Assembly: GCA_964624115.1 (NCBI GenBank)
Contig: CAZUXI010000001.1
Span: 35,548 to 99,547 of the forward strand
Length of the DNA: 64,000 bases
Direction of reading: 5' to 3'
Source: an uncultured Candidatus Peribacteria bacterium
Lineage (GTDB): Bacteria; Patescibacteriota; Gracilibacteria; UBA1369
In this document: piece by piece, positions 1 through 64,000 of the stretch
Layout of the letters: each line of letters starts with the position of its first letter
Numbering within the stretch: the stretch's first letter is position 1
Made by a program: the position numbers and the translations under genes
The notes under the pieces: generated by a model
What the model was told of the DNA's origin: nothing
Seen by the model: only the letters and a program-made list of their open reading frames with translations
Databases searched by the model: none

Positions 1-747
1 AATTCCGTTCTTTTTTTCTTCCATGGAAACCCTTTCAATGTTAACTGTGTCACGCTCGATAACGACATCAAATGGCTTTTCTGAGTTTTTCCTAATAATG
101 GTAAGGGTCACTTTTGAACCCTTTGTTCCGCGAATTTTCATGATGGCATCAAAAAGTGTCAGTTCCGAGGTAAGATCACCGTCAATTTTATAAATAATAT
201 CTGCAGGTTGGAGTCCAGCTTTTTCTGCGGGTGAGTTTTTTAATGCAGATACCACGACAAGACTTTGATCGCGCACCGTTAATTCAGCACCAATGCCTTC
301 GAGTTGACCGTTGAGGTTTTGATCAAACTCTTTGGTCTCATCTGGATTCATGTAAACGGTATAGGGATCATTGAGGGCAGCTACCATTCCTTTTGTTGCA
401 CCATAGACCATGGTTTGGGTATCGAGGCTGTTTTCATCAATATAGCGATCGGCAAGGGTTGACCAAACCTTCCAAAAAATCTCGAGATTTGCTGGTGAAT
501 CTTTCTTTTTTTCAGGTGCGGAAATGAGCGAAGTCAGCGCGTCAACAGGGGAATTTTGCTGATAACCTTCTCCGAGTGTATCGAGTTTATATTGATAGTA
601 ACTGGCACTTTGCCAACCAAAAACAAATACGAGAACAAAAATAATTCCGTTTTTGAGAATTTTTCGTGATTGTTTATTTCCTTTTTTTTGACGAGTATTT
701 TTTTCGTTCTGTTGATGCAGATTGTTATAGGTCAGATCTTCGTTCAT
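1..747 (-). CDS. C-terminal processing (S41, Ctp/Prc-type) peptidase, N-terminal part; 3' end runs off the window
   Basis: Own minus-strand translation from ATG 747-745; the ORF is open at the window edge, so it is absent from the track. It reads MNEDLTYNNLHQQ..., then a TM segment IIFVLVFVFGW, then GQLEGIGAEL and a PDZ-like SPAEKAGLQPADIIYKIDG. Confidence 0.75.
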   Translation of the reverse strand, partial: MNEDLTYNNLHQQNEKNTRQKKGNKQSRKILKNGIIFVLVFVFGWQSASYYQYKLDTLGEGYQQNSPVDALTSLISAPEKKKDSPANLEIFWKVWSTLADRYIDENSLDTQTMVYGATKGMVAALNDPYTVYMNPDETKEFDQNLNGQLEGIGAELTVRDQSLVVVSALKNSPAEKAGLQPADIIYKIDGDLTSELTLFDAIMKIRGTKGSKVTLTIIRKNSEKPFDVVIERDTVNIERVSMEEKKNGI

Positions 748-757
748 AAGTTTTTGA

Positions 758-1558
758 TTAGTCGAACTCAGGAAGGTACTCCTGAACACGTTGGATTTTG
801 GTCGCGAGTCGAGTGTTTTCATCGATCTCGACAATTGTAGCATTAAAGACCGTTGGGCCTCCAGCCACTTCGTGTTTAATTGGGATTTGGGTGAGGAAAT
901 TTTCGATAATTGATTCGGTTTCAAGCCCAATGACTGAATTTGCGGGACCGGTAAAACCTACATCGGTTTGGTAGGCGGTTCCGTTTTCTAATATCCGTTC
1001 GTCCGCAGTGGGAACATGGGTATGAGTGCCGACAACAAAAGACACTTTTCCATCCAAGAAATGGCCAAATGCAACTTTTTCGGATGTAGCTTCGGCATGA
1101 AGATCTACAATAATTGCACTGATGTTTTCATTGGCAGTTTCTTTGAGAATTTTTTCAACCGCTTTAAAAGGACAATCAAGCTGAACAGGCATAAAAACAC
1201 GCCCCATGACATTTATTACCAGGACGCGCTGCATGAGACTCCCTTCAACAATTTTATATCCTTTTCCCGGTGCTGAGGTCGGATAATTGGCAGGACGAAT
1301 AAGGGGAAAATTTGGTTTGTCTAAAAATGGAATGATACTTCGATCTTTCCAAACGTGGTTCCCTGAAGTGAAAAAATCTACTCCTGCCGCCGTGAGTTCT
1401 TTGGTGTTGTCTTCCGTCACCCCTTTTCCGTGGTGCAGATTTTCTGCGTTGGCAATGACAAGGTGTATACCGAACTCTTTGCGGTATTTTCTCAATACTT
1501 TTTGTATTGTTTTGCGACCTGGTCGGCCAAAAATGTCACCAATAAAAAGAATGTTCAA
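758..1558 (-). CDS. ymdB: YmdB-type metallophosphoesterase (2',3'-cyclic-nucleotide phosphodiesterase family)
   Basis: ORF 758..1639 has motifs LNILFIGDIFGRPGR, ANAENLHHGKG, GNHVWK and VGTHTHVPT. The listed 5' end overlaps tRNA-Cys, so I start at the in-frame TTG at 1558. The start is uncertain. Confidence 0.8.
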   Translation of the reverse strand: MNILFIGDIFGRPGRKTIQKVLRKYRKEFGIHLVIANAENLHHGKGVTEDNTKELTAAGVDFFTSGNHVWKDRSIIPFLDKPNFPLIRPANYPTSAPGKGYKIVEGSLMQRVLVINVMGRVFMPVQLDCPFKAVEKILKETANENISAIIVDLHAEATSEKVAFGHFLDGKVSFVVGTHTHVPTADERILENGTAYQTDVGFTGPANSVIGLETESIIENFLTQIPIKHEVAGGPTVFNATIVEIDENTRLATKIQRVQEYLPEFD

Positions 1559-1607
1559 GGGGCTGGGATTAGAAAAAATTGATGGAGATTTTGATTGAGC
1601 AAAACAT

Positions 1608-1682
1608 TGGAGGCGGCTACCGGATTCGAACCGGTGCATAACGGTTTTGCAAACCGCTGCCTTACCACTTGGCTAAGCCGCC
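1608..1682 (-). tRNA. tRNA-Cys (GCA), CCA encoded
   Basis: Cloverleaf folded by hand: acceptor GGCGGCT/AGCCGCC, anticodon loop TTGCAAA, T arm ACCGG-TTCGAAT-CCGGT, discriminator T plus CCA. Confidence 0.9.
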
Positions 1683-1694
1683 GTTTATTTGTAC

Positions 1695-1787
1695 TGGCGG
1701 AGAGAGAGGGATTCGAACCCTCGCGGGGACATACATCCCCCTACAGGTTTAGCAAACCCGCCCCTTCAGCCTCTTGGGTATCTCTCC
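1695..1787 (-). tRNA. tRNA-Ser (GCU), long variable arm, CCA encoded
   Basis: Acceptor GGAGAGA/TCTCTCC, anticodon loop TTGCTAA, long extra arm (GGGGGATGTATGTCCCC), T loop TTCGAAT, G plus CCA. Confidence 0.9.
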
Positions 1788-1909
1788 GTAGAGTGTCGAG
1801 AAAAGAAAATGTTTTATTTCCTTTTCCAAGGCCTTCTTTCTGCTCAATCTTTTAAGGAACGAAAATGCTTTGTGATGATACTTGGTGAAGGTTGAAAAAT
1901 CAATATTCG

Positions 1910-4660
1910 CTACATTTTCTCAAAAACCGTAAGCCCGAGGAGTTTTAACCCGTTACTTAAGACGACATTGACGGCATCTACAATTTTGAGACGGCTTTCA
2001 CGGAGTTCAGGATTTGAGGTATTTAAAACGCTCACATCGTTGTAGAAGGCGTTGAAAGACTTGGAAAGTTCGAAGAGATAATTGGTGATTAAGTTTGGTT
2101 TGTAGTTTTCAATCGAGTTTTGAATCACTTCAGGGAATTTTCCGAGTTCACGCAGGAGGGTTTGTTCGGTTGGATGTGAGAATGGAGCACCTGACTCAAC
2201 TTCAGTTTCAGCTTGTATTTCTGGTTCTTCTTCTTCATCCGTGAGGCTGAAGAGTGAGGTTTGGCGGTCATTTTGATTGAAGGATTTTTTAACAGTTTTT
2301 TCCTCTTTTTCAATTGGAGTTTCTTCACTTTTTCTGAGGATACTTTTGGCGCGAGCACAGGTGTATTGAATAAATGGGCAGCTGTTTCCTTCAAAGGTAA
2401 GGATTTTATCCCAGCTAAAGGTGATATTTGTCTCACGGTTTTGAGAAAGGATGCTGTATTTTATTGCTGAAATCGCGAGGTTTCCGGAGATCTGTTCCTG
2501 CTCCTCTGGGGTCAGATCTTTACTTTTTTCGTTGAGGAGTTCGGTGGCCCGTTTATGACCTTCGTTAATAAGTTCGTCGACAAGAATAATTTCACCTTTT
2601 CGAGTACTCATTTTTCCCTCTGGCATTTGCATGCGACCAAAAATGACGTGTTTCAGTTCAGTCCTTTCGTCACTCAAATGGAAAAGTTTGGCAGTTTCAA
2701 AAAGCTGATTAAAGTGTAGCGTTTGGGCAACATCTACGACATAAATGAGTTTCATCGGATGGTAACGCTTGATCCGATCTTGGATACTTGCAAGGTCACG
2801 GGTGCTGTAAAGCGTTGTTCCATCACTTTTTTGGAGAAGATAAGGCGGATATTTTTCTTCAGGAAAACTCACTATAAGCGCATTATTTTCGCCAGTTGTA
2901 ATGATTTTTTTATCTTCGCCTTCAGCTATGAGTTGCTTCGCCTGGTTCAAATACATTTGTTCACCGAGAAATTCGTCGAAATGGACACCGAGTTTGGTGT
3001 AAAGCCTCTTGAGTTCTTTGATGCTTAATTCCCTCATCCACTCCCAAAGTTTTTGATTTTCGGAATCCCCCTCTTCGAGTTTTTTGAATTCTGCACGACC
3101 TTGTTCGTCTAAGCTTGGGTCTTTTTCTGCTTCATCATGAAATTTAACATAGAGTTTGAGAAGTTCGTTGAGCGGATCCACTTGGACCTGTTCTTGATCA
3201 CCCCAATGACGATAAGCATAGATGAGTTTCCCGAACTGAGTTCCCCAATCGCCGAGGTAGTTTAATTTTGTGACTTTATAACCACCGAAGGACATCATGT
3301 CAGCTATGCTTTGCCCAATCAATGTACTTAAGAGGTGATGAACACCAAGTGGTTTGGCGATATTTGGGGATGAATATTCAACAAGGACCGTTTGATTTTG
3401 ACCAATATTCAATCGGCCGTAATTAGCACGGTAAGAGAGAATTTGTTGGAGTTCTTGTTGTAGATATTTCAGTGAGAGAGTGCAGTTAATAAAGCCAGGA
3501 CCGGCGATTTCTGTTTTCTCAATATCAGCGGTGAGTTCAAGTTTTTTGATAACCTCAGCAGCAAAGTCTTGTGGATTTTCGTTATATTTTTTGGCCAATT
3601 TCATGGCGATATTGGTCGTGTAGTCGCCGTGTGATTGATCTTTAGGAATATCAATGATGATTTCAGATTTATTTTCAAGAAGTGGGAGTCCTTTTTCACT
3701 TAATAATGTGTTGGTCGCGTTAAAAAACTTTTCTTGAAGAATTTCAGAGGTGAGTTTTGAGCTCATGACGGGTGTTTCTGTTGGATGTTCGAGAAAAGAA
3801 GGGAGTTCTTTTTCTTTTGGTACTGTTTTGACCTTTGGGGATTTTGTCGCGGCTTTTTTGTTTCCGGACTTGGTTTCGGAATTTATTTCAGGGGCGGTGA
3901 TTGCTTCTGAAACTTGAGGTGCTGATTCGGGTGATTGAGTTGGGGTTGCAGGAATCGGTGGCTCAAATGATTCAAAGAGTTCGATCTCTTCTTCTTCAAT
4001 ATCTTCGGCTGATGGTTCGGTCATTTGTTCTTGATACTCAAGCTCACGAGTTGAGGTGTATTTGAGATCGCAGTTTTGGTGATCTGCATCGAGGAGATAG
4101 TAGTCAATTTGGCTTGATTCGAGGTATTTATCAATCACTTTCGCAACTTCATCGCTCAGTAAAATGAAGTCTTCACGTGAAAGTGAGTGGATGTTAAAGA
4201 ACCAAAAGACAACGTTTTTGGTCTCTTTGGTGGCTTCAATATCCGGGGTCTTTCGGCCTTTTTTTGGCTCGAAGAGGTCAATGGTAAAGTCCTTTTCCGT
4301 GGTATCGAGATCAGCACCAAAAAGTGGAAGGATGTTTTTAAGAGAAATATAGTTGAGGAGTGAGTAGAAGTTGTTCTTTTCTTCTACATTTTTTCCTTTG
4401 GCAATTTTTTTGAGGGTTTGATCAAGAACGTAAACTTCAAGGAGTTTTTTGTTTTTGAAATCAAAACTGTCGAGCATGGCAAAAATTTTCTCTTTTTTCA
4501 CCGGGTTGGCGAGGTCGCGTTTCCGTTCGGCTTCCGCCCCTCGCAGAAGTTGGCTAATCATGGATTTCCGGCGACTGTTTTGAATATTGTGGGCAACAAT
4601 TACGCTCACATATAAGCCGGGTAACTGTTCAAATATCTCAGGACGAAGGTGAAATTTCAT
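1910..4660 (-). CDS. argS: Arginyl-tRNA synthetase fused to an N-terminal B3/B4-like (PheT-type, COG3382-like) domain through an acidic/Pro-rich linker
   Basis: ORF 1910..4720. The ArgRS core shows SSPNIAKPLGVHHL (HIGH region), MSTRKG (KMSK-like) and a DALR-type C-terminus ending FEKM. The start is taken at ATG 4660 (MKFHLRPEIFEQLPGLYVSVIVA...). Confidence 0.85.
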   Translation of the reverse strand: MKFHLRPEIFEQLPGLYVSVIVAHNIQNSRRKSMISQLLRGAEAERKRDLANPVKKEKIFAMLDSFDFKNKKLLEVYVLDQTLKKIAKGKNVEEKNNFYSLLNYISLKNILPLFGADLDTTEKDFTIDLFEPKKGRKTPDIEATKETKNVVFWFFNIHSLSREDFILLSDEVAKVIDKYLESSQIDYYLLDADHQNCDLKYTSTRELEYQEQMTEPSAEDIEEEEIELFESFEPPIPATPTQSPESAPQVSEAITAPEINSETKSGNKKAATKSPKVKTVPKEKELPSFLEHPTETPVMSSKLTSEILQEKFFNATNTLLSEKGLPLLENKSEIIIDIPKDQSHGDYTTNIAMKLAKKYNENPQDFAAEVIKKLELTADIEKTEIAGPGFINCTLSLKYLQQELQQILSYRANYGRLNIGQNQTVLVEYSSPNIAKPLGVHHLLSTLIGQSIADMMSFGGYKVTKLNYLGDWGTQFGKLIYAYRHWGDQEQVQVDPLNELLKLYVKFHDEAEKDPSLDEQGRAEFKKLEEGDSENQKLWEWMRELSIKELKRLYTKLGVHFDEFLGEQMYLNQAKQLIAEGEDKKIITTGENNALIVSFPEEKYPPYLLQKSDGTTLYSTRDLASIQDRIKRYHPMKLIYVVDVAQTLHFNQLFETAKLFHLSDERTELKHVIFGRMQMPEGKMSTRKGEIILVDELINEGHKRATELLNEKSKDLTPEEQEQISGNLAISAIKYSILSQNRETNITFSWDKILTFEGNSCPFIQYTCARAKSILRKSEETPIEKEEKTVKKSFNQNDRQTSLFSLTDEEEEPEIQAETEVESGAPFSHPTEQTLLRELGKFPEVIQNSIENYKPNLITNYLFELSKSFNAFYNDVSVLNTSNPELRESRLKIVDAVNVVLSNGLKLLGLTVFEKM

Positions 4661-4867
4661 GGCAGTAAAAAATGATCGACTTGAAGTATATGGGATGGTT
4701 GCTAAATGAGCAAACGACACGAAACAATATGAGTAAAATTTGTCAAATGCATTTTAAGGGTTTTGGTGGCTTAGGGGTTAAAGAAAAGCCGTTTTTTTGC
4801 TATAATGACCAGATATGTTTATCAAATACATCAAAAATAAAACTTAAACACTTAAAACCACTGGCTT

Positions 4868-6436
4868 ATGCTTCGTACAAAAAAACTTCAGATTGTCCTT
4901 ACCGGTTCACTGGCTCTCCTGCTCACGACCGGGTATAGCGCTGGAATTGTTCTGGCCCAAACCACCATGATGAGTACCACCAATGAGGTGGCAGCGGCTG
5001 ACACCACTTTCCCTTCAGATGTGGAAAAAGTGAAAGCGGTTGCAAAAAATGGGGCGGTTGAACTGAGCTGGGATGTGGCAACTGACGATACTGGTGTGAC
5101 CGGCTATAAAATTTATTATGGAACCAAACCGGTCATGAATGCGGGTGATCAATACGAGTTTGGTCCTTTGGATGTCGGAAATAAGATTAAAAATGAGGTT
5201 ACCGCTTTGCAGAATGGTACCAAATACTACTTTACGGTCACTGCTTACGATGCTGCAGGAAATGAAAGTGAAAACTATAGTACTGAAGTAAGTGCTACTC
5301 CGGGCTTTGGTGCTGCTGACAAAGAAGCTCCAAAAGTTTTGAGTGCCGAAGCGGTTTATCGCGATACTCTTCGAATCGTTTTTTCTGAACCTGTCGTTTT
5401 ACCAAGTGCACCGGCGAGCAGTATTTCATTAAAAAATGATACCACTCAGGCGGTACTGGAAGTGAAAAAAGTTGAATTGGATGCAACCGATTCGACCGGA
5501 AAAACTCTTTTAGTAACTACAGCAGTTCAGCAAACAGGTACAAGTTATATCGTTACGGCGAGTAGTCAATTAAAAGATGCTGCCGGCAATCCTATTGTGA
5601 GTGGGACTTCAGATACTGCTGTATTTAAAGGGACTGATAAGGAACCTTTGCTTGCTGATGCAACCACCGATAAAACTCCGCCAGAACTTGCAGATGTTCA
5701 GGTGACTGATAAAAACACCGTGGTGGTTGAGTTCTCTGAGCCGGTTAAACTTACCGGTGATGGCTTGGGAAACTTTATTATTACTGAAGAGGAAAATATT
5801 GATAACACGTTGGATATCCAAAAAGTGGTTTTAGCTGCTGACGGTAAAAGTGTTACGCTCACCACTTCGGCTCAACAGAACATGAACTATAATTTAGTCG
5901 TTTATGAAATTGCTGATACTGCTGGAAATAAAATGAGTTTCTCTAATAACGCCACTACTTTTAAAGGAAAAACAACCGGGGGTGAAGTCACTACACAAGA
6001 GCCAGCAACTCAGGAAGATACCCAGGAGGCGACACAAGAAGAAACTCAGCAAACCCAAGAAGCTGATAAAACACCGCCTGAGGATGCAACGAAACTGATG
6101 ACAACACTTATGGAAAAAATGATGGTGGAACTCCAATGGGTTGGAAGTTTGGATAGTGCCGGCGATTTAGCCAATTATGTCCTCTATAAATCCACAGATG
6201 ATAAAAGTTTTGGTCAAGGAATGGTTTTAAGTGCGAGTGAGAATAAGTATGATTTTTCTGATCTTACTCCTGGTACCAAGTATTACTTTAAACTTACTGC
6301 CCAAGATAAAGTGGGAAATGAAAGTAAAGGTATTCTGACGAGTTTTATTCTTCCTGAAACTGGCCCTGAGCTTGGATTGTTGCTGTTTGGTTCATTGGGG
6401 CTTGGGAAGTTTATGAAACGAAAAAATAAAAAATAG
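4868..6436 (+). CDS. Secreted LPXTG-anchored surface protein with FN3 and SbsA/Big_5-like Ig domains
   Basis: Signal peptide MLRTKKLQIVLTGSLALLLTTGYSAGIVLAQ. FN3-like segments (GYKIYYG...YYFTVTAYDAAGNES; YVLYKS...YYFKLTAQDKVGNES). Two DKEAPKV/DKTPPEL ...FSEPV Ig-like modules. The C-terminus has LPETG, a hydrophobic stretch, and KRKNKK. Confidence 0.8.
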   Translation: MLRTKKLQIVLTGSLALLLTTGYSAGIVLAQTTMMSTTNEVAAADTTFPSDVEKVKAVAKNGAVELSWDVATDDTGVTGYKIYYGTKPVMNAGDQYEFGPLDVGNKIKNEVTALQNGTKYYFTVTAYDAAGNESENYSTEVSATPGFGAADKEAPKVLSAEAVYRDTLRIVFSEPVVLPSAPASSISLKNDTTQAVLEVKKVELDATDSTGKTLLVTTAVQQTGTSYIVTASSQLKDAAGNPIVSGTSDTAVFKGTDKEPLLADATTDKTPPELADVQVTDKNTVVVEFSEPVKLTGDGLGNFIITEEENIDNTLDIQKVVLAADGKSVTLTTSAQQNMNYNLVVYEIADTAGNKMSFSNNATTFKGKTTGGEVTTQEPATQEDTQEATQEETQQTQEADKTPPEDATKLMTTLMEKMMVELQWVGSLDSAGDLANYVLYKSTDDKSFGQGMVLSASENKYDFSDLTPGTKYYFKLTAQDKVGNESKGILTSFILPETGPELGLLLFGSLGLGKFMKRKNKK

Positions 6437-6482
6437 AGTTTTTTAAGAAAAAATTAAGACCTTTTTAGACTGATCGACTTCA

Positions 6483-7355
6483 ATGATTGGTATGAAAAGG
6501 TCTTTTTTGTATTTGTGGGGAGGACTTATAGTTCTTTTTCTGACTATGGGAAGTTGTGTTTTGAGTTTACCCGATATGAAATTTCACCTCTGGATGCTCA
6601 ATATTGGTCAAGGGGATGCGATTCTCATAAGAACACCTTTGAACCAATGGATTTTAGTGGATGGTGGACCGGATGAGAAGGTGGTTCAAGAGCTCTCAGA
6701 GGTGATGCCGTGGTATGAGCAGGTGATTGATGTGGTGATTTTGTCGCATCCGCATGCTGACCATGCGAATGGCTTGGTGAGCGTCCTTTCTCGTTATGAG
6801 GTGAGGAATATCGTTTGGAGTGGGATACAGAGTTCAACGAGCGGGTATGGGGAGTTGAAAAAACTGGTGAAGGTGAAAGGTGTGAAGGAGTGGATTTTTG
6901 ATGGGAAGGTGGATTATCAATTGGGAAATATTGTTTTGGATAACCTGTTTCCGTTTGATGTGGTGAAGGGGCAAAAATTTGAGAATCTCAATGATAGCTC
7001 GTTGGTTTTTGTTTTGAAATATGGAAAAGAACGGTATTTGTTTCCCGGGGATTTGGAGACGAAGGGGGAAATGGATTTGGTGGAGAGTTCTTTCGATCTT
7101 CGTGCTGATGTGCTGAAGGTTGGGCATCATGGGAGTAAAACGAGTAGTACTTTGGATTTTTTGATGAGGGTGAGGCCGAAGTTAGCGCTTATTTCTTGTG
7201 GGGTAAAAAATAAGTTTAAGCATCCGAATAGTGAGGCACTTGAGCATTTAAAACAGGCAGGAGTGAAACGGGTTCAGCGAACGGATTTGGAGGGGAGGGT
7301 GGAAGTAAATTCAAATGATCAAGCATCAACCGACCAAATAAATTTTAATATTTAA
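6483..7355 (+). CDS. ComEC/Rec2-related metallo-beta-lactamase-fold protein (single TM plus MBL domain only)
   Basis: N-terminal TM, then LNIGQGDAILI, SHPHADHANGL, FPGDLE and LKVGHHGSKTSS, which are typical of the ComEC C-terminal MBL domain. The polytopic competence domain is absent. Confidence 0.7.
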   Translation: MIGMKRSFLYLWGGLIVLFLTMGSCVLSLPDMKFHLWMLNIGQGDAILIRTPLNQWILVDGGPDEKVVQELSEVMPWYEQVIDVVILSHPHADHANGLVSVLSRYEVRNIVWSGIQSSTSGYGELKKLVKVKGVKEWIFDGKVDYQLGNIVLDNLFPFDVVKGQKFENLNDSSLVFVLKYGKERYLFPGDLETKGEMDLVESSFDLRADVLKVGHHGSKTSSTLDFLMRVRPKLALISCGVKNKFKHPNSEALEHLKQAGVKRVQRTDLEGRVEVNSNDQASTDQINFNI

Positions 7356-7370
7356 TTTCAGAATCTCTAT

Positions 7371-8651
7371 TTACTCTTCGATTCGCTTGAGGTTGGCACC
7401 GAGGGCGAGGAGTTTTTCGTCGAGGTTTTCGTAGCCGCGGTCGATGTAGCGGATGTTGGTGATTTCGGTGGTGCCATCCGCACTGAGGGCGGCGATGACC
7501 ATGGCGGCGCCGGCGCGGATGTCGCAACTGGCGATGGAGGTGCCGATGAGTTCGGTTGGGCCGTGAATGGAAGCTTGGTGTGGATTGTGGATTTCAATTT
7601 TGGTGTCCATTTTTTCGAGTTCGAAGAGGTAGTTCAGACGGCCTTCAAAAAGGGTTTCAAAGATTTTGCTGGTGCCGTTGGCAAGAGCGAGGAGGACGGC
7701 AAAAGGGGCTTGGAGATCGGTGGGGAAACCCGGGTAGACACCGGTTTTGAGCATGGGGATGGGTTTGAGTTCTGAGGCTGGGTAGATGGTGACTTCTTCG
7801 GTTTTGAGATCGTATTTGACGCCAATTTCGGTGAATTTTTGCCAGAGGGCGTCGAGTTGGTTGGTTTGGATGCCTTGGATGGTGATTTGGCCTTTGGTGG
7901 CTACGGAAGCGATGGCGAGGGTTCCCGCTTCAAGGTAATCGCCGGTGACGGTGTATTCAGTGCCTTGGAGGTTTTCGGTGCCGGTGATGGTGAGGAAGTT
8001 GGTGCCGATGCCTTCAATTGTGGCGCCCATTTTGATCAGGAGGTGGCAGAGGTCTTGGACGTGGGGTTCGCAGGCGGCGAGGCGGAGGTCGGTTGAGGTG
8101 CGGTCTGAGTTGGGAGGGATAATTGCGGCGAGCATGAGGGCGTTTTCGGTGGCGGTGACACTGAGTTCAGGGAGGATAATGAGGTTGGGTTGGAGCTGTT
8201 TTTTGCGGAGGTGAAGCTGGGTTTCTTCGTCGAGGATTTCGATTCCGAGGGCACGGAAGGCTTGGGTGTGGGCGTCAACCGGGCGTTTCCCGAGAACACA
8301 GCCGCCTGGGAAAGGGATTTTGGTTTCCTGGAAATGAGTAAGAAGCGCAGGAAGAAGCAGGATTGAAGCGCGCATACTTAAAATGGCGTCCGCAGGAATG
8401 TTGGTGTTTTGGATAGTCGAAGGGTCGATTTTGGCGGTGTTGTTGGCAAATTCGACTTTCACCTTGAGGGCGCGGAAGATATCAAAGAGGAGGCGGATGT
8501 CGGCGATGTCGGGGACGTTGTGGATTATCGACGGGGTTTTTGCGAGAAGAGTAGCGCAAAGAATGGGGAGGGCAGCGTTTTTGGAACCGCTGACTTTGAC
8601 GGTGCCGCGGAGAGGGGTTGGGCCGGTGATGAGGTATTTGGGGGTGTCCAC
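7371..8651 (-). CDS. murA: UDP-N-acetylglucosamine 1-carboxyvinyltransferase
   Basis: 426 aa with a GTG start. Motifs VKVSGSKNAALPIL and the catalytic-Cys loop FPGGCVLGKRPVD, with full-length MurA architecture. The gene is visibly more GC-rich than its neighbours, and many spurious ORFs overlap it in the track. Confidence 0.9.
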   Translation of the reverse strand: MDTPKYLITGPTPLRGTVKVSGSKNAALPILCATLLAKTPSIIHNVPDIADIRLLFDIFRALKVKVEFANNTAKIDPSTIQNTNIPADAILSMRASILLLPALLTHFQETKIPFPGGCVLGKRPVDAHTQAFRALGIEILDEETQLHLRKKQLQPNLIILPELSVTATENALMLAAIIPPNSDRTSTDLRLAACEPHVQDLCHLLIKMGATIEGIGTNFLTITGTENLQGTEYTVTGDYLEAGTLAIASVATKGQITIQGIQTNQLDALWQKFTEIGVKYDLKTEEVTIYPASELKPIPMLKTGVYPGFPTDLQAPFAVLLALANGTSKIFETLFEGRLNYLFELEKMDTKIEIHNPHQASIHGPTELIGTSIASCDIRAGAAMVIAALSADGTTEITNIRYIDRGYENLDEKLLALGANLKRIEE

Positions 8652-8700
8652 TGCGTGGGAGAATTAAGAATTGAGAATTGAGGGTTAGAATTAAGGGTGG
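8652..8700 (-). promoter_or_regulatory. G-free AATTCT-repeat leader directly upstream of the murA GTG
   Basis: The minus strand reads CCCTTAATTCTAACCCTCAATTCTCAATTCTTAATTCTCCCACGCA-GTG. It shares TTAATTCTAA and AATTCTCAATT with the leaders at 50984 and 62308. Confidence 0.4.
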
Positions 8701-8868
8701 TCGCGGGGTGCTGTTTTTTTGTGTGAGTTTTTATTATAGGTGAAGGTTGGTAAAAGGGAAGAGGTGGATTTATGGGTTTCTTAGAAATACTTTAAATTGA
8801 TGATGTATTTTTGGGTTAATTTACTTTGTGGAACAAATCGTGTATCATTTAATTGTATAATTAATTGT

Positions 8869-9144
8869 ATGAATATGTATACACATAACGATACTGTATT
8901 TGTTGGAACGAGTGAGCTCCGATCAAATGGAGGTAAGATCCTGCAAGAATTAAAAAATAAAAAAATTGTTTTAATGAATAAGGGAAAAGCTATCGCCATT
9001 ATTGAAAGTTTGGACGAGTATGAAAAAACTCAAAATAAAATTGAGGAGATTGAAGATCTTGTTTTAGGGCATATTGCCAAAGAACGAATGAAGAATGGTA
9101 AATTTATATCAAGTGATGAAATGCAGAAATTACTCTTTTCTTAA
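8869..9144 (+). CDS. Phd/YefM-family antitoxin
   Basis: The small protein VFVGTSELRSNGGKILQELKNKKIVLMNKGKAIAIIESLDEYEK sits immediately upstream of a RelE/ParE-type gene. The start is at ATG 8869 or 8875. TTAATTGTAT direct repeats lie just upstream. Confidence 0.7.
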   Translation: MNMYTHNDTVFVGTSELRSNGGKILQELKNKKIVLMNKGKAIAIIESLDEYEKTQNKIEEIEDLVLGHIAKERMKNGKFISSDEMQKLLFS

Positions 9145-9154
9145 ACGAGATGTT

Positions 9155-9442
9155 ATGAATTATACGATTGTTTTTCATGAGAAGGTTTGGAGTGAAGATT
9201 TTGAGAAATTGGATATTCCGGTGCGTAAGAAGATCTTTAAAGCGATTGAGAAAAAACTTACCACCAATCCACTTGATTATGGGAAAGCACTGACAGGTAA
9301 TCTGCAGGGGTTTTTCCGATTACGAGTTGATGATTATCGGGTGGTTTATTCGATTCGTGAAAAAGAGGTTGCTGTTTATGTCTTAAAAGTTGGTTTCAGG
9401 CGGGATATGGAGGTTTATTTTGAGGTGATGAAGAGGATTTAA
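9155..9442 (+). CDS. RelE/ParE-family toxin
   Basis: MNYTIVFHEKVWSEDFEKLDIPVRKKIFKAIEKKLTTNP...FRLRVDDYRVVYSIREKEVAVYVLKVGFRRD, which is a typical RelE/StbE pattern. It is paired with the antitoxin gene. Confidence 0.75.
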   Translation: MNYTIVFHEKVWSEDFEKLDIPVRKKIFKAIEKKLTTNPLDYGKALTGNLQGFFRLRVDDYRVVYSIREKEVAVYVLKVGFRRDMEVYFEVMKRI

Positions 9443-9996
9443 GTATACCCGGAAGCGATTGGTTACTTGACGATTGTAGTAAAGAGTTCCGTCCCGGGAC
9501 GGCGAGAATTGGCTTTTTTGCTTATGGGGAAGCGGTTGAGTGTAAAAAAACTTGGTGATTCTTGTAGAATAATGGAGGGTGGAGTATTGACAAAATGTCA
9601 ATTTAATGATAAAAAGGTTCTCACGATTGATTTTGGGAGGCTTCTCGGATGAAAAGTTTTGGCTTTTCGGAGCTATAACACTTGATTCCGGCGGGGTTAA
9701 CCAGCGGTTGTGAGATCTTTGACACAACGGATACTTCAAATTATTAGGCTTTTGACTCTTTGAGCTGAAAGTTTACAGGGCCAAAACCTGTTCACCGGTG
9801 AAAGTGAATAGGTTTTGGCTCTGTGGCATTTTGCACGGAGTCGAAAATTCGCACTGCTCATGCAGTGCACACTTACCTTTACTTCACTTTACTTCCTTTG
9901 GATTCAAAAGGCGTTTGCCTCAGAATCCACTTAACCTCTTAGCGAAATGGTTCGCTGAGAGTTGTCTTTTCTCTAACCCATGAAAGGTTGACTCCC

Positions 9997-11928
9997 ATGT
10001 CGACCCTCCGACCGCCTCCTGGTGGTTCTGCAGTTCCTCCCGTCCCGCCCACCACCCCCCACCCTAGTTGCCGTCCCCACCCCACACCCCCCCCGGTTTA
10101 CCCCTTCCCAACCCCACCGCCCCCAACCACCCCCCCCCCCCCCTCAGGTACCGCCATGAACCAGACCACCGATCCGCTCGACAACGCCATAACAGCTCCC
10201 CGCCAGCTCCCCTCGCTCCCCGTCATCGCCCCCGTCGAGATCCCCGGCGTCCCCCCGCCCAGCCCGTGGCCAAAGCGTCTCGGGAGGGCGGCGACGCTCG
10301 GACTTCTCTTCACCTCGGGGAGCTGCGCCTGGTATGGTTACCAGGCCTGGAACACCGGCAAAGAGTTCATCGAAATCCTCCCCGTCCTCCCCATGGTCGT
10401 GGTGGCACTCGCCATCATGGTCGTCACCTTGCTGTTTCCCATCATCGTGGGAATGCTCAAGGAACTCGTCGGGGACACGTCCAACGCCGCCAACAAGAAG
10501 CCGATTGTCGCCCAGATCGTGGTCTCCATGATCATCGCTGGCGTCATCGTGTACTTGTTTGATAGCTCGGCTGGGGTCGTGTTCCATGCCGTGGGCACCG
10601 ACACCACCAAGAAGCTCGGATTCCTATCCTTCCTCGGCTGGCTTGGCTGGACGGGGCACAGCTTCGGGTGGTTCCGCTCCCTCCCGGCCCTCATCGAGGA
10701 CGAGCAGAAGGACACCCCCCTCGCGCTGTGGAGCTCGAAGTCCGTCTGGGCCGCGAGCGCCATCGCGGGCACCGGCGTCGCCGCGCTCTTCAGCCACGCG
10801 TACACCTGGATGTTCAACTCAGCCCTCCACTTGCTCGGCGCGAGCCTCGCTTGTGGCCTCGGGTTGGTCTTGATCGCCGGGCTGGGCGGGTGGATGTGGA
10901 GCAAATCGATCCGTGGTGCTGGCAAGGCTAGCTCGCTGTACGAGCAGTCCAAGAACGAAGCGAAGAACGAGCAGAGCTGGTTCACGTTGGTGAAATTCGT
11001 CATCCTCGTGGTGGAATTGTCCGTCGGTCTCTTCATCGGGTTGGCCATGTGGCCGCACGACCCGGGCTTCGGGCCCTACCACCTCCTGGCGATCGTGACA
11101 GGGTTCGTCTCGTTCTTGATCACCTTCAGCTTCGTGGGGAGCGCCGTCAACATGGCCTACCACAAGGACCAGGGCAGCAAGAAGACCTGGTACGCCATCG
11201 GGCTGTCGCTCCTGATCGCCACCATCACCGGCATCTTCTCCAGCTCAGAGATGTACGCCCTCGTCAGCCGTAACGACCGCTTCGAGAACGAGAAGGCAGA
11301 GATCCTTCAGCAGAGCAACACCTTCATGAGCAATGCCACCACCCCGGCCCTCGTCGTCGCGAAAGCGCTCGGCGGGGACACCGGCAAGTCAATCAGCGAC
11401 GGAGTGGACAAGGCCAAGAGCGGCGTCGAGCAGATCCGGCGGGCGACCGACCGCGAGCAACTCGAGACCGCCACCGCCGAGTTCATGAAAGGTGCCACCG
11501 CCATGAGCAACCGGGACGACGACCGGAAGCTCCTTACCAACATCAAAGTGAACCCCGAGCCGGTGAGCGTCCAGCTCTTCGTCGACGCCATGACCAGCAT
11601 CTTCGGCGGCAAGGGCTACCTCCACAAGGGTGCCTTGCTGGCGGCGTTCGGCCTCGTGTTCATCTTCGACTTCGCCGCGTTGTTCGCGGCGCTGATCACG
11701 ATGGCGCGCAGCCCGAACCGCTTCGCCAAGGCGAAAAGCAAGCAGATGCTGGAGCTCGAGGATGCTGCAGAAGAGGCCAAGCAGCGCGCTGAGCTCGCCG
11801 AGCAGATCGCCCAGTCGAACAAGAAGATCACCGGCACCCACCAGCAGCCCGCGCCCCAGTCCCTCCTCGTGACCCCCACCCCGCAGGACGTCGCGGCGGT
11901 CAGCCAGGGCCGGTCCGTCATCAAGTAG
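9997..11928 (+). CDS. Orphan polytopic membrane protein with a Pro-rich N-terminus, carried on GC-rich cassette 1
   Basis: This is the only coherent frame among more than 10 overlapping ORFs. It uses G/C-ending codons throughout (atc, ttc, ctc, aag, gag, gcc). AAAGG lies 8 nt upstream of ATG 9997. It has about 9-10 hydrophobic helices and a charged C-terminal region. I recognise no family. Confidence 0.65.
   Translation: MSTLRPPPGGSAVPPVPPTTPHPSCRPHPTPPPVYPFPTPPPPTTPPPPSGTAMNQTTDPLDNAITAPRQLPSLPVIAPVEIPGVPPPSPWPKRLGRAATLGLLFTSGSCAWYGYQAWNTGKEFIEILPVLPMVVVALAIMVVTLLFPIIVGMLKELVGDTSNAANKKPIVAQIVVSMIIAGVIVYLFDSSAGVVFHAVGTDTTKKLGFLSFLGWLGWTGHSFGWFRSLPALIEDEQKDTPLALWSSKSVWAASAIAGTGVAALFSHAYTWMFNSALHLLGASLACGLGLVLIAGLGGWMWSKSIRGAGKASSLYEQSKNEAKNEQSWFTLVKFVILVVELSVGLFIGLAMWPHDPGFGPYHLLAIVTGFVSFLITFSFVGSAVNMAYHKDQGSKKTWYAIGLSLLIATITGIFSSSEMYALVSRNDRFENEKAEILQQSNTFMSNATTPALVVAKALGGDTGKSISDGVDKAKSGVEQIRRATDREQLETATAEFMKGATAMSNRDDDRKLLTNIKVNPEPVSVQLFVDAMTSIFGGKGYLHKGALLAAFGLVFIFDFAALFAALITMARSPNRFAKAKSKQMLELEDAAEEAKQRAELAEQIAQSNKKITGTHQQPAPQSLLVTPTPQDVAAVSQGRSVIK
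10130..10143 (+). repeat. Poly(C) tract of 14 nt inside the CDS (codes TPPPP); a second C8 tract lies at 10087-10094
   Basis: Counted directly from the sequence lines: ...aaccac cccccccccc ccc tcagg. Confidence 0.9.
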
Positions 11929-12167
11929 TTGGCAACTCCAAGCCCCAGCAACCCGGCTGGCTAAATACAGGGGAGCTCCAACGTACGCGACGTTGTTGAG
12001 CTCAAGGTAAGGCCACAAACAAAAAGGGAGCGTTTGATTGATTTCACGCTCCCTCCCACAGAAGTATCTGTTGTGTCCTACCTCTTGTTTCTTCAGATGA
12101 AGAGATAGAAGGTAGGAAGAAAGATTGGATTGATGAGATTTACCTCATTTGCCAGGTGAATTTTTTG

Positions 12168-13754
12168 TTATTCTTGTTCTGGTTTTTCGTTATCCAGTGT
12201 TTTTTTACCGTAAACCATTGGCATGATGGCTTTCATGAACTCTTCTGGATTGTTTTTTGAAGGAGGGAGTTCTAAGCCAGAGCCACCACCTTTGGTTTTT
12301 CCACCGTACATTCCGGTAGCGTCATCGAGTTTCAAGTAGAAGGTACCGTTGAATTTTGGTGTCCAAGATTTGTCATCATTTTGGTAAGCATAATCTTTGA
12401 CGACCACTTTTTGGGTGTAGCCTTTGTCGACGTACTCTTTGTCTGTGGTTGCATCCAAATCGGTCACGGTGAGGTTATGTTTTGGTAAATGACGGAGGTC
12501 CTCAAGCATTTGTTTGCCTTTATCACGATCTAAACCATCAAGTTTTGCTTTGAGATCAGCGGCTTTCATGTTTTTAAGATCTGATACTTCAGAAGTTTTT
12601 GGATCGTTCGCTTTGAGGGTGAGGAGTTTTGAGTTGTAGGTACCATCTGCGTTATAGGTGATTTCCATGCGTTGTTCACCGAGTTTGGCGTACGTAGTTT
12701 CACCTACTTTTGCTGGAGGGTTGTCGATCACAAAACCTTGATCGGTTAATTCTTTTGTTCGTTTTGCGACGTCCGCGTTTTCTTTGGTCTCAGGTTTTCT
12801 TGGTGCTGGCGGTGGGGTAACTGGAGGTGCTGGGGTTGGTTTTACAGGTACTGGCGGTGGGGTGACTGGAGGTGCTGGGGTTGGTTTTACAGGTGCTGGC
12901 GGTGGATTTGGTGCCGGTGTGTTTGCCCGAGCAGCATCGAGTTGGGCTTTGACCCATTCGGCAGTCATTACTTTGTTGGCTGTGTTGTTGAGAACTTTGT
13001 CTGGGTCTTTACTATCTACTTCCAGTTTTTGGAGATGGTCGGCATTGTCCCAACCTGGAAATTGACCTTTCATAGCGGCTAAACCCTGACGGCTCATTTC
13101 GCCGGTTTCTGATAATGCAGAAAGGCGAATGGCTTCTTTGAGCCATTGGCGGTTATTTTTCAGATCATCAGTATCACCGGGTTTTTCTGGATTGAGTTCG
13201 ACCCATTTCATGGCTGCTTGACGGAGTTGGTTTCGGGCGAGCTCGGAATCGGTGGTTTCGATGTCGATGACTTTGAGGGGTGATGGTTTGAGTTTACCAT
13301 CTTCGGTGTAGAGGGTTCGTACTTCGTCGAGTTTTGTTTTAAGTGCATCCGCCGCATCTTTTTTCTCCTGGTCGGTATATGGGATCATTTTTTCTGGATT
13401 TCCACCGTCTGATTTTAAACCGAATTCAGCTTTACGAGCGTCCATGATTTTGTCGTCAAGTTCGTGGAGTTGATCGCGGTTGGCTTTATCTGGTTCGAAT
13501 TGGTATTTTTTGAGCATCATGACGGACTGACCAATGATTGCGTTGCGGCCTTCTGGATTTTCTTTATCCTCACGAGCATTTGGGGCATCAAAATCTTTGG
13601 CATTTGGTGATGCTTCTGCATTAAGCTCCTGGCCACGGAGGGCTTTGAAGTTTTCCGGTTGGCCACCTTCAAAAACCAAACGATTGGTGAGTTCGAGGGC
13701 TGCGGCTACTTTACAGCTGAGGAGGTTACGGGTGTTAAAAAAGAGTTTTTTCAT
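12168..13754 (-). CDS. Hypothetical protein, paralog A (528 aa) with a Pro-rich tandem repeat and a unique C-terminal domain
   Basis: The N-terminal ~190 aa align with ORF 13796..14614 (RLVFEG, PNAKDFD, EGRNxIxGQ, MLKxYQxEPD, PLKVxDIExTDxELARNQLR). I recognise no family. Confidence 0.6.
   Translation of the reverse strand: MKKLFFNTRNLLSCKVAAALELTNRLVFEGGQPENFKALRGQELNAEASPNAKDFDAPNAREDKENPEGRNAIIGQSVMMLKKYQFEPDKANRDQLHELDDKIMDARKAEFGLKSDGGNPEKMIPYTDQEKKDAADALKTKLDEVRTLYTEDGKLKPSPLKVIDIETTDSELARNQLRQAAMKWVELNPEKPGDTDDLKNNRQWLKEAIRLSALSETGEMSRQGLAAMKGQFPGWDNADHLQKLEVDSKDPDKVLNNTANKVMTAEWVKAQLDAARANTPAPNPPPAPVKPTPAPPVTPPPVPVKPTPAPPVTPPPAPRKPETKENADVAKRTKELTDQGFVIDNPPAKVGETTYAKLGEQRMEITYNADGTYNSKLLTLKANDPKTSEVSDLKNMKAADLKAKLDGLDRDKGKQMLEDLRHLPKHNLTVTDLDATTDKEYVDKGYTQKVVVKDYAYQNDDKSWTPKFNGTFYLKLDDATGMYGGKTKGGGSGLELPPSKNNPEEFMKAIMPMVYGKKTLDNEKPEQE
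12802..12905 (-). repeat. 45-nt tandem repeat, about 2.3 copies, coding (VKPTPAPPVTPPP)x2
   Basis: On the plus strand, ggtgctggcggtggggtaactggaggtgctggggttggttttaca (12802-12846) repeats at 12847-12891 with 2 mismatches. A partial third unit follows. Confidence 0.9.
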
Positions 13755-13795
13755 ATGGGTTTTTAAATGATTTTTTTATTAATTTATTGGTTTAT

Positions 13796-14614
13796 TTATG
13801 AGCGAGCGGTGTCGAGGGCGGATTTGAGGTTCTTTGCAGCTTCGGTTTTATTTATTTTTCGTGTTAAGGGAGGAGTATCTTTTGGGTTATCATTAATGCC
13901 TATTTTGGTTGCATTTGAACCGAATTTTGCTTTTACTTGTTCTGCTGTTTGGTTGTAGAGCTCGCCAGTTTCAGCATAGATGGAAAGTGCGAGGGCTTTT
14001 TTTAGATTTGCGAGATTATCTTTATTTTTATCGGTTTCTTTGGTTTCTTTGAGGAATTTTTGTGCTACTGCACGGAGTTGGTTACGTGCAAGCTCGGTAT
14101 CAGTGGCTTCGATATCAACTACTTTTAAAGGTGGTGGAACGAGTTTGTTCGTTTTAGCGTCGGTGTAGAGTCCACGAACTTTATCGAGTTGTGTTTTAAG
14201 TTCAGTGGCAGCAGTGGTCTTTTCTGCTTCGGTGTATTCTTTTCCATCATCTTTTAAGCCGGCTTCTGTTCTACGAGATTCAACGATGAGTGAATCGAGA
14301 CTTCTTAATTGCTGACGTTTTCCTTCAGTTTCAGCGGTACCGGTATCTGGTTCGTATTGATAACGTTTTAACATCAAAATGGCTTGGCCACGGATAATGT
14401 TGCGGCCTTCAGCGGTTTCTGCTTTTTCACGAGCGAGGTCTTTGTCAAAATCTTTCGCGTTTGGTTCTTCACTTTGCAAATTCGGCTCCACATCACGAAG
14501 GGATTGGAAGTTTTCAGCAGTTGGACCTTCGAAGACTAACCGTTGGGTGAGTTCGATGGTGTTTTTTGCTTTACAGCTGAGGATTTTTCCAGTGAGGAAA
14601 AGTCTTGTTTTCAT
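13796..14614 (-). CDS. Hypothetical protein, paralog B (272 aa)
   Basis: It shares the N-terminal domain with ORF 12168..13754, on the same strand and 41 nt apart. Confidence 0.6.
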   Translation of the reverse strand: MKTRLFLTGKILSCKAKNTIELTQRLVFEGPTAENFQSLRDVEPNLQSEEPNAKDFDKDLAREKAETAEGRNIIRGQAILMLKRYQYEPDTGTAETEGKRQQLRSLDSLIVESRRTEAGLKDDGKEYTEAEKTTAATELKTQLDKVRGLYTDAKTNKLVPPPLKVVDIEATDTELARNQLRAVAQKFLKETKETDKNKDNLANLKKALALSIYAETGELYNQTAEQVKAKFGSNATKIGINDNPKDTPPLTRKINKTEAAKNLKSALDTARS

Positions 14615-14763
14615 GTGAGGGTTTTATTTGTTTTTGATTTTTGCTTCGGCTTTCCATTGGGAAATCTTTAAATTATACCATATCTTTTTTAAATGTAAAA
14701 TACATTTAAAGCTCCAACGGAAGAATGGCTGATTGCCTTCGCTTTTGCCAAAAAAACTTATCC

Positions 14764-17700
14764 CTAGGTATTTTTGAGGAATTTTTCTAATGTTTCGAAG
14801 TGTCCCTGGGCGAAGGTTTCTTCAAAGGGCATATACGCGGGGAGTCTCACTCGGGTGCGGGTGGCTACGGTTCCGTCAGTTTTTTGGACCTGTTCCTGGA
14901 TGGTTACGGCTTTTTTTTGGAGTTCAGCGGCTTCTTTTTGGGATTTTTCTTGTTCGTACCTGGCGTATCTTTCCAGACGCTCCTTAATGCTGAGATATTT
15001 CAGAAGGTTTGGCTGGAGTACCTCAAGGTATTTTTTTCGTGCTTCCTGGATATTATGGCTGAGTTGATCTTCAATTTGGTGTCTGGTTTTCTGGGTGATG
15101 TGGGGAATGTTTTGCGGCTTTCTGATGGCTTCAAAAATCTCTCTGATCCAGGGGGATTCGTCTTTTTCTTCCAGATCGTAGTAAAGCACTCCCAGACGGG
15201 TTTTGGTTTCGAGATCTTGGCCTTCTTCAGCGTCTTGAAACAAAGCCCTTCGTAATGCACTTTCCGCATCACGTTCGTGTCGTTGGTGTACGGTATATAA
15301 TGTTGTTCCTGCATCGGTTGTTGTTGCTCCCAGGTCATAGGAGAGTGGAAGTGTGTAGGCTCTTGAGCGACGGACATATACTTCGGTGGGCAGTGATTGT
15401 TTGGTGTTTAAGTCTTCATAGAGTTTTTTCAGGTCAAAAATACGTTCGTAATATTTTTTCCCTCCGATGGTAACGACACGGAAAAGGGTGACTTCTGCAA
15501 GTTCTGCTGGCGCAGGTTGTGGCAGTTGTTCACCGATGAGCAGGGGCTCAAAAATTTTTTTTATTTTGGCACGGTTGGTTTCGAGTTTTTTTCGTTCCGC
15601 TTCGGCACGTTTTTTTCGAATGAGCTTGTCACGGTCGGTGAGGTCGATGGCCATTTCTCCGACGTTTCTTTCAGAAGTGACCGTTGGGGGTAAATCTGGT
15701 TCTGGATGGGATGATGGTGGTGGGACTGACGGTGGGCTTTGATCAGGCGAAGGAATGATTGCATTCTTGTCCGGACTTGGTGGGGCTGGTGGTTCTGCAG
15801 GTATTAGAACTGGTTTTGCTTTGCGGACAAGGACTTTACATAAAACTTCCAAAGCAAGGAAATGTATTTCTGAAAATAATGGTCCCATGACCCCTTGCAC
15901 GGTGCTTTCGTTTTCTCCGAGCAATTGAGTGGGTATGCCATTTTGATCAAGCAGGCGGATATGCATTTCTCCGTTCGGGTTTATTTGGAGATGTAATGGT
16001 TCGACGTTTGTTCCGGTAAGGGTAACGTAGCCGCTTAATCCGACCTCGGCGTTTTTGACTGATTTGGCTGGTTTTACCTTGGCTTGGGTGTAATATTTGG
16101 TGAGTGCGGAAGTACAGGAGGATAGGTCCAGGATGTTACCAGCTGAGGAAATATGGCTGGATTTCTCATCTTTTAAGGTTTGGATAAGCCCATTCAGGTC
16201 ACGGAGTGGATAGGGGCCATTGAGATCTTTCAGCGTAAAATGCTGAATATTTTCCAATGCCTTTGTGTGAGTAATATCAAGGGCTTTGATGGCTTGAAGT
16301 TCCTCAATACTTAGGCTAAGAAAGCTCATTATATACTCGTCTGTGACGTCAAAATTTTTCCGTGATCGGAGTCCATAAGCAATGAGTTTAATTTTTTTGG
16401 CCGGTTTTAATTTGCTGTTATCCAGAATGTTTTTGAGTACCAGGAGACTGTTCTTTACACCTGCGTTTAATGCTTTTTGTGCGAACTTCTCAAGGAGTTC
16501 TTCTTCTGCCTGACCATCATGAAGGTTGAGGAGTCCGGCAAATACTTCGGCAGCGTTGTACGCGGTCTGATAGTTATTTCCAAAACATTCGGAAACAATT
16601 TCGTTCAAATGACTCGCCATTTTTTGCCAACGTTTGGCTGAAAAAAAGTTAAGAAAAAAGTCGATTCCCGGCTCAGTGAGATCCTCAATGTTGTCATTTA
16701 TCTTTCCATCGGTTTGATACCAGGTCAGAAGTGCTCGAATGGTGTTTGGTTTTTGAGCTATGAGGTCGAGAATTTTTTCTGGACATTGTTCAGCAGCCGG
16801 GAGGCCTTGATTGTAGTTATATCTTTCAACGAGTTCGAGTGGATTTTCAGCTTTTTCAAGGACTCGTTGATAAGCTTCACGTTTTTTGTTGAAGACTCTT
16901 GTTATCTTCTGGAGTGTTTTTGGGTCGGTGGTCGTTTTTTGGTATGCAGCAAATTCTTCATTGATGGGGCGAAAGGTTGTATCAAGCCAATTCCTGTATA
17001 TTTTGTAATCAGCAAAATTTGGATGTTCTACGGCACTTTGAGGGTTTGCCCCTGACTCTAACCAGATGTGTTTCCAGATTCTGGCGATCGACTGGATATG
17101 TCCGGCCGGTATAGCGAGTGACCGGTTTGGTTTGATATCGATCTTTATGCCTCTTTGTTCCAGCATCAAGGCAAAATTTGCCATTTCCTGATAAAGTTTT
17201 GTTAAAAAATCTCTTTGCTTTGAATACTCTTGTATTGCCCGTTCGGATAATTGGGAAGTGTTGAGTTCCAATGGTTTTGCCTCGCGTAAAAAGGTCAGAA
17301 CGTAGATGAGACCTAAGGCTTCTTTTTGCCGCTCATTCTTTTGTTCTTCATCTGATTCATTGGCAAAGTGACTTGTGGCGTAGGTATCAACAATATGGAA
17401 AAGTGCGCTTTTAAATTCAGTTTCTACTACCGATTGAACGATTTTGATTATTTCTGCCTCGTCATGAGTATGCAAAATCTGCGTGGCGATTCTACTATAC
17501 AAATACAGCAATGGTCTCGCGATGCGGTCTGAGAGGCAGGCAGTTTCTACATTATGTTTTTGATGTTTTGCCAGAACACGGTCACTATCGACGGAATTGG
17601 TTTTCATCATGAATTCATCATTTTTGCTTACGCTTTGGACTTTTTTTATTAAGCGACTGATTAATTTGGATATCCGTGGATCACCCAGTTGTCCGACTCG

Positions 17701-18132
17701 GCAGAGGAGGGTTTTATGATCAACAAACTCACGGAGGAATTCAGGTGATTTTTCTGTCGCTAAAAAATTTATTGCGTCCTGCTCACTTTCGCCCAGTGCC
17801 GCTTGAAGATATCTTGAAACGGGCCAGAGACCATTGTGTAAGGTAGCGAGCAATGCTGCCGGGGTCTGTGAATCAAAAAGATCTTCGTGTGCCATCACTT
17901 GAAGTAAATCTAAAAGCGTTTGGAGATCGTGATCTGATAATCCGATAGGATTATTGGAATGGAGTTTACTCTCGATTCTAGTTCCTTGACTTAACCAACG
18001 GGTTTTCAAAATATCGGGGACGTTTTTCCCTTTCGCTTGAAGTGCATTGAGAAATGGTAAGTATTTTTCTTCTGCAAAGGTCAACTGCTCTTGTCTTTCT
18101 CTTAACGCCTCTTCTTCAGGAAATAATGGCAT
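14764..18132 (-). CDS. Giant helical ORFan (about 1122 aa) with an internal Pro-rich linker
   Basis: Uninterrupted ORF 14764..18150. The first ATG is at 18132 (MPLFPEEEAL); a TTG at 18150 is an alternative start. It has no signal peptide or TM and uses native C/A-ending codons. The Pro-rich segment is PAEPPAPPSPDKNAIIPSPDQSPPSVPPPSSHPEPDLPP. Confidence 0.6.
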   Translation of the reverse strand: MPLFPEEEALRERQEQLTFAEEKYLPFLNALQAKGKNVPDILKTRWLSQGTRIESKLHSNNPIGLSDHDLQTLLDLLQVMAHEDLFDSQTPAALLATLHNGLWPVSRYLQAALGESEQDAINFLATEKSPEFLREFVDHKTLLCRVGQLGDPRISKLISRLIKKVQSVSKNDEFMMKTNSVDSDRVLAKHQKHNVETACLSDRIARPLLYLYSRIATQILHTHDEAEIIKIVQSVVETEFKSALFHIVDTYATSHFANESDEEQKNERQKEALGLIYVLTFLREAKPLELNTSQLSERAIQEYSKQRDFLTKLYQEMANFALMLEQRGIKIDIKPNRSLAIPAGHIQSIARIWKHIWLESGANPQSAVEHPNFADYKIYRNWLDTTFRPINEEFAAYQKTTTDPKTLQKITRVFNKKREAYQRVLEKAENPLELVERYNYNQGLPAAEQCPEKILDLIAQKPNTIRALLTWYQTDGKINDNIEDLTEPGIDFFLNFFSAKRWQKMASHLNEIVSECFGNNYQTAYNAAEVFAGLLNLHDGQAEEELLEKFAQKALNAGVKNSLLVLKNILDNSKLKPAKKIKLIAYGLRSRKNFDVTDEYIMSFLSLSIEELQAIKALDITHTKALENIQHFTLKDLNGPYPLRDLNGLIQTLKDEKSSHISSAGNILDLSSCTSALTKYYTQAKVKPAKSVKNAEVGLSGYVTLTGTNVEPLHLQINPNGEMHIRLLDQNGIPTQLLGENESTVQGVMGPLFSEIHFLALEVLCKVLVRKAKPVLIPAEPPAPPSPDKNAIIPSPDQSPPSVPPPSSHPEPDLPPTVTSERNVGEMAIDLTDRDKLIRKKRAEAERKKLETNRAKIKKIFEPLLIGEQLPQPAPAELAEVTLFRVVTIGGKKYYERIFDLKKLYEDLNTKQSLPTEVYVRRSRAYTLPLSYDLGATTTDAGTTLYTVHQRHERDAESALRRALFQDAEEGQDLETKTRLGVLYYDLEEKDESPWIREIFEAIRKPQNIPHITQKTRHQIEDQLSHNIQEARKKYLEVLQPNLLKYLSIKERLERYARYEQEKSQKEAAELQKKAVTIQEQVQKTDGTVATRTRVRLPAYMPFEETFAQGHFETLEKFLKNT

Positions 18133-18277
18133 AATTTTTGAAGGGTTCAATGATTATGGATGGATACTCTACTGCATTTTTATTTTTTTGCAACATTTCT
18201 TTTTTTTGTGGGGTATGAATTGAGAAGTTTTTTAGATGTGATCGGTACCTTGATGGGGATTTTATGAAAAAAAACTT

Positions 18278-19846
18278 ATGGCTATTCGACTTTTTTCAGC
18301 TATGGCATTGGGTCTTCAGGGAAAATTGATTGAAGTTGAAGTGGATATCTTTCAGGGCATGCCGGCGTTTCAGATTGTAGGTCTTGGCGACACTGCGGTA
18401 CAGGAGGCGAAGGAACGGATTCGATCGGCGATTAAAAATAGCGGGATGAAGTATCCGCAACAGAAGAAGGTTGTTAATTTGGGTCCGGCCTCTTTAAAAA
18501 AAACCGGACCGCAGTTTGATTTGGTCATGGCACTTGGGATTTTAGCAGTGAGTGGGGTTTTTAGGGCCGAATTACTCAAAGATTATTTGATTCTTGGAGA
18601 ACTTAATTTGAATGGTGATGTGCGGGGAATGAGTGGGGTGCTTACTCTTGCATTATTTGCACGAGCATTAGGGAAAAAACTTTTGTTGCCAGAGGAAAAT
18701 TTTGTTGAAGCTTCGTTGGTAAAAGGGGTCGAAGTGCTGCCCGTGAGTTCGCTTCAGCATCTGGTTGAGGTATTGCTTCAAGGTGAAGATTGGCAGAAAA
18801 AGCTTTTGATTGGTAGAAATGTGGATATGATTTTGGAGAAGAAAGTTCGGAGTGATGTGGAGAGTCGAATAAAAATACGATTCGAGGATATTGTTGGCCA
18901 ACAGGCAGCGAAACGGGCCTTGATGGTTGCGGCAGCTGGTGGGCATCATGTGCTTATGCAGGGGGTTCCTGGAGTGGGGAAAACGTTGTTGGCCAAGGCG
19001 ATGGCGGGCATTTTACCACCACTTTCTGAGCAGGAGATGCTGGAGGTGTGGCAAATTCATTCATGCGCTGGAGTGTTTCAAGGGGGACAAAAAGAGCAGC
19101 CTGCGTTGTTTTTACGAATGTTTCGCGAGGTACAGCCGAGTATTTCTCTTGTTGCCTTGCTTGGGGGTGGTGCTCAGTTGAAGCCTGGAGAGATTTCCTT
19201 GGCGCATCATGGAGTGCTATTTTTGGATGAGATTGCAGAGTTTCCGCGAGCGCATTTGGAGTCTTTGCGCCAGCCGTTGGAGAGTAAAAAGTTTCAGGTG
19301 CAGCGAGTTTCTGGAGTGGTGGTGTATCCGGCTCAGTTTACTTTGATTGGAAGTATGAACCCTTGTCCGTGCGGGTATTTTGGTGATGAGGTGAAGGAGT
19401 GTACTTGTTCACCGGCGCAGGTTTTGGGTTATCAAAAAAAGATTTCTGGGCCGATTTTGGATCGGTTTGATTTGATTTTGGATCTGAAACGACCAAGGAA
19501 AAATGTTGAGGTCAATGGTGTAGCGGCGCAGTTTCTTTCCACGCTGGAAGTCAAAGGGTTGGTGGAAAAAGCCCGAGCTGTTCAACACAAAAGATTTAAC
19601 GGCGGGCCTACCTATTTGAATAGTCAAATGAATGTTCGTGAAATTCAGAAGTTTTGTACGTTAAGATCGGAAGGATGGAAAATTTTGGACACAGCTGAAA
19701 GCACCATGGGGTTTTCGTTTCGTCGTAGAGATATGGTGTTAAAAACAGCACGGACGATTGCAGATATTGCGGGAAGCGTCCTGATTGAGAACGAACATTT
19801 GGCTGAGGCTTTGCTGTATTCGCGAGGGATTGGTGTTATGAGGTGA
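18278..19846 (+). CDS. comM: YifB/ComM-family Mg-chelatase-like AAA+ ATPase
   Basis: N-terminal Lon-protease-like domain (EVDIFQGMPAFQIVGLGDTAVQEAKERIRSAI), Walker A GVPGVGKT, Walker B LFLDEIAEF, and the Cys cluster NPCPCGY. Confidence 0.85.
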   Translation: MAIRLFSAMALGLQGKLIEVEVDIFQGMPAFQIVGLGDTAVQEAKERIRSAIKNSGMKYPQQKKVVNLGPASLKKTGPQFDLVMALGILAVSGVFRAELLKDYLILGELNLNGDVRGMSGVLTLALFARALGKKLLLPEENFVEASLVKGVEVLPVSSLQHLVEVLLQGEDWQKKLLIGRNVDMILEKKVRSDVESRIKIRFEDIVGQQAAKRALMVAAAGGHHVLMQGVPGVGKTLLAKAMAGILPPLSEQEMLEVWQIHSCAGVFQGGQKEQPALFLRMFREVQPSISLVALLGGGAQLKPGEISLAHHGVLFLDEIAEFPRAHLESLRQPLESKKFQVQRVSGVVVYPAQFTLIGSMNPCPCGYFGDEVKECTCSPAQVLGYQKKISGPILDRFDLILDLKRPRKNVEVNGVAAQFLSTLEVKGLVEKARAVQHKRFNGGPTYLNSQMNVREIQKFCTLRSEGWKILDTAESTMGFSFRRRDMVLKTARTIADIAGSVLIENEHLAEALLYSRGIGVMR

Positions 19847-20924
19847 GCCTGAGTTGGTATACATCGTCATTGAATTTCAGGTAGAGGCCGTTTTTGGTTT
19901 CGTTGAGTTTGATGGCGTTGGGGAGGTTTGGAAAATCGAGGGTTTTTACGAAGGTGAAAGTGTTTTCGGTGGTGTTGTATTTGAGTATGTTGACTTGATT
20001 TTCGGTTATTTGATTGGTTAATGTTACGGGAATATCGGGCAGACTGGTTTGATTTTGTGGAAATTCGATGTCTTGGAGCGTGGCGGCGAAGAAAGTGTGT
20101 TGATCAATTGTGGCGAGGTTTTCGAGAGTTGTTTGGAGTTCAAATTTGCGTGGACTGTCTCCGTTCTTCACATAATAGAGCGTTTCGATGATGTCGTCTT
20201 TTGCTCTTCCTTGAAGGATGTAATCGTCTTTGGATAGCCAAAAGACATTTTTTATAAATTTGAAGGTGAGCAGATTTTCACGTTTTTTTTGCTTGAGATC
20301 AACGAGGTAGAGTTCAGACTTTTCGTCAGTGATATCGATGATGAGAATGAGGTTTTGGCTTGGAATTGGGATGATACGATGGTTTTTCATGCGTCGGAGA
20401 AAGGAGGTGATGTTTTCTCCTTTTGGTTCAGTGATATCTCCGGTTGCGGAGAGTTCATAGAGCATGAGGTTTTGGCGATTTTGGTTTTCATCGGTTTCGA
20501 GCCATGCGAGGTAGCCATCTTGTGCGAAATATTTTTGGGGATTGTTGGCAACGAAAGAAATTGGAGGTGGAAAGATCGTGAGATCGGTGTTTTTTCCCAG
20601 CTGGTCGAGGGTGGGAATGTATTTGAAATCTACCGGGATACTTAGCGGCTTACCAAAAATAAGATTAAGGGTAAATACCTGGCTTTCAAAACCATTCTTG
20701 GTCAGGGTGAAAAATTGTGTTCCAGGTGACCCGTACATGGTGCAAGGTGATTTTTCACAGTTCAATGGGGCTTCATTGTTCATTCGGATCGCAAAGGGTG
20801 GTTCAGCAATGAAGGATATTTCCGCTTTATTAAGGAAAAGTAACCAGGTGAGTGTAACGGTTATGAAAAGTGCGGTTATGATAATGAAGATGAGCGCAAG
20901 AAGCTTTTTCGCCTGATTGGTCAT
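19836..20924 (-). CDS. Hypothetical membrane-anchored protein
   Basis: 362-aa ORF with an N-terminal TM (LLALIFIIITALFITVTLTWLLFL). I recognise no motif. Confidence 0.5.
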   Translation of the reverse strand: MTNQAKKLLALIFIIITALFITVTLTWLLFLNKAEISFIAEPPFAIRMNNEAPLNCEKSPCTMYGSPGTQFFTLTKNGFESQVFTLNLIFGKPLSIPVDFKYIPTLDQLGKNTDLTIFPPPISFVANNPQKYFAQDGYLAWLETDENQNRQNLMLYELSATGDITEPKGENITSFLRRMKNHRIIPIPSQNLILIIDITDEKSELYLVDLKQKKRENLLTFKFIKNVFWLSKDDYILQGRAKDDIIETLYYVKNGDSPRKFELQTTLENLATIDQHTFFAATLQDIEFPQNQTSLPDIPVTLTNQITENQVNILKYNTTENTFTFVKTLDFPNLPNAIKLNETKNGLYLKFNDDVYQLRLTS

Positions 20925-20960
20925 GATTGATGAATTTTGATTTGCTGTTTCTATAGTGCC

Positions 20961-21314
20961 TTATTCGGCAAAAATATCCAAATAATGTTTTAAGGTGTGA
21001 GGTGTAAGAGTAATGAGGTCACAACGCCAGGAGGGGTGAGGGATTTTGTGTGATGTATACTTGTGTTGTAGGTATTGATGAATTGCCCATGCCAGATGTT
21101 TTTTTTTACGAGGTGTCATTGACTCTTCAGGCGTCCCAAAATGTTCATTTTGACGCATTTTTACTTCCACAAAAATAAGGAAGTTTTTCTTTTGGAGAAT
21201 AAGATCGATTTCGCCACCAGGAACTCGATAGTTCTTTTTGACCAGTTGATATCCAAGATTTTGAAAATATTCCATCGCCCTTTCCTCTGCTAAAATTCCG
21301 GTAGAGTAGGACAT
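20961..21314 (-). CDS. yraN: YraN-family (UPF0102) endonuclease-like protein
   Basis: GILAEERAMEYFQNLGYQLVKKNYRVPGGEIDLILQKKNFLIFVEVKMR is the canonical YraN pattern. Confidence 0.8.
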   Translation of the reverse strand: MSYSTGILAEERAMEYFQNLGYQLVKKNYRVPGGEIDLILQKKNFLIFVEVKMRQNEHFGTPEESMTPRKKKHLAWAIHQYLQHKYTSHKIPHPSWRCDLITLTPHTLKHYLDIFAE

Positions 21315-21406
21315 AAAAAAATAAAAAAAATTAAGTGTCCAGATAAAAATAAGAGGAAAAGCTTAAAGAAAAATAAAAAAGAAGTAAAATCCGGGCGACT
21401 GAGCAA

Positions 21407-22786
21407 ATGACAGAAGAAAATATGCAAGAGACATTCAAAGTACCTCCCCATAGTCTGGAGGCCGAAAAGTCGACTCTGGGAGCCATGTTGATTGATAAAG
21501 ATGCCGTGATGAAAGTTGCGGATATCATCCAAGCGGATGATTTTTATCATTTAGCTCATGGGACCATTTTTCAGGTAATTTTTGACCTTTATGATCGACG
21601 TTCACCGATTGATCTTTTGACCGTGAATAATTTATTGGAAGATCGTGGGCAACTGGAACAGGTGGGTGGGGCTTCCTATTTGGCTGCACTTGCCAATGAA
21701 GTTCCCACGGCAAGTCATATTTTTCAATATGCTTTGATAATTAAACATAAAGCTACGTTGAGAAAACTCATTAAGGCGGGCGATACCATCACCGGTTTAG
21801 GTTATAACTCAATGGACCCGCTCGAGGAGCTCTTAGAGAATGCTGAAAAAGCTCTCTTTGGTGTTTCGCAGACTTTTTTGAAGGATCGATTTATCCATAT
21901 TAAGGAGGTGTTGAATGCAACGTATGAAAAAATAACTGAGCTTCATGATCCGGAAATGAAGGATAAGTATCGGGGCATACCGACCGGTTTTGTCGATTTG
22001 GATGGAATTCTTTCCGGCTTTCAACCGGCAGATTTGGTTATTTTGGCGGCACGGCCTTCCATGGGTAAAACGGCTTTGGCTTTGAATGTGGCCCAAAATA
22101 TTGCCCAGAAAGGTTTTAGCTGTGGAATTATTTCTTTGGAAATGTCCAAAGAGCAGTTGGTGGAACGTATGTTCTGTTCATTGCTCGAAGTGGATTCCTG
22201 GAAATTACGAACTGGGAAATTAACCGAAGAGGATTTTATGCGTATTGGAGCGGTCATGGACGAGATGTATGCTATGAAGGTTTATATTGATGATTCCGTG
22301 GGGAATTCGATTGCCGAATTGCGGGCGAAGGCAAGAAGGCTTCAGATGGAACATGGCTTAAACTTTTTGATTATTGATTACCTTCAGTTGATGAGTAGTG
22401 GAGGAAAAGGTTTTAATCAGACAAACCGGGTGCAGGAAATTTCCGAGATTTCACGGGCATTGAAGGGGTTAGCGAGGGAGTTAAAGATTCCAATTTTGGC
22501 TTTATCTCAGCTTTCACGTGCGGTGGAGTTGCGTCCAAGTAAAGTGCCACAACTTTCGGATTTGCGTGAATCTGGGGCGATTGAGCAGGACGCGGATGTG
22601 GTGATGATGATGTATCGGGAGGATTATTATGAGGAAGATACGGACCGAAAAGGGATTACGGATATTTTTGTGCGGAAGCATCGTAATGGGCCGGTAGGCC
22701 GGGTGGAGCTGGGGTTTAAGAAGGAACAGTTGAAGTTTTATAGCTTAGAACGAAATCGGAAGAGTGAAGATTATGCGATGGATTAA
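21407..22786 (+). CDS. dnaB: Replicative DNA helicase
   Basis: N-terminal PPHSLEAEKSTLGAML, Walker A ARPSMGKTALAL, IIDYLQLM, and SQLSRAVE...SDLRESGAIEQDAD. Confidence 0.95.
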   Translation: MTEENMQETFKVPPHSLEAEKSTLGAMLIDKDAVMKVADIIQADDFYHLAHGTIFQVIFDLYDRRSPIDLLTVNNLLEDRGQLEQVGGASYLAALANEVPTASHIFQYALIIKHKATLRKLIKAGDTITGLGYNSMDPLEELLENAEKALFGVSQTFLKDRFIHIKEVLNATYEKITELHDPEMKDKYRGIPTGFVDLDGILSGFQPADLVILAARPSMGKTALALNVAQNIAQKGFSCGIISLEMSKEQLVERMFCSLLEVDSWKLRTGKLTEEDFMRIGAVMDEMYAMKVYIDDSVGNSIAELRAKARRLQMEHGLNFLIIDYLQLMSSGGKGFNQTNRVQEISEISRALKGLARELKIPILALSQLSRAVELRPSKVPQLSDLRESGAIEQDADVVMMMYREDYYEEDTDRKGITDIFVRKHRNGPVGRVELGFKKEQLKFYSLERNRKSEDYAMD

Positions 22787-22946
22787 CGAGGAGGGGAAAC
22801 GAGGTTTCCCCCTCGTAGGCTCCCCCTTCCTATAAAGTCAAAAAATAAAAGGTACTTCGCTTAACTTCGCATTTTACTTTTTAGGGAACCCACAAGACCC
22901 TTAAAAGTAAAATACTACGTGCCGCTTCGTACCTTTTATTTTTTGC
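22773..22946 (+). repeat. Repeat element copy A: 20-codon ORF/hairpin module (MRWINEEGKRGFPLVGSPFL*), then a 16-bp outer stem enclosing a conserved core hairpin
   Basis: It aligns with 54952-55113. Hairpin ggggaaac/gtttcccc lies at 22793-22811. The outer stem is 22840-22855 paired with 22929-22944 (16/16). The core 22858-22925 is nearly identical to copy B. Confidence 0.8.
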
Positions 22947-23188
22947 AGGTTTCATTATTGTTGATTTATATTTGTCATTTTTTTGGTTGATTTTTCGGGA
23001 AAGTGGGCGTTATAGTGCGCGCGTTCTTTAAAAATGCCTTTTGTAGCTTTTGGTTAGCGGAAAGTTTCGGGATAAAGTCTTCTTTTTTTGGGGAAGTTTT
23101 ATGCGAGGTTTTCCGCTGGCCTCAAGTTCTGGGCTATGCCTGTGGCTCTGACAGGTTCAGAGTGTGTTGTGTTCGTGGAGGTGGTTCC

Positions 23189-23674
23189 ATGGCTGATTTG
23201 AAGGTGTTTGTGGGGCTCGTGGGGACTAAGACTGTTGTCCGTGTTGCCGAGACCGAAGTGCAGGCTCGGCAGGGGCTCGACGGGGAGCCTACGTTCTTGA
23301 TCAATGTCGAGAATGAGGGTACGAAAAAGCCTCCACCTGAGTTGGAAGGGATTCTCGACGCGATTGGGCTCTTTGGGCAAGCCACGAAAGAGGAGCTTGA
23401 AGTTGCTCTTCTTTTCATGCTGGTCTCAGGTATAGAGATTGGCTCGCGGATCCGGCTGGAGAACTTGGAAAAACCTGAGGACTTTGTCCGGGTTACCCGG
23501 AGCGTCTTCGGACTGAATCCCGTTCTCGACCAAGAGCCGACGGACCGAGCTCCTCCGGTTACCACGACCTTGCCGCCGCCGGGTCACGACGACCCGACGG
23601 ATCGCCCTCCCGTAGTCGGGGATGACCAGGACGACCCTGGCCATCCTGAGTACAAGCAGCCCAAGGGCTGCTGA
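23189..23674 (+). CDS. Orphan acidic 161-aa protein with a Pro-rich C-terminus, carried on GC-rich cassette 2
   Basis: GGAGGTG lies 6 nt before ATG 23189. The frame is coherent (MADLKVFVGLVGTKTVVRVAETEVQARQG...DDPGHPEYKQPKGC). The antisense ORFs are Ser/Arg-rich junk. A hairpin plus T-run follows the TGA stop. Confidence 0.6.
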   Translation: MADLKVFVGLVGTKTVVRVAETEVQARQGLDGEPTFLINVENEGTKKPPPELEGILDAIGLFGQATKEELEVALLFMLVSGIEIGSRIRLENLEKPEDFVRVTRSVFGLNPVLDQEPTDRAPPVTTTLPPPGHDDPTDRPPVVGDDQDDPGHPEYKQPKGC

Positions 23675-23828
23675 AGGCCACAGGCGAGAACTTCTGGGTG
23701 GTCGGTTGAGCTTTGCTCCCGGCCGCCCAGTTCGCTGTGTTTGTTTTTTTAATTTTTGTGTTTTGCGATTTGGTTTTTTTGCTGGTTTTGAGTATGCTAG
23801 CGGAGGTATTTTAGCTGTTTCTATTTTT

Positions 23829-25373
23829 ATGTCAGAACATTCAACTTCATCGTCTCTTTCGCCGTCTCAAGAGTTTGAGGAACGGAAACGAAAACTTCAG
23901 GATTTGCGGGATGCCAAAATTTCGCCTTATCCAGAGCGGTTTGAGCGGACTCATTTGACCCGGGAGGCTCGGGATTTTGCTGAAAAGAATCCGCCACGTC
24001 CTTTGGAAGATATTTTGAATGGGCCAAAAAATGAGGTTTCTTTGGCGGGTCGATTGATGTTGATGAGACCGCATGGGAAACTTACTTTTGGTCAAATTCA
24101 GGATGCGGGTGGTCGGCTTCAGATCTGTTTTATGCAGGACTTTTTGGGTGTTGATGCCTACAAAATGTTGAAAAAGATTGATATGGCGGACTTTTTGAGC
24201 GTGAAAGGAGAACTTTTTTTGACCAAACATGGAGAGATTACGGTTCTGGTCAAAGAGTATCAATTGCTTTCAAAAGCTCTTCGCCCTCTTCCGGAAAAAT
24301 TTCATGGACTCAAAGATACTGAATCCCAGTACCGTTACCGGTATTTGGATATGCTGAGTAATCCGCAAACTTATGAGCGGTTTATTGTGCGAAGTAAGCT
24401 TATTTCTGCGCTGCGGAAGTTTTTGGATAGTCATAATTTTTTGGAGATTGAAACACCGATTTTGAATACGATTGCTTCGGGGGCTATGGCAAAACCGTTT
24501 GTGACTCATCATAACGCTCTCGATTTTGATGTCTTTTTGCGGATTGCACCTGAAACTTATTTGAAACGTGCGGTGGTTGGTGGATTGGAACGAGTGTATG
24601 AGTTTGCGAAATGTTTTCGGAATGAAGGGATTGATCCTTCACACCTTCAAGAGTTTACGATGCTGGAGTTTTATGGCTCCTACTGGAACTTTGAGGACAA
24701 TATGAACTTTACGGAGAACATGATTGTGGAGGCGATTAAAGAGGTAAATGGAGGAAGTCTCCAGGTAAAATGTTTGGATCGTGATGGGAAAGAACAGCTG
24801 ATTGATTTTGCTGCGCCTTGGCCACGGGTTCAATTTGGGGAGTTGATTCGTCAGGATTGCGGGATTGATATTTTGGAATATTACAATGATGCTCCAGGTC
24901 TTTTGAAAGCGATTAAAGATAAAGGTATCAAACTTGAAAAAGCTGAAGGTCTTGGGTATGGAAATTTATGTGATGCACTCTATAAGAAGGTTTCTCGTCC
25001 AAATTTAATTCAACCAATGTTTGTGATTAAGCATCCGGTGGATACCAAACCGCTTGCACGCCGCAATGATGATGACCCTCGATTGGCTGACACTTTTCAG
25101 CTCCTGGTGAATACGTGGGAAATTGTGAATGCTTATTCTGAGCTTGTTGATCCGCTTGATCAACGGGAACGTTTGGTCAATCAAGCGTCTGCCAAGGCGG
25201 GCGGGGATGATGAAGCGATGCCGATGGATGAAGATTACCTGCTTTCCATGGAGCATGGTATGCCGCCGATGTCCGGGTTTGGAATGGGTATTGACCGATT
25301 GATGGCGCTTTTGAGTCAGCAGGATAACCTTAAAGATGTGGTCCTCTTCCCACTCATGAAACCGCAGGAGTAA
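23829..25373 (+). CDS. lysS: Lysyl-tRNA synthetase, class II
   Basis: ORF 23622..25373; the start is taken at ATG 23829 (MSEHSTSS...). It has an OB-fold N-domain, CFRNEGID (motif 2 region) and GFGMGIDRLMALL (motif 3). Confidence 0.9.
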   Translation: MSEHSTSSSLSPSQEFEERKRKLQDLRDAKISPYPERFERTHLTREARDFAEKNPPRPLEDILNGPKNEVSLAGRLMLMRPHGKLTFGQIQDAGGRLQICFMQDFLGVDAYKMLKKIDMADFLSVKGELFLTKHGEITVLVKEYQLLSKALRPLPEKFHGLKDTESQYRYRYLDMLSNPQTYERFIVRSKLISALRKFLDSHNFLEIETPILNTIASGAMAKPFVTHHNALDFDVFLRIAPETYLKRAVVGGLERVYEFAKCFRNEGIDPSHLQEFTMLEFYGSYWNFEDNMNFTENMIVEAIKEVNGGSLQVKCLDRDGKEQLIDFAAPWPRVQFGELIRQDCGIDILEYYNDAPGLLKAIKDKGIKLEKAEGLGYGNLCDALYKKVSRPNLIQPMFVIKHPVDTKPLARRNDDDPRLADTFQLLVNTWEIVNAYSELVDPLDQRERLVNQASAKAGGDDEAMPMDEDYLLSMEHGMPPMSGFGMGIDRLMALLSQQDNLKDVVLFPLMKPQE

Positions 25374-25426
25374 TCTTGTCGCATTGGAGGATCCAACGAA
25401 GGCTTTTTTTATTGTCTCTTCGAATT

Positions 25427-26758
25427 ATGCCCAAAAATATCAATATTCGCTCGTGGTACCAAAGGTATCTTTTGCTCGCACCGTTTGCGATTGTGGCGGC
25501 AGTTTTTCAGTGGCATTTTCAGCAATTTTTGCCTTTTCAATCACGATTTAAAGGACCAGAGTTTTTTGATTTTTTAAGTGTATTGGATCTGTATGTGATG
25601 GGGTTGGTTTTATTTTTTGCCGTGATTTTGGTTCAAAAAGCATTACCGCAAAAAGTAAGAAGGTTCCCTTGGGAGTTTGTTTTTGGGTTTGGACTGCTTT
25701 TGTTGGCAGGTGTTTTGGAACTCTTTTTTCAGACAGTGTATGGACCCGCCCTTACGACTCCAATACTCTACTTTCGCACGATGGTGGTTTTTCCGGTGAT
25801 TTTCTTTCTTGTTTTTTGGAGGAGTTGTGAGACTGCTACTGTTGAAAAGTTGCGACTTAGCTTTTTTGCGGCTTTGAGTTTTATGGGTGGACTTTCATTA
25901 CTTCAGTATTTTACTGGAATTTTTCCTGGGGTTATTACTGATTTTACGGCACGGCTGGTTTGGCCTTATGTGGATTTTTTGGATATGAAAGCTCAGAGTG
26001 CCAACTGGTTGGCGTTTATGATGTTACCGGGATTTATACTCAGTTTTGGGGTTTTATTTTTGGAGTATCGAAAGGGGTTACGTCGTCGTCGGACTGAGGG
26101 AGCTTGGTCAAGTTTTTCAAATTTGGGTGCGGTTATTACCTTCATTATTACTGGCTTGGTTTTGCTTTTGGTTCAATCATATGGAGCGTTTTTAGGTTTG
26201 GGGGTGGCAGTGGTGCTTTTGCTGTTTCGGAATTTGCCGTTCAAAAAGTTTTTGGTGGCGTTTGGGATTCTGATTGTTTTGGGTGGAGGATATTTTTGGT
26301 ATCAAAAGGATTCAGCAAAGTACAAGATTATTACCAATGAAGTTACCCATAAGTATGTGAACTCGATTGATGCACGCGGGGATATTTGGAAAATGAACAT
26401 GGCAATTGTTCAGAAGAATTGGGTCTTGGGTGTAGGCCTCAATCAGTATCAAAATTATTTTCGATTGTTTCATCAGGAGGTTCTGGGGAAAACTTTTTTG
26501 GAACAGCATATTCCGCCCCATCCGCATAATTTCTTTTTGGGTTTTTGGCTAAATTTGGGCATTTTTGGGTTGGTAGGGATTCTGGTTATTTTAGGCGGTA
26601 TGTTCTATCGATTTGCCTTAGAAAAGCAGAATCTGGCGATGTTTGTGATGATTGGTATTTTGCTCCATGGCATGGTGGATATTTATTATTGGAAGCAAGA
26701 GATTGTCTATGTGTTTTGGTTGGTGATTTTGTTTGCCTATTTAAGGCCAAAACATTAA
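25427..26758 (+). CDS. O-antigen ligase/Wzy_C-like polytopic membrane protein
   Basis: It has more than 10 TM helices and a periplasmic-loop pattern (RGDIWKMNMAIVQKNWVLGVGLNQYQNYF). The start is at ATG 25427. Confidence 0.6.
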   Translation: MPKNINIRSWYQRYLLLAPFAIVAAVFQWHFQQFLPFQSRFKGPEFFDFLSVLDLYVMGLVLFFAVILVQKALPQKVRRFPWEFVFGFGLLLLAGVLELFFQTVYGPALTTPILYFRTMVVFPVIFFLVFWRSCETATVEKLRLSFFAALSFMGGLSLLQYFTGIFPGVITDFTARLVWPYVDFLDMKAQSANWLAFMMLPGFILSFGVLFLEYRKGLRRRRTEGAWSSFSNLGAVITFIITGLVLLLVQSYGAFLGLGVAVVLLLFRNLPFKKFLVAFGILIVLGGGYFWYQKDSAKYKIITNEVTHKYVNSIDARGDIWKMNMAIVQKNWVLGVGLNQYQNYFRLFHQEVLGKTFLEQHIPPHPHNFFLGFWLNLGIFGLVGILVILGGMFYRFALEKQNLAMFVMIGILLHGMVDIYYWKQEIVYVFWLVILFAYLRPKH

Positions 26759-26789
26759 AATTCAGCCATCTTTTATTTATCAAAGATCT

Positions 26790-28589
26790 ATGGATAAGAT
26801 TGCTGTTTTGGATTTTGGTGGTCAGTATGCGCATTTAATTGGGAATCGGGTTCGGCGATTGGGTGTTTATAGTGAGATTTTTGATGGTGAGGTGAAGGCA
26901 GAGCAACTTAAGGGTTTTCAGGGAATTATTCTCTCGGGGGGCCCACAGAGTGTGTATGATGAAGGCGCAATCCAATGTGATCCGGCTTTGTTTGATTTGG
27001 GGATTCCTGTTCTGGCAATCTGTTATGGGCATCAACTTTTGGCACAAACTCTTGGGGCAAAAGTGGCCCCGGCTCAGGTAAGAGAATATGGAGCAACGGA
27101 AATGGTGGTAAAAGAGAAGAAGAGTATTTTTGAAGGCCTTGATGATATGGAAATGGTTTGGATGAGCCATGGTGATACCGTTACTGATTTACCTCAGGGT
27201 TTTGAGGTTTTTGGTTCGACCCAAGATGGTGAATGTGCGGCGATTGGAAATGTGGAAAAAAGTTTTTTTGGAATTCAGTTTCATCCGGAAGTGACCCATA
27301 CGGTTCATGGAAGAATGATGCTGGATAATTTTTTGAAAATTTGTGGCGTAAAGCGTGAATGGAAAATTGATAATTTTATTGAGCAGGAAATGGGGGCTGC
27401 CCGAAAGTTTGCCGGTGACAAGAAGGTCTTCATGCTCATTAGTGGCGGTGTTGATTCCACTGTTGCTTATGCACTTTTGGCCAAGGCTTTAGGAAGTGAA
27501 CGGGTCTATGGAATGTTTGTGAATACCGGTTTCTTACGAAAAGCTGAGGTTGAACAGGTGGAAAAAAGTTTGCGTGATTTGGGCTTTAGTAACCTCCATG
27601 TGGAAGATGCGAGTGCTCAATATTTTGAAGCTTTGAAAGGGGTTTATGAACCGGAAGCGAAACGAAAAATTATTGGTGAACTTTTTATTCAGGTCGCACG
27701 GGAAGCTTTGGCTCGACTGAATTTTAATACCGATGAATGGTTATTGGGTCAAGGAACCATTTATCCTGACACCATTGAAAGTGGTGGGACGAAACATGCG
27801 GCAAAAATTAAGACGCATCATAATCGGATTGAAGCGATTGAAAAAATGATTCAGGAAGGTAAAGTTATTGAGCCACTGGCACAGCTTTATAAAGATGAAG
27901 TTCGTGAGGTTGGTGAAAAATTAGGGATTCCGCGAGAACTGGTTTGGAGGCATCCGTTTCCGGGACCGGGTTTGGCGGTTCGCTGTTTATGTGCGGAAGG
28001 TGATGATTATCCAGATGGGTATGCAGAGCTTGAAAACACTCTTAATGCTGAGCTTCAGGAGCATAATCTTCAGGGACGACTTCTGCCCATCAAGAGTGTG
28101 GGGGTTCAGGGCGATTTTCGAACTTATCGACACCCGTTGGTGGTTATGGGAAAGAGCGATTTTAAGGTTTTAGGCGCATTGGCTACCCGGATGATTAATC
28201 AGCATCGAGAAATCAATCGGGTCATGTGGATGGTGGGTGGTGATAATATTGAGAAAGTTAATGTCAAAGCGGGATATTTAACTCCTGAACGTATTGCGCT
28301 CCTTCAAGAAGCTGATAAAGTAGTTCACGACTTTATGGTTGAAAAACAGCTGGATCGAAAGATTTGGCAATTTCCTACGGTTTTGATTCCGATTTCTGTG
28401 AATGGAGAAAATACTGAGTCGGTGGTTTTAAGACCTGTGGAATCAGAGGAAGCGATGACGGCGAATTTTTATCAAATGGACTTGGAACTTGTTCAGGAGC
28501 TTGGAAAACGGGTATTGGTCATTTCTGGCATTGGAGCGGTATTTTATGATGTTACTTCGAAGCCGCCGGGAACGATTGAGTGGGAGTAG
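26790..28589 (+). CDS. guaA: GMP synthase (glutamine-hydrolysing), long form
   Basis: GATase domain with ICYGHQLL, PP-loop SGGVDSTV, and C-terminal dimerisation domain ending PPGTIEWE. Confidence 0.9.
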   Translation: MDKIAVLDFGGQYAHLIGNRVRRLGVYSEIFDGEVKAEQLKGFQGIILSGGPQSVYDEGAIQCDPALFDLGIPVLAICYGHQLLAQTLGAKVAPAQVREYGATEMVVKEKKSIFEGLDDMEMVWMSHGDTVTDLPQGFEVFGSTQDGECAAIGNVEKSFFGIQFHPEVTHTVHGRMMLDNFLKICGVKREWKIDNFIEQEMGAARKFAGDKKVFMLISGGVDSTVAYALLAKALGSERVYGMFVNTGFLRKAEVEQVEKSLRDLGFSNLHVEDASAQYFEALKGVYEPEAKRKIIGELFIQVAREALARLNFNTDEWLLGQGTIYPDTIESGGTKHAAKIKTHHNRIEAIEKMIQEGKVIEPLAQLYKDEVREVGEKLGIPRELVWRHPFPGPGLAVRCLCAEGDDYPDGYAELENTLNAELQEHNLQGRLLPIKSVGVQGDFRTYRHPLVVMGKSDFKVLGALATRMINQHREINRVMWMVGGDNIEKVNVKAGYLTPERIALLQEADKVVHDFMVEKQLDRKIWQFPTVLIPISVNGENTESVVLRPVESEEAMTANFYQMDLELVQELGKRVLVISGIGAVFYDVTSKPPGTIEWE

Positions 28590-28593
28590 AAAA

Positions 28594-28674
28594 AACGGGA
28601 AGGGGAAACGGGGTTTCCCGATTCGGCTGAAAGGCCTCCTGAACAACTGCCCTCTCGTAGGCCCTTCTTTCCTT
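28594..28674 (+). repeat. Repeat element copy C: short module only, with a 30-nt in-frame insertion
   Basis: aac ggg aag ggg aaa cgg ggt ttc ccg [30 nt] cct ctc gta ggc cct tct ttc reads NGKGKRGFP[IRLKGLLNNC]PLVGPSF. It fills the convergent gap between guaA and the next gene. Confidence 0.65.
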
Positions 28675-29784
28675 TTAGGCCATGGTGTTCATGGTGAGGG
28701 CGGCGATGAGGGGGATGATGAGGTTGTCGTCGAATGTTTTGTCTAAGAAACGGATAGAGAAGATCTCCCAGGCCATGGCAAAGGTGGCACCGAGGAAGGC
28801 CATTTGGAAGGGGACAAAATTAAAAGCGCCTATGGTTGCAATAATGATGGCAAGCACAGTACCTTCCAAGTGCTTTATGGGATTGAGTGGATTTTTGAGT
28901 TTGCCAAAGTAGGTTCCAACCAGCGTTGAGACTGCGTCACCGAGGCCCATAATCATGATGGAGGCGAGGGCGATAGGTTTGGGGAAAAAGATGGTCACCA
29001 TAAATGAACCTATCAGGAGGTAGATTGCTCCCTTTCCAGGAAATTGTGTCAGGTGGTCTTTCCGTTCAAAGGGTCGAAGTAAATGAAGAATGAAAGGGAT
29101 TTTTTGGTATTTGACTGAAAGTGAACACCCAATTCCGATAATTATGAGAATAAAGAGCGAAATGGTGTGCAGAAGGTCAAATTTTATGAGGAGGGCAATA
29201 GACACCGCTGAGAAGGCGTGGGCAATTTGCCTTCGTAGCTCGAGCTTGCTTTTTACATGATGGAGAAACCAGTTGGTGAGCTGATATTTTTCTTCAGCGG
29301 ACAGGATTACTTTGGCAATCACATATCCGATAACACTTCCGGCGAGGAGATCTGAAAGGTAATGAACGCCGAGGTAGATTCGACTCAAGATGATGAGGAA
29401 TGTAAAAAGCATGAGGGGAAGGTGGATCCGTTTTTTGGGGAATATTTTTGGTAAAAAGGCGATGATTGCTGAACAGATGGTCGCGTGCATACTGGGAAAA
29501 GCGTAGCCGGATGCTTGGGTTAAGGCGATATCGCTGAGGTTTTCAGTGTGGTAGGGGCGGGGGATTTGAAAAAAACGTTTGAGAAGGTAACTGATTTCAA
29601 GTGTTATTCCAGCAGACAAAGTGAGGAGGATAAGGATGTTTCCTTTTCGTTTTTTCAGAAGAAAGAGTGTCAGGAGCACAAGAAAAATATAGAGGCCAAT
29701 ATCCGTTAAAAAAAGCATGCTTTGATCAAGCCATGGAGTTCGTAAGGTGGCGATGAATTTTACGATGGTTTGATCGATGTTCAT
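28675..29784 (-). CDS. PAP2 phosphatase domain fused to a polyprenol/dolichol-kinase-like (CTP-transferase-type) membrane domain
   Basis: The N-terminal half has PAP2 motifs (KRFFQIPRP, FPSMHA, SRIYLGVHYLSD). The C-terminal half (GKGAIYLLIG...IMGLGDAVSTLVGTYFGK) resembles dolichol/phytol kinase family proteins as I recall them. Confidence 0.55.
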   Translation of the reverse strand: MNIDQTIVKFIATLRTPWLDQSMLFLTDIGLYIFLVLLTLFLLKKRKGNILILLTLSAGITLEISYLLKRFFQIPRPYHTENLSDIALTQASGYAFPSMHATICSAIIAFLPKIFPKKRIHLPLMLFTFLIILSRIYLGVHYLSDLLAGSVIGYVIAKVILSAEEKYQLTNWFLHHVKSKLELRRQIAHAFSAVSIALLIKFDLLHTISLFILIIIGIGCSLSVKYQKIPFILHLLRPFERKDHLTQFPGKGAIYLLIGSFMVTIFFPKPIALASIMIMGLGDAVSTLVGTYFGKLKNPLNPIKHLEGTVLAIIIATIGAFNFVPFQMAFLGATFAMAWEIFSIRFLDKTFDDNLIIPLIAALTMNTMA

Positions 29785-29799
29785 GTCTTTTGGTTTGGA

Positions 29800-30486
29800 C
29801 TAAAATCTAGTGGCAAAAATAAACCAGAGCGGCTGCAGAAGGAGGAGTATAAAAAGTACCAGAAGGTAGATGTTTTTATTTAAACGCTCTTCTTTTAAGC
29901 GGTTTTGGAATGTTTTCAGTTTCCCTTCAACGATTCCGAGCGCCTCCTGGGCTTTTTCAACCTTGGCTTCTTCGAGTTGTAGGATTTTTTTGTATTCGAG
30001 CAATGGAACGGTTTCATTTTTTTGAATTTCCAGCTGCGCTTCCAGTTGCCCGACTCGATAATTTGCACCCTCTAAGCGCTCCTGTTTTATTTTCAGTTCC
30101 TGTTTGAGTTCTTCGTAAAGTTTTTGATAGATTTTCCCAGAATTTTCTTCGGGTGGAATTATCGACTGGGGTGGGGGTGGCGTGTCGGTCGACATGACAA
30201 CTGAGCTGTCTACCCCTGAGACATCAATCATTTCTTTTACATCAAAGTTATTACCAGTACCAATGTCTACATCAGCGACACTCCTTCGCTGGTAACTTTG
30301 TCTCCCCTGCTGACTCCTCTTTTGACCACTTTGGCCTCTCTTAAAGCTCCTTACCTCATCATCATTGAGCATTACACGCCCGTAGATCTCTTGAACACTG
30401 AGTTTTCCTGATGCAATATACCTGTCTACCGTACGGACAGATACTGAGAGTATTTGGCTTGCCTGCAATCTACTTACCGTATACAT
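29800..30486 (-). CDS. Hypothetical protein with an N-terminal excisionase/MerR-type HTH, a coiled coil and a C-terminal TM anchor
   Basis: The HTH pattern is YTVSRLQASQILSVSVRTVDRYIASGKLS. Heptad-rich QLEAQLEIQKNE follows, with a hydrophobic tail IYLLVLFILLLLQPLWFIF. Confidence 0.5.
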   Translation of the reverse strand: MYTVSRLQASQILSVSVRTVDRYIASGKLSVQEIYGRVMLNDDEVRSFKRGQSGQKRSQQGRQSYQRRSVADVDIGTGNNFDVKEMIDVSGVDSSVVMSTDTPPPPQSIIPPEENSGKIYQKLYEELKQELKIKQERLEGANYRVGQLEAQLEIQKNETVPLLEYKKILQLEEAKVEKAQEALGIVEGKLKTFQNRLKEERLNKNIYLLVLFILLLLQPLWFIFATRF

Positions 30487-30622
30487 AGTGTGGACATTTA
30501 GATGTCTATACTGTCTATATCATGGATGGAAGCGGTGTACAAATTTGGAATGTGTGGGGCCAGTGGAAATGGATAATTTTATTCTTCATTTTTCCCCTCC
30601 TCTTCCTGTAGAATGCGGGAGT

Positions 30623-31378
30623 ATGAAAATAAAAAGAAATATCACTTGTTTGATTTTAGCCTTGAGTCTATTGCTGCCAATGACGGCTTTTGGCGAAACT
30701 GTGCCGGCACCAACCGAGATAGACACTATTTCGCAAAGCCCCCAGACCAACGATCGACCGATTGGAAGAGGGGAAGCGGTGGCCAAGATGGTCAAAACAT
30801 TGGGCTTAGAGGAAAGAAACAAGGATTTTCTCGACTTGTGTTTCAATGTTCCCGATGAGTGTTTTTTCGCTTTTGGAGCACAGTCAGATTTTGATGGGAT
30901 CTCTTTTGACCCACTGGTTTTGTACCCGGACGTTCCGGCTGCAAACCGTTTTTCCCGTGAAATTAACGTCGCAACAGCACTGGGGCTCGTCAAGGGTTAC
31001 CCTGAAAATAATACCCCGTTTAAACCCCAGGGAAACCTTTTGAGGATACATGCCCTTAAAATTGTTCTGGAAGCACAAGGATTAGTTCAATGGAAGGAAT
31101 ATTTTGAGCTCGAGGGTGATGAAAAAGAAAGATTTGCAAAATACAAAGACTTGGAGGACGCACCTGAAGCATTCAAGCAGGTGTGGTGGATGGTCCGATA
31201 TATTTGTTTTGCTATAAATTATGGTATTCATCTTGATGAGATTGGCGTCAATTTCAATAACTTCGAAGGAATGTTAGACCCCATTTCCGTTCAAGAATTT
31301 GACCATATGCTTGACCAGAGTATTCAAATTTATGAAAAAAATAAGAAAGCTGACTCATCCCGAGATCCTCTTATCTAA
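30623..31378 (+). CDS. Secreted hypothetical protein with an SLH-like segment
   Basis: Starts at ATG 30623 with signal peptide MKIKRNITCLILALSLLLPMTAFG. YPDVPAANRFSREINVATALGLVKGYPENNTPFKP resembles an S-layer-homology motif. Confidence 0.45.
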   Translation: MKIKRNITCLILALSLLLPMTAFGETVPAPTEIDTISQSPQTNDRPIGRGEAVAKMVKTLGLEERNKDFLDLCFNVPDECFFAFGAQSDFDGISFDPLVLYPDVPAANRFSREINVATALGLVKGYPENNTPFKPQGNLLRIHALKIVLEAQGLVQWKEYFELEGDEKERFAKYKDLEDAPEAFKQVWWMVRYICFAINYGIHLDEIGVNFNNFEGMLDPISVQEFDHMLDQSIQIYEKNKKADSSRDPLI

Positions 31379-31880
31379 ACCGTCACCTGAGGAGGTGCAT
31401 AAGAAAAAACGTACTCCTTTTTATGTCGTTTTGGACAATATTCGGAGTCTTCATAATGTCGGGTCGATTTTTCGCACTTCGGATGCGGTTTTGGCTCAAA
31501 AATTATACTTGTGCGGGATCACTGGGCGTCCGCCCCGAAAAGAGATTGATAAGGTGGCTTTAGGGGCATGTGACTTGGTCCCTTGGGAATATGTTGAGAA
31601 CACCGAAGATGCCCTGATGCGCCTGAAGAATGATGGTGTTAAGATTTGTGCCCTGGAAATAACTGATCAAAGCAGAACCTTTTGGGAAATGAAATACGAT
31701 TTTCCCGTGGCTTTATTGCTTGGAAATGAAGTTGATGGTATTTCTGAAGGGGTTATGGGATTGGTTGACTTTGCTGTTTCGTTACCTATGCTGGGACGGG
31801 CTAATTCGCTGAATGTGGCCAATGCTTATACGGTGATGGCTTATGAATTTTTGAAGCAGTATTCGGACTTTTCCTCATGA
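31332..31880 (+). CDS. SpoU/TrmH-family RNA 2'-O-methyltransferase
   Basis: VVLDNIRSLHNVGSIFRTSDA, LLLGNEVDGIS and IPMLGRANSLNVANA are the SPOUT motifs. Confidence 0.8.
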   Translation: MKKIRKLTHPEILLSKPSPEEVHKKKRTPFYVVLDNIRSLHNVGSIFRTSDAVLAQKLYLCGITGRPPRKEIDKVALGACDLVPWEYVENTEDALMRLKNDGVKICALEITDQSRTFWEMKYDFPVALLLGNEVDGISEGVMGLVDFAVSLPMLGRANSLNVANAYTVMAYEFLKQYSDFSS

Positions 31881-31892
31881 TTTCAACAAGTT

Positions 31893-32387
31893 ATGAACAA
31901 TTATTACACAATTTTCAGTAATGAGACCGATCGGGTAGATGTTGATGTTCGTTCGCTTGAAAAACTGTTTGCAAAATGTACTGAAATTTTGGCTCAGGAA
32001 AAAGTATTTGAGCGATTTGGACAGGGTGGTAATATTTCGGTAATAATGGTCGATAATGAGCTTATTTCACAATACAATTCACAATATCGCAAGAAAGAGG
32101 GGCCGACGGATGTTATTTCATTGAGTTATTTGGAGGGAAGAGAAAAAGAGGGCGGTTTTCCAGGTGAAAATTTGGCTGGGGAGATTATTATTTCTTTGGA
32201 AATGGCCGAAAAACAGGCGAAAGAGTATGGTCTTACCTTTCAGCAGGAGTTGGAGTTTTTGTTTGTGCATGGAGTTTTGCACATTTTTGGGTTTGATCAT
32301 GAAGATGAAGCGGATCGACGGGTAATGTTTGCATTGCATGATCGGATTTTGGAACGTTCGGATTGGCGAAAGGGCCATGGTGAATAG
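31893..32387 (+). CDS. ybeY: rRNA maturation endoribonuclease YbeY
   Basis: HGVLHIFGFDHE zinc-binding motif, consistent size, and PTDVISLSY. Confidence 0.9.
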   Translation: MNNYYTIFSNETDRVDVDVRSLEKLFAKCTEILAQEKVFERFGQGGNISVIMVDNELISQYNSQYRKKEGPTDVISLSYLEGREKEGGFPGENLAGEIIISLEMAEKQAKEYGLTFQQELEFLFVHGVLHIFGFDHEDEADRRVMFALHDRILERSDWRKGHGE

Positions 32388-32425
32388 AATTTTGAAATCT
32401 GAATTTAAATGACTTTTTTTAATCT

Positions 32426-33037
32426 TTGAATGAATGTGGTATGAAAAATTTTAAGGTTCCTTCACTGGTGTGGATACTCCTCATGGTCTTGGGTCTCATT
32501 GTATTTATAGGCGGTATTACGTTGATCTTTTTTGGTATCGCAACGATAGAGGGGGTTGCGTCGATTCTTATGTTGATTGCGGGATATCTGGCGTTTCGTT
32601 TTACTGCCCCTTGGGATTCAACTGAAGTATTCAGCAATAAGAGTGGTATGAGCTCCTTTTTGGTGGCGATTGGTGTTGGGTTTTACGCTTTGATGGGCAT
32701 GGCGATTGATCAACCGGGGAATTTCCTTTACAATAAGCCTTTGGAAATACTTTTTTGCCCGGCCGGCTCACAACTTGTGCGTGACACCATTACACTCAAT
32801 CCGCTTCCTGGAAGAACCGATATTCTGCAGGATTTTCCTTGTGTTACGAAATTCGTGACTGCGGAAGAGGACGTGAGGGTGGTGAAAAGAATTGGAATGT
32901 TTGAGGTGATTGGAACCAGGTTTATTGAATATCTGGTTTTGGGTTATTTCCTCTTATGGTTGGGAAATTTTATGGCAAAACGAAAGAACAGAGGTCGCTT
33001 GATGGCGCAAAAATCCAGTGAAAATACTTTTCGATAG
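32426..33037 (+). CDS. Hypothetical membrane protein
   Basis: 203-aa ORF with 4-5 hydrophobic segments. I recognise no family. Confidence 0.45.
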   Translation: MNECGMKNFKVPSLVWILLMVLGLIVFIGGITLIFFGIATIEGVASILMLIAGYLAFRFTAPWDSTEVFSNKSGMSSFLVAIGVGFYALMGMAIDQPGNFLYNKPLEILFCPAGSQLVRDTITLNPLPGRTDILQDFPCVTKFVTAEEDVRVVKRIGMFEVIGTRFIEYLVLGYFLLWLGNFMAKRKNRGRLMAQKSSENTFR

Positions 33038-33042
33038 TTTTT

Positions 33043-35799
33043 TTACGTTCTTCCCTGACCGACAGCGATCCACTTACTGCTGTTTCCATCGTATATGAGC
33101 ATAATTGAGCCTTGAGCTGTGGTAACGAAGTTGGCACCACCACCGGTGACGAGGGTGTCGATTTGATTTGCAGCTGTTGAGGAGCCGCTCAAGCTTGTGA
33201 TGGTCATTGCCTGGTTCGTTGAATTAAAAAGGATGACTACTTTCCCATCGACTCCTCCTGCGATACCGGTAATTGAGAAGGCGCCTGTTGGGCCGGTTAC
33301 TCGAACGAAGCTGGCGGTTCCAATGTTGATGTTATTGTTGGCACCGTTTACGAGGGTGATGTCGGCACGTCGCATGGCGAGATCACCATTGATATCAACA
33401 GTTGTATTGGGATTGCCATTTAAGCCTGCGAGGAGTTCACCCGCGAGTGATAGATCATCCGAGAGGTCAAAACGGAGATTAGTTGCGTCCCAAACTAAAC
33501 TTTCATTGGTTGGAGTTCCATCACCGTACTGCAGTGTAATGTTTCCGGAAGCGTTATCGTTGTCTATGGTCCAGGAAGCGCTTGTGGTTCCTGTAAGCGA
33601 GCTGAGTTGGGCATTACTTGCCAGTTGGGTCCAAACGGCCGCGCCAGCAGTGGAGTTGGTCAGGACATATTGTGCGTCTGCAGCAGTATTGATCCAGAAT
33701 GTTCCTACGGCGAAACCATCGTTAATGTCATCTGTGGCGGTTGGAGCGGTGGTGGCGGTTTTATTGTTCGTTTCAAGCCGGGTGTTGGTGCCTAGATCTT
33801 GGATTTTCGTTGTGGCGAATGCTATCTGATTATTATTTATGATATTGCGCTCCGAAGTATTGGTGGCGATATTGATTCCCGTTGTGAAGTTACTTGGGTT
33901 GGTTGGATTTCCCCGAATGGCATTTCCAAGGATCACTGAGTCGTCAACATTATCAAAAACACTTATACCTACTGCGTTGCTTAAAATTGAGGTGCCTGCT
34001 TCAATGGTATTATTAATAACCATAACATCTTGCACATCATTCAGGGCTAAACCTAAAGCTCCAGATGTGGCTCCAATATTTCGCGCACGGTTGGAGAAGA
34101 TACCAGAAGCGTTTACGGCTGAAAATACAAAAGAACTCTCCTGGGCTTCGTTCACGATGTTTTCGGAAATAATACTATCGAGGATGGTATTATTGTAGCC
34201 AAAAACTTGTCCTGCGAGGGTGGATGGAGGTACTTCATTATTTCCGTCAAAATGTATTCCATCGACCCAAGAGTTAGTAGAGTTATTACTGGTAATAATG
34301 TTGCGGGTGGCGGTAAAACGGCTTCCTGCCGCTGAGGCACCATCGGTAAAAACAAGTCCGGTACGGGTAGTATTTTTTGTTCCAATTGATTCAATGATGA
34401 GGTCCATGGCTTTATTTTCTGATCCGCCGTTAAAGCAGATACCGTGGATATTAGGAGCGACCTGAAGTTTAAAATTACGGACGATAACATTACTTCTTGG
34501 TGTTGTTCCGGTTGCACCGCCAACCTGAATTGCACAGTTGTTTATAGTGCTAAGACCTCCCCAAGTTCCGGTTTGAACCAGTGTCCCAGGACCTTCACCA
34601 ACTATTTCAATATTATTGTTTGAGATTGTAATTTCGTTCGTGATCGTATGCGTACCAATAAGGAGTTTAATTACTCCACCGCTTGCGCCAAGGCTGTTGA
34701 TGGCGGTTTGAATGTTCATACCAGCGGATACTAGGATGGTACGGTCAGGTACGGTGGTAATTTGCCCAGAAGTGAGTACATTACTTCCCCCGATAATGGT
34801 TACAGGCCAATCGTTGATACGGAGGGGGTTTAGCCCGGTTTGGTCAAGAATGGTCACAGTAGTTGAAGCGCTGAGATTTGATGAGGCGGTGTCATCTAAA
34901 ATATCACCTGCTGCAGGGAGTGATTGGGTACAGTTGGTAAGTTCAATGATGACATCGGGTTCGGAGGCGGCGTTGGAATCAATGGCGTTTTTGAGGTTGG
35001 CAACTTTAAAATCGACTTCATCAAATTCGATAGTACTTTTGGCTGCGTCATCATAAGCATTAATACCAAAGTTGCCCGTGGGATTTATATCAAAAGTAAG
35101 ATTGGTAAAATCGGTGTCTTTTACGTCTAAACGGCCTGCTCCTGAAATTACAACCGTGGTTTGAGCGGTTTCAGTTCCCACCACACGGATATTCGCCAAA
35201 TTTACCGTGGTGGTCACCGGGTAGTTGCCGGGATCGACCCACATTTCACCTCCTGAAAGGGTGTTGAGGTAGGTTGCTGCATCGGCGATGTTGGTGTAAT
35301 CACGGCCGGTTGGGCCAACGGTGACGATTTTAGTTGCGTTGGATGTGGTAATGGATCCCTGGAGTGGCTTCCAAATGGTTCCGTTCCAAGAATAGGTACC
35401 ACTGCTACAGGCGACCGGGGTACAACCTGGCGCCGAGTTATCCGTGCCGGTTAATTCAACGATACGACCAATCTGGTTAGGATAGGGGCCGGGAATTGTC
35501 GGCATGCTCCCAACGTTTTCTGCACGAAACTGATAAATCTGGTTGTTAAGAACGTCGATATCGTTACTGAACTGGAAGCGGTCAAGGGCAATGTTCCAGG
35601 TGATGGTTTGACTGAGCGTAGATGTGGCAAATTCGATGGAGATGTTTGGGGTTGTAGTTCCGTTGTCGCTATTGATGATGAGATTTGTTGACTCTACGGT
35701 CGCAAAATCGTCATTTTGGAAAATGATTGCCGCATTCGCTTGCGTTTGAGTCATCAATAAACTCAAAAAACAGCCAATAATAACCGATCTGAATTTCAT
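33043..35799 (-). CDS. Large secreted right-handed beta-helix repeat protein
   Basis: Signal peptide MKFRSVIIGCFLSLLMTQTQANA. Recurrent N/G/I-rich turns (IxxNxI, e.g. GISVFDNVDDSVILGNAIRGNP) are typical of pectate-lyase-like beta-helices. Confidence 0.6.
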   Translation of the reverse strand: MKFRSVIIGCFLSLLMTQTQANAAIIFQNDDFATVESTNLIINSDNGTTTPNISIEFATSTLSQTITWNIALDRFQFSNDIDVLNNQIYQFRAENVGSMPTIPGPYPNQIGRIVELTGTDNSAPGCTPVACSSGTYSWNGTIWKPLQGSITTSNATKIVTVGPTGRDYTNIADAATYLNTLSGGEMWVDPGNYPVTTTVNLANIRVVGTETAQTTVVISGAGRLDVKDTDFTNLTFDINPTGNFGINAYDDAAKSTIEFDEVDFKVANLKNAIDSNAASEPDVIIELTNCTQSLPAAGDILDDTASSNLSASTTVTILDQTGLNPLRINDWPVTIIGGSNVLTSGQITTVPDRTILVSAGMNIQTAINSLGASGGVIKLLIGTHTITNEITISNNNIEIVGEGPGTLVQTGTWGGLSTINNCAIQVGGATGTTPRSNVIVRNFKLQVAPNIHGICFNGGSENKAMDLIIESIGTKNTTRTGLVFTDGASAAGSRFTATRNIITSNNSTNSWVDGIHFDGNNEVPPSTLAGQVFGYNNTILDSIISENIVNEAQESSFVFSAVNASGIFSNRARNIGATSGALGLALNDVQDVMVINNTIEAGTSILSNAVGISVFDNVDDSVILGNAIRGNPTNPSNFTTGINIATNTSERNIINNNQIAFATTKIQDLGTNTRLETNNKTATTAPTATDDINDGFAVGTFWINTAADAQYVLTNSTAGAAVWTQLASNAQLSSLTGTTSASWTIDNDNASGNITLQYGDGTPTNESLVWDATNLRFDLSDDLSLAGELLAGLNGNPNTTVDINGDLAMRRADITLVNGANNNINIGTASFVRVTGPTGAFSITGIAGGVDGKVVILFNSTNQAMTITSLSGSSTAANQIDTLVTGGGANFVTTAQGSIMLIYDGNSSKWIAVGQGRT

Positions 35800-35877
35800 T
35801 TCTTTTTTGTTTTATGACAAAATTATGTCACATTCATGATACATGATTGACAGGCTTTTGGACAATAAAAATTCCGG

Positions 35878-36390
35878 TTATCCTGCGGCGAATGGTTCAA
35901 TACCAAGTTTTTTCACCCGCATGGGCCGCATTGGCGATTTAACGATAACAGCCCTCTTTGTCACTTCAATAATTTCCGTGCTCTTCAGTAGCCGTTTTTT
36001 GGTATGATACCCAAAAAAAATTTTTGCTATGGCAATTGCTTCTAATTCAAAAGTTTTGGTGTTAAAAAAACAGTTCACCACATGGCCAAGTTTTTCACCT
36101 TCTTCGGTGAGAACCTGATTTTTGAAGATTTTGATTCCGGAATTGAGGGCTTTTTGCACAGGAATAATATCTTCAATATCATCCATGACACCGGTGTCAT
36201 GGATATAGATGTTTTCGTCCCAATACAGGATATCTTCAGGGGTAAGGACTTTTTCATGACGGAATGAAATGAGAAATCCTAAAATTTTCCCGTTTTCCGG
36301 TTTTAAAACCAAATCACGAACCCGTGCGACCGGTTTTCTCTGCTGATCAAATACAAAACTTCCGATGGTTTGAAGGAGTGATCGTTGCAT
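35878..36390 (-). CDS. PRC-barrel domain protein (two repeats)
   Basis: VARVRDLVLKPENGKILGFLI and LGHVVNCFFNTKTFELEAIAI fit PRC-barrel patterns. The ATG is at 36390; the ORF track starts at TTG 36405. Confidence 0.5.
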   Translation of the reverse strand: MQRSLLQTIGSFVFDQQRKPVARVRDLVLKPENGKILGFLISFRHEKVLTPEDILYWDENIYIHDTGVMDDIEDIIPVQKALNSGIKIFKNQVLTEEGEKLGHVVNCFFNTKTFELEAIAIAKIFFGYHTKKRLLKSTEIIEVTKRAVIVKSPMRPMRVKKLGIEPFAAG

Positions 36391-36417
36391 TTTTTTCCTG
36401 ATCAAGGATAGACTAGG

Positions 36418-37287
36418 GTGGACTTTACTTTACCTTATTTTTTGGGGATGGAACAGATTTTTATCTTGGTAAAAGACCAGTTACAGTATTTTTTTCGCAG
36501 TAAAAAGGCGGTTATTTTTTCGCTCCTCTATTTAGTTGTTTTCCTTTTGGTTATTGAAGGATTCATTACTCTTCAAAGTCACTTTTTCCAAGAAGTGGAA
36601 AGGCAGGGAGTCAGTGATTTTCAGCGTGATTTCATGATGACTTTTGCAAGAATCAGTTTTCTTAATGGTTCTGATTCGAATGTTCTCTTAGATTTTCTTT
36701 TTACTGTTCCGGTCTTTAATATTGTTTTCTTTTTGGTTTCATTGGTTGGGACGCCGATACTGATAATTTTGCTCAACTTTGATCGTTTTTCCCAAGAGAT
36801 GAGGGATGGAACTTTCCGGTATTTGATTTTTCGGATACCAAAATTCCCGCGTTGGAAAATTTATGTTGCAAAGTTTCTCGGGAGTCTTCTTGAGGTTTTG
36901 TTTGCAACAGCGGTGGCTTTTATTTTGGCTTTGGTTTGGAGTGCAGTTCGTATTCAGGGGTTTGATTTTTGGTTAAGTTTCACATTGGGAGTTCGTTATC
37001 TTTTGATTGGATTGGTGTTTTTAAGCGCTGTGGTGAGTTATGTTCTCTTGTTTTCCGTGTGTTTTAAAAGGGTAAGCTTTGGCTTGTATGCAAGTATTGT
37101 TTTTTATTTTGTTTCATTGGTATTCCCCTGGTGGGTCCGTGGGTTTTCACTTTATGATCCAAGCTATATGGAAGGACTTTTTCATGCGGATTCGGTTCAA
37201 CTTACGCTTTCTTTACTTGCCTATTTTCTTTTTTCTCTCCTGTTTAATGGGCTGGGTTTCTTTATTTTTCATAAGCGGGATTTATGA
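36418..37287 (+). CDS. ABC-2-type transporter permease
   Basis: It has 6 predicted TM helices and overlaps the downstream ABC ATPase gene by 4 nt. Confidence 0.6.
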   Translation: MDFTLPYFLGMEQIFILVKDQLQYFFRSKKAVIFSLLYLVVFLLVIEGFITLQSHFFQEVERQGVSDFQRDFMMTFARISFLNGSDSNVLLDFLFTVPVFNIVFFLVSLVGTPILIILLNFDRFSQEMRDGTFRYLIFRIPKFPRWKIYVAKFLGSLLEVLFATAVAFILALVWSAVRIQGFDFWLSFTLGVRYLLIGLVFLSAVVSYVLLFSVCFKRVSFGLYASIVFYFVSLVFPWWVRGFSLYDPSYMEGLFHADSVQLTLSLLAYFLFSLLFNGLGFFIFHKRDL

Positions 37288-38171
37288 GTTTTGCACTTAC
37301 GGTTCACGGACTTAAAAAAAGGTATGGAGAAAAAATTGCTCTCAATGGTTTAAATCTCCAGGTGGAGCAAGGTGCGGTTTATGGATTTTTGGGAGTGAAT
37401 GGAGCGGGTAAAACCACCACGTTTAGTATTTTGGGTGGGTATATTCACAAAGACGAAGGTGAATTTTTGATTCAAGGAAAGTTGGCTTTACTTCCCCAGG
37501 ATGCAAAATTTTATCAAGGGAGGGATGTGTTTGGTCAGTTACTCATGATGGCGGAGCTCATGGGTATGCGGGGTGATGGGGCAAAAAAAGAGGTCCAAAG
37601 AGTTCTTGAGATTGTTGAATTGCAGAATGTTGGACCAATGTCACCCGAAAATTTTTCCCATGGTATGTATAAACGATTGGGTATTGCTCAAGCACTTCTG
37701 GGCGATCCTGACGTACTGCTTTTAGACGAACCAACTTCAGGATTGGATCCTGAACACGCTTTTGCTGTACGCAAGCTCATTGGGGATTTGAAAGGTGAAC
37801 GAACACTCATGATCAGTTCACATAATTTGGAGGAGATTGCCGCTATGTGTGAGGTGGTTGGGGTTATTGATCAGGGGATTATGATTTATGAAGGTGCACT
37901 TGAAGGAATAACCGGAAGAGGCTATACGGTGGATTTTTACCTTAATCAGGCTATTGACGACTTAAAACAGGCATTTTCTTGGCTTAAAAAGTGGGAATTT
38001 GATCGTGATTTATTGAAATTAAGGCTCCAGTATCATGGTGATCAAATAAGTATTGATAAGGTCAATGCACTCATATTTGAGTATCTTCGTGGGCAAGGGG
38101 TTGGTGTGCTTGAGATTAGCCAAGGGAAGAGTTTGGAAGAAGGTTTTTTAGATATTTTAGGGAAAAAATAG
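37284..38171 (+). CDS. ABC transporter ATP-binding protein
   Basis: Walker A GVNGAGKTT, signature-like FSHGMYKRL, Walker B LLLDEPTSGLD. Confidence 0.85.
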   Translation: MSFALTVHGLKKRYGEKIALNGLNLQVEQGAVYGFLGVNGAGKTTTFSILGGYIHKDEGEFLIQGKLALLPQDAKFYQGRDVFGQLLMMAELMGMRGDGAKKEVQRVLEIVELQNVGPMSPENFSHGMYKRLGIAQALLGDPDVLLLDEPTSGLDPEHAFAVRKLIGDLKGERTLMISSHNLEEIAAMCEVVGVIDQGIMIYEGALEGITGRGYTVDFYLNQAIDDLKQAFSWLKKWEFDRDLLKLRLQYHGDQISIDKVNALIFEYLRGQGVGVLEISQGKSLEEGFLDILGKK

Positions 38172-38251
38172 TGCTTTTGGGGGTGGATGGTATTGCTTCG
38201 GATCTTTATGATTTGAGACTGTGGAGAGCAAAAGGTCCATCCTTGTGTCTG

Positions 38252-38280
38252 TTGACTTTCGTTTCGTTTTTGCCTATAAA
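38252..38280 (+). promoter_or_regulatory. Sigma-70-like promoter for tRNA-Pro
   Basis: TTGACT (38252-38257), a 17-nt spacer, then TATAAA (38275-38280), about 38 nt upstream of the tRNA. Confidence 0.45.
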
Positions 38281-38317
38281 TGTGATGCTTCAGTGAAGGT
38301 AGTTTGAAGAATTTTTT

Positions 38318-38393
38318 CGGGGTTTGGCGCAGTTGGCTAGCGCGCCTGGTTTGGGACCAGGGGCCACAGGTTCAAGTCCTGTAACCCCGACCA
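38318..38393 (+). tRNA. tRNA-Pro (UGG), CCA encoded
   Basis: Acceptor CGGGGTT/AACCCCG, anticodon stem CCTGG/CCAGG with loop TTTGGGA, T loop TTCAAGT, A plus CCA. Confidence 0.9.
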
Positions 38394-38415
38394 TTTATAT
38401 TATAAAAATAGTAAT

Positions 38416-38850
38416 ATGCCACAAGTTACTTTTAATCTTTGGGCTATTTTGGTCAGTGCTGTTGCAAGTATGATGATTGGTACAGTTTGGTATTCCAAGG
38501 TGATGTTTGGTCCAACTTGGGCGAAACTTATGGGCTTTGATATGAGTAAGAATCAGGATCAGGCGAAGTTGAAAAAAATGCAGAAAGAGATGACTTCGGC
38601 CTCGATTGTGATGATGCTTTCACTCATTGTTTTGGCCGTTGTGATGTCGATTTTTGTGGATTTTGCCTTGGCTCGCGATTGGATGTCCGGGGCTCTGGTG
38701 GGACTTTTAGCCTGGATCGGCTTTGTAGGGACCACTTCAGTGACAGGTGTTATGTTTGGTAAAAGATCTTGGACTCTTTGGGCAATTGATACGATGTATA
38801 TGCTCGTTTATTTTGTGCTTATTGGTGCGGTTACTGCTGCTTGGGCATAA
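38416..38850 (+). CDS. DUF1761-like small membrane protein
   Basis: LWAILVSAVASMMIGTVWYSKVMFGPTWAKLMG matches my recollection of the DUF1761 N-terminal pattern. It has 4 TM helices. Confidence 0.5.
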   Translation: MPQVTFNLWAILVSAVASMMIGTVWYSKVMFGPTWAKLMGFDMSKNQDQAKLKKMQKEMTSASIVMMLSLIVLAVVMSIFVDFALARDWMSGALVGLLAWIGFVGTTSVTGVMFGKRSWTLWAIDTMYMLVYFVLIGAVTAAWA

Positions 38851-38858
38851 ATCTGATG

Positions 38859-38894
38859 AAAAAAAAGACGCCCCGGCTCGGGGCGTCTTTTTTT
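38859..38894. terminator. Bidirectional intrinsic terminator
   Basis: A-run, then gacgccccg-gct-cggggcgtc (perfect 9-bp GC stem), then T7. It sits between convergent genes. Confidence 0.8.
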
Positions 38895-38907
38895 GTGCTG
38901 TAAATTT

Positions 38908-39558
38908 TTATTTGAGGTCGATAAAAATTTGTTCAGAAGCAAAACGTGATTTAGCATATTGTGCCGTTTTATCATTTTCAGATCGAAAACCGAAAGCACA
39001 TACAACTTTTGAAGTAAGATTTTTTTCTTTGAGGCCAAGAACTTCATCAAAGCCATCTGAACTGAATCCTTCCATTGGACAGGCGTCAATTTGACTCAGT
39101 GCTGCTGTTTCGAGAGCGAATCCAAGAGCAATGTAGACCTGTTTGGCTCCCCATTCGATAAGTTCAGTTGGGGTTTTTGTCTTGATAAAGCCTTTCATCA
39201 TATCCGCATAACCCGTGAGGACTTCCGGTGTAATCCCACGAATCTGGGCAGTGGATGCAATGTATTGATCGACATAAGCCTCATTCATCTGAGTGTGCGT
39301 GGCGAAAACAAAAAGGTGTGAAGCATTGGTAATCTGTGATTGATCCCAGGCAAGCGGGCGAAGTTTTTGGAGAATTTCTTGGTTTGAGATCACCAAAACT
39401 TTCCACGGCTGCAGGCCAAATGATGATGGAGCTAAACGGATTGATTCTTTCAGAAGGTTCACCTGATCATCCGTCAGTTTCTTGGTGGAGTCGAACTCCT
39501 TTGTGGCGTAACGCCATTTAAGCGCATTTTGAAGAGCTTCTGAAGTCATTATGTTCAT
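38908..39558 (-). CDS. NAD(P)H nitroreductase family protein (NfsB-like)
   Basis: ALKWRYATKEFD, IRLAPSSFGLQPWK and a C-terminal pattern typical of oxygen-insensitive nitroreductases. Confidence 0.8.
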   Translation of the reverse strand: MNIMTSEALQNALKWRYATKEFDSTKKLTDDQVNLLKESIRLAPSSFGLQPWKVLVISNQEILQKLRPLAWDQSQITNASHLFVFATHTQMNEAYVDQYIASTAQIRGITPEVLTGYADMMKGFIKTKTPTELIEWGAKQVYIALGFALETAALSQIDACPMEGFSSDGFDEVLGLKEKNLTSKVVCAFGFRSENDKTAQYAKSRFASEQIFIDLK

Positions 39559-39627
39559 ATTTTGTTAGGATAAATTGATTACTTTGAGCTTACCCTCAAT
39601 GCTTTACTTTGTAAAGTTGATATTCTC

Positions 39628-39948
39628 GTGAAACCATTTTATACTCCCGCTATGAAAGAACGATGTTTTCCTTGCCCCATTGCCAAAGTTGCTGAGCTTT
39701 TGTCTGACCATTGGACATTGCTGATTTTGCGTGACACTTTGGATAGTCCCAAACGGTTTCGTGAGCTTGAACAGTCACTCCAGGGGATTTCGACCCGAAC
39801 GCTTACTTCCAAATTAAAACGATTAGTTGAGCGGGGTGTTTTAGAAAAGACCGATGATGGACATTATACGATTACCCTCAAAGGAAAAGATCTGCGGAGC
39901 ATTTTAAGCGAAATGGCTGAATACGGGAAAAAACATTTCTCCGAATAG
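39628..39948 (+). CDS. HxlR-family transcriptional regulator
   Basis: CPIAKVAELLSDHWTLLILRDTL...FRELEQSLQGISTRTLTSKLKRLVERGVL. An ATG at 39652 is the more likely start. The gene is divergent from the nitroreductase, with an ACTTT-gt-AAAGT palindrome between them. Confidence 0.85.
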   Translation: MKPFYTPAMKERCFPCPIAKVAELLSDHWTLLILRDTLDSPKRFRELEQSLQGISTRTLTSKLKRLVERGVLEKTDDGHYTITLKGKDLRSILSEMAEYGKKHFSE

Positions 39949-39972
39949 ATCCATATCAATAATATTTGCATC

Positions 39973-40548
39973 ATGAATAAAGTTCTCGGCGATACCAAGA
40001 TGTTAACACCAAAACAGGCTCAAGAACTTCTGAGTACTTTAAAGGCTCGTTTTGAAAAAAATATGTTCCGGCATAAGGGACTTGAATGGTCTCAAATACA
40101 GGCAAAGCTGGAAACGTGTAGTCAAAAACTTTGGTCACTGAATGCAATGGAAAGTACTGGCGGTGAGCCAGATGTGGTTGGATATGACAAGAAAACCGGC
40201 GACTATATTTTTTTTGACTGTTCAGCAGAAAGTCCTAAGGGCCGGAGAAGCTTTTGTTATGACCGCAAGGCGTTGGATTCACGAAAAGAACATAAACCCA
40301 AAAACAGCGCTTTGGATGCGGCTGCAGAGATGGGCGTTGTACTTTTAAATGAAGAACAGTATCGGGAATTGCAGGCACTTGGAGAGTTTGATACAAAAAC
40401 TTCCAGTTGGGTAGAAACTCCTGCTGAGATTCGAAAACATGGTGGTGCGATCTTTTGTGATCGTCGCTATGATCATGTTTTTACCTACCATAATGGGGCT
40501 GAATCTTACTATGCTGCGCGAGGATTTCGTGGATCCTTAAGGGTTTAA
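39973..40548 (+). CDS. DUF4256-like protein
   Basis: 191 aa, with WSLNAMESTGGEPDVVGYD...YIFFDCSAESPKGRRSFCYD. The family assignment is from memory. Confidence 0.5.
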   Translation: MNKVLGDTKMLTPKQAQELLSTLKARFEKNMFRHKGLEWSQIQAKLETCSQKLWSLNAMESTGGEPDVVGYDKKTGDYIFFDCSAESPKGRRSFCYDRKALDSRKEHKPKNSALDAAAEMGVVLLNEEQYRELQALGEFDTKTSSWVETPAEIRKHGGAIFCDRRYDHVFTYHNGAESYYAARGFRGSLRV

Positions 40549-42335
40549 AATCCGCCTAAATCGGTTGATTTGTAGATCGGTTTTATTCCTTCCGCTTGGA
40601 GAAATTCACTGAATGGTTTTAGATTTTCAGCTTCATAGCGTACCTTGAATTTTTGAATATCTTCTGGCTTGTGAATTGCTGGATCCAAAATGAGTTTTTC
40701 TACGGGAATTGGTCGGTCTTTGGATATTTTTGCATCGATAAGGACTGTGTACCCTGCTTTTCGGGCCTGTTCGGCCTGATCAAAAATTGTTGTTAAGTCT
40801 TCAATTTTTCTGGCGGTGTAGGACTTTGCTCCCATGGCTTCCGCCACTTTTGCGTAGTCGACATCCATAAACTCCACCCCTAAATATCCTGTATTGGTAT
40901 CTTCCTGTTCATCTTTAATGAAACCGAATTGAGCGTTGGCAAAAACGATATTTACGATGGGAAGTTTGTATTGAACCTGGGTTGCGAGGTCTTGCATCAC
41001 CATTTGAAAAGCGCCATCACCTGAAAGTGACCAGACTTGGCGATGAGGGAAATCGAGTTTCGCTGTAATTGCACCGGGTAGGCCAATCCCCATGGTCGCA
41101 AAGAGATTTGATGTACGCCACATTTGCTTTGGGTTCATGTGCAAATGACGAATTGACGTTTGAGTTACGTCACCCACATCGACTGAGAAAATTGCGTCTG
41201 TTTCAGCGTGTTGGTTAATGGCGTTATAAACCTGGTACAGATGCAAATCTCCTGAAGTTTTTGTTTCAAGATTTTTCACATACTCATTCCAGTTTTTTAC
41301 ATTGTTCACATTTGCTCGCCACCAGGGAGTTTCTGCTTTTTCCTCTACCATTTTGATGAGTTCTCTGACGGCATCACCTGCGTCGGCTAAGATGGTTACA
41401 TCGTTTGAATGTCGTTTTCCCAGGTTCGCGAGATTAATATCGATTTGGATGAAGTTTTTGACGTTTTCAAAAAGATTGGTTACTTCGGCGAAAGGGTAAT
41501 TGTTTCCAATAAAAACGACGGTCTCTGCGTTTGGAAATGCCTCATTGGCGGGCTTCGTGGCGACACGATTTGCTGAACCCAGCATTGCTTCGTAATCAGC
41601 GGGGAAATTGTCAAAATTTATTGCGGTAATGGCAATTGGGGCTTTGATTTTTTGGGAAAGTTTTATTACGTCTTCACCTGCACCACGAGTTCCGATACCG
41701 GCATAGAGAATTGTTTTTTCGGATTGGTTGAGGATTTTTGCTGCTGCTTCGAGATCGGCCAAATTTAGGGTTGGATTTGGGTATTTTCGATGCGCGTTCG
41801 CGCTGGAGTAAAATTTCCTTGCTGGAATATCTTTCCAGCCGAGATCTACTGGTAATTGGACTACGGCTACCCCCCTTTTGGCGTAAGCTTGGCGAATTGC
41901 TTCATCAATCACATGAGGCAACTGTTCGGCTGTCATGACAGTTCGGTTGTAGATCGAGACGTCAGCGTATATTGGGTTTTCGTTCATTTCCTGAAAAGCG
42001 TCCATGTTCATTCCGGTTGTTGAGAACTGCCCGATAATAGCGAGGACTGGCATATGGTCTTCACGGGCGTCGTATAAGCCGTTGAGGAGGTGGGTTCCTC
42101 CAGGGCCTGCGCTCCCAAAACAAACGCCGAGGTGGCCGGTAAACTTGGTATGCATGCTGGCGGCCATGGCTCCTACTTCTTCGTGGCGCACTTGGATGTA
42201 GTTGATTTTGTCTTTCTCAGCTAAAAGGGCATCCATGAGCGTGTTTATTGAGCCGCCGGGAATACCGTAAATGTGTTTTACTCCCCACTCCTCGAGTACT
42301 TTTACTGCGGCGATGCCGGATTTGATGGTTTCCAT
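40545..42335 (-). CDS. spxB: Pyruvate oxidase (TPP/FAD-dependent, Lactobacillus Pox/SpxB type)
   Basis: It contains long stretches I recognise from lactic-acid-bacterial pyruvate oxidase: YGIPGGSIN, YIQVRHEEVGAMAA, CFGSAGPGGTHLLNGLYDAREDHMPVLAIIGQ, FQEMNENPIYADV, and the TPP motif GDGAFQM. Confidence 0.85.
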   Translation of the reverse strand: METIKSGIAAVKVLEEWGVKHIYGIPGGSINTLMDALLAEKDKINYIQVRHEEVGAMAASMHTKFTGHLGVCFGSAGPGGTHLLNGLYDAREDHMPVLAIIGQFSTTGMNMDAFQEMNENPIYADVSIYNRTVMTAEQLPHVIDEAIRQAYAKRGVAVVQLPVDLGWKDIPARKFYSSANAHRKYPNPTLNLADLEAAAKILNQSEKTILYAGIGTRGAGEDVIKLSQKIKAPIAITAINFDNFPADYEAMLGSANRVATKPANEAFPNAETVVFIGNNYPFAEVTNLFENVKNFIQIDINLANLGKRHSNDVTILADAGDAVRELIKMVEEKAETPWWRANVNNVKNWNEYVKNLETKTSGDLHLYQVYNAINQHAETDAIFSVDVGDVTQTSIRHLHMNPKQMWRTSNLFATMGIGLPGAITAKLDFPHRQVWSLSGDGAFQMVMQDLATQVQYKLPIVNIVFANAQFGFIKDEQEDTNTGYLGVEFMDVDYAKVAEAMGAKSYTARKIEDLTTIFDQAEQARKAGYTVLIDAKISKDRPIPVEKLILDPAIHKPEDIQKFKVRYEAENLKPFSEFLQAEGIKPIYKSTDLGGF

Positions 42336-42406
42336 GATAATTGGGAAATTTGTTTATCATAGAATTATACGCTAATTTTGCTGAATTAGCATGTCAAAAG
42401 GATGAA

Positions 42407-43906
42407 TTATATGCTCTTGAGCACTATTTCCGTTGCCACTTGATTTGAGTAGTTCCAGCTCCGCCAATCCTTAAAGATATTATTATTTGCCCTTCGCTTA
42501 AAAACACTCTTCACCTCATCTCTGAATTCATCAGTATATTTTTGATAGTCCGGGGAAGAAGGATCGAGTACACGGGCCATCTCTGGAATTGCATCGTCTG
42601 ATAAATCACTTAAATAAAGAATATCCAACTTGCCCGTCTGGGGGAAAATATTAATGTTTTGTCGCGTAATAAATGCATCTGGATTAAAAATATTTAATCC
42701 GATGAAAGAAATTACGGTGACGACCATTGAGGCGAAGGCAAAATCTTTTTCGTGAGCATCTCGAATAATTTTCACTAATAAAATTAGAAAAATCATTGCT
42801 AAAAATACCACAAAGAGTTGGCTATATAACCTCAACTCTGTAAAACCATAAGCATTTTCGTAGAGCATTAAGCGTTTAAATGCTGAAACCATAATGACAC
42901 CGATTTCAACTATAAAAATTCCGCTTAACCATTTAAAAACAGGAAAGTGTTTTTTCTCGTTTTTTGTTACCACTTTTTCCAGGGTCATCAAAATGAGAAA
43001 TGAAATTACCGCCACTTGAATCAGTTCAAAAAAACCTCTCCTGGCATATTCGGAATAGGTAAATCCTTGAAAGGAGATGTTGCTCTCGGCACCGAAGAAA
43101 TATGCAAATTGAATAATGATAAAAAGCAAAAAGAGTACATTGATTAATCCTAAAAAAATAGAACTTTCAACCTTTCCAAATTTTGTTTTTATAAAACCAT
43201 TTTTAAACTCCTTTGAAACGGGATCTGCAATGTTCTGAGGTAGAAGTATAAATCCAAACAGGCCCAACAGCACAAAAATTGTTCCCAGAATTATGAATAA
43301 TCTCATTACGGTCTCACCATGAATCTGGAATGAAAACATTTGTTTCAACATGCTGCTGAAAACCAAATCTGCTGAGGCAAATAAGGCGATAAACAAAAGT
43401 AAGACCGGCAATGCAACCAAAATACCACGCATTACTTGAGACGCCGTTTTGTGATTTTTTATCAATGTTCTCAGCTTTAAAAATTCTCCAATAAAATTTA
43501 CCGCTTTTTGAAAAATTTCGAGCGGAACACCTATTATCGTCTTTATATAGTCCGTAATCATCAAGTCACGAATTTTTTTCTTTAACAATTTTTCTAACAA
43601 TAAAATCGCTAAGAAGAACACCATCAAAGTATTTACATTGAGCAAAACTTCACTGCGTCGAATAGCTAAAAAACTTGCAAAAATCATCATTCCCAGTGCA
43701 AACCAATAGCTTTCTTTTGGCACCTTCATTTTAAAACCACGGAGAAGCCCAAAACCGCTCAGTAAAATAATCGCAATATAAATGGGAAAATTCAGCCCAG
43801 AAATTACCTGGCCGTAAAAAAAGTAATCGACCAAAGTACCAACTCCAGCGGCCACTCCTAAGGTCACTAAGATTTTTTTTACCCCAAGTTCTTTCACTTT
43901 ATCCAT
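42407..43906 (-). CDS. Polytopic membrane protein (DUF4153/DUF4173-like)
   Basis: It has more than 10 TM helices. The family call is from memory only. The ATG is at 43906; the ORF track starts at TTG 43915. Confidence 0.4.
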   Translation of the reverse strand: MDKVKELGVKKILVTLGVAAGVGTLVDYFFYGQVISGLNFPIYIAIILLSGFGLLRGFKMKVPKESYWFALGMMIFASFLAIRRSEVLLNVNTLMVFFLAILLLEKLLKKKIRDLMITDYIKTIIGVPLEIFQKAVNFIGEFLKLRTLIKNHKTASQVMRGILVALPVLLLFIALFASADLVFSSMLKQMFSFQIHGETVMRLFIILGTIFVLLGLFGFILLPQNIADPVSKEFKNGFIKTKFGKVESSIFLGLINVLFLLFIIIQFAYFFGAESNISFQGFTYSEYARRGFFELIQVAVISFLILMTLEKVVTKNEKKHFPVFKWLSGIFIVEIGVIMVSAFKRLMLYENAYGFTELRLYSQLFVVFLAMIFLILLVKIIRDAHEKDFAFASMVVTVISFIGLNIFNPDAFITRQNINIFPQTGKLDILYLSDLSDDAIPEMARVLDPSSPDYQKYTDEFRDEVKSVFKRRANNNIFKDWRSWNYSNQVATEIVLKSI

Positions 43907-44009
43907 ATTTTTCAATTATAAAATAAAGTCTCTTTGTTTTTAAAACTGAATACATTTATTTGTATTACACTGCGTCACCATGGTTTACCTTTGATGTACT
44001 CATAACTTC

Positions 44010-44038
44010 TTGACGCCATATACCCCTAGGGGTATGAT
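44010..44038 (+). promoter_or_regulatory. Promoter with an embedded perfect 16-bp palindrome (CsoR/CstR-type operator candidate)
   Basis: TTGACG (44010-15), 17 nt, then TATGAT (44033-38). ATACCCCTAGGGGTAT (44020-44035) occupies the spacer and the -10 element. Confidence 0.6.
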
Positions 44039-44318
44039 AATTTTGCTCTTTAATATTCTTTTTGTGCAACAGAATTGTAAAAAAATCATTGATCATATCA
44101 GTCGGCTTGAAGGACAATTGGCTTCGATAAAAAGAGAATTGCAGAGGAATGAAATCGATTGTTCGAAAGCCAGCAAAGTCTTACTGGCCGCTTCACGGTC
44201 GTTTGCGACATTGAGGCTCAATTTTGTAAAAACGTTCCTCGCAACCAAATATCAACTTGATACCGATAACGATAAATCCAAAACGCTGGAAGATCTTTTG
44301 GCTATTGTTAAAGGATAA
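44034..44318 (+). CDS. CsoR/RcnR/CstR-family (DUF156) repressor
   Basis: KKIIDHISRLEGQLASIKRELQRNEIDCSKASKVLLAASRSFATLRLNF. The start is uncertain: ATG 44034 lies inside the -10 element, and an in-frame GTG at 44064 is an alternative. Confidence 0.7.
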   Translation: MIILLFNILFVQQNCKKIIDHISRLEGQLASIKRELQRNEIDCSKASKVLLAASRSFATLRLNFVKTFLATKYQLDTDNDKSKTLEDLLAIVKG

Positions 44319-44337
44319 CTTTAGTAACTTCAATTTT

Positions 44338-44859
44338 ATGAAAAGTGTCACGATCCAGGCATTTAAGGAAATTCTTGATTTGGAAAAAAATAATAAAGAT
44401 GTGGCTTTTATTAATGTTTGTACTCCCACGGAATATAAAGAAAAGCATATTCCTGGCGTCAAAAACATTCCACTTGATGAGCTTGAATTGCGTATCAATG
44501 AGCTCAAAAATAAAACAAAAATTTATGTTCATTGCATTTCCGGTCGTCGAAGCAGCAGAGCGATTGAAAAACTTTCTGAACTTAACATTGATGCGGACCT
44601 GGTGAATGTAGAGGGAGGAATTTTGGCCTGGGAAGGTATTAATTTACCTACGAAATCGATAGGAAAACGTCTTCCGATCATTCGACAAGTTATGATATCC
44701 GCCGGATTTCTTGTTTTCCTTGGAATTGCTTTAAGTTTCACTGTTCACCCATACTTTCTTTTCCTCAGTGCCTTTATTGGTGGAGGTTTGATATTTGCCG
44801 GGATTACCGGTTGGTGCGGTATGGCGGTTTTATTATCGAAAATGCCCTGGAATAAATAA
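44338..44859 (+). CDS. Rhodanese domain fused to a YgaP/DUF2892-like membrane tail
   Basis: Active-site loop VHCISGRRS, followed by two TM helices with GWCG. Confidence 0.75.
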   Translation: MKSVTIQAFKEILDLEKNNKDVAFINVCTPTEYKEKHIPGVKNIPLDELELRINELKNKTKIYVHCISGRRSSRAIEKLSELNIDADLVNVEGGILAWEGINLPTKSIGKRLPIIRQVMISAGFLVFLGIALSFTVHPYFLFLSAFIGGGLIFAGITGWCGMAVLLSKMPWNK

Positions 44860-44875
44860 TTCATAACCATATTTT

Positions 44876-45778
44876 ATGTCTTCATTTGATCTTTCAAAAA
44901 AACCAAAAGTTCAAGCTTTTTTTGACCAAAGAACTTTTACGGTGAGTTATGTGGTATGGGATGAAAATACCCGACATGCTGCGGTGATTGATAGTGTCCT
45001 TGATTATGAACCGAATGGGGCACTTATTTACCACGAAAGTGCAAATAAACTCATTGATTTTATCAACGAAAACCATTTGCAACTTGTGTGGATTTTGGAG
45101 ACTCATGCCCATGCTGACCATTTGTCCGCCGCCAGCTATTTAAAGCAAAAACTCGGAGGAAAAATTGCCATTGGTGAGAAAATTACTGAAGTTCAAAAAT
45201 ATTTTTTTGAAATCTTTGAACTTGAGGAGGGTTTTAAACCTGACGGTAGTCAATTCGACAAACTCCTCACCGATGGAGAGAAGTTTATGTTAGGAGAAGT
45301 TCCCGTGACTGTCCTCGCAACACCCGGTCACACCCCTGCGGATTATACCTTTGTGTTTGGTGATGCCGTCTTCCCCGGAGATACCCTCTTTATGCCAGAC
45401 TTTGGTAGTGCTCGATGTGACTTTCCCGGTGGCAGCGCCGAAAACCTTTTCGATTCGGTCCAGAAAATCTTTGATTTGCCGGAATCGATGCGAATGTTTA
45501 TGTGTCATGATTATTTACCTTCTGGCAGGACCGAATATGCCTGGGAAACTACCATTGGTGAAGAGAAAAACAGGAATATTCATCTTAAAATAGGTACCAG
45601 CAAGGCTGAATTCACCCATATGCGACATGAACGTGACGCTACACTGGATATGCCAAAACTTATCATTCCTTCACTCCAAGTGAATATTTTGGCAGGTGAA
45701 TTGCCACTCAGCACTAAAACCGGGAGGCCGCTCCTTAAGGTTCCTGTTAATAGTGTGTTTGCAAAGAGTTCCATTTGA
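44876..45778 (+). CDS. MBL-fold persulfide dioxygenase (ETHE1/Blh-like)
   Basis: ETHAHADHLSAASYL, ATPGHTPADY and FPGDTLFMPDFGSARCDFPGG are typical of the long bacterial PDO/Blh group. Confidence 0.7.
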   Translation: MSSFDLSKKPKVQAFFDQRTFTVSYVVWDENTRHAAVIDSVLDYEPNGALIYHESANKLIDFINENHLQLVWILETHAHADHLSAASYLKQKLGGKIAIGEKITEVQKYFFEIFELEEGFKPDGSQFDKLLTDGEKFMLGEVPVTVLATPGHTPADYTFVFGDAVFPGDTLFMPDFGSARCDFPGGSAENLFDSVQKIFDLPESMRMFMCHDYLPSGRTEYAWETTIGEEKNRNIHLKIGTSKAEFTHMRHERDATLDMPKLIIPSLQVNILAGELPLSTKTGRPLLKVPVNSVFAKSSI

Positions 45779-45839
45779 TGGTTCGCAAAAATATACTTTG
45801 GTGTTAGATTTCAAACAGTTCTTTCTTGAATGTTTTATC

Positions 45840-47081
45840 ATGCATCCATCAAAATTCCTTTACGCGATTTTAAGCTTTTTCCTTGGCGTCACTGGGGGTA
45901 CTCAATGTATGGCGAATGATTTTTTTTATCCAAGCGATGTTAACGAATCTCAATACAAAGCGGCTTTAGAGTATTTATATGATCAGAAGATTATGCAAGG
46001 ATATGACGATGGCACGCTCAAGCCCGATCAACTCGTCAATCGGGCAGAATTTTTAAAGATCCTCATGGCATCCAAAGGCGTCGAACCTGATGGCGAAAAT
46101 TGTTTTCCCGATGTTGATACTCAGTGGTTTGCGGAATATGTGTGTAAGGGAAAGGAGCTTGGACTGATTCGAGGTTATCCCGACGGGTTGTTTCGTCCTG
46201 AACAGCCGGTTAATTTTGTAGAAGCTGCTCAAATGATCTTCCCTGATGTGACTCTTGAAGACGTTGAAGATAATTATCTCGAAGCTTCTTCTGATGCTCC
46301 TAATCCTGAATATTGGAATGATGTTACTACACCATGGTACCGGCCTGCCGTTCTGATGCTTGAAAATAAGCAAGCTATCCCTTTCGAAGTCAATTCATTT
46401 TCACAACTCCTTCGTCGAGGAGAAGTTGCAGATATTTTTTTTAAACTTGAGGTCAATCCTGATGTGACCACCAATAGCTATGATAGAATTTTGGCCATGG
46501 ACCCTCATTTATCTACAGAAGAGAAAGATTCTTTTTCACCCAGAAGATATTTAACTTATGGGCCAGAATACTCTGAGTTTCCTTATTATAAGGACAGTAA
46601 GTATGTTTATTATAGCGATGCATCAGGAAAGCTGGTCATGCTTGAGGGTGCCGATGCAGAAACTTTTGAAGAATGGAACCCAATGGGAGGTTTTTTCAGT
46701 GATCAGCACTCGGTTTATTCGATTAATACGGTTGCTCCACTTGTTATCAGTAAAGTTGAAGGTGCCAGCCCGGATACTTTTCAACAAAATTACCAATTAT
46801 TTTTCGATGAGCATTCTCTTTATACACTTTCTTCTGACGGTACACATAAACCTCTTCCCGATTTTGAAATTTCATCAATGGAAAATTATGATGGCACAAA
46901 TTTTATCCCCATGTTTTCTGACATTCAGGGCATTGTTTACCCAATTTTTAAAGACGGAAAGTTCTTTTATGTTTATGACTTTCAGTCACAAAAATTATTA
47001 AAGTTTACAGAATTCAATCGTGATGAGTTCATCAAAAAAACCAACTCGTCGATTTGGAAACGTATTTATAATGAGGTTTAA
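45840..47081 (+). CDS. Secreted protein with two SLH-like repeats and DKNYY-type repeats
   Basis: Signal peptide MHPSKFLYAILSFFLGVTGG. SLH-like segments (YLYDQKIMQGYDDGTLKPDQLVNRAEFLKIL; GLIRGYPDGLFRPEQPVNFVEAAQMIF). C-terminal YYKDSKYVYY ... GADAETFE ... SPDTFQ repeats. Confidence 0.55.
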   Translation: MHPSKFLYAILSFFLGVTGGTQCMANDFFYPSDVNESQYKAALEYLYDQKIMQGYDDGTLKPDQLVNRAEFLKILMASKGVEPDGENCFPDVDTQWFAEYVCKGKELGLIRGYPDGLFRPEQPVNFVEAAQMIFPDVTLEDVEDNYLEASSDAPNPEYWNDVTTPWYRPAVLMLENKQAIPFEVNSFSQLLRRGEVADIFFKLEVNPDVTTNSYDRILAMDPHLSTEEKDSFSPRRYLTYGPEYSEFPYYKDSKYVYYSDASGKLVMLEGADAETFEEWNPMGGFFSDQHSVYSINTVAPLVISKVEGASPDTFQQNYQLFFDEHSLYTLSSDGTHKPLPDFEISSMENYDGTNFIPMFSDIQGIVYPIFKDGKFFYVYDFQSQKLLKFTEFNRDEFIKKTNSSIWKRIYNEV

Positions 47082-47082
47082 T

Positions 47083-47168
<86 letters not shown>

Positions 47169-47229
47169 ATGGTAACTTAGCCAAAAGCTTCGCAAGTATA
47201 AAAGAAGGCTTTTAAAAAATCTAGAGGGT

Positions 47230-48345
47230 TTATTTGGGTTTTTGATTTGCTTCCAAAAGCGCGCGTAAGCTTGAAAGGCGATCTGATACTGTAGTTAGTT
47301 GCTGGCGCATTTGTGCCGTACTGAGTGCAGGTGTTGATTCTTGTTTGTTTTCGCCAAAAAGGTTCATTACCCGTTGTAAAAAACCGGTTGATTCGGCGAT
47401 CTGAGGTTCTTTTTTCTGATTTTCTAAATTGTTTCTCATGCGGATAAGTTCACGGATGAGTCGCTTGATGGTTTCCGGGTCGAATTCTTTGGCAATGACA
47501 CTCAGGTTACTACCGTATATTTCCAATACTCTTACGAGACATCTTGCCATCACCAGCTCCATTTCTTCTAAAAGCGCTTTCCAGTTTTCCAGGTCCTGTG
47601 AAGTTGGTTCCAAGCCATAGAGTTCACGTTCTTCGGCTTGACCGTGAATATTATTTGCTGCTTTTCTTAAATTTCCTACCTGGCTAGCTGTCTGCATCAC
47701 AGTCGTTTGAATACCTAATTGTGTTGCCTGCAAAATTGAGACCAGGTAATCATCGATTATTTTAAACATTTGGAGAGCGTTTTTGGGATCTTCAAAAAAG
47801 CCATCAATGAAGTAAAGTCTGCCAACATCTTCGACCAGGGCGTCGGTTGGTGCTACCGCAGATGTAAGTTCACGATTCGCAGCTCTACCGCTCGATAATG
47901 ATTTTGGCATCTGGTTAAACTGTTGTATGGCAAAATCTAATCTTTCCGCTACGCTTAGGCTATTTCCCTGATTAAGAACCGGCTCTAATGTCTGAGGATC
48001 GACAAGTAAAGGCTGGGCAAAACGGTTCAAGATTTGATCAAGATGTCGCATCACCTGCTGCAACCCTCTTACCAAAGCTGCGGCGGTTTCTATGTTTGCC
48101 TCTCTATCAAGCGCTTTTTTTGCACCGGCGCCGACGGCTTCATTTTTAAAACTTTCAAAGACTACACCCAATTGATAGTGTGCCAAGGCGAGCCTTTCCT
48201 GAATACCAGCAACTTCGCGGCGTGCTAATGTCAAAGCATTTTGGCGGTTTTCCAAAGCTGTTGTACCACCGTCCAGAAATGAAGTTTCATCGATCACGAT
48301 GTCTGGTGCAGCTTGAATCGGTGGTTTTGAGCCTTTTGATGTCAT
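47230..48345 (-). CDS. Hypothetical helical protein (371 aa)
   Basis: Clean ORF with an ATG start and native codon usage. It has no TM or signal peptide, and I recognise no family. Confidence 0.55.
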   Translation of the reverse strand: MTSKGSKPPIQAAPDIVIDETSFLDGGTTALENRQNALTLARREVAGIQERLALAHYQLGVVFESFKNEAVGAGAKKALDREANIETAAALVRGLQQVMRHLDQILNRFAQPLLVDPQTLEPVLNQGNSLSVAERLDFAIQQFNQMPKSLSSGRAANRELTSAVAPTDALVEDVGRLYFIDGFFEDPKNALQMFKIIDDYLVSILQATQLGIQTTVMQTASQVGNLRKAANNIHGQAEERELYGLEPTSQDLENWKALLEEMELVMARCLVRVLEIYGSNLSVIAKEFDPETIKRLIRELIRMRNNLENQKKEPQIAESTGFLQRVMNLFGENKQESTPALSTAQMRQQLTTVSDRLSSLRALLEANQKPK

Positions 48346-48481
48346 TTGAGTGATTTAATTTTCAGGCGGGAATGTTAGGGCGGAAAGACGTTTTTTTCAA
48401 GTGTATTTAAGTATTTTTTGGCGCTTTTTCTTGCCAATGAATGTTTTTGGCCTTAGAGTAGAGATACTTAATGAAGTTAAT

Positions 48482-48940
48482 ATGGTAGCTTTTGAAGACG
48501 AAAGAGAGAGATGTGAAGGGGATGCTGATGTTTTGTCACCAACACCTTTTCAACGAGCACTCGAGGATGAAATGGAAAATGCACGGCATGAACCTGTAAG
48601 GAAAAGAGAAATTGAGGTTCGAAGTCTGGTTGCACAAACTCTTTCTCCTGAAAGACAACAACAGATTGACGGTTTTAAAGCTGAGCTTTTAGCTTTACCT
48701 AAAGAGCTTAGGGCTCAACGTGTTGCTGAAATGCGAAAACAGGACCCTGACCTTATTAACTCGGTTCAAGCAAGTTTACGTGCAAAATCTGAAGAGACCG
48801 CGCAACAGCTTCAGGCGGTTCGTGATAGCCATGCTCAAGGGCAACAGACGGATGCTATGATTATTCGAGCCATGCAAAAGGTTGGCAATGATACTTTGAA
48901 TGCCATTGAAGATGTTCGGAAGAGAAGGAGAAGCGCTTAG
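48482..48940 (+). CDS. Hypothetical charged/coiled-coil protein (152 aa)
   Basis: ORF 48401..48940; the start is taken at ATG 48482 (MVAFEDERER...). It is divergent from the 371-aa gene and sits upstream of the radical-SAM-like gene. Confidence 0.45.
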   Translation: MVAFEDERERCEGDADVLSPTPFQRALEDEMENARHEPVRKREIEVRSLVAQTLSPERQQQIDGFKAELLALPKELRAQRVAEMRKQDPDLINSVQASLRAKSEETAQQLQAVRDSHAQGQQTDAMIIRAMQKVGNDTLNAIEDVRKRRRSA

Positions 48941-49010
48941 TTGGGTTTTAATGAATGGTTAAAAAATCCAAAGGGTTTCATGTGGATGTTTTTTGCTTTT
49001 TAAGAATATA

Positions 49011-49038
49011 TTGACAATTAAATATAGCATTTTATAAT
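49011..49038 (+). promoter_or_regulatory. Consensus sigma-70 promoter
   Basis: TTGACA (49011-16), 16 nt, then TATAAT (49033-38), 22 nt upstream of ATG 49060. Confidence 0.6.
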
Positions 49039-49059
49039 CAGTACTTCGTTAATTTTTCC

Positions 49060-50742
49060 ATGAGGAAATTACCACTTTTTCCATCGCCACGTGAAGGGAC
49101 GCAGGCCTCTGGAGAACAACATAAAGCTTCTGAAACTGAGGGCCTTCCTTTGACTGAATTTGTGGTCCAAAATACCAAGGGCGAGGTTGAAGGAACACTG
49201 GAAAATGAAAAAATCCTTACGGCTCGGAAACTTGCGAAAAGTTTTTGTCAGCAACCTTATCCGCTTACTCTTCAGGGTGAAAATTTAAAAGCCCTTCTTA
49301 CTGCTCTCCTGCAGGCTCGAGATGATCAAAAACTTTTGGAGATGTTTGATCAAATTCCTACGGTTGAAAGTCCGCGGCTTGAACTTTTTCGGGATTTGAA
49401 TTTCACACCGAATCAAGAGTTTGAGCTCTTTTTGCATCCTGGGATTACCAATATCCAGGTCACCAAAGGGTGTAGTCATAAGTGTACTTTTTGTGCGGCA
49501 TCAGCTAAAGAAGGTGTTGATCATATGCCTTTTATGGCTATCCTTAAAATTGAACAGGCAAAAAAGACTTTTTATCAAAAATTGCGGAATTTGCGTGAAG
49601 AAATAAATGTTATGGCGGCAGAGAAAAAAGATGGCGGTGTTCTTGAGGTCCTGATGGAACAAAGAGAAGCGCTTATTGCACGAGGATTCAGTCCTCAACT
49701 TCTTGATGATCTTCTTCAAAAACTTCGGAGCTTTTTTGCTCTTGAGGATCAGTATATGGCGGGCCTGGATATCCCTCTTTCTTCTAAAGCTTATGAAGAT
49801 TATCAAACGATCCTTTATTGTCTGCCGGATGACATTGATGAAGAGGTAGGTCACGAAGGTATTGAAGCTATTTATAAGGGCATTTTGGGACTTCTTGAAC
49901 ATTATAAGGACACTGAAAGGCCGCAGCGTGGCGATCAACAGTCTCGAAGTTTAGCGCAGGATGTTGCAGCCATTTTATGGAATCGAAAACAACTTTTCCC
50001 TACTTTTGAAACGTTGCTTTTTGTGTATGCCGGAAGGGATAAGTCCCCTACTACGAATTATTACGATAGTGACCCTTTGGATTACCGGGATAAAAATTTT
50101 CTCCATGCGGATGGAACTATGGCTGATTTTGGTGATGTGGTTGAGCTTTTGACTCAAACTCAACTGGTGCATGTGACCACAGCCGGCTGGAATCCAAAAG
50201 ACAAGATTGCAGGGAAAGCGGCTCGTAAAATTGCTAGAATTGCTAAAAGTAAACTGCCGAATTTACGACTTAGTGTGAATCCATATGAAGTTCAAGCGCT
50301 TAAAAGCTATGAGCGATACTTAGAATCAATCACAGAAAATGTGGAAATTCTTACTCCTGTTTTACGTGAAGTGCTCTTTTTTTTGCGATCAACACTGACG
50401 GAAGTGGGTGGCAAAAAATATTATAAAACAGATCCGGAACATCAACGATTTCATCTTGAGGTGGTGGTGCCGATTGTTCGGATGATCGAGAAACACAATA
50501 AGTCTTTAGGGCTTCGTGCAGATAGTTCTTATATTAAAATTATTTATGCAACAGTTTCTGATTTTTCTGGGCCCAGTGCGGTAAAAGGTTCTGAAGATCA
50601 TGATGTTATGGCCTGTATGCCGGGTCTTCATATTTGGCCGGATGGGACGGTGAGTTTACAGGCTGGAAGCAATCTAGACAAGGTACCTCTAGGAAGTCGA
50701 CCTACACCAACTGGAGCCAAATTGCCTTTTGGGGTAGCGTAA
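49060..50742 (+). CDS. Radical-SAM-like protein with a large insertion between the CxxxCxxC cluster and the rest of the core
   Basis: tgt agt cat aag tgt act ttt tgt at 49471-49494 gives C138-x3-C142-x2-C145 (KGCSHKCTFCAAS). GGEPL-like YYDSDPL appears only at aa 334-340, followed by VHVTTAGW and LRLSVNP, which resemble later core strands. Confidence 0.5.
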   Translation: MRKLPLFPSPREGTQASGEQHKASETEGLPLTEFVVQNTKGEVEGTLENEKILTARKLAKSFCQQPYPLTLQGENLKALLTALLQARDDQKLLEMFDQIPTVESPRLELFRDLNFTPNQEFELFLHPGITNIQVTKGCSHKCTFCAASAKEGVDHMPFMAILKIEQAKKTFYQKLRNLREEINVMAAEKKDGGVLEVLMEQREALIARGFSPQLLDDLLQKLRSFFALEDQYMAGLDIPLSSKAYEDYQTILYCLPDDIDEEVGHEGIEAIYKGILGLLEHYKDTERPQRGDQQSRSLAQDVAAILWNRKQLFPTFETLLFVYAGRDKSPTTNYYDSDPLDYRDKNFLHADGTMADFGDVVELLTQTQLVHVTTAGWNPKDKIAGKAARKIARIAKSKLPNLRLSVNPYEVQALKSYERYLESITENVEILTPVLREVLFFLRSTLTEVGGKKYYKTDPEHQRFHLEVVVPIVRMIEKHNKSLGLRADSSYIKIIYATVSDFSGPSAVKGSEDHDVMACMPGLHIWPDGTVSLQAGSNLDKVPLGSRPTPTGAKLPFGVA

Positions 50743-50772
50743 ATTTCCCAAAATAATTTGGGAGGGTTTTTC

Positions 50773-50848
50773 TGGAGCCACTTGTCGGACTCGAACCGAC
50801 GACCCACTGTTTACAAAACAGTTGCTCTACCAGCTGAGCTAAAGTGGC
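50773..50848 (-). tRNA. tRNA-Thr (UGU), CCA encoded
   Basis: Acceptor GCCACTT/AAGTGGC, D arm GCTC-AGCTGGTA-GAGC, anticodon loop TTTGTAA, T loop TTCGAGT, T plus CCA. Confidence 0.9.
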
Positions 50849-50983
50849 GTATGGAAGTTTCTGGTGCGTTGATTTTTCAAGGTATTTGCTGTACGTTTGA
50901 TTTACTGAAGAACAGCAAAGGGGATGATATTTGATGGAGGAGGATTAGTCAATAATCAGATTTGGGGGTACTTTAAAAGGAGG

Positions 50984-51033
50984 AAATTCTAAGCTTTCCA
51001 AGCATCAAACTTTCAAATAAATTCTAAAGTTAA
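50984..51033 (+). promoter_or_regulatory. G-poor AATTCT leader upstream of murB; 41 nt are identical to 63893-63933
   Basis: AAATTCTAAGCTTTCCAAGCATCAAACTTTCAAATAAATTCTAAAGTTAA-ATG. Confidence 0.5.
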
Positions 51034-51951
51034 ATGTCAATTTCAAAAATAACTATTTCTCAATTTCTTGCGCAATTTCCTCATATTCAACAGAGTGTTT
51101 CTTTGAAGAAGTATACGACGTTTCAGATTGGTGGGGAGGCGGATTTGTTTTATGCGCTGAATGATTTAGAAGATTTACCTGGTTTGGTTCTGCTGGCGAA
51201 AGAAAATGATATACCGGTTTTTGTTCTTGGAGGCGGGAGTAATACGATTTTTGCGGATGAAGGGTACCGGGGGTTGGTGATTTTGATGAAGTCAAAGAAT
51301 ATGGTGATTGATGGAGAGCGGATTTTAGCGGATGCGGGGGTGACTCTGGCACAATTGATCCAGGCTTCGATGAAGGCTGGCTTAACTGGCCTGGAAAAGC
51401 TTACGGGACTGCCCGGGACGGTTGGAGGTGCTGTGAGGGGGAATGCTGGAGCTTTTGGGGTGGAAACAAAAGATTTGGTCGAAAAAGTGAAATTGTTTGA
51501 TATGGCAAAAGGTATTGTGGAAGCTACGAACGCTGAGATGGAGTTTTCTTATCGGCATTCACGGGTGAAAGAGACACATGAAGTGGTGTTGCAGGCCACT
51601 TATCATTTTAAAAAAGCTGTTGATAATTCTGCAATGAAAGAGACTCTGGAGATTTTGAAAAGCCGAACGGGTAAGCAACCGGCGGGGAAAACTTCGGGGT
51701 CGTTTTTTAAGAATCCTTCGCCGGAACTGACGGCAGGGAAAGCGTTGGAGGAAGCTGGTTGTAAAGGCATTCAGGTTGGTGGGGTGATGGTTTCTGAGCT
51801 GCATGCTAACTGGATGATGAACGCTGGGGATGGAACGCAAAAAGATTTGATTGAACTGGAGCGAATTTTAAAAGAAAAAGTGCACCAAAAATTTGGGATT
51901 TGGTTGGAACGAGAGGTGCAGTTTGTAGATGAGGTGGGAAATTTTTTTTAG
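51034..51951 (+). CDS. murB: UDP-N-acetylenolpyruvoylglucosamine reductase
   Basis: FAD-binding domain (TTFQIGGEADLF, VLGGGSNTIF), GLPGTVGGAVRGNAGAFG, and SGSFFKNP. Confidence 0.9.
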   Translation: MSISKITISQFLAQFPHIQQSVSLKKYTTFQIGGEADLFYALNDLEDLPGLVLLAKENDIPVFVLGGGSNTIFADEGYRGLVILMKSKNMVIDGERILADAGVTLAQLIQASMKAGLTGLEKLTGLPGTVGGAVRGNAGAFGVETKDLVEKVKLFDMAKGIVEATNAEMEFSYRHSRVKETHEVVLQATYHFKKAVDNSAMKETLEILKSRTGKQPAGKTSGSFFKNPSPELTAGKALEEAGCKGIQVGGVMVSELHANWMMNAGDGTQKDLIELERILKEKVHQKFGIWLEREVQFVDEVGNFF

Positions 51952-52160
51952 GGCAAAAGCTTGCGATGTTTGGAGGGCTGGCGTTGGAGTTGCACGGGTG
52001 CTGTGGCAGTTTGTTGCGGGGCCGGGCGTTTTTTGTTTTCTTTTGCCTGATTCCCAGACCAATGTGAGGGCTGTTTGCAGGTCGTAGCATTGCTACTAAA
52101 AACTTGACGAATTTGGATTTTGGCGTATCTTGATGCAAATTGTTATCTTTTTTTGATTTT

Positions 52161-52904
52161 ATGAGTGAGAAACCTGGTTCAAATGAGGGTGAAAATCTTG
52201 ATCTACCGCCTATTCCTGATGAGATTCGGCAGATTTTGAAAAATCCGCAGGCAGCAAAAAAATTGCTTGGAAGCCTTGAAGAGATTGTTTTGCCTTTTGG
52301 CCAATGGCAGCTGATTATCACTCCTGACAAATATACGATTGTGAATCCTGGTCCAAATGGGGAAAAAAGGTTTTACCAGGTTACTCCAGGTAAATATGGT
52401 GAACCGCTGATTACTGCTGAACCTGATAAGGCTTTTGCTCCACCAACGAATCTCCGATATGTTGATGGTAAAGGGCAAACCACTACACCAAATGAAAAAA
52501 TTGCGGGGATAGTCTGTAAAGATGGGCCCAGATTTAGCCTGTCTTCTCCTCAGGCTCCTGAATTTGTAATTTCTCCTGAAGGGGATTTGATTATTGGTGA
52601 AACCCGTTACGCATTGAACGCTCTTTATAAAAAAGATGACCGACGGATTACAAATTATGATGCTTATTTTTCCAAAGTTAAACCGGCTGAAGTACGTGTG
52701 CTTGAGCTGGGTGACCTGGATCTTTATTCGAAAAGCGAGTCTTCTGCTGCACAAACTGCACCTGTTACAACTTTTATCCCTGCAGCACCACAGCCGGTAA
52801 CACCCCCGGTTCAACAGCAGGAGAATCCGCAAGACCCTGGTTTATTTGAGCGTGTTGAAAACTGGTTTAAGGAGCTGGCTAAGAAGATTCGTAATTTATT
52901 TTAG
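52161..52904 (+). CDS. Hypothetical protein (247 aa) with a Pro-rich C-terminal segment
   Basis: ORF 52140..52904; the start is at ATG 52161 (MSEKPGSNEG). I recognise no family. Confidence 0.5.
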   Translation: MSEKPGSNEGENLDLPPIPDEIRQILKNPQAAKKLLGSLEEIVLPFGQWQLIITPDKYTIVNPGPNGEKRFYQVTPGKYGEPLITAEPDKAFAPPTNLRYVDGKGQTTTPNEKIAGIVCKDGPRFSLSSPQAPEFVISPEGDLIIGETRYALNALYKKDDRRITNYDAYFSKVKPAEVRVLELGDLDLYSKSESSAAQTAPVTTFIPAAPQPVTPPVQQQENPQDPGLFERVENWFKELAKKIRNLF

Positions 52905-52911
52905 CCTGATT

Positions 52912-53604
52912 ATGTACTCTTCAACTGCCAACTGGAGTCACTGTTGGGGTGATGTGTATGGGCATGAGTATAAGCTTCAAGATGTTTTACCTGTACTTGA
53001 TAGATTTGATGCTGAACGAGGGTTGGGAGAGGTTATTCTGGATGTTGGAAGTGGAAAACACCTCTACCTTGATATGCTCACAAGACCTCATTCGATAGTT
53101 GCTGTTGATATTGCGGGGGCAGCTGAAAAAAATGGTAGTGTTTTTGATGGTGTACCTTTGAGCAGAGCAAAGGTTTTGGGTGCTCAGTATGATATTCGAA
53201 AAATTACTGATTCAAGTGCTCGTGAAACCCGCTCGGTGCTGGCAAAAGTTGGAGGATTTTTGGGTGTTGATTGTCAACAGGGCGATTCTCAGCGCCAAAT
53301 TGATACTGTATATTTTGGTGATATTTTTAATTATCTGGATTATCCGGTGGTCTTGAACGGCATCAGCAGATATATGAAAGTGGGAGGGAAAGTGGCTATT
53401 GCCAATCAACCTGGGCGGGGTTATGGACATCTTTTTGCGCCTGAACGACCACAAAATAATACTGAGTTGTTGATGACGTTAGAAAAGTTGGGGTTTGAAC
53501 TGTTATATAGATGGGATGATGTGCTGATTGGGGAGAATGAAAATAACTGTTATACGGTGATGATTGCACGGTTTCCGGAGGAGATCAGTACAGAGTGGAA
53601 GTGA
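52912..53604 (+). CDS. Class I SAM-dependent methyltransferase-like protein
   Basis: Motif I VILDVGSGKH, and post-I/II spacing consistent with a Rossmann methyltransferase. The start is at ATG 52912. Confidence 0.5.
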   Translation: MYSSTANWSHCWGDVYGHEYKLQDVLPVLDRFDAERGLGEVILDVGSGKHLYLDMLTRPHSIVAVDIAGAAEKNGSVFDGVPLSRAKVLGAQYDIRKITDSSARETRSVLAKVGGFLGVDCQQGDSQRQIDTVYFGDIFNYLDYPVVLNGISRYMKVGGKVAIANQPGRGYGHLFAPERPQNNTELLMTLEKLGFELLYRWDDVLIGENENNCYTVMIARFPEEISTEWK

Positions 53605-53780
53605 TTCCCAATGAATTTAATTGACGAATTTTTCCTTTTATAGAGGCCAAATATTAATAATTAACAAGGTTTACCAATAGCTTTAATATAACCGCTTGGG
53701 GCTTTTTTGTTTGGAAGGCTTGTAAATGGGGCTGTTTTTTGCTATTATTATATGAAAACAAAATTTTTATTTCACAAAAT

Positions 53781-54170
53781 ATGCTGAAAAAAATCAAAAA
53801 AGCTCTGGTGATTGGCACCTACACCGTTATGGGCTTCAACCTTGTATCTGTTCTCCCTGTGAGTGCCCAGGGAATGATCTCTGAAAAAGATCAACCATCA
53901 CGTATTTCTGATGCAACGGGTGGAGCTGATGATTTCAGAACCCTTGCTCAGACTTTTTTAAGCTTTTTCCTTGGATTTTTGGGATTCATCGCGGTGATGA
54001 TGATCATTTATGCCGGTATTTTGTATATTACTGCTCAAGGTGAACAAGATAAGGTTGATAAAGCAAAGAAAATTATTACTTACTCTATCGTAGGTATTCT
54101 TATTATCCTCCTCTCTTACGCTATCGTTAGTACTGTTCTTGGTGGTGTTGGTGCAGGTAGTGATCAGTAA
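53781..54170 (+). CDS. TrbC/VirB2-like 'T4SS pilin' small membrane protein
   Basis: Signal peptide ending VSAQG, then two TM helices around a conserved loop (IAVMMIIYAGILYITAQGEQDKVDKAKKIITYSIVGILIILLSYAIV). This pattern is common in Patescibacteria, from memory. Confidence 0.65.
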   Translation: MLKKIKKALVIGTYTVMGFNLVSVLPVSAQGMISEKDQPSRISDATGGADDFRTLAQTFLSFFLGFLGFIAVMMIIYAGILYITAQGEQDKVDKAKKIITYSIVGILIILLSYAIVSTVLGGVGAGSDQ

Positions 54171-54335
54171 AAAGGAGTTTCGAGCGCTTTTGGATGAACG
54201 AGCGCTGGTAAAATCGCCCTAGAAAAGCTTTAAAAAAGACCTGTCGGAAACGATGGGTCTTTTTTTGTTTGTAATCGCTGGGAAACTCAAAGGTCCAAGC
54301 ATCAAACGATCAAATATTGAAATGAAAGTTTTGGC

Positions 54336-54479
54336 TTAGCGCCACTTCTTGATGAATTTTACGACGTCGAAGTTTTTGGGGAGTTTGACGTCGGAGAAAG
54401 CTTTTTGGAGGTCGATCATGGCTTGTTTGAGCTCCATGGCGTCTTTCGTCATTTTTTGTTTTTTTCGTGAGTTGGTCAT
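54336..54479 (-). CDS. 47-aa basic ORF translationally coupled to the 3' end of the PIN gene (possible cognate partner)
   Basis: Own translation: MTNSRKKQKMTKDAMELKQAMIDLQKAFSDVKLPKNFDVVKFIKKWR. Its ATG overlaps the PIN TGA (ATGA). It is below the 60-aa cutoff of the ORF track. Confidence 0.4.
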   Translation of the reverse strand: MTNSRKKQKMTKDAMELKQAMIDLQKAFSDVKLPKNFDVVKFIKKWR

Positions 54480-54889
54480 ATGGTTTTTGGATTAAATTGT
54501 TCGTAAGCGGCAAGAAGTTTTTTATCACCAGTTAGAAAAATATCGACATTATATTCTTGAGTGTATGCCAAAATAATCAAATCATGTGTATGTAATTTAA
54601 TCTTCTTGGTATAAAAATCAAATTTTTTGAACCAGAAAATTTCCTTGGAGCAGAATTTTTTTATATTTTTTCGCCTGAAAGTGTATTCGAGTTTTTGTTC
54701 TTTTATTGTATCGAATAACATTCGGTGAAGTACGTTTTTCACTTCCGCATAGATTATTTCTGGCAATAGAATAATTGAATCTTTTTCAATTAGTTTCATT
54801 ATTTTATTTGTGGTTTCACGATCTTTTTCAATACCCAGGGCATAGGAGATCCAGGTGGAGCTGTCGAAGAGGCAGGTTTTTTTGTGCAT
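54476..54889 (-). CDS. PIN-domain (VapC-like) ribonuclease
   Basis: Four acidic positions lie in the expected order: CLFDSS, IIYAEV, THDLIILAY, LTGDKKL. Confidence 0.7.
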   Translation of the reverse strand: MHKKTCLFDSSTWISYALGIEKDRETTNKIMKLIEKDSIILLPEIIYAEVKNVLHRMLFDTIKEQKLEYTFRRKNIKKFCSKEIFWFKKFDFYTKKIKLHTHDLIILAYTQEYNVDIFLTGDKKLLAAYEQFNPKTI

Positions 54890-54951
54890 AGGGGTTGGTG
54901 ATTTGCTTGAGGATAGTGGAGAGAGTTAAAGGAAAGTTAAAAAAGAGATGA

Positions 54952-55113
54952 AATTTCACGAAAGGAAAACGGGGTTTTCCTCTCGTGGGCTCTCCTTTCC
55001 TGTAGAGTCAAAAACCAACTTTTCCTGCGCTTAACTTCGCATTTTTCTTTTTTGGGACCCACAAGACCCTAAAAAGTAAAATACTACGTGCGCTCCGGAA
55101 AAGTTGATTTTTG
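54952..55113 (+). repeat. Repeat element copy B
   Basis: It reads NFTKGKRGFPLVGSPFL* with no start codon. The hairpin is aggaaaac/gttttcct. The outer stem is 55010-55025 paired with 55097-55112 (15/16). The core is nearly identical to copy A. It ends about 25 nt from the terminator of GC cassette 3. Confidence 0.8.
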
Positions 55114-55138
55114 CTGTGATTTTTTTTGGGGGCATTGG

Positions 55139-55176
55139 AAAAGAGCCCTCGACGTCGGATGACGGAGGGCTCTTGG
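55139..55176 (-). terminator. Hairpin terminator of the cassette-3 gene
   Basis: aagagccctc (55141-50) pairs perfectly with gagggctctt (55165-74). On the minus strand it is followed by a short T-run. Confidence 0.5.
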
Positions 55177-55369
55177 GGATGGACCGCAGGGACGCGCCTC
55201 GAGCCGTTGCCTTGGGAGGCTTGGGCGAGAGCGTTGCGATACGCGGGTGAGGCGCGTTTACCTGAAGGTCCATGGTGTGCCCGGGCAGAGTTTCAAATGT
55301 CTCTGCTCGGGCGTGAATCACGGTGAGCTCCCCAGCTCAGCGTGAGTGGCTCGATCGAGTTCTAAACTT

Positions 55370-56224
55370 CTAGAACTCGATCCCGTTCGGGCCAACCTTT
55401 TTCGGGTTGGCGAACGGCCAGCTTGGGGGGTTGAACGCCGGCTGGGAGGAGGCGGAGCCCGAGGAGGCTCCGCCGGGCCACGTGGGCGCCACCACGATGG
55501 TGACGTTGGTGGGGGGCTGGCCAGGCGCCCCGGGGATTGTCGTGGTGGTCGGGGCGGTGGGGATCCAACCTGGGGGGGTGGGGGCGGAGGGGGTCCAGCC
55601 GGGGGGGAGCGGAGGAATGGGCGGGATAGCGCTGGGGAAGCCGGGGGGCGGGTTCGGGGGCTGGGGCACCGGAACCCAGCCAGGGGGGAGAGGGGGCGGC
55701 GGGACCTGAGTGGGAGGGGCGGTCGGAGGGGGCGGGGCGGTCTGGGTTGAGGTCGGAGCGGGAGGTGAGGCGGGGGTGGATGACGTTGCGGTTGGCGGGG
55801 CGGGGTTGCCGTTGGACGAGCAACCCTTGTACAAAAGGCCTGCGCCGATGATAGCCGCGAGAACTCCGCCAGTGATGGCCCACGTTTGCCACTTCTTGTA
55901 CCAAGGGGTGGCGGCCGGAGCCGGTACGGGGACGATCGGAGGGACGAACCCGGGGGCGCCGGGGGCAGCCCACGCGGCCAACATGGCGCCGTTGTTGAAG
56001 GTGGCCAGAGGGCCAGCGAGCGCGGTTGCCATGGGGCTGCCAGCCGGAGCGGCGGCGACCATGGCGGCGTGGAGGTTGTTGAGTTGCGTCTGATCGGGGT
56101 TACCACCAACCCCGAAGAGGGTATCGAACTGTGTCCCGGCGGCGGTGGTATCCGCCGGGTTGAGCACGCCCACGCCATTCGGCGGGGCGGCTACGCTCCA
56201 GATGAACTGCTGTCGAGTTGCCAT
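55370..56224 (-). CDS. Orphan single-pass membrane protein with a PPGW-repeat polyproline C-terminal region, carried on GC-rich cassette 3
   Basis: AAGGAG lies 8 nt before ATG 56224 (MATRQQFIW...). The TM is WAITGGVLAAIIGAGLLY, followed by LPPGWVP...LPPGWTP...PPGWIP. Codons are G/C-ending. The alternative frames are Arg/Pro junk. Confidence 0.6.
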   Translation of the reverse strand: MATRQQFIWSVAAPPNGVGVLNPADTTAAGTQFDTLFGVGGNPDQTQLNNLHAAMVAAAPAGSPMATALAGPLATFNNGAMLAAWAAPGAPGFVPPIVPVPAPAATPWYKKWQTWAITGGVLAAIIGAGLLYKGCSSNGNPAPPTATSSTPASPPAPTSTQTAPPPPTAPPTQVPPPPLPPGWVPVPQPPNPPPGFPSAIPPIPPLPPGWTPSAPTPPGWIPTAPTTTTIPGAPGQPPTNVTIVVAPTWPGGASSGSASSQPAFNPPSWPFANPKKVGPNGIEF

Positions 56225-56522
56225 GGTGGCAACTCCTTTCTGGCGCACACAGGCGCCGGTGAAATCTCCCCCGCCTTGGCTCGGGAGAGCAAACGGGGGA
56301 GGGTTAAGGTTTCAGGTAAACGTGCCAAGGAGGAAAAATCTTTTTAAGCAAGATCTCTTTTCCTTGGCGCGTTTCGGTTGGATTGTCAAAGGGCGTCGAT
56401 ATCTTTTCTTTATGGTTGGGGAGGAATTTTCGTTATCTCTTCAAAACAGAAGAGTAGATTTATCATGAATTTGGTATTTTGTCAACTGTTCAGTGGGTAG
56501 TCAATTGGTTCGGGTGGCTTGT

Positions 56523-59500
56523 TTAGGCTGCTAAGGTGCTCATTTCATTTTGAATGGCTTGGAGGTTTCTTGTTACGATCTGTTGGTAATTCTGTGTAAA
56601 ATTGGAAGGTCCCCATGGGGTGCTACCGCTACCACCGCTCGCTCCGGTTTGGTTCTGCCAAGCTCTTTGCCATAAATTGACGATTCCATTGAGGGCTTGG
56701 GCTACTGTTTTTTGTTCGGTCGGATCGGTGATTTTTTTTGGGTCGTGGTTCATGAAGAAACTGAGGTCGTCGAGGCGGAGTTCTGAATTTTCTTGAGGGT
56801 TTGCGAGGATTGCGGTGAGGGTGTTGTAGGTTTGGGTGAGTTGTGGGTATTTATCCTGAATTGTGATGCCGTCTTTGGCTTCCTGGATTTGGGCTGGATT
56901 GGCCTGTATTTGATTGAGAAGATGAACGGTGTAACGGGCATCGATGCCGATTTTGGCTCGATTGGTGGCTTCTTGGGCGAGTTCGGTTTGGAGTACTTTT
57001 GCTTCCGCTAAGAGTTGGCGGAAGGTTTTGTGGGAATTGTAGAAAGCGAGCTCTTCTGAACTTGGATCGAAGTTGTTTTTTGCCATGGTGAGGCCGAGTT
57101 TGGTGAGTTCGAGCGCTGGGCTGCTTGCTGGTGTTGCTTCAAGGATTGCCAGAGAGTTCCTGGCAAGGGTGAGGTGGTCAAGGCGGCGGCTTTTTTTTGC
57201 CTGCTCCATGGTTTGGTAAAGATTTGTTGCGGCGACGATTCGCTGGTTGCGGAGATCGAATGCAGTGAGGGCGGCGGCTTCAAAGGTGGTGTGTTTTCCG
57301 TTTTGTTCGTTGATTTCTGTGGTGATCAGGGATGGGAGTTTTATGAGACTCATGATGGTTTCGCAGGCTTGTTGATCTACGGCCATAAGATCGTTAAGGA
57401 TTTGATTTGCTTCCTGCTCATATTTTTGGGTATCTTCCAACATTAGACCGGTATTTCTCCAATGGTCGGCGGTTTGGGCACTGAGGCAGAGCAACCAGGC
57501 ACGGCGGATTTTTTGTTTTTCCGGGTGGGACGCAAAAGCTGGAATGAGGTCGTCGGGGAAAATGAACCCTGATGATTTGCTTAATGGCTCAATGATATCG
57601 GTGAAGGTATCGATGGGTTCGAGGTTCAAATCTTTGGTTGAGACCTCATTTACTTGTTTTACGATGTGTCCAACTGAACCTTTCCAATGTTTGAGAAGCT
57701 GAGCAACTCCCTTGCTGAGCGGTGCATTGGGCGACCAGAGACTGATGGTGCGGAGCTTGCCGGTGACACTCGCCGTGAGCCAGCGTTTGATACCTAAGTT
57801 TTCGTGTTTTTCAAGGGCATCACGGAGTCTTTTTTCTTCTATTTCCAACGGTGTGGGACCAGCGGGTTGTGGTGGGATGGATTGGTTTACCGGTGCTACT
57901 TGAGGTGATTGGGGAGCAGGGTTTGGGGCTGGTTGAAGTGTTGGAGTTGGTTGAGGGGCGGATGGAGCGGGAGAAGAGGGGACTCGGGCTGGTTGGGGTG
58001 CTGGAGCTGGGGTTGGAGTTTGTGCAGATGCGACTGGAGCAGGGGGAGTGACGGGAGGGAGTGATTGCAGGACAGGGGGAGTTGAAGGAGCTGGTGGGGT
58101 AGGCTGTGTTGAAATAGCTGGGGGATGGGCTGGAGTTGGCGGCACTGGAGGCAGTGGAGGTGTGGCAGAAGTGGCTGCAGGATGTGCAGAGGGAGCCAGT
58201 TGGAATGGTTGGTTTGGTGGGGCAAATTGAACTGTGGTTGTTGTGCCTGAGGACGCTCCGTCATTTGGCGGAGGTGGCATGGTAAGTGGACCTGGCATTG
58301 GACCGTTTGAGGGTACTGTTGGAGCTGGGGCGTTTATTTGGGCTGGTGCTGCTGATGTTGGTCCGGGGATGACTGAGGGTGATGGAAGAAAAGGTGCAGG
58401 ATGATTTGTTTTTGGGAAACCGTGTTCGAGGTATTCGGTTAAACGGCCGAGGTTTTTTGCGATTTTATTGAACGCTTCAAGACGAAGGTAGTTCGCAGGC
58501 TCTGAAAAGCCACCGTTCGCTTTTATCTCACGTTCGAGGAGTTCGGATTTGGCTTTCAGTATGACAACGAGTGCTTCGGTGAGTTTTATTTGCTCAGCTA
58601 CTGATGGCACACTTATTTGGAGTGGATCGTAGGTAGAGTTTTCCAGGATGCTGAGGTCGGTCAGATCGTCTTTTCCTTCTAAAATGGCAATGTAGGTTTG
58701 ATCAATGAGTGGGTATTTTTGATAGAGTTTTGCTCCTTGATCTATTCCTCCCTGAAGCTGTTTTGAACTGGTTCCAAACTGGCTAAAGTTGAATGGTCGA
58801 TCAAACGAGCCCTCAGAAAAGGGTTGATCTGCACATATTTCGTGGATAAGGTCGTTGGTTTGGACGGGGGCAAAACCTTGATGGGCAAGATTTGTAGCTT
58901 CTGCACCGTATTTCATTATGAAGAGGTAGAGCTGATTAAGCATTTCTTCACGTGACATAAATTTCCATTCTTCCAAACTCTTAAAAGGGAACGGTTCGGG
59001 ATTTTCCTGGGCTTTCCCGGCACAACTGAGATGCTGTGCAATATTGAGCGCTGCTTCAAAAGCTTTTGGTGAGGTTTCAAGAAGTTCGAGATAGATGTTG
59101 ACTACTCTTTGAAAAGTTGCGAGGGGGTTGGTTTGGAGGTGTTGCTTATTGGCTTCTGTCAATTGTTGATAGAGGTTGTTGGCATTGATGATATTTTCCA
59201 GAATGGTGTTATTTACTTTTGACTCAACATCCGGTCTTTTGTGAAATCTTTCACGTTCCTGGGTTGCATCTGGAAGGGTTCCTTGTGCTTGCTGCATTAA
59301 AGCATCAAGTTTTTCTTTTTTAGCCTGCGTTTTATCTTCGATTTCTGCCTCACAAAGATTATCTATTTCGAGCCGACTATTGTTTTTGTAGTCGCCGCGT
59401 GTTTCTCTGAGAACGTATTCACATCTTATGAGCTGTGTTTCCTGAAGTATTGCCGTCTGAAGCGCGGCAATTTCCGGATGTTGTTTTTTCATCTCTTCAT

Positions 59501-60182
59501 CTGCAATCGTTTGGGCAATGGCATCGATGGTTTGTTCAAAATATCTTGGCAAACGGGCACTGAGGTCGATTTCGTTAAGGTAGGCCTGTGCTCTTTCTTG
59601 GTCGGTACTATTGGATAAAAGTGAGGAATGGAGTGCGTTGAGGGCAGCGGTAATTTGCTGAAGGGTTTGATCAAAGACCTGATTTCCAGCTTCTGATATT
59701 TCTGCACCGTAGAGACTGTAAAAATAAAAGAGTTCGTTTTCGGCGTGGGTAAGTTTTTGAAAGAGTCCTTGTCGTTCCTGAACTGACAAAGTGGGAGGAT
59801 TTCCGCTTTCTACTTCAGCCACTACCAGGGCGGCTTTTTGGAGATGAGGTGCTAAAAATTCTACCCCAAAGCTGTTGAGGTATTTTTGTTCTGCTTCTGG
59901 TGTGCCATTTTTTTGATGGATTTTTTTCAGTTCTGCGTTCGTTTTTTTTGCTTTCTCCAACCATTTTCTCATTTTTTCGTGGTACTTGTTGGAAAGTTTT
60001 TTTGAGTATTTACGATGATGAACGTAATTCGCAAAAGCTTCCGCGCGATTATGAAACGCAAGTTCGAGCTGCTTTTTCAACTCAATTATTTCCGTTACTT
60101 CAGGTGATTTTGTTGAATCAGGACCGGTTGCTTTGTCTTGATCATCTGGTCCCGTTGGTCCAGGAGGGGGGGTTGATGGCAT
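56523..60182 (-). CDS. Giant helical ORFan (1219 aa) with a central polyproline region of about 170 aa
   Basis: Uninterrupted ORF with an ATG start and native C/A-ending codon usage. It has no TM or signal peptide. The central part reads PAPFLPSPSVIPGP...PPLPPVPPTPAHPP...QSIPPQPAGPTP. Confidence 0.6.
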   Translation of the reverse strand: MPSTPPPGPTGPDDQDKATGPDSTKSPEVTEIIELKKQLELAFHNRAEAFANYVHHRKYSKKLSNKYHEKMRKWLEKAKKTNAELKKIHQKNGTPEAEQKYLNSFGVEFLAPHLQKAALVVAEVESGNPPTLSVQERQGLFQKLTHAENELFYFYSLYGAEISEAGNQVFDQTLQQITAALNALHSSLLSNSTDQERAQAYLNEIDLSARLPRYFEQTIDAIAQTIADEEMKKQHPEIAALQTAILQETQLIRCEYVLRETRGDYKNNSRLEIDNLCEAEIEDKTQAKKEKLDALMQQAQGTLPDATQERERFHKRPDVESKVNNTILENIINANNLYQQLTEANKQHLQTNPLATFQRVVNIYLELLETSPKAFEAALNIAQHLSCAGKAQENPEPFPFKSLEEWKFMSREEMLNQLYLFIMKYGAEATNLAHQGFAPVQTNDLIHEICADQPFSEGSFDRPFNFSQFGTSSKQLQGGIDQGAKLYQKYPLIDQTYIAILEGKDDLTDLSILENSTYDPLQISVPSVAEQIKLTEALVVILKAKSELLEREIKANGGFSEPANYLRLEAFNKIAKNLGRLTEYLEHGFPKTNHPAPFLPSPSVIPGPTSAAPAQINAPAPTVPSNGPMPGPLTMPPPPNDGASSGTTTTVQFAPPNQPFQLAPSAHPAATSATPPLPPVPPTPAHPPAISTQPTPPAPSTPPVLQSLPPVTPPAPVASAQTPTPAPAPQPARVPSSPAPSAPQPTPTLQPAPNPAPQSPQVAPVNQSIPPQPAGPTPLEIEEKRLRDALEKHENLGIKRWLTASVTGKLRTISLWSPNAPLSKGVAQLLKHWKGSVGHIVKQVNEVSTKDLNLEPIDTFTDIIEPLSKSSGFIFPDDLIPAFASHPEKQKIRRAWLLCLSAQTADHWRNTGLMLEDTQKYEQEANQILNDLMAVDQQACETIMSLIKLPSLITTEINEQNGKHTTFEAAALTAFDLRNQRIVAATNLYQTMEQAKKSRRLDHLTLARNSLAILEATPASSPALELTKLGLTMAKNNFDPSSEELAFYNSHKTFRQLLAEAKVLQTELAQEATNRAKIGIDARYTVHLLNQIQANPAQIQEAKDGITIQDKYPQLTQTYNTLTAILANPQENSELRLDDLSFFMNHDPKKITDPTEQKTVAQALNGIVNLWQRAWQNQTGASGGSGSTPWGPSNFTQNYQQIVTRNLQAIQNEMSTLAA

Positions 60183-60314
60183 GACGATAAGATTTATTGG
60201 AAATATTCTTGCTTCCTAAGGGCGAAATCATAACATTTATTTATTTTTTGTCAATAAATTGAGTTGTGTGGTATAGTAGGGCCGGAAAATTTAAAATTTT
60301 AAAACAAAATCGAA

Positions 60315-62309
60315 ATGAAAGGTATTTTTTTCCGGCGTCGGGACAAGAAAGATGAGAATCAATCAGCTCAAAACCAACCTGTTTCAGACCAACAAGTTTC
60401 GCCAACAAGTCGTCAAAATTCAGCTCCCAGTTCAGCTCCTCAAGGGGCAGCCACACCGCCAGGTGCCACTTTGGCGGCTAGCGGCACCGTTTTGGCCGGA
60501 GCAGCTCCTGGGACAGCATCGAGCGCTTTTCGCGGTGGTCCTTCCCGAGGTGGAAAAGCACCTTTTAAACCTCGGTTCAATAAACCAATTCACAAACCTC
60601 AAGGTCAAAAAGGTGGATTTTTTGGTTTCAAACCTGGTTTTTCTGGTAAATTACGGATTATTGCCTTGGGAGGTCTCGATGAAGTGGGGAAAAACTGTAT
60701 GGTTTTGGAATATGGGCGCGATATTATCCTGATTGATTTAGGTTATGAGTTTCCTGACGATCATTTATTGGGGGTTGATTATGTAATTCCTGATATTTCT
60801 TACTTAGCTGACAAGCTGGATCGAATTCGAGGTATTGTTTTTACTCATGGTCATTTGGATCATATTGGTGCGGTTTCTCACTTAATGCAGAAACTCAATT
60901 TCCCTGTGCTTTATGGAACAAAACTCACGATGGCACTTGTGGAAAAGCAATTAACCGAATTTGGTCTTACAACTCGAACAACGATTAAGACGGTGACTGA
61001 AAACGATATTCTGCAGTTGGGGGCGTTCCAGGTGAGTTTCTTTTCCGTGAACCATAGTATTCCTGATGCGGTTGGTGTGGTGGTAAAAACTCCCGCCGGA
61101 AATATTGTTCACACGGGCGATTTTAAGTTTGATTTTACTCCTTCAGGTAGTCAAAAACCTGCAGATTTTGCACGTATTGCGAGCCTGAGCAAAGAGAACA
61201 TTGCGGCATTGTTTATTGATTCAACCAACGCGTTAAAAGCCGGGTACACCATCACTGAAAAGAAAATTGGGGATTCGTTGGAATCTATTATTCGCAATAA
61301 CGAAGGCCGCATTTTGATTGCTTCGTTTTCTTCTCAAATTGGTCGTATGCAGCAGATTTTTGATGCGGCAAAAAAATATGGAAGAACCGTGTATTTAAGT
61401 GGACGCAGTTTGGTTGATAATGTGGCTTTGTCGATTAAGCTTGGTTATATCAAGGTCCCTCAAGGTCTTGTTCATGATATTCGACGAACTAAAAAACTTC
61501 CGGAACAGAAAGTCATTATTCTCACGACTGGTAGTCAGGGAGAAGAGGTCTCAGCTTTGAGTCGAATCTCTTTAGAAGATCATCCGGTCGTGAAGATTAA
61601 AAAGGGTGATACGGTGGTGCTTTCTTCTTCACCAATTCCAGGAAATGAAAAAGCGGTTACCGCGGTTACGAATAATCTTTGCCGTCTGGGTGCACGCATT
61701 ATCAATAACCAAATTATGGATGTGCATACTTCTGGTCATGCACAACAGGAAGATTTAAAACTGATGATGAGTCTGGTAAAAGCGAAATATGTGGTTCCGG
61801 TTCATGGTGAGTACTACATGCGTTTTGGGAATAAAGAGGTGGCGATGAATATTGGCTATGATGATAAACACACCGTTCTGATTGAAAATGGAGATGTTTT
61901 GGAAATTGAAAATGGTGAAGTTTCATACAAAGGTGAAAAGGTTTCGACCAATTATATTCTTGTGGATGGCTTGGGATATGGGGATGTTGGTGCGCAGGTT
62001 ATTTTGGATCGACAAACACTGGCTGAGAATGGAATGCTCATTGTAACAATTCCGGTGGATACCCATAGTCGTAAACTTAAGGGTGATATTGATGTGATTT
62101 CTCGTGGATTTATTTATATGAATGAGACCGCAGAGATTACCCAACATGTGGTTGAAGTGGCTTCCAAGGCCTATAAAAATATTTTGGAAAAACGTCCGGA
62201 TGCAAGTCGTGCGGATATTAAAAAGTATCTTCGGGATCAGATTGAACGATTTGTTATTCAGAAGATTGATCGGCAACCTTTGGTGTTACCGATTATTGTT
62301 GAGAAATAA
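60315..62309 (+). CDS. rnj: Ribonuclease J with a disordered N-terminal extension of about 110 aa
   Basis: MBL motif THGHLDHIG, a beta-CASP domain, HTSGHAQQEDL, and a C-terminal domain. The N-terminus is rich in Q/S/P/G/K. Confidence 0.85.
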   Translation: MKGIFFRRRDKKDENQSAQNQPVSDQQVSPTSRQNSAPSSAPQGAATPPGATLAASGTVLAGAAPGTASSAFRGGPSRGGKAPFKPRFNKPIHKPQGQKGGFFGFKPGFSGKLRIIALGGLDEVGKNCMVLEYGRDIILIDLGYEFPDDHLLGVDYVIPDISYLADKLDRIRGIVFTHGHLDHIGAVSHLMQKLNFPVLYGTKLTMALVEKQLTEFGLTTRTTIKTVTENDILQLGAFQVSFFSVNHSIPDAVGVVVKTPAGNIVHTGDFKFDFTPSGSQKPADFARIASLSKENIAALFIDSTNALKAGYTITEKKIGDSLESIIRNNEGRILIASFSSQIGRMQQIFDAAKKYGRTVYLSGRSLVDNVALSIKLGYIKVPQGLVHDIRRTKKLPEQKVIILTTGSQGEEVSALSRISLEDHPVVKIKKGDTVVLSSSPIPGNEKAVTAVTNNLCRLGARIINNQIMDVHTSGHAQQEDLKLMMSLVKAKYVVPVHGEYYMRFGNKEVAMNIGYDDKHTVLIENGDVLEIENGEVSYKGEKVSTNYILVDGLGYGDVGAQVILDRQTLAENGMLIVTIPVDTHSRKLKGDIDVISRGFIYMNETAEITQHVVEVASKAYKNILEKRPDASRADIKKYLRDQIERFVIQKIDRQPLVLPIIVEK

Positions 62310-62358
62310 ATTCTAAGTACTCAACTTCAAATTCTCAATTAAATTTTAATTCTTTTTT
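62308..62358 (+). promoter_or_regulatory. G-poor AATTCT leader between rnj and the flippase gene
   Basis: (T)AAATTCTAAGTACTCAACTTCAAATTCTCAATTAAATTTTAATTCTTTTTT-GTG. It starts on the rnj stop codon. Confidence 0.45.
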
Positions 62359-63894
62359 GTGTCCACGGTAGCGCGTAAAATTTTGTTTAATACGGTTGCT
62401 CAGGTGATTGGTCGTGGGTTTACGGCGGTTTTTAGCGTAATCATCGTTAAGATTATTACGAACTATTTGGGTGTTGCGGGTTATGGCGATTACACGGCGA
62501 TTTACGAATTTATTTCATTTTTTGCAATTGCTTCTGACTTGGGACTTTATACGATTGCAGTGCGGGAAATGGCGAAAAATCCTGTAAAAACCCAAATGAT
62601 TGTTGGGAATGTACTGACGGTTCGAACCCTGGTTTCGGCGTTTACGATGTTTTTGGCGGTCGTCCTTTCTTTCTTTTATGCGAGTCCTGAAACCACTATC
62701 GTTTTTCCTTTAGCTGTCGCAATTACCGGCTTATCAACAATTTTTGCGCTTCAAACGGTGGCAGTTTCGACTGTTCTGCAAGTTAATTTGAAGATGCAAT
62801 ATAACTCGCTCGGATCGGTGTTTGGAAAAATATTGACCCTGGTCTCGATTGTTTCAGTTGTTTTTTTGATCCATCCAAGTACGCCAGAACAGGGATTTTA
62901 CCTCCTCTTGGTTGCGGGGATTGTGGGAAACTTGGGTATGCTTTTAATGACCTATGGTTTTGCTCGAAAATATACCAATATTCGTTTTCGGATTGATTGG
63001 GATTTCTTGAAAAATGTGGTTTGGAAAGCACTTCCTTACGGCTTGGCACTGGTGCTCAATGTGCTTTATTTCCGGATTGGCTCGATGCTGCTTTATCGGA
63101 TTGCTGGGCCGGAGCAGGCCGGTATTTATGGTGTACCAATGCGGATGCTTGAGGCCGTAGCAATTGTGCCGCAGTATTTTATGAATTCGGTTTTGCCCAT
63201 TCTGACCAGAACTCTGGAAGAGAAAAATAAAAGGTATCAGCAGATTATTCAGTATTCGTTTGATTTTTTGGTCATGACGGGGGTTTCTATTGCGGTTGGT
63301 ACTGCGGTACTCGCCTATCCAATTGTGGCGATTGTGAGTAGTCCAGAGTTTTTGAGCCGCGTGAATGAAGGTTTTTTTGGTTCTGATATGTCTTTGCAGA
63401 TTTTGATTTTCGCACTCGCGTTTTCGTTTATTAACACTTTGTTTGGGTTCACTTTGGTGGCCATCAATAAGCAGTCGAAGTTGTTAATTATTAATGGAAG
63501 CGGCGCGCTGATTGCTATTGTTCTCAATTTACTTTTGATTCCGCAATTTGGTTCACGGGGATCAGCGATGAGTTCAATTGTTGTTGAGTTTTTTATTGCA
63601 CTTGCCGCTTATTTGTATGCCAAAAAATATCTGGATTTTAAATTGAATTTTGTTCCGGCGTTGAAAATTTTGTTTTCTGGAGCAGTGATGGGAGCTGTCC
63701 TTTTAGCTCTACGCGATCCCCTCTTTCATTTTATGGGACTAGAGAATAAGAGTTTGATTTTATTGATTCCATTGGGGGCTTCAGTATTTATTGGATTACT
63801 GGTATTTACCAAAGTTATTACCAAAGATATGGTGCAGACGATTTTGAAGAGGAATAAGGTGGTTACTGAAGAGATTGAGCCACCGGTGGTATAA
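62359..63894 (+). CDS. Wzx/MOP-superfamily oligosaccharide flippase
   Basis: About 14 TM helices, with an N-terminal pattern (LFNTVAQVIGRGFTAVFSVIIVKIITNYLGVAGYGDY) typical of polysaccharide-biosynthesis flippases. GTG start. Confidence 0.7.
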   Translation: MSTVARKILFNTVAQVIGRGFTAVFSVIIVKIITNYLGVAGYGDYTAIYEFISFFAIASDLGLYTIAVREMAKNPVKTQMIVGNVLTVRTLVSAFTMFLAVVLSFFYASPETTIVFPLAVAITGLSTIFALQTVAVSTVLQVNLKMQYNSLGSVFGKILTLVSIVSVVFLIHPSTPEQGFYLLLVAGIVGNLGMLLMTYGFARKYTNIRFRIDWDFLKNVVWKALPYGLALVLNVLYFRIGSMLLYRIAGPEQAGIYGVPMRMLEAVAIVPQYFMNSVLPILTRTLEEKNKRYQQIIQYSFDFLVMTGVSIAVGTAVLAYPIVAIVSSPEFLSRVNEGFFGSDMSLQILIFALAFSFINTLFGFTLVAINKQSKLLIINGSGALIAIVLNLLLIPQFGSRGSAMSSIVVEFFIALAAYLYAKKYLDFKLNFVPALKILFSGAVMGAVLLALRDPLFHFMGLENKSLILLIPLGASVFIGLLVFTKVITKDMVQTILKRNKVVTEEIEPPVV

Positions 63895-63933
63895 ATTCTA
63901 AGCTTTCCAAGCATCAAACTTTCAAATAAATTC
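63893..63933 (+). repeat. Second copy of the 41-nt AAATTCTAAG...AAATTC leader; it starts on the flippase stop codon
   Basis: It is identical over 41 nt to 50984-51024 and presumably precedes the next gene, which starts beyond the readable region. Confidence 0.6.
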
Positions 63934-64000
63934 AAAATATTAAATCCTAATGTTTAAAGTTGGGGCAGTTTTTTATTTTTGTTTTTTCTAAAATCGAGGT

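What the first reader, a model, noticed from the sequence alone, without database searches (positions are those of the whole stretch)
9990..12010. GC-rich cassette 1: foreign-codon polytopic membrane protein next to a toxin-antitoxin pair
Composition flips abruptly from the AT-rich background to strongly GC-rich. The ORF track shows more than 10 long overlapping ORFs in all frames, which is typical of stop-poor DNA.

The coherent frame (9997-11928) uses almost only G/C-ending codons (atc, ttc, ctc, aag, gag, cag, gcc). Native + strand genes nearby end in G/T (ttg, gtg, gat, ttt). The cassette carries its own AAAGG ribosome-binding site and its own GC hairpin after the stop (gagctc-caacgt...acgttg-tt-gagctc, 11973-12003).

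The product has a Pro-rich head of about 60 aa, about 9-10 TM helices and a charged helical tail. I recognise no family. It lies directly beside the Phd/RelE module and converges on the ORFan operon.
Basis: seen in the sequence. Interest (0 to 1): 0.75.

Follow-up and report, generated by a model that had tools for sequence, protein, structure and literature searches.

The report
Native gene that is always GC-rich
The GC-rich block is probably not imported DNA: it is this bacterium's copy of a fast-evolving membrane-protein gene that is GC-rich in every related AT-rich genome I could examine and is bracketed by conserved regulatory signals, so here odd composition does not mean foreign origin.

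Summary
Window 9990-12010 has 64% GC against a 42% background. ORF 9997-11928 has GC3 0.88, which is 6.4 SD above 46 other ORFs.

The foreign-cassette reading does not hold. The host is a Peribacteria/Peregrinibacteria (CPR) bacterium. A full HMMER scan found 15 distant homologues (22-28% identity). In all 10 further independent loci I could fetch, the homologue is also a gene-sized GC-rich island (GC3 0.63-0.92) in a 38-45% GC contig.

Every locus shares one architecture:
- a TTGACA-17-TATAAA promoter and a 5' stem-loop;
- an inverted repeat (core GACAACTGG plus co-varying extensions) flanking the ORF;
- a covariation-supported 3' hairpin;
- a convergent, homologous partner gene.

Two strains whose housekeeping proteins are 94-97% identical carry alleles only 27% identical, swapped almost exactly at the ORF boundaries.

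So this is a native, hypervariable, lineage-specific unit, and its GC-richness is a family rule. The cause is unresolved. I favour selection on the transcript (5'-3' UTR pairing, extra mRNA structure). GC-biased gene conversion is the main rival.

A second, unrelated GC-rich gene at 55.1-56.5 kb has the same design.

I found no published description or Rfam/Pfam model.

The parts
9587..9615 (+). Promoter: -35 TTGACA (9587-9592), 17-nt spacer, TG-extended -10 TAAAAA (9610-9615). Inferred transcription start near 9622.
   Evidence: The same TTGACA-(16/17)-TATAAA arrangement lies 75-140 nt upstream of IR-L in all 11 loci (window sequence). Read by eye from aligned sequences. The consensus scanner did not list it, because position 6 of the -10 is A.
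9620..9714 (+). 5' UTR stem-loop domain that starts at the inferred 5' end of the transcript.
   Evidence: MFE -37.2 kcal/mol, z -3.1 against shuffles. The equivalent segment folds into a long hairpin in the other 7 loci tested.
9721..9737 (+). IR-L: left arm of the inverted repeat that brackets the ORF (GACACAACGGATACTTC), preceded by TTT.
   Evidence: Complementary to 12061-12077 with 1 mismatch (G.T). These are the only two matches in 64 kb. Ten other loci have TTGACAACTGG plus a locus-specific extension at -28 to -552 from the ATG.
9936..9971 (+). Terminator-like hairpin plus T-run in the leader, just before the SD. Possibly an attenuator.
   Evidence: Terminator scan; fold z -3.0. No function shown.
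9983..9987 (+). Shine-Dalgarno AAAGG, 9 nt before ATG 9997.
   Evidence: Read from the sequence.
9997..11928 (+). GC-rich ORF of 643 aa: Pro-rich head, about 9-10 TM helices, a helical extramembrane insert and a charged tail. It is a divergent member of an unnamed Peregrinibacteria family.
   Evidence: GC3 0.88. 15 homologues with E from 1e-18 to 8e-4. Alignment A1. AF2 model confident for residues 325-575. No Pfam, PHROG, PDB or Foldseek match.
10130..10143 (+). 14-nt poly-C tract inside the Pro-rich head. An in-frame ATG follows at 10156.
   Evidence: Read from the sequence. It could be a slippage or sequencing-error site. Not tested.
11973..12003 (+). GC-rich hairpin 45 nt after the stop codon, with no U-tract.
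   Evidence: Fold. Comparable GC hairpins follow the stop codon in other loci (sequences, read by eye).
12015..12053 (-). Terminator-like hairpin (12053-12026) plus T-run (12025-12015) on the minus strand. Probable end of the partner operon's transcript.
   Evidence: Read from the sequence and fold. The loop is too long for the scanner's rule.
12061..12077 (+). IR-R: right arm of the inverted repeat (GAAGTATCTGTTGTGTC).
   Evidence: Other loci carry extension'-CCAGTTGTC at +52 to +175 after the stop codon.
12076..12117 (+). Conserved 3' hairpin that directly abuts IR-R.
   Evidence: RNAalifold on 11 loci gives 16 pairs, 9 with compensatory changes. G.U pairs fit the + strand. The covariance model hits window 12052-12135 at 65.5 bits, E 3e-10, and hits once per family locus and nowhere else in 477 kb. 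Fold z -4.7. No Rfam family.
12168..13754 (-). Convergent partner gene, 528 aa: N-terminal domain, Pro-rich linker and a conserved C-terminal domain of about 200 aa. Ordinary composition (GC3 0.40).
   Evidence: The C-terminal domain is homologous to the convergent neighbour in L081, L084, L085, L087, L093 and L094 (E from 6e-5 to 1e-15; alignment A5). No Pfam or PDB relative.
13796..14614 (-). Paralogue (272 aa) of the N-terminal half of the partner protein.
   Evidence: 45% identity over 286 aa, E 1e-50.
8797..9442 (+). Phd/YefM-ParE/RelE toxin-antitoxin pair. An adjacent neighbour, not part of the conserved unit.
   Evidence: Pfam. Not homologous to the TA pair beside the module in L094, and absent from the other loci.

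Best explanation
The GC-rich block is the coding region of a native, lineage-specific transcription unit of Peregrinibacteria (CPR bacteria). It is not imported DNA.

Anatomy of the unit. It runs: strong sigma-70-type promoter, 5' stem-loop, left inverted-repeat arm, leader, SD, GC-rich ORF, right inverted-repeat arm, conserved 3' hairpin. It converges on a homologous partner gene.

Product and variation. The ORF encodes a very fast-evolving envelope membrane protein of about 10 TM helices. Deeply divergent alleles are swapped between strains by recombination in the conserved UTRs.

Composition. High GC (above all GC3) is a property of the whole gene family. It is maintained in place in genomes that are otherwise 38-45% GC.

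Mechanism I think most likely (inferred, not shown). Selection acts on the transcript. The two repeat arms lie in the 5' and 3' UTRs and pair as RNA, either in cis, clamping the mRNA ends next to the two hairpins, or through a 3' RNA acting on the leader. The GC-rich, strongly base-paired ORF then makes an unusually stable or tightly controlled mRNA.

How sure. That it is native, conserved and family-wide GC-rich: about 0.9. That an RNA-level cause explains the GC-richness: about 0.4.
For: Host. MurA, DnaB, LysS, ArgS, YifB and ComEC match Candidatus Peribacteria/Peregrinibacteria MAGs with conserved gene order.

Family. 15 homologues were found in 1.84 billion representatives: E from 1e-18 to 8e-4, colinear, of similar length.

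Composition. In 11 of 11 loci from at least 6 projects and assemblers, the family gene has GC 0.53-0.66 and GC3 0.63-0.92. Flanks have GC 0.38-0.45 and neighbouring ORFs have GC3 0.33-0.46. The GC step coincides with the ORF to within about 100 nt.

Shared architecture in all loci.
- Promoter.
- Exact GACAACTGG upstream and exact CCAGTTGTC downstream.
- Extensions that are Watson-Crick in 8-9 of 9 loci at five positions, with 2-3 pair types each.
- A 3' hairpin with 9 compensatory pairs and sense-strand G.U pairs. It is found only at these loci.
- A homologous convergent partner gene.

Arms are transcribed. Both arms lie downstream of the promoter. In L088 and L093 the left arm lies between promoter and SD, 28-44 nt from the ATG.

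Hypervariability. In L085 versus L087, flanking proteins are 94-97% identical and the family protein is 27% identical. Nucleotide similarity stops 12 nt into the ORF and resumes about 40 nt after the stop codon. In L088 versus L089 the reverse holds: the ORF has 7 differences in 2031 nt while the far upstream flank is 7% diverged.

mRNA structure. 9 of 11 family ORFs fold better than synonymous-codon shuffles (z from -3.3 to -9.4). 12 of 13 control genes gave z from +1.1 to -3.1.

Second case. A second, unrelated GC-rich gene in the window (55.1-56.5 kb) has the same promoter, UTR inverted repeat and terminator design.

Precedents. 5'/3' UTR pairing controls stability or translation in B. subtilis hbs mRNA (PMC5737220) and S. 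aureus icaR mRNA (PMC3868564).
Against: No transcript data exist. The promoter, transcription start and 3' end are inferred.

A GC hairpin between the stop codon and IR-R (11973-12003) could end transcription before IR-R.

The four mismatches seen in the repeats split evenly. Two are G.U on the sense strand and two are A.C on the sense strand. Complementarity at DNA level is therefore not excluded.

The window's own ORF is not more structured than its shuffles (z -1.2). One control gene reached z -6.4. The shuffle test also breaks codon-junction dinucleotides.

RNA-level selection does not obviously predict the rise in GC1 and GC2 or the shift towards G/A/R/P amino acids. That pattern looks like directional substitution pressure.

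A family member with ordinary composition, or one in a GC-rich genome, could exist.

The function of the protein is unknown.
Confidence: 0.6

Rival explanations
1. GC-biased gene conversion at a recombination hot spot. The locus is exchanged so often between strains that biased mismatch repair has driven the ORF to high GC. The repeats and hairpins would be unrelated regulatory elements.
For: There are clear recombination footprints at the locus in both directions. All three codon positions and the amino-acid usage shift towards GC, in roughly the proportions expected from directional pressure (the proportions are from my own knowledge of Muto-Osawa-type relations). A link between recombination and GC3 has been proposed for bacteria (own knowledge, Lassalle et al. 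2015).
Against: The partner gene's variable C-terminal half lies in the same exchanged block but has ordinary GC (GC3 0.19-0.40). The conserved UTRs, where crossovers must resolve, are only mildly enriched (0.47-0.53). Alleles 27% identical cannot form heteroduplex inside the ORF. The reported bacterial gBGC effects are a few percent of GC3, not +0.3 to +0.5 (own knowledge). It does not explain the ORF-sharp boundaries in 11 loci, or why cassette 2 has the same UTR design.
Confidence: 0.2
2. One reading: a recently acquired foreign gene from a GC-rich donor, not yet ameliorated.
For: GC3 is 6.4 SD from the genome's genes, and the sense-strand skew opposes the local strand bias. The segment 8652-18277 is absent between murA and yifB in the closest relative, L001. 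No close homologue was found in any collection searched.
Against: All located homologues sit in AT-rich CPR contigs and are equally anomalous there. The AT-rich flanks carry family-specific elements that pair across the ORF. The neighbouring AT-normal gene is a conserved partner. There is no integrase or transposase, no tRNA within 8 kb and no direct repeats. K exceeds R (5.3% vs 2.8%), which is unlike proteins of high-GC bacteria (the comparison is my own knowledge). No phage or plasmid relatives were found.
Confidence: 0.04
3. A DNA-level element. The inverted repeats would be recombination sites of an invertible segment, or the ends of a non-autonomous transposon whose cargo is the GC-rich gene.
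For: There are perfect 14-19 bp inverted repeats with a conserved 9-bp core. Mismatches do not favour G.U on one strand. The module sits at different chromosomal places in different genomes: beside rplJL in three loci, between murA and yifB here, and elsewhere in others.
Against: All 15 assembled copies (11 distinct loci plus 4 near-identical second contigs) have the same orientation relative to promoter and partner gene. The allele swap between L085 and L087 is bounded by the ORF, not by the repeats: 306 nt inside IR-L and 58 nt inside IR-R remain 94% identical. The partner gene and the 3' hairpin lie outside the repeats yet always travel with them. No recombinase gene is linked. This reading also does not explain the GC content.
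Confidence: 0.06
4. Assembly chimera or contamination: a fragment of a GC-rich organism spliced into the contig.
For: Abrupt composition steps are typical of chimeras. The cassette-1 protein is missing from the protein collection, although the cassette-2 protein of the same contig is present.
Against: A chimera would need two precise joins that leave an intact ORF with its SD. The same architecture recurs in 10 other loci from different samples and assemblers. Elements on the two AT-rich sides are complementary to each other.
Confidence: 0.01
5. The gene is adapted to be expressed in another, GC-rich cell. It would be delivered as DNA or RNA to the host of this presumed episymbiont, so its codons match the host rather than the bacterium.
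For: Codon usage is unlike that of the genome's own ribosomal-protein genes (rplL of L084 has GC3 0.34). The transcript design suggests an unusually protected RNA. Hypervariability would fit an arms race. A T4SS-pilin-like gene is present in the window.
Against: This is pure inference. No transfer signal, relaxase or packaging function was identified. The host is unknown. GC3 varies from 0.63 to 0.92 among loci.
Confidence: 0.03

Closest known systems
Borrelia vls antigenic-variation locus (vlsE plus silent cassettes)
   Same: It is a compositional anomaly conserved across strains and species in an AT-rich genome, tied to a hypervariable surface-protein gene. The vls cassettes average 49% G+C against about 28.6% for the chromosome, and the authors infer strong pressure to maintain this (PMC11499132). 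Sequence diverges while composition is kept. Inverted repeats lie near the expression site.
   Different: vls works by segmental gene conversion from an adjacent array of silent cassettes, has a G-rich coding strand (GC skew +0.52), and sits on a linear plasmid. Here the gene is single-copy with no paralogue in 64 kb. The coding strand is C-rich (skew down to -0.78). Whole-ORF alleles differ between strains. The bracket is a covarying repeat inside the UTRs.
mRNAs controlled by 5'/3' UTR base pairing: B. subtilis hbs (PMC5737220), S. aureus icaR (PMC3868564), and hok mRNA with its fbi element (own knowledge)
   Same: Complementary segments in the 5' and 3' UTRs of one gene, next to stem-loops. 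In the known cases the pairing protects the mRNA from RNases or locks translation.
   Different: No experiment exists here. The pairing would span 2.3-3 kb. It comes with a GC-enriched ORF, which none of the known cases has. Cis pairing versus a separate 3' RNA is undecided.
Horizontally acquired genomic islands, and phage 'morons' (own knowledge for morons)
   Same: A self-contained transcription unit with its own promoter and terminal hairpins and a composition unlike its neighbours. It lies in a segment missing from the closest relative.
   Different: The anomaly is shared by all located family members in all host genomes. The flanks are housekeeping genes, not prophage. There are no mobility genes. 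No relative was found in phage, plasmid or viral collections.
Polymorphic surface or envelope loci kept diverse by allelic replacement (for example flagellin central regions, capsule or O-antigen loci; own knowledge)
   Same: Conserved flanks with deeply divergent alleles between otherwise near-identical strains. Recombination breakpoints lie at the edges of the variable block.
   Different: Those loci are usually compositionally ordinary or AT-rich relative to the genome. Here every allele is strongly GC-rich and the variable block is a single ORF.

Membership tests
Recently acquired foreign gene / genomic island | Composition and codon usage deviate from the host genome | tested here: met
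   GC 0.64 vs 0.42. GC3 0.88 vs 0.40 +/- 0.075.
Recently acquired foreign gene / genomic island | Homologues in a donor lineage whose genome matches the gene's composition | tested here: not met
   All 10 located homologue loci are on 38-45% GC CPR-type contigs, where the gene is equally anomalous. Five of the 15 homologues could not be located.
Recently acquired foreign gene / genomic island | Mobility signatures: integrase or transposase, tRNA target, flanking direct repeats | tested here: not met
   The nearest tRNAs are at 1.6-1.8 kb and 38 kb. There are no flanking direct repeats. The neighbours are a TA pair and ORFans.
Recently acquired foreign gene / genomic island | Absent at the same place in close relatives | tested here: met
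   murA and yifB are adjacent in L001 and L005. However, the module exists at other positions in related genomes.
Integron gene cassette | attC site (57-141 nt imperfect palindrome with RYYYAAC / GTTRRRY cores) at the 3' end, conserved in kind among cassettes | tested here: not met
   The hairpin at 11973-12003 is 31 nt. GTTGAGC fits R', but the R'' core does not fit (read). Cassette 2 has no similar site. An integron integrase was not specifically searched for.
vls-type antigenic variation system | High G+C kept in an AT-rich genome at a variable surface-protein gene | tested here: met
   The vls values are from PMC11499132.
vls-type antigenic variation system | Array of silent donor cassettes homologous to the expressed gene | tested here: not met
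   No paralogue of the 643-aa protein occurs in any frame of the 64-kb window, nor in +/-10 kb of the other loci by GC profile. The rest of the genome was not available.
vls-type antigenic variation system | G-rich coding strand (strong positive GC skew, G runs) | tested here: not met
   The coding strand is C-rich: skew from -0.05 to -0.78, C3 0.55 vs G3 0.33.
mRNA with 5'/3' UTR pairing (hbs, icaR, hok type) | Complementary segments located in the 5' and 3' UTRs of the same gene | tested here: met
   Window arms at 9721-9737 and 12061-12077. All 11 loci carry them. The position relative to promoter and SD places the left arm in the leader. UTR status is inferred from promoter prediction only.
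mRNA with 5'/3' UTR pairing (hbs, icaR, hok type) | Complementarity maintained by compensatory change | tested here: met
   Positions 9-13 beyond the invariant core are Watson-Crick in 8-9 of 9 loci, with 2-3 pair types each.
mRNA with 5'/3' UTR pairing (hbs, icaR, hok type) | Pairing occurs in RNA and changes stability or translation | not testable with these tools
   Needs transcript mapping and mutagenesis. The strand test by G.U versus A.C mismatches is 2:2 and therefore inconclusive. The adjacent 3' hairpin does show sense-strand G.U pairs.
Unnamed Peregrinibacteria membrane-protein family (P0002-P0016) | Significant, colinear sequence similarity over the TM core | tested here: met
   Best E 1.1e-18; query residues 193-574 align with target residues 215-602. 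Shared motifs appear in A1.
Unnamed Peregrinibacteria membrane-protein family (P0002-P0016) | Conserved context: promoter, IR-L and IR-R, 3' hairpin, convergent partner gene | tested here: met
   The window's repeat core is diverged (GACACAACGG versus GACAACTGG).
Unnamed Peregrinibacteria membrane-protein family (P0002-P0016) | N-terminal coiled coil and C-terminal beta domain of about 100 aa | tested here: not met
   The window protein has a Pro-rich head instead, and a short charged tail. It is a divergent member.

The most novel reading that the evidence does not exclude
CPR bacteria of this lineage may possess a class of 'armoured' genes. These would be single-gene units whose ORF is held at high GC and whose transcript ends are clamped by co-varying UTR repeats and hairpins. 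A dedicated process would maintain them, for example selection for an exceptionally long-lived, inert or exported mRNA, or a gene-targeted GC-driving repair or recombination mechanism. The class would be used for hypervariable envelope proteins at the interface with host or phage. At least two unrelated genes in this genome would belong to it. If so, a strong compositional anomaly can be a stable, inherited, functional property of a gene rather than a mark of transfer.
Probability: 0.35. Interest if true: 0.9.

Novelty: categorically new. Interest (0 to 1): 0.8.

Why it matters
Atypical GC and codon usage are the textbook marks of horizontally acquired DNA, and 'amelioration' is assumed to erase them. 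Here a single-copy protein gene keeps a GC3 excess of 0.3-0.5 over its genome in every lineage examined, while its protein sequence diverges to about 25% identity. Some force therefore acts on the nucleotide composition of one transcription unit.

Explaining it would bear on several questions:
- how composition-based HGT detectors fail;
- whether selection on mRNA, or gene-targeted biased conversion, can be this strong in bacteria;
- how uncultured CPR episymbionts vary and control their envelope proteins.

The finding also delivers three testable objects: a new membrane-protein family with a partner protein, a new 3' RNA hairpin motif with a covariance model, and a UTR-UTR pairing.

Tried and rejected
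Word-indexed protein searches.
- The search with the single protein found nothing.
- The search with alignment A1 also found nothing, probably swamped by low-complexity words. Only the exhaustive HMMER scan found the family.

Exact-sequence look-ups.
- The cassette-1 protein with three alternative starts is not in the collection.
- The MurA look-up also failed.

Collection scans with the window protein found no relative in genome contigs, viral contigs, metagenome contigs, phages or plasmids. The family alignment found none in viral contigs. The 3' motif has no exact match in viral contigs.

Family and structure searches.
- Pfam, PHROGs and PDB by sequence gave no meaningful hit.
- The single-sequence AF2 model was poor (pLDDT 50).
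- The alignment-based model had no Foldseek match (best E 0.15, TM below 0.2).

Ideas tested and dropped.
- Shared end motifs between cassettes 1 and 2: only Pro-codon low complexity.
- Integron attC reading of the 11973-12003 hairpin: too short, cores do not fit, not shared.
- Overlapping or antisense gene as the cause of high GC3: no frame is longer than in synonymous shuffles.
- Ongoing hypermutation of the ORF: L088 and L089 ORFs differ at 7 of 2031 sites while their far upstream flanks differ by 7%.
- TA pair as part of the module: not homologous between loci.
- Ordinary expression-linked codon bias: the rplL gene near the module in L084 has GC3 0.34.

Rfam gave no family for any part. 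Literature searches for a description found none.

Full report
1. THE OBSERVATION

The composition step is real and sharp. GC is 0.650 and 0.634 in 10001-12000, against 0.39-0.45 on either side. At 100-nt resolution the rise begins at about 9950-10000 and the fall ends at about 12000-12050.

ORF 9997-11928 (+, 643 aa) has GC1/GC2/GC3 of 0.58/0.47/0.88. The 46 other ORFs of the window have mean GC3 0.40, SD 0.075, so this one lies 6.4 SD out. A 643-codon open frame has chance about 3e-8 at this composition.

They are opposite to those of native + strand genes at Y-ending codons. The SD (AAAGG, 9983-9987), the hairpin at 11973-12003, the Pro-rich head, the roughly 9-10 hydrophobic helices and the charged tail are all present. 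So are the Phd/ParE-type TA pair and the convergent ORFs.

The many overlapping ORFs are a side effect of stop-poor DNA. No alternative frame exceeds synonymous shuffles in any family member.

2. THE HOST

The surrounding genes are argS, a ComEC-type gene, murA, yifB, dnaB and lysS. Their best matches are in Candidatus Peribacteria/Peregrinibacteria MAGs (MurA 61%, DnaB 80%), with conserved gene order.

In the closest relative, L001, murA and yifB are adjacent. The window's 8652-18277 is therefore a lineage-specific segment. It holds the TA pair, the GC-rich gene and three ORFans. None of the relatives' murA neighbourhoods contains a GC-rich ORF.

3. NOT AN ORPHAN, AND NOT FOREIGN

Word-indexed and pattern-based searches found nothing. 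An exhaustive HMMER scan of 1.84 billion representatives found 15 homologues. E-values run from 1.1e-18 to 7.7e-4 and identity from 22 to 28%. Most are 660-760 aa and all align colinearly.

The alignment shows shared motifs through the membrane core and the helical insert. The relatives have an N-terminal coiled coil and a C-terminal beta domain, which the window protein replaces with a Pro-rich head and a short tail.

I could fetch DNA for 10 further independent loci from Logan, JGI, ENA and NCBI assemblies: L081, L082, L084, L085, L087, L088, L090, L091, L093 and L094. Four near-identical second contigs also exist (L083, L086, L089, L092).

- In every locus the homologue is itself a gene-sized GC-rich island. 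Gene GC is 0.53-0.66 and GC3 is 0.63-0.92.
- Flanks have GC 0.38-0.45, and other ORFs average GC3 0.33-0.46.
- The contigs are CPR-like: AMP phosphorylase with R15P isomerase, SLH proteins and a T4SS pilin.
- L091 shares with the window a 49%-identical ORFan and a 49%-identical flippase gene.
- GC1 (about +0.10), GC2 (about +0.07) and the G/A/R/P amino-acid fraction are also raised.
- Averaged over loci, GC climbs from about 100 nt before the ATG and drops within about 80 nt after the stop codon.

A recent transfer, or an assembly chimera, cannot produce the same anomaly in 11 genomes whose alleles are only about 25% identical.

4. THE AT-RICH FLANKS BELONG TO THE GENE

(a) Partner gene. The convergent downstream ORF is homologous across loci through a C-terminal domain of about 200 aa. 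Window residues about 320-526 match L087 at E 2e-15 and L081 at E 1e-15, among others. The window's 272-aa ORF is a paralogue of the partner's N-terminal half.

(b) Promoter. A canonical promoter, TTGACA-(16/17)-TATAAA, mostly with an extended TG, lies upstream in all 11 loci. In the window it is at 9587-9615.

(c) 5' stem-loop. The first 70-100 nt of the inferred transcript fold into a long stem-loop. In the window this is 9620-9714, z -3.1.

(d) Inverted repeat. Directly after the stem-loop comes TTGACAACTGG. Its exact reverse complement, CCAGTTGTC, lies 52-175 nt after the stop codon in all 10 other loci.
- The complementarity extends 4-9 nt further, with sequences that differ between loci but match within each locus.
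- At five consecutive positions, 8-9 of 9 loci are Watson-Crick with 2-3 pair types.
- The window's version is 9721-9737 paired with 12061-12077: 17 nt with one G.T mismatch and a diverged core. These are the only two matches in 64 kb.

(e) 3' hairpin. The right arm abuts a conserved hairpin, at 12076-12117 in the window.
- 16 pairs are predicted, and 9 show compensatory changes.
- G.U pairs at three positions fit only the sense strand.
- A covariance model built from it finds exactly one copy per family locus and none elsewhere in 477 kb. The window hit scores 65.5 bits, E 3e-10.
- Rfam has no such family.

The window's leader also carries a terminator-like hairpin with a T-run just before the SD, at 9936-9971.

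5. HYPERVARIABILITY

L085 and L087 come from very close strains. Flanking proteins are 94-97% identical and flanks are 90-94% identical at nucleotide level. Yet their family proteins are only 27% identical.
- Nucleotide similarity stops 12 nt into the ORF.
- It resumes about 40 nt after the stop codon for an 84-nt island that includes the right repeat arm and part of the hairpin.
- It is lost again through the C-terminal half of the partner gene.
- It returns in the partner's N-terminal half.

L088 and L089 show the converse. The ORF, leader and 3' side are nearly identical (7 differences in 2031 nt of ORF), while the far upstream flank differs by 7%.

The locus is therefore a recombination hot spot where deeply divergent alleles are exchanged. 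There is no sign of ongoing hypermutation. Three loci that share rplJL synteny have RplL 79-82% identical but family proteins only 22-25% identical.

6. A SECOND UNIT OF THE SAME DESIGN

The window's other GC-rich block spans 55140-56490 on the - strand. Its ORF (56224-55370) encodes 284 aa, Pro-rich with one TM helix, at GC3 0.80.

Its design matches cassette 1:
- a promoter, TTGACA-17-TAAATC (56483-56455);
- a 5' UTR hairpin (56374-56318);
- a 16-nt inverted repeat between the 5' UTR (56326-56311) and the 3' UTR (55266-55251), with one mismatch;
- a terminator (55175-55140).

Its protein is an NCBI singleton from a 363,948-bp contig. It is unrelated to cassette 1 apart from Pro-codon low complexity.

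7. HOW IT MOST LIKELY WORKS

Shown:
- a conserved, native, single-gene unit with a family-wide GC excess;
- co-varying complementarity between segments on either side of the ORF;
- a structured 3' element on the sense strand;
- allele exchange at the ORF edges.

Inferred:
- The two repeat arms are transcribed. They lie downstream of a strong promoter, and in L088 and L093 the left arm lies between promoter and SD.
- They pair as RNA, either clamping the mRNA ends next to the 5' and 3' hairpins or through a 3'-derived RNA acting on the leader.
- Comparable 5'/3' UTR pairings control stability or translation in hbs (PMC5737220), icaR (PMC3868564) and hok mRNA (own knowledge).

The GC-richness fits a transcript-level explanation in three respects.
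- It is bounded by the transcription unit.
- Both cassettes have the same sense-strand codon preferences, although they lie on opposite DNA strands.
- 9 of 11 family ORFs fold significantly better than synonymous shuffles (z from -3.3 to -9.4), against z from +1.1 to -3.1 for 12 of 13 controls.

Caveats:
- The window ORF itself gives z -1.2, and one control reached -6.4.
- Repeat mismatches are 2:2 for G.U versus A.C on the sense strand.
- GC1 and GC2 also rise, which looks like directional pressure.
- A GC hairpin lies between the stop codon and the right arm.
- There are no expression data.

The main rival is GC-biased gene conversion at this hot spot. It is weakened by the ordinary GC of the partner gene's co-exchanged variable half, and by the modest GC of the UTRs where crossovers must occur.

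The protein's function is unknown. The alignment-based AF2 model is confident for residues 325-575, but it has no PDB neighbour.

8. COMPARISON WITH WHAT IS KNOWN

The nearest precedent for a conserved compositional anomaly is the Borrelia vls system. Its cassettes average 49% G+C against 28.6% for the chromosome (PMC11499132). It differs in having silent cassette arrays, a G-rich coding strand and segmental conversion. All three features were tested here and not met.

Genomic-island, moron and integron-cassette readings fail on donor, mobility and attC criteria.

I found no description of this family, motif or phenomenon in Pfam, Rfam, PHROGs or the searchable literature.

9. VERDICT

- The 'foreign cassette' interpretation is replaced by 'native, hypervariable, constitutively GC-rich, UTR-bracketed gene unit'.
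- The phenomenon appears undescribed, and its cause is open.

Noticed in passing
window 55140-56490 (- strand): A second GC-rich unit. Its ORF (56224-55370) encodes a 284-aa Pro-rich single-TM protein, GC 0.71 and GC3 0.80. It has the same design as cassette 1: promoter 56483-56455, 5' UTR hairpin 56374-56318, a 16-nt inverted repeat (56326-56311 with 55266-55251) and a terminator at 55175-55140. The protein is a singleton in NCBI. Whether its relatives are also GC-rich could not be tested.
   Followed up: partly
window 7371-8651 (- strand), murA: murA has GC3 0.67, with C3 0.61 but A-ending purine codons (GAA .96, AAA .91, CAA .80). This is an extreme form of the strand skew (local GC skew +0.39 to +0.45). 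In the relatives examined, the ORFs containing murA have GC3 0.24-0.43. Unexplained.
   Followed up: partly
window 10130-10143: A 14-nt poly-C run inside the Pro-rich head, with an in-frame ATG 13 nt downstream (10156). It could be a slippage or phase-variation site, or an error-prone site. The cassette-1 protein is absent from the 15-billion-protein collection, although the cassette-2 protein of the same contig is present. The source annotation may therefore not call this ORF.
   Followed up: no
window 9649-9678: A mini-ORF (MKSFGFSEL*) 8 nt behind a GGGAGG (9635-9640), inside the 5' UTR stem-loop. A three-codon ORF (9980-9991) overlaps the SD of the main gene. Both could be leader peptides or chance.
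   Followed up: no
window 8652-18277; L001 9860-10001: murA and yifB are adjacent in the closest relatives (L001, L005) but separated by 3-6 kb of unrelated genes in L003, L004, L007 and L010, and by 9.6 kb here. This intergenic site is a variable hot spot in Peribacteria.
   Followed up: partly
window 12168-18150 and 56523-60182 (- strand): Large ORFans (528, 272, 1128 and 1219 aa). The 528-aa and 1219-aa proteins carry Pro-rich stretches. The 272-aa protein is a paralogue of the N-terminal half of the 528-aa partner protein. The partner proteins of other loci use Lys/Ala/Glu-rich or KPKVKPP linkers instead of the window's Pro-rich linker.
   Followed up: partly
window 53739-54170 (+) and 54476-54889 (-): A T4SS-pilin-like (TrbC/VirB2, PF18895) small membrane protein and a PIN-domain toxin lie next to cassette 2. 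L091 also has a T4SS-pilin gene about 10 kb from its family gene.
   Followed up: no
window 23003-23674 (+): An ORF with moderately raised GC (0.56; GC3 0.60) just upstream of and overlapping lysS, whose product has an N-terminal extension of about 80 aa. No Pfam hit. Not examined for flanking repeats.
   Followed up: no
L085 12197-12205 and L087 11222-11230: A near-copy of the left-arm core (GACAACTCG) lies about 50 nt upstream of the right arm in the 3' UTR of these two loci. It could form a local alternative pairing that sequesters the right arm.
   Followed up: no
L084, L093, L094: In three genomes the module sits directly downstream of rplJ-rplL. In L094 an unrelated ParE-type TA pair is wedged between rplJ and the module, mirroring the window's TA neighbour without homology.
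   Followed up: yes

What the first reader, a model, noticed from the sequence alone, without database searches (positions are those of the whole stretch)
22773..22946. Intergenic repeat element in which every substitution between copies is codon-phase-3 or stem-compensatory
Copy A (after dnaB) and copy B (54952-55113) align end to end and show three layers of constraint.

(i) Over A 22794-22835 versus B 54964-55005 I count 9 differences, and all 9 fall on every third base. In the + frame both copies read GKRGFPLVGSPFL and stop at the same position (TAA versus TAG). Four of the nine changes are also pairwise compensatory in a hairpin (A ggggaaac/gtttcccc; B aggaaaac/gttttcct).

(ii) A 16-bp stem follows. 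Its sequence is entirely different in the two copies, yet it is self-complementary in both (A aaaaaataaaaggtac/gtaccttttatttttt; B aaaaaccaacttttcc/ggaaaagttgattttt, one mismatch).

(iii) That stem encloses a core of about 70 nt that is almost identical in sequence (cgcttaacttcgcatttt...ggg(a)acccacaagaccc...aaagtaaaatactacgtgc). The core folds into a long imperfect hairpin with loop (a)acccacaaga, and the two copies differ there by an indel, so it behaves as non-coding.

A plain terminator, REP or MITE does not explain simultaneous coding-type and RNA-structure-type constraint. I do not recognise this as a known RNA family.
Basis: seen in the sequence. Interest (0 to 1): 0.8.

Follow-up and report, generated by a model that had tools for sequence, protein, structure and literature searches.

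The report
Conserved hairpin RNA element in Peregrinibacteria
Two copies of a long intergenic hairpin carry a 77-base core that recurs in two other candidate-phylum (Peregrinibacteria) contigs with compensating stem changes, so it looks like an undescribed structured RNA or repeat element, and there is no good evidence that it also encodes a peptide.

Summary
Copies A (22786-22946) and B (54957-55113) align end to end. Between 22793 and 22835 all 10 differences are transitions in one codon phase. A 16-17 bp closing stem is self-complementary in both copies but unrelated in sequence. The core is about 95% identical.

The element is a mosaic of two parts. The first is a gene-end hairpin plus pyrimidine tail ("module 1"), which has a third, core-less copy at 28594-28680. 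The second is a rod-like hairpin built like this genome's A-run/stem/T-run terminators, with a 77-nt core at its tip.

The core has no Rfam match. It recurs in two other contigs, one certainly Peregrinibacteria and one of unassigned taxon. Three sequence boxes are invariant and 8 stem pairs change compensatorily. All four copies fold better on the minus strand. The core is absent from syntenic sites in close relatives.

Coding is not supported. Copy B has no start codon and an in-frame TGA. Copy C has out-of-phase changes. No predicted protein contains the peptide. Six of the ten in-phase changes are explained by one purine arm pairing with two pyrimidine tracts.

Best reading: a new, patchily distributed structured non-coding element, probably RNA-level and possibly mobile. 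Its function is unknown.

The parts
22786..22816 (.). Copy A, module 1 hairpin (ACGAGgaGGGGAAAC gag GTTTCCCC CTCGT). It starts at the last base of the dnaB stop codon.
   Evidence: Sequence. Pair table. Repeat family D6.
22817..22839 (.). Copy A, pyrimidine-rich tail (aggctcccccttcctataaagtc). Positions 22823-22829 are complementary to the purine arm 22790-22796, giving an alternative helix.
   Evidence: 7 pairs in A, 7 in B, 9 in C; G.U pairs on the plus strand. (3 copies found, 0.01 expected).
22839..22855 (.). Copy A, 5' arm of the closing stem (A-run plus copy-specific sequence).
22852..22930 (-). Copy A, conserved 77-nt core. Minus-strand RNA sense: box GAAGCGGCACGUAG, covarying stem, apical GGGUCUUGUGGGUUCCC, stem, box GCGAAGUUAAGCG.
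   Evidence: Covariance-model hit of 86.2 bits, E 2.6e-19. Alignment A2. Covariation.
22929..22945 (.). Copy A, 3' arm of the closing stem plus T-run.
54957..54987 (.). Copy B, module 1 hairpin (13 bp; one A.C on the plus strand, which is G.U on the minus strand).
54988..55009 (.). Copy B, pyrimidine-rich tail.
55010..55025 (.). Copy B, 5' arm of the closing stem. Its sequence is unrelated to that of copy A.
55022..55098 (-). Copy B, conserved 77-nt core.
   Evidence: Covariance-model hit of 90.7 bits, E 1.9e-20.
55097..55113 (.). Copy B, 3' arm of the closing stem plus T-run.
28594..28680 (.). Copy C, module 1 only, with a 30-33 nt insertion. It lies between the convergent ends of guaA (+) and a PAP2 gene (-). 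On the minus strand its hairpin is followed by U6.

Best explanation
A and B are two copies of a composite, non-coding intergenic element.

Its defining part is a ~107-nt rod-like hairpin. The base of the rod is built like this genome's bidirectional intrinsic terminators (A-run, stem, T-run). The upper part is a 77-nt core belonging to a small, previously undescribed family of structured elements in Peregrinibacteria (candidate phyla radiation).

The core acts through its folded form, most likely as RNA read from the minus strand. Two invariant internal-loop boxes and an invariant apical loop are held in place by stems whose sequence is free to change as long as pairing is kept. One of the internal loops, GUA opposite GAA, is loop-E-like. 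This arrangement is typical of a protein-binding or processing-site RNA.

The upstream module 1 is a separate gene-end hairpin repeat. Its purine arm can pair with either of two pyrimidine tracts, and this double complementarity produces most of the apparent codon-phase pattern.

Shown here: repeat, structure, covariation, strand asymmetry, patchy distribution, mosaic identity.

Inferred: that the element is transcribed, that it binds a factor or marks a processing or termination site, and that it spreads by recombination or insertion into terminator-type hairpins.
For: - Only two core copies occur in 64 kb, both highly significant.
- Homologues were found by pattern scans in a Peregrinibacteria genome assembled from a metagenome (MAG; L003:5639-5716, CBDUQS010000022.1) and in a metagenome contig (L004:148-222). 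They score 82-83 bits with the covariance model.
- The boxes ACGUAG, GGGUCUYGUGGG..CCC and GCGAAGUUAAGCG are invariant, while the stems between them differ.
- 8 of 20 pairs show changes on both sides. 91% of cells are paired, against 22-50% when the 3' partners are slid. 0 of 500 shuffles reach the observed covariation score.
- The minus strand folds better in all four homologues. For the rod the values are -45.6 vs -36.2, -45.7 vs -32.8, -32.0 vs -29.3 and -25.2 vs -17.4 kcal/mol. The same direction holds for the whole unit.
- A U.G pair at the base of the inner stem is kept in 3 sequences and is C-G in the fourth.
- No Rfam family matches, even at E <= 10.
- Other terminators in the window have the same A-run/stem/T-run build (38860-38894, 54232-54265).
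- Mosaic identity between A and B: module 1 79% (transitions only), closing-stem arms 23-38%, core 93-97% (transversions only).
- Presence/absence: relatives with 80-82% identical DnaB have a convergent gene directly after dnaB and no core. Relatives of L003 with 84-96% identical TyrRS have a 72-154 nt spacer instead of 247 nt and no core.
- Short-read contigs break at or inside the element in two genomes.
Against: - Only four core sequences from three lineages are available, so covariation statistics are weak and the 2-bp helices between the boxes never vary.
- No promoter-like site lies upstream on the minus strand. In three of four loci the minus strand is antisense to both flanking genes.
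- The alternative helix in module 1 has its G.U pairs on the plus strand, which conflicts with the strand inferred for the rod.
- No partner protein, target or mobilising enzyme is evident. No transposase, integrase or reverse-transcriptase domain is found in the window.
- Four in-phase transitions are unexplained.
Confidence: 0.5

Rival explanations
1. It is a selfish, non-autonomous mobile DNA element (MITE-, ERIC- or REPIN-like). Its 77-nt core inserts into the tips of pre-existing terminator hairpins. The conserved boxes and the fold are then recognition features for a trans-acting recombinase or transposase, not for a cellular RNA function.
For: - The closing-stem arms are non-homologous between A and B although the core is ~95% identical.
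- The arms look like the genome's ordinary terminators.
- Distribution is patchy, with empty syntenic sites in close relatives.
- Copy A sits where two genes present in L005 are missing.
- Assembly breaks occur at the element.
Against: - There are no terminal inverted repeats shared between copies and no target-site duplication.
- L004 has no flanking inverted repeat, and L003 has only a weak one.
- No transposase, Y1/HUH enzyme, integrase or reverse transcriptase is found in 64 kb.
- Module 1 and the A-run are conserved right up to the variable arm, so the flanks are not independent.
- The strand asymmetry (G.U pairs) favours RNA. The better-folding strand is the leading-strand template, which is not the strand exposed as single-stranded DNA at the fork (GC skew; inference).
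Confidence: 0.25
2. It is an ordinary gene-end terminator or REP-type repeat with no function beyond termination and mRNA stabilisation. The similarity between A and B comes from a recent duplication or gene conversion.
For: - The A-run/stem/T-run architecture.
- Module 1 lies exactly at stop codons of dnaB and guaA, and copy C lies between convergent genes with U6 on the minus strand.
Against: - A plain terminator does not keep 13-nt internal-loop boxes and an 11-nt apical loop invariant across three lineages while its stems change.
- Copy B does not follow a plus-strand gene, and it sits downstream of a separate terminator hairpin on the minus strand.
- The unrelated closing arms next to a 95% identical core are not what simple duplication gives.
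Confidence: 0.15
3. It is a dual-function element. A micro-ORF (...GKRGFPLVGSPFL), for example a leader or arrest peptide, is translated on the plus strand just upstream of a regulated terminator rod.
For: - 10 of 10 differences are synonymous in that frame, with a shared stop position 4 nt before the rod.
- In A there is an ATG/GTG with a purine-rich stretch upstream.
- aaRS genes lie downstream of the element in A (aspS) and in L003 (tyrS).
Against: - B has no start codon and has an in-frame TGA. Its nearby ATG is in another frame.
- B has no plus-strand gene downstream.
- Copy C changes residues and has no stop.
- L003 and L004 have no similar ORF.
- The peptide is absent from all predicted proteins.
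- The pattern is equally synonymous on the other strand.
- The changes are transitions only, with none of the transversions expected at the seven four-fold sites.
- The rod folds better on the minus strand.
Confidence: 0.07

Closest known systems
ERIC / IRU elements of Enterobacteriaceae (127-bp imperfect palindromes in transcribed intergenic regions; from my own knowledge)
   Same: - Long imperfect palindrome in intergenic DNA.
- Sequence strongly conserved across species while genomic locations are not.
- Either orientation relative to flanking genes.
- Some copies carry internal insertions (compare copy C).
- Thought to act at the RNA level.
   Different: - No sequence similarity.
- Here the two halves of the rod are not inverted copies of each other. 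The boxes on the two sides differ.
- Copy number appears low.
- The lineage is Peregrinibacteria.
BOX (boxA-boxB-boxC) and Correia elements (modular, hairpin-forming intergenic repeats of Streptococcus and Neisseria; own knowledge)
   Same: - Modular build: module 1 occurs with or without the core rod.
- Stable hairpins at gene ends.
- Possible terminator or processing role.
   Different: Correia elements have 26-bp terminal inverted repeats and a TA duplication. Neither is seen here. There is no sequence similarity.
Bidirectional intrinsic terminators
   Same: A-run, GC-containing stem and T-run, at gene ends. Other examples in the same window have the same build.
   Different: The stem-loop is ~107 nt. 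Its tip holds a 77-nt insert with invariant internal loops that are conserved in other genomes.
Lineage-specific structured ncRNA motifs found by comparative genomics (Rfam-type 'orphan' motifs)
   Same: Invariant loops held by covarying helices, a conserved G.U pair, and intergenic location.
   Different: - Not in Rfam 15.
- Two copies lie within 32 kb.
- It is absent from close relatives, which is unusual for a housekeeping RNA.
Leader-peptide attenuators and Rickettsia palindromic elements (sequences under both coding and structural constraint; own knowledge)
   Same: An apparent synonymous-only divergence overlaps a hairpin, followed by a terminator-like rod.
   Different: The ORF is not intact in copy B. 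The peptide is not conserved in copy C or in the homologues. No protein contains it.

Membership tests
Any Rfam 15 family | Covariance-model score at or near the family's gathering threshold | tested here: not met
   Only 5 tRNAs in the window at gathering score. At E <= 10 on A, L003 and L004 there are only scattered sub-threshold miRNA/CRISPR-type hairpin hits, and no family recurs.
Intrinsic (rho-independent) terminator | Stable stem-loop immediately followed by a U-run, at a gene's 3' end | tested here: inconclusive
   The rod is flanked by an A-run and a T-run on both strands. The simple scanner does not call it, because the loop exceeds 8 nt. Copy A follows dnaB. Copy B follows no plus-strand gene.
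MITE | Terminal inverted repeats shared by all copies, plus a target-site duplication | tested here: not met
   The inverted arms differ between A and B (23-38% identity). No direct duplication lies at the borders. L004 lacks flanking inverted repeats.
REP / REPIN (RAYT-mobilised) | Two inverted copies of one ~20-35 nt palindromic unit with a GTAG head; a RAYT (Y1 transposase) gene in the genome | tested here: not met
   The 5' and 3' boxes are not inverted copies of each other. No Y1_Tnp domain is found in the window's ORFs. The rest of the genome was not available.
Integron attC site | R'' (RYYYAAC) at one end paired with a complementary R' (GTTRRRY) at the other | tested here: not met
   GCTTAAC fits R'', but the opposite side reads TACGTGC, not GTTRRRY.
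T-box leader (two copies lie upstream of aaRS genes) | Stem I with specifier codon matching the regulated aaRS; T-box sequence with UGGN bulge | tested here: not met
   No Rfam T-box hit. The only conserved codon-like string (UAC) is the same upstream of aspS and tyrS. Copy B has no downstream plus-strand gene.
5S rRNA or a derivative | Three-helix junction; global similarity to 5S | tested here: not met
   The only shared string is the 10-mer GAAGUUAAGC with B. subtilis 5S. No Rfam 5S hit at E <= 10.
Protein-coding micro-ORF | Start codon and open frame in every copy; substitutions synonymous in every copy; homologous peptides elsewhere | tested here: not met
   A has a start codon. B has none and has an in-frame TGA. 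C has phase-1 changes and no shared stop. No protein shares three 5-residue words with the peptide.
att repeats flanking an integrated island | Direct repeats bounding a block of accessory genes with an integrase | tested here: not met
   The 32 kb between A and B starts with core genes syntenic with L005 (aspS, Wzy_C gene, guaA). No integrase is found.

The most novel reading that the evidence does not exclude
The core is a new class of small structured RNA, with loop-E-like internal loops and an invariant apical loop. It lives inside terminator-type hairpins and moves between them. On this reading it is a mobile RNA gene or module of candidate-phyla-radiation bacteria, and its variable closing stem is supplied by the host site. 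A weaker variant of this reading adds that module 1 is truly under joint peptide and RNA selection.
Probability: 0.15. Interest if true: 0.75.

Novelty: new member of a known kind. Interest (0 to 1): 0.42.

Why it matters
Candidate-phyla-radiation bacteria have tiny genomes and almost no described non-coding RNAs or repeat families. A conserved, covarying 77-nt element that appears and disappears between close relatives would be a handle on RNA-based regulation or on genome plasticity in uncultured lineages.

It also gives a caution. A run of "synonymous-only" differences can arise in non-coding sequence when one purine arm must stay complementary to two pyrimidine tracts.

With four sequences and no expression data, this is a candidate motif and not yet a discovery.

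Tried and rejected
- Rfam at gathering and permissive thresholds on A, L003 and L004: nothing.
- Phage and plasmid blastn: nothing relevant.
- Three viral-contig pattern scans: none, or unrelated hits that fail the covariance model.
- 5S rRNA resemblance: only a 10-mer.
- Sarcin-ricin-like string UACGAGAGG in module 1: it lies in a stem arm, not in a GAGA loop. Judged a coincidence from memory.
- T-box, attC, MITE, REPIN and island-att readings: defining features not met (see the membership tests).
- Minus-strand ORF, UGA read-through or selenocysteine: the frame upstream of the TGA closes at a TAA within the rod. The long ORFs in the window show the standard genetic code.
- Parallel triple helix between the tail and the purine arm: copy C does not fit, whereas the antiparallel helix does (and by inspection).
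- Closing-stem arms as guides: no meaningful matches elsewhere in the window.
- Module 1 as an inverted partial copy of the core, and pairing of the apical loop with CCYACGAG in module 1: similarity is weak and inconsistent, the motif is not enriched, and it is absent from L003 and L004.
- Promoter scan: no minus-strand site.
- Attempt to reach the rest of the source contig through P0001: not on record.
- Literature search for Peregrinibacteria RNA motifs or repeats: nothing relevant.

Full report
**Observation.**
Copy A spans 22786-22946, immediately after dnaB (21407-22786). Copy B spans 54957-55113.

Segment by segment:
- Module 1 (22793-22839) is 79% identical, with 10 differences. All 10 are transitions, and all fall in the phase that is codon position 3 of the frame reading GKRGFPLVGSPFL-stop.
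- The five-base A-run is identical.
- The next 13 nt, and their partners on the other side, are 38% and 23% identical. Yet they form a perfect 16-17 bp stem in each copy.
- The core is 93-97% identical. Its three substitutions are all A/T transversions, and there is one 1-nt indel in the apical loop.

The core boxes occur only at these two places in 64 kb. A third, partial copy (C, 28594-28680) contains module 1 only. It is split by a 30-33 nt insertion and lies between the convergent ends of guaA and a PAP2-family gene.

**Organism and context.**
DnaB and TyrRS relatives carry source names such as Candidatus Peregrinibacteria, Gracilibacteria and Patescibacteria. Long ORFs under table 11 show that TGA is a stop codon.

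- Copy A lies between dnaB (+) and a hypothetical gene followed by aspS (+).
- Copy B lies between a PIN-domain gene (-) and a GC-rich proline-rich membrane-protein gene (-). That gene has its own terminator hairpin at 55141-55175.
- No large ORF in the window has a transposase, integrase or reverse-transcriptase domain.

**Relatives elsewhere.**
It is L003:5639-5716, in MAG contig CBDUQS010000022.1, between an NAD kinase gene and tyrS. Its apical loop was not part of the search pattern and proved conserved.

The single metagenome scan returned L004:148-222, upstream of a lipoprotein-like ORF. L003 is a Peregrinibacterium by its TyrRS relatives. The taxon of L004 was not established.

On the minus strand the four sequences share three blocks: GAGC(G)GCACGUAG, GGGUCUYGUGGG(U)YCCC and GCGAAGUUAAGCG. 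The stems between these blocks differ completely between lineages.

Covariation results:
- RNAalifold finds 20 pairs, 8 of them with compensatory double changes.
- In the pair count, 91% of cells are paired, against 22-50% when partners are slid.
- No shuffle out of 500 reaches the observed covariation score.
- With four sequences this is suggestive rather than conclusive.

A covariance model built from these sequences (R1) finds only A and B in the window (90.7 and 86.2 bits). It finds nothing in about 180 kb of other fetched loci apart from L003, L004 and their duplicates. No Rfam family matches.

**Which strand.**
In all four homologues the minus strand (window sense) folds more stably than the plus strand, both for the rod and for the whole unit. 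Positions that are A.C mismatches on the plus strand are G.U pairs on the minus strand. These include a U.G at the base of the inner stem that is kept in three sequences and is C-G in the fourth.

This favours an RNA read from the minus strand. On that strand the internal loops read GUA opposite GAA, which I judge from memory to be loop-E-like, together with further purine-rich loops. The rod is followed by a U-run.

Three points count against this:
- No promoter-like site lies upstream on that strand.
- In A, L003 and L004 that strand is antisense to both neighbouring genes.
- The alternative helix of module 1 has its G.U pairs on the plus strand.

I therefore put the minus-strand assignment of the rod at about two in three.

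**The codon-phase pattern.**
The pattern is real and improbable by naive counting (3.7e-6), but translation is a poor explanation.
- In copy B the frame has a TGA five codons before the first conserved glycine and no start codon after it. The nearby ATG is in another frame.
- One minus-strand frame is equally synonymous, but TGA precedes it in both copies.
- Copy C has phase-1 changes at 22821 and 22824 (Ser-Pro to Pro-Ser) and runs on without the shared stop.
- L003 and L004 encode nothing similar at the homologous place.
- No protein among 5.8 billion clusters shares three 5-residue words with the peptide. This also excludes the idea that the element is the tail of a multicopy gene.
- All ten changes are transitions. 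Seven of them lie at four-fold degenerate sites, where transversions would also be synonymous.

Structure explains much of the pattern. The purine arm positions 22793 and 22796 pair with 22811 and 22808 in the hairpin. They also pair with 22826 and 22823 in an alternative helix with the pyrimidine tail. In B all six positions have changed together, from G-C to A-U. Copy C keeps both helices with G.U pairs.

So six of the ten differences are two three-way compensatory events. Counting events rather than bases brings the probability to between 4e-3 and 5e-4. The remaining four in-phase transitions (22802, 22817, 22832, 22835) stay unexplained.

**Mosaic structure and distribution.**
The inner stem is under pairing-only constraint across lineages, yet it differs by only about 8% between A and B. 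The closing-stem arms are essentially unrelated. The arms therefore did not diverge from a common ancestor by point mutation. They resemble the genome's ordinary A-run/stem/T-run terminators (38860-38894, 54232-54265).

The element is not syntenic in relatives:
- Genomes with 80-82% identical DnaB have a convergent gene 5 nt after dnaB. One of them (L005) has two extra genes between dnaB and aspS.
- Genomes with 84-96% identical TyrRS to L003 have 72-154 nt spacers that cannot be aligned with L003's 247 nt, and they have no core.
- Short-read contigs end at the first bases of core A (L001) and start inside the L003 core (L020).

Together this points to gain and loss, multi-copy status or population heterogeneity. 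That fits a recombining or mobile cassette. However, no terminal inverted repeats, no target duplication and no mobilising enzyme were found.

**Conclusion.**
- Best-supported reading (about 0.5): a new, sparsely distributed structured non-coding element of Peregrinibacteria. It acts through a folded, probably minus-strand RNA with invariant loops, is embedded in a terminator-type hairpin, and is joined in this genome to a separate gene-end hairpin repeat.
- Selfish DNA element that targets terminator tips: about 0.25.
- Plain terminator or REP-type repeat: about 0.15.

The closest known analogues are ERIC, BOX and Correia-type intergenic hairpin repeats and orphan ncRNA motifs. Membership in every named family tested failed. 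I rate it a new member of a known kind, of moderate interest, pending a wide covariance-model scan and transcript mapping.

Noticed in passing
window 55114-56224: A minus-strand gene (55370-56224) for a proline-rich membrane protein has 67-77% GC in a window of about 42% GC. It is followed by 257 nt of GC-rich non-coding sequence with hairpins (55141-55175, 55353-55382) that abuts copy B. This may be foreign DNA or an unrecognised structured RNA. Rfam finds nothing there.
   Followed up: partly
window 50984-51028 and 63893-63937: A 45-nt intergenic repeat is 98% identical between its two copies (AAATTCTAAGCTTTCCAAGCATCAAACTTTCAAATAAATTC). One copy lies just upstream of murB. The similarity ends sharply on both sides.
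   Followed up: partly
window 12168-14614: Two adjacent minus-strand genes without Pfam domains are paralogues (70-80% identical stretches about 855 nt apart). There is also a 3 x 45-nt tandem repeat at 12793-12927.
   Followed up: no
L001 end; L020 start; L013 start: Logan short-read contigs break at or inside the element in two different genomes. L001 stops at ...aaaaggtacttcgc. L020 begins at taactttgggg, inside the L003 core. L013 begins 50 nt before tyrS.
   Followed up: partly
L003:5600-5640 and L004:110-150 (minus strand, 3' of the core): L003 and L004 share an extra motif, GCGAAAACA, 14 nt after the 3' box, followed by GGAARG and a hairpin. Copies A and B also have a GGAA(A/G)G purine box and a hairpin at the same distance of about 27 nt.
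   Followed up: partly
window 22787-23621 versus L005:11369-13958: Relative to a genome with 80% identical DnaB, the window lacks two genes between dnaB and aspS, and two more between the Wzy_C gene and guaA. Copy A plus a domain-less ORF (23003-23674) occupies the first gap.
   Followed up: partly
window 1910-4720 (-) and 23622-25373 (+): The arginyl-tRNA synthetase ORF has an N-terminal extension of about 340 residues before its first Pfam domain. The aspartyl-tRNA synthetase has about 120 extra N-terminal residues as read from the first ATG. Start codons were not verified.
   Followed up: no
window 53739-54889: A type IV secretion pilin-like gene (53739-54170) and a PIN-domain gene with no adjacent antitoxin ORF (54476-54889) lie next to copy B.
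   Followed up: no

What the first reader, a model, noticed from the sequence alone, without database searches (positions are those of the whole stretch)
23100..23745. GC-rich cassette 2: a 161-aa acidic orphan inserted between dnaB and lysS
Two core housekeeping genes are separated by about 1 kb. That gap holds element copy A, an AT-rich promoter-like stretch (ttgatt-17-tatagt near 23003-23033), and then a GC-rich segment.

The segment has a perfect GGAGGTG SD, a 161-aa ORF (MADLKVF...) and a hairpin plus T-run terminator (gggtggtcgg...ccggccgccc...tttgttttttt, about 23697-23750). The protein has an acidic helical core and a Pro/Asp-rich tail (PPVTTTLPPPGHDDPTDRPPVVGDDQDDPGHPEY). I recognise no family. 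The supplied long lysS ORF (from 23622) is an artefact of this stop-poor DNA.
Basis: seen in the sequence. Interest (0 to 1): 0.6.

Follow-up and report, generated by a model that had tools for sequence, protein, structure and literature searches.

The report
GC-rich orphan gene cassette, CPR chromosome
Between two housekeeping genes of an uncultured ultra-small (Peregrinibacteria-type) bacterium sits a real, self-contained gene for a small acidic protein that matches nothing known; its GC-rich DNA and classic ribosome-binding site set it apart from a genome that hardly uses such sites, so it was probably imported, and its function is unknown.

Summary
Window 23189-23674 (+) is a 161-codon ORF at 58% GC in a 41.6% GC genome (top 0.8% of windows). 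It has strong codon periodicity (p=1e-9), a GGAGGTG Shine-Dalgarno site 5 nt before the ATG, a sigma-70-like promoter (22987-23016, not 23003-23033) and a strong hairpin plus T-run terminator.

Two independent public assemblies cover its junctions, so it is not a chimera. The emptiest relatives have only 61-76 nt between dnaB and lysS. Others carry unrelated orphan ORFs there.

The protein matches nothing in about 15 billion proteins, Pfam, PHROGs, NCBIfam, PADLOC, PDB, phages or plasmids, and structure prediction failed.

New here: the backbone is almost free of Shine-Dalgarno sites (0.2-1.4% of 1037 ORFs), whereas 10 of 13 GC-rich genes have strong ones. One of those, a Kup transporter, is clearly imported. 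Cassette 2's codon usage lies between native and high-GC, which suggests an older import.

A second strain has a 683-nt block (-10 box to terminator) identical to the window, bracketed by two hypervariable patches. This is unexplained.

Function is unknown. The only lead is a weak RuvA-like helix-hairpin-helix segment.

Best reading: a moron-like chromosomal orphan cassette.

The parts
22790..22955 (+). Hairpin repeat element, copy A. It has a small GC hairpin and then a 48-nt-arm hairpin ending in a T-run. It starts on the dnaB stop codon and probably acts as the dnaB terminator.
   Evidence: Inverted repeat I1. The genome holds 6 full copies and 1 partial copy, with compensatory outer-stem swaps between copies.
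22987..23016 (+). Sigma-70-like promoter, TTGATT-18-TATAGT.
   Evidence: It matches 9 of 12 consensus positions. Both hexamers and the spacer length are kept in the second strain (L013), while the spacer sequence changes.
23022..23188 (+). Inferred 5' leader of about 165 nt. It holds a long hairpin (23047-23126), a terminator-like hairpin (23145-23163, followed by GTGTTGTGTT) and a weak hairpin that pairs the SD with the AUG.
   Evidence: It folds at -61.7 kcal/mol, z = -4.0. It shows no codon periodicity. It is 100% identical in L013. Rfam gives no match.
23177..23183 (+). Shine-Dalgarno site GGAGGTG, 5 nt before the ATG.
   Evidence: Read directly from the sequence. The 16S 3' end carries CCTCC. 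Such sites precede only 0.2-1.4% of backbone ORFs.
23189..23674 (+). orf161 (P0001): a soluble acidic protein of 17.5 kDa. Residues 1-115 form a likely alpha/beta domain. Residues 116-161 form a Pro/Asp-rich tail of two imperfect 19-20-aa repeats.
   Evidence: There is no homologue anywhere.
23357..23491 (+). Codons 57-101: a weak RuvA-like segment (acidic pin, LYGF, first helix-hairpin-helix, with a 2-residue insertion in the GIG turn).
   Evidence: blastp against the genome's own RuvA gives 18 of 45 identities. An HMM of 30 RuvA sequences gives 10.3 bits, and 0 of 2000 shuffles reach it. The proteome-wide E-value is 0.037, rank 4. hhalign gives P = 3.5e-5, probability 72%, local only.
23679..23750 (+). 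Intrinsic terminator: a nested GC-rich hairpin followed by TGTGTTTGTTTTTTT.
   Evidence: It folds at -37.4 kcal/mol, z = -4.8. In L013 a stem G-U pair becomes A-U.
23693..23809 (.). Downstream hypervariable patch between strains (about 22 differences in 117 nt). Its upstream counterpart lies at 22971-23009.
   Evidence: The background between strains is 0-0.25%.
23829..25373 (+). lysS with its true start (MSEHSTSS...). It is not part of the cassette and marks its right-hand border.
   Evidence: Relatives align from residue 19 onward and are 507-524 aa long.

Best explanation
This is a real, lineage-specific, autonomous single-gene transcription unit that works like a phage moron but sits in a bacterial chromosome.

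Anatomy (shown):
- A sigma-70-type promoter at 22987-23016 starts an mRNA with a structured leader of about 165 nt.
- A canonical SD recruits ribosomes to a 161-codon ORF.
- A strong intrinsic terminator insulates lysS, which restarts from its own signals.

Origin (inferred, about 60-65%):
- The unit was added to a dnaB-lysS spacer that is only 61-76 nt long in the emptiest relatives.
- That spacer is a recurrent landing place for unrelated orphan genes in this family.
- The unit belongs to this genome's small class of GC-rich, SD-led genes, which stand apart from a 42% GC, essentially SD-less backbone.
- It most likely came by horizontal transfer from a GC-richer, SD-using donor. This happened long enough ago for its synonymous sites to move halfway to the host's G/T-skewed pattern.

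Product and function:
- The product is a cytoplasmic, acidic protein (pI 4.5) of 17.5 kDa, with a domain of about 115 aa and a disordered Pro/Asp tail.
- My committed but weak guess (about 15-20%) is that it acts by binding a partner rather than by catalysis. It could be a decoy or modulator of DNA-processing proteins, through a degenerate RuvA-like helix-hairpin-helix segment and an acidic, DNA-mimicking tail.
For: That the gene is real:
- Period-3 composition has p = 1e-9 in the ORF and is absent in the leader.
- G at codon position 1 is 0.42.
- The SD sits 5 nt before the ATG, and the terminator's outer stem begins 4 nt after the stop.
- The promoter hexamers are conserved in a second strain while the spacer varies.

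That it is not a chimera:
- L013 (SRR26721176) spans 22971-23890.
- L120 (SRR13208906) spans 23288-25599 at 100% identity.

That it is an addition:
- The dnaB-lysS spacer is 76 nt in G009 and 61 nt in G026.
- G010, G007 and G018 carry unrelated ORFs of 126, 313 and 184 aa there. These match their own genomes' composition, and the two on the dnaB strand (G010, G007) lack an SD.

That it is an orphan.

Class membership and import:
- GC1 of 0.70 is the highest of 1144 ORFs and GC3 is at the 98.6th percentile.
- A strong SD precedes 0.2-1.4% of 1037 backbone ORFs but 10 of 13 GC-rich genes, and the 16S rRNA keeps CCTCC.
- The GC-rich, SD-led Kup gene is absent from 30 relatives. Its nearest homologues (41-52% identity) are in high-GC taxa.

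Partial amelioration.

Function lead.
Against:
- No donor or homologue exists, so import is inferred only from composition, the SD and analogy with Kup.
- The synonymous-site G/T skew equals that of the native neighbours, and Pro-rich tracts are common in this organism's native large proteins. Both fit a native, fast-evolving gene equally well.
- ORF length alone is only p = 0.035.
- Zero substitutions between the two strains give no dN/dS test.
- The RuvA similarity is local. It is not significant database-wide (no Pfam hit), the N-terminal 56 residues show none, and both AlphaFold models are poor (pLDDT 52 and 41), with no fold match.
Confidence: 0.55

Rival explanations
1. It is a native, fast-evolving, lineage-specific gene, never imported. 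Its GC-richness comes from its amino-acid make-up (Gly, Val, Glu, Asp, Pro) and the local G-rich strand bias. It may be held GC-rich and SD-led by selection, as a separately translated class of genes.
For: - Four-fold sites (G .38, T .30) resemble dnaB and lysS.
- The N-terminal part slightly prefers native codons.
- Pro-rich linkers are native to this organism.
- Earlier AI notes report similar cassettes that stay GC-rich over long times in other CPR lineages (unverified).
Against: - There is no orthologue in 205 genomes of the order.
- The slot ORFs of relatives are unrelated, AT-rich and (where on the dnaB strand) SD-less.
- Codon usage lies 8.5 SD below the native leading-strand class.
- The same GC-rich plus SD signature marks a demonstrably imported Kup gene.
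Confidence: 0.2
2. It is a decaying remnant of foreign DNA. The open frame survives because GC-rich DNA has few stop codons, and no functional protein is made.
For: - ORF length alone is weak evidence (p = 0.035).
- The antisense strand also has 143- and 93-aa ORFs.
- There are no homologues, and predicted structure confidence is poor.
Against: - Codon periodicity is strong and in phase with the ORF, and it stops at the ATG.
- The SD-ATG spacing is exact, and the terminator abuts the stop codon.
- The promoter hexamers are conserved while their spacer drifts.
- The unit is kept intact in two strains.
Confidence: 0.1
3. It is one unit of a dedicated gene-capture or exchange system in which the 170-nt hairpin element, or the promoter and terminator modules, serve as recombination anchors. 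This would resemble T4-phage PeSL cassettes or integron attC sites.
For: - Four of 7 hairpin-element copies lie within 150 nt of a GC-rich island, against 4.1% of the genome (binomial about 1e-4).
- In a second strain a 683-nt block running exactly from the -10 box to the terminator is identical, while both control patches differ by 19-33%. The strain background is at most 0.25%.
- PeSL precedent: PMC2839356.
Against: - The geometry of element and GC gene is inconsistent among the four cases.
- The 13 GC-rich genes share no boundary motif.
- The genome has a single tyrosine recombinase, 40 kb away.
- Other GC-rich cassettes are invariant across 7 samples.
- Only one variant contig exists.
Confidence: 0.08
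4. It is an assembly or binning chimera that joins GC-rich DNA from another organism into the contig.
For: There is an abrupt composition change, and a repeat element lies next to it.
Against: - Two independent Logan assemblies from different runs cross the junctions.
- The leader hairpin spans the composition boundary.
- The contig is 364 kb long and the genome shows 0.5% contamination.
Confidence: 0.02

Closest known systems
Phage 'morons' (HK97/HK022 type; definition in PMC3594210)
   Same: It is extra DNA between two conserved genes, relative to relatives. It has its own promoter and its own terminator. Its GC content differs from its neighbours. It is a single gene of unknown function.
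   Different: It sits in a bacterial chromosome between dnaB and lysS, with no phage genes nearby. It matches no PHROG family or phage record. It also differs from the backbone in how translation starts: it is SD-led in an SD-less genome.
PeSL regulatory cassettes of T4-type phages (PMC2839356)
   Same: An orphan gene is bracketed by a stem-loop terminator and a sigma-70 promoter. Between strains, the variation is concentrated at those control modules.
   Different: No repeated promoter-stem-loop consensus flanks the GC-rich genes here. No mini-circles or module exchange have been shown. This is a cellular genome.
Integron gene cassettes
   Same: It is a single promoter-proximal ORF unit added at an intergenic site, and orphans of this kind are frequent.
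   Different: It has its own promoter and terminator. No attC-like shared site was found. There is no integron integrase, only one Xer-like tyrosine recombinase 40 kb away.
Horizontally acquired genomic islands of Patescibacteria (Gios et al. 2025, PMC12455944)
   Same: It is compositionally deviant DNA in a streamlined CPR genome, and such a survey would count it as HGT.
   Different: It is a sub-kilobase single-gene unit with no mobility genes and no identifiable donor. That paper does not contain the term 'Shine-Dalgarno' (0 occurrences).
RuvA (Holliday-junction binding protein), junction of domains I and II
   Same: Residues 57-101 align with RuvA 55-97 (acidic pin, LYGF, first HhH) at the same distance from the N-terminus. 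Identity to the genome's own RuvA is 40%.
   Different: There is no detectable OB-fold domain I. The GIG turn is broken by a 2-residue insertion. There is no second HhH and no domain III. A Pro/Asp tail stands in their place. There is no Pfam hit.

Membership tests
Phage moron | Extra DNA between genes that are adjacent in relatives | tested here: met
   The dnaB-lysS spacer is 76 nt in G009 and 61 nt in G026, against 1039 nt here.
Phage moron | Own promoter and own terminator (an independent transcription unit) | tested here: met
   Met at sequence level only. The promoter matches 9 of 12 positions and its hexamers are conserved in L013. The terminator folds at -37.4 kcal/mol, z = -4.8, and is followed by a T-run.
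Phage moron | Composition differs from that of neighbouring genes | tested here: met
   GC is 58% against 42%, z = +3.8. Codon usage is 8.5 SD from the native class.
Phage moron | Resides in a phage or prophage genome | tested here: not met
   The neighbours are dnaB, lysS, a YraN-like gene and a membrane protein. There is no PHROG, viral-contig or phage-record match.
Integron cassette | attC recombination site at the 3' end, shared among cassettes | tested here: not met
   All-against-all comparison of the flanks of 13 GC-rich genes found no shared motif apart from the hairpin element next to some of them. No attC covariance model was run.
Integron cassette | Integron integrase with attI and a Pc platform nearby; the cassette itself has no promoter | tested here: not met
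   The genome has one PF00589 gene, at C1:17002, 40 kb away. The cassette has its own promoter.
RuvA family | N-terminal OB-fold domain I (Pfam RuvA_N) | tested here: not met
   Residues 1-56 score -0.8 bits against an HMM of 30 RuvA sequences, and 11% of shuffles do as well. There is no Pfam hit at E <= 10.
RuvA family | Two helix-hairpin-helix motifs (domain II) | tested here: inconclusive
   There is one degenerate motif with a 2-residue insertion. The HMM gives 10.3 bits, 0 of 2000 shuffles reach it, and the proteome-wide E-value is 0.037. hhalign probability is 72%.
RuvA family | C-terminal RuvB-binding domain III | tested here: not met
   The alignment ends at RuvA position 97. The C-terminus is a Pro/Asp repeat tail.
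Known anti-phage defence or toxin-antitoxin proteins | Match to a PADLOC, Pfam or NCBIfam model | tested here: not met
   No family at E <= 10 in any of the three libraries.

The most novel reading that the evidence does not exclude
Cassette 2 is one instance of a CPR-wide, undescribed second gene compartment. In this reading, GC-rich, Shine-Dalgarno-led orphan genes are translated by a different initiation route from the SD-less backbone. They are exchanged between strains as precise units. The observed identical block, from the -10 box to the terminator and flanked by hypervariable control patches, would be the footprint of such an exchange. The hairpin repeat and the promoter and terminator modules would act as recombination anchors without a dedicated integrase.
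Probability: 0.12. Interest if true: 0.75.

Novelty: new variant of a known kind. Interest (0 to 1): 0.4.

Why it matters
Taken alone, this is one more orphan gene. Three things make it worth keeping on file.

1. It shows that in this Peregrinibacteria-type genome a canonical Shine-Dalgarno site is almost diagnostic of a small GC-rich gene class. At least one member of that class (Kup) is clearly imported. This gives a simple, testable marker for gene acquisition in CPR bacteria, whose hosts and gene donors are mostly unknown.

2. The dnaB-lysS spacer is a recurrent slot for unrelated orphan genes across genera. This bears on how streamlined genomes gain new genes.

3. The strain comparison is not what ordinary drift predicts. 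The transcribed block is identical, the control patches on both sides are hypervariable, and the population is otherwise nearly clonal. This could expose a recombination or regulatory-variation process.

If the protein really mimics part of RuvA, it would be a candidate modulator of recombination.

Tried and rejected
Homology searches that found nothing:
- Pfam, PHROGs, NCBIfam, PADLOC and PDB sequences.
- 5.8 billion clustered proteins and 1.84 billion representatives.
- Six-frame search of 205 genomes of the order.
- Metagenome, viral and genome contig scans.
- Phage and plasmid records.
- The genome's own DNA and proteins.

Structure: AlphaFold2 on the full protein gave pLDDT 52 and on residues 1-118 gave 41. 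Foldseek against the PDB found nothing at E <= 0.001.

Alternative products:
- Rfam on 22700-23900 gave only a chance miRNA-family hit inside the hairpin element.
- The long 223-aa frame from GTG 23003 (ATG in L013) is rejected. It has no codon periodicity in the leader, and the -10 box lies downstream of that start.
- The antisense 143-aa ORF is rejected. Its Ser/Thr/Arg-rich translation looks like the mirror frame of an acidic protein, its G at codon position 1 is only 0.27 against 0.42 for the sense frame, and no family matches it.

Orthology and boundaries:
- Orthology with the slot ORFs of relatives is rejected, because there is no similarity.
- A shared boundary motif among GC-rich genes was not found. 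The 21-nt imperfect direct repeat at 23113 and 23678 (71% identity) is treated as chance.
- Extending the RuvA similarity to the N-terminus failed.

Strain data:
- Exact-protein look-ups meant to recover more of the variant strain returned only clonal contigs or nothing.

Full report
WHAT IS THERE

The window comes from contig C1 (364 kb) of a 1.43-Mb, 12-contig genome at 41.6% GC, 98.7% complete. Earlier notes of this scan, and the names on related LysS proteins, place it among Peregrinibacteria-type CPR bacteria.

- dnaB ends at 22789 and lysS starts at 23829, so the gap is 1039 nt.
- The gap opens with a hairpin repeat element of about 165 nt (22790-22955).
- Next comes a sigma-70-like promoter, TTGATT-18-TATAGT, at 22987-23016.
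- A leader of about 165 nt follows. It folds at -61.7 kcal/mol (z = -4.0) and contains a long hairpin (23047-23126), a terminator-like hairpin (23145-23163) and a weak hairpin that pairs the SD with the AUG.
- GGAGGTG lies at 23177-23183, 5 nt before the ATG.
- The 161-codon ORF runs from 23189 to 23674.
- A nested hairpin at 23679-23739 (-37.4 kcal/mol, z = -4.8) is followed by a T-run.

IS IT MORE THAN CHANCE, AND IS IT CODING?

- The ORF is 58.4% GC, z = +3.8, in the top 0.8% of genome windows.
- ORF length alone is weak evidence: 70 of 2000 dinucleotide shuffles give an ORF as long.
- Base composition by codon position is strongly periodic: GC1/2/3 = 0.70/0.40/0.65, G at position 1 = 0.42, chi-square p = 1e-9.
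- The upstream leader, read in the same frame, shows no periodicity (p = 0.27).
- With the exact SD spacing and a terminator that abuts the stop codon, I put protein-coding at about 85%.
- The leader result also rejects the 223-aa frame from 23003.

IS IT AN ASSEMBLY ARTEFACT?

No.
- Logan contig L013 (SRR26721176, 916 nt) spans 22971-23890, covering both composition boundaries and the lysS start.
- Logan contig L120 (SRR13208906) equals 23288-25599 at 100% identity.
- L039 equals 21304-22860.

COMPARISON WITH RELATIVES

- No genome of the same genus is held. The nearest DnaB proteins are 79-80% identical.
- In relatives where dnaB and lysS are co-directional neighbours, the spacer is 76 nt (G009) or 61 nt (G026).
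- In G010 it is about 500 nt with a 126-aa ORF. In G018 it is about 675 nt with a 184-aa ORF on the other strand. In G007 it is about 1150 nt with a 313-aa ORF.
- These slot ORFs are unrelated to each other and to orf161, and they have no Pfam family.
- They match their own genomes' composition. Those of G010 and G007, on the dnaB strand, have their own promoters and no SD.
- In more distant family members dnaB and lysS are convergent.
- So the slot turns over quickly. Cassette 2 is the only GC-rich, SD-led occupant seen.
- The relatives' LysS N-termini confirm the start at 23829. The NCBI (583 aa) and Logan (555 aa) calls run back through the terminator into orf161.

THE PROTEIN

- It is 17.5 kDa with pI 4.5 and no membrane span. 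The maximum 19-residue Kyte-Doolittle hydropathy is 1.56, in a segment that contains charged residues.
- Low-confidence models give beta-beta-beta-alpha-alpha-alpha up to about residue 110, then disorder.
- The tail (116-161) is two imperfect 19-20-residue repeats: EPTDRAPPV...PGHD and DPTDRPPVV...PGHPE.
- Every homology search returned only the protein itself.

The single lead is a RuvA-like segment.
- The weak six-frame hits in three relatives, and the best non-self hit in the genome itself, all fall on RuvA.
- Residues 57-101 align with RuvA 55-97 (acidic pin, LYGF, first helix-hairpin-helix). There are 18 of 45 identities to the genome's own RuvA.
- An HMM of 30 RuvA sequences gives 10.3 bits, 0 of 2000 composition-matched shuffles reach it, and the proteome-wide E-value is 0.037 at rank 4.
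- hhalign gives P = 3.5e-5 and probability 72%, but only locally.
- The first 56 residues show no RuvA signal, the GIG turn carries a 2-residue insertion, and Pfam sees nothing.
- I rate true homology at about 20-25%.

FOREIGN OR NATIVE?

For import:
- GC1 is the highest of 1144 ORFs and GC3 is at the 98.6th percentile.
- The synonymous-codon log-likelihood (native versus high-GC class) is -0.07 per codon. Native leading-strand genes score +0.78 +/- 0.10 and the GC3 > 0.75 class scores -0.73 +/- 0.15.
- A new and independent marker is translation initiation. The 16S rRNA keeps CCTCC.
- Yet GGAGG or AGGAG precedes only 0.2% of first starts among 1037 backbone ORFs, and 1.4% if any start in the first 30 codons is counted. 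G is depleted from -20 to -1.
- By inspection, 10 of 13 GC-rich genes have a strong, well-spaced SD.
- One of these, a Kup K+ transporter (GC3 0.86), is absent from all 30 relatives. Its nearest homologues are only 41-52% identical and lie in high-GC taxa: Rhodocyclales, Actinomycetota, Sphingomonas.
- So in this genome the combination of GC-rich DNA and an SD marks at least some true imports.
- Six of 7 other GC-rich single genes tested have no Pfam family.

Against a recent import:
- The four-fold sites of orf161 (G .38, T .30, C .27, A .06) carry the same G/T strand skew as dnaB and lysS. Cassettes 1 and 3 are C3-rich whatever their strand.
- Pro-rich tracts are common in native large proteins of this organism.

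My reading is an older import, partly ameliorated (about 60-65%). A native fast-evolving gene is the main rival (about 20%).

STRAIN COMPARISON (UNEXPLAINED)

- The organism is nearly clonal across many public runs. Identity is 99.76-100%, and 5 of the 8 distinct differences seen fall at third codon positions.
- L013, by contrast, differs from the window at 25 mismatches plus 4 gap positions. All of them lie in two patches: 22971-23009 (the promoter spacer) and 23693-23809 (terminator flank to lysS leader).
- The 683 nt from 23010 to 23692 (the -10 box, leader, ORF and 18 nt more) and the next 81 nt (23810-23890) are identical.
- Within the patches, the -35 and -10 hexamers, the spacer length, the core terminator stem (one G-U pair becomes A-U) and the T-run are kept.
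- Either the control patches are hypervariable, or the transcribed block was recently exchanged between lineages. One 916-nt contig cannot decide between these.

THE HAIRPIN ELEMENT

- An HMM search finds 6 full copies and 1 partial copy, with compensatory outer-stem swaps.
- Four copies lie within 150 nt of a GC-rich island, although only 4.1% of the genome is that close to one (binomial about 1e-4).
- The relative position and orientation of element and GC gene differ among the four cases.
- No other boundary motif is shared, and the genome has one tyrosine recombinase, 40 kb away.
- Here the element begins on the dnaB stop codon and ends in a T-run, so the simplest role is a dnaB terminator.
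- I give a dedicated capture mechanism about 8%.

COMPARISON WITH WHAT IS KNOWN

- The unit fits the published description of a phage moron: extra DNA, its own promoter and terminator, deviant GC (PMC3594210). It fails on phage context, so it works like a moron but is not one.
- PeSL cassettes of T4-type phages (PMC2839356) are the closest precedent for orphan genes bracketed by promoter and stem-loop modules where variation concentrates. No repeated module consensus exists here.
- Surveys of Patescibacteria would count such DNA as HGT islands (PMC12455944).
- Earlier AI notes of this scan describe similar GC-rich, SD-led orphan cassettes in several other CPR lineages. I treated that as a lead, and I tested the SD contrast in this genome myself.

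LIMITS

- My gene set is a greedy longest-ORF set, so start sites are approximate. The 'any start' figure bounds that error.

VERDICT

This is a real, moron-like, lineage-specific orphan cassette. It was probably imported some time ago, and its function is unknown. Interest is moderate. It rests mainly on the SD-led versus SD-less contrast and on the odd strain pattern.

Noticed in passing
whole genome (G000); upstream regions of 1144 ORFs: The backbone is essentially free of Shine-Dalgarno sites. GGAGG or AGGAG precedes 0.2% of first starts, and G is depleted to 3-14% from -20 to -1. Yet the 16S 3' end keeps CCTCC (C8, near position 93). Strong SDs are concentrated in the few GC-rich genes, 10 of 13 by inspection.
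   Followed up: partly
window 22971-23009 and 23693-23809, against L013: Two hypervariable patches (about 33% and 19% different) bracket a 683-nt block that is identical between two strains. The population is otherwise 99.76-100% identical.
   Followed up: partly
window 22790-22955; G000 C1:90502-90671, C2:171256-171423, C2:134086-134286, C6:55042-55208, C3:226871-227038, C3:269354-269404: The 170-nt hairpin element has 6 full copies and 1 partial copy. Four lie within 150 nt of a GC-rich island, where 4.1% would be expected (p about 1e-4), but the geometry is not consistent.
   Followed up: partly
G000 C2:316951-326150: A cluster of GC-rich (GC3 0.83-0.88) transporter-like genes: one resembling a cation/H+ antiporter, one resembling TrkH, and a Kup homologue (the first two named by eye only). 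Kup is absent from 30 relatives, and its nearest homologues (41-52% identity) are in Rhodocyclales, Actinomycetota and Sphingomonas.
   Followed up: partly
window 7371-8651 (-), murA: This housekeeping gene has an extreme third-position bias (C3 0.61, G3 0.07, GC3 0.67), which produces a 54-55% GC island. High GC3 alone is therefore not proof of foreign origin in this genome.
   Followed up: no
window 23622-25373 and 23706-25373: The public annotations of lysS are over-extended (583 aa in NCBI, 555 aa in Logan). They run through the cassette terminator and overlap orf161. Relatives support the start at 23829.
   Followed up: yes
L004 (G010) 2932-3312; L003 (G007) 484-1425 (-); L006 (G018) 935-1489: Relatives carry unrelated, Pfam-less orphan ORFs in the same dnaB-lysS slot. 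Those of G010 and G007 follow near-consensus sigma-70 promoters placed directly after dnaB.
   Followed up: partly
window 23835-23808 (-): A promoter-like site (CTGACA-16-TAAAAT, 10 of 12) lies on the minus strand at the lysS start and points back into the cassette. It could drive antisense transcription.
   Followed up: no
window 23813-23817: The GGAGG located 11 nt before the lysS ATG reads GAAGG in the second strain, so it is probably not a functional SD.
   Followed up: no
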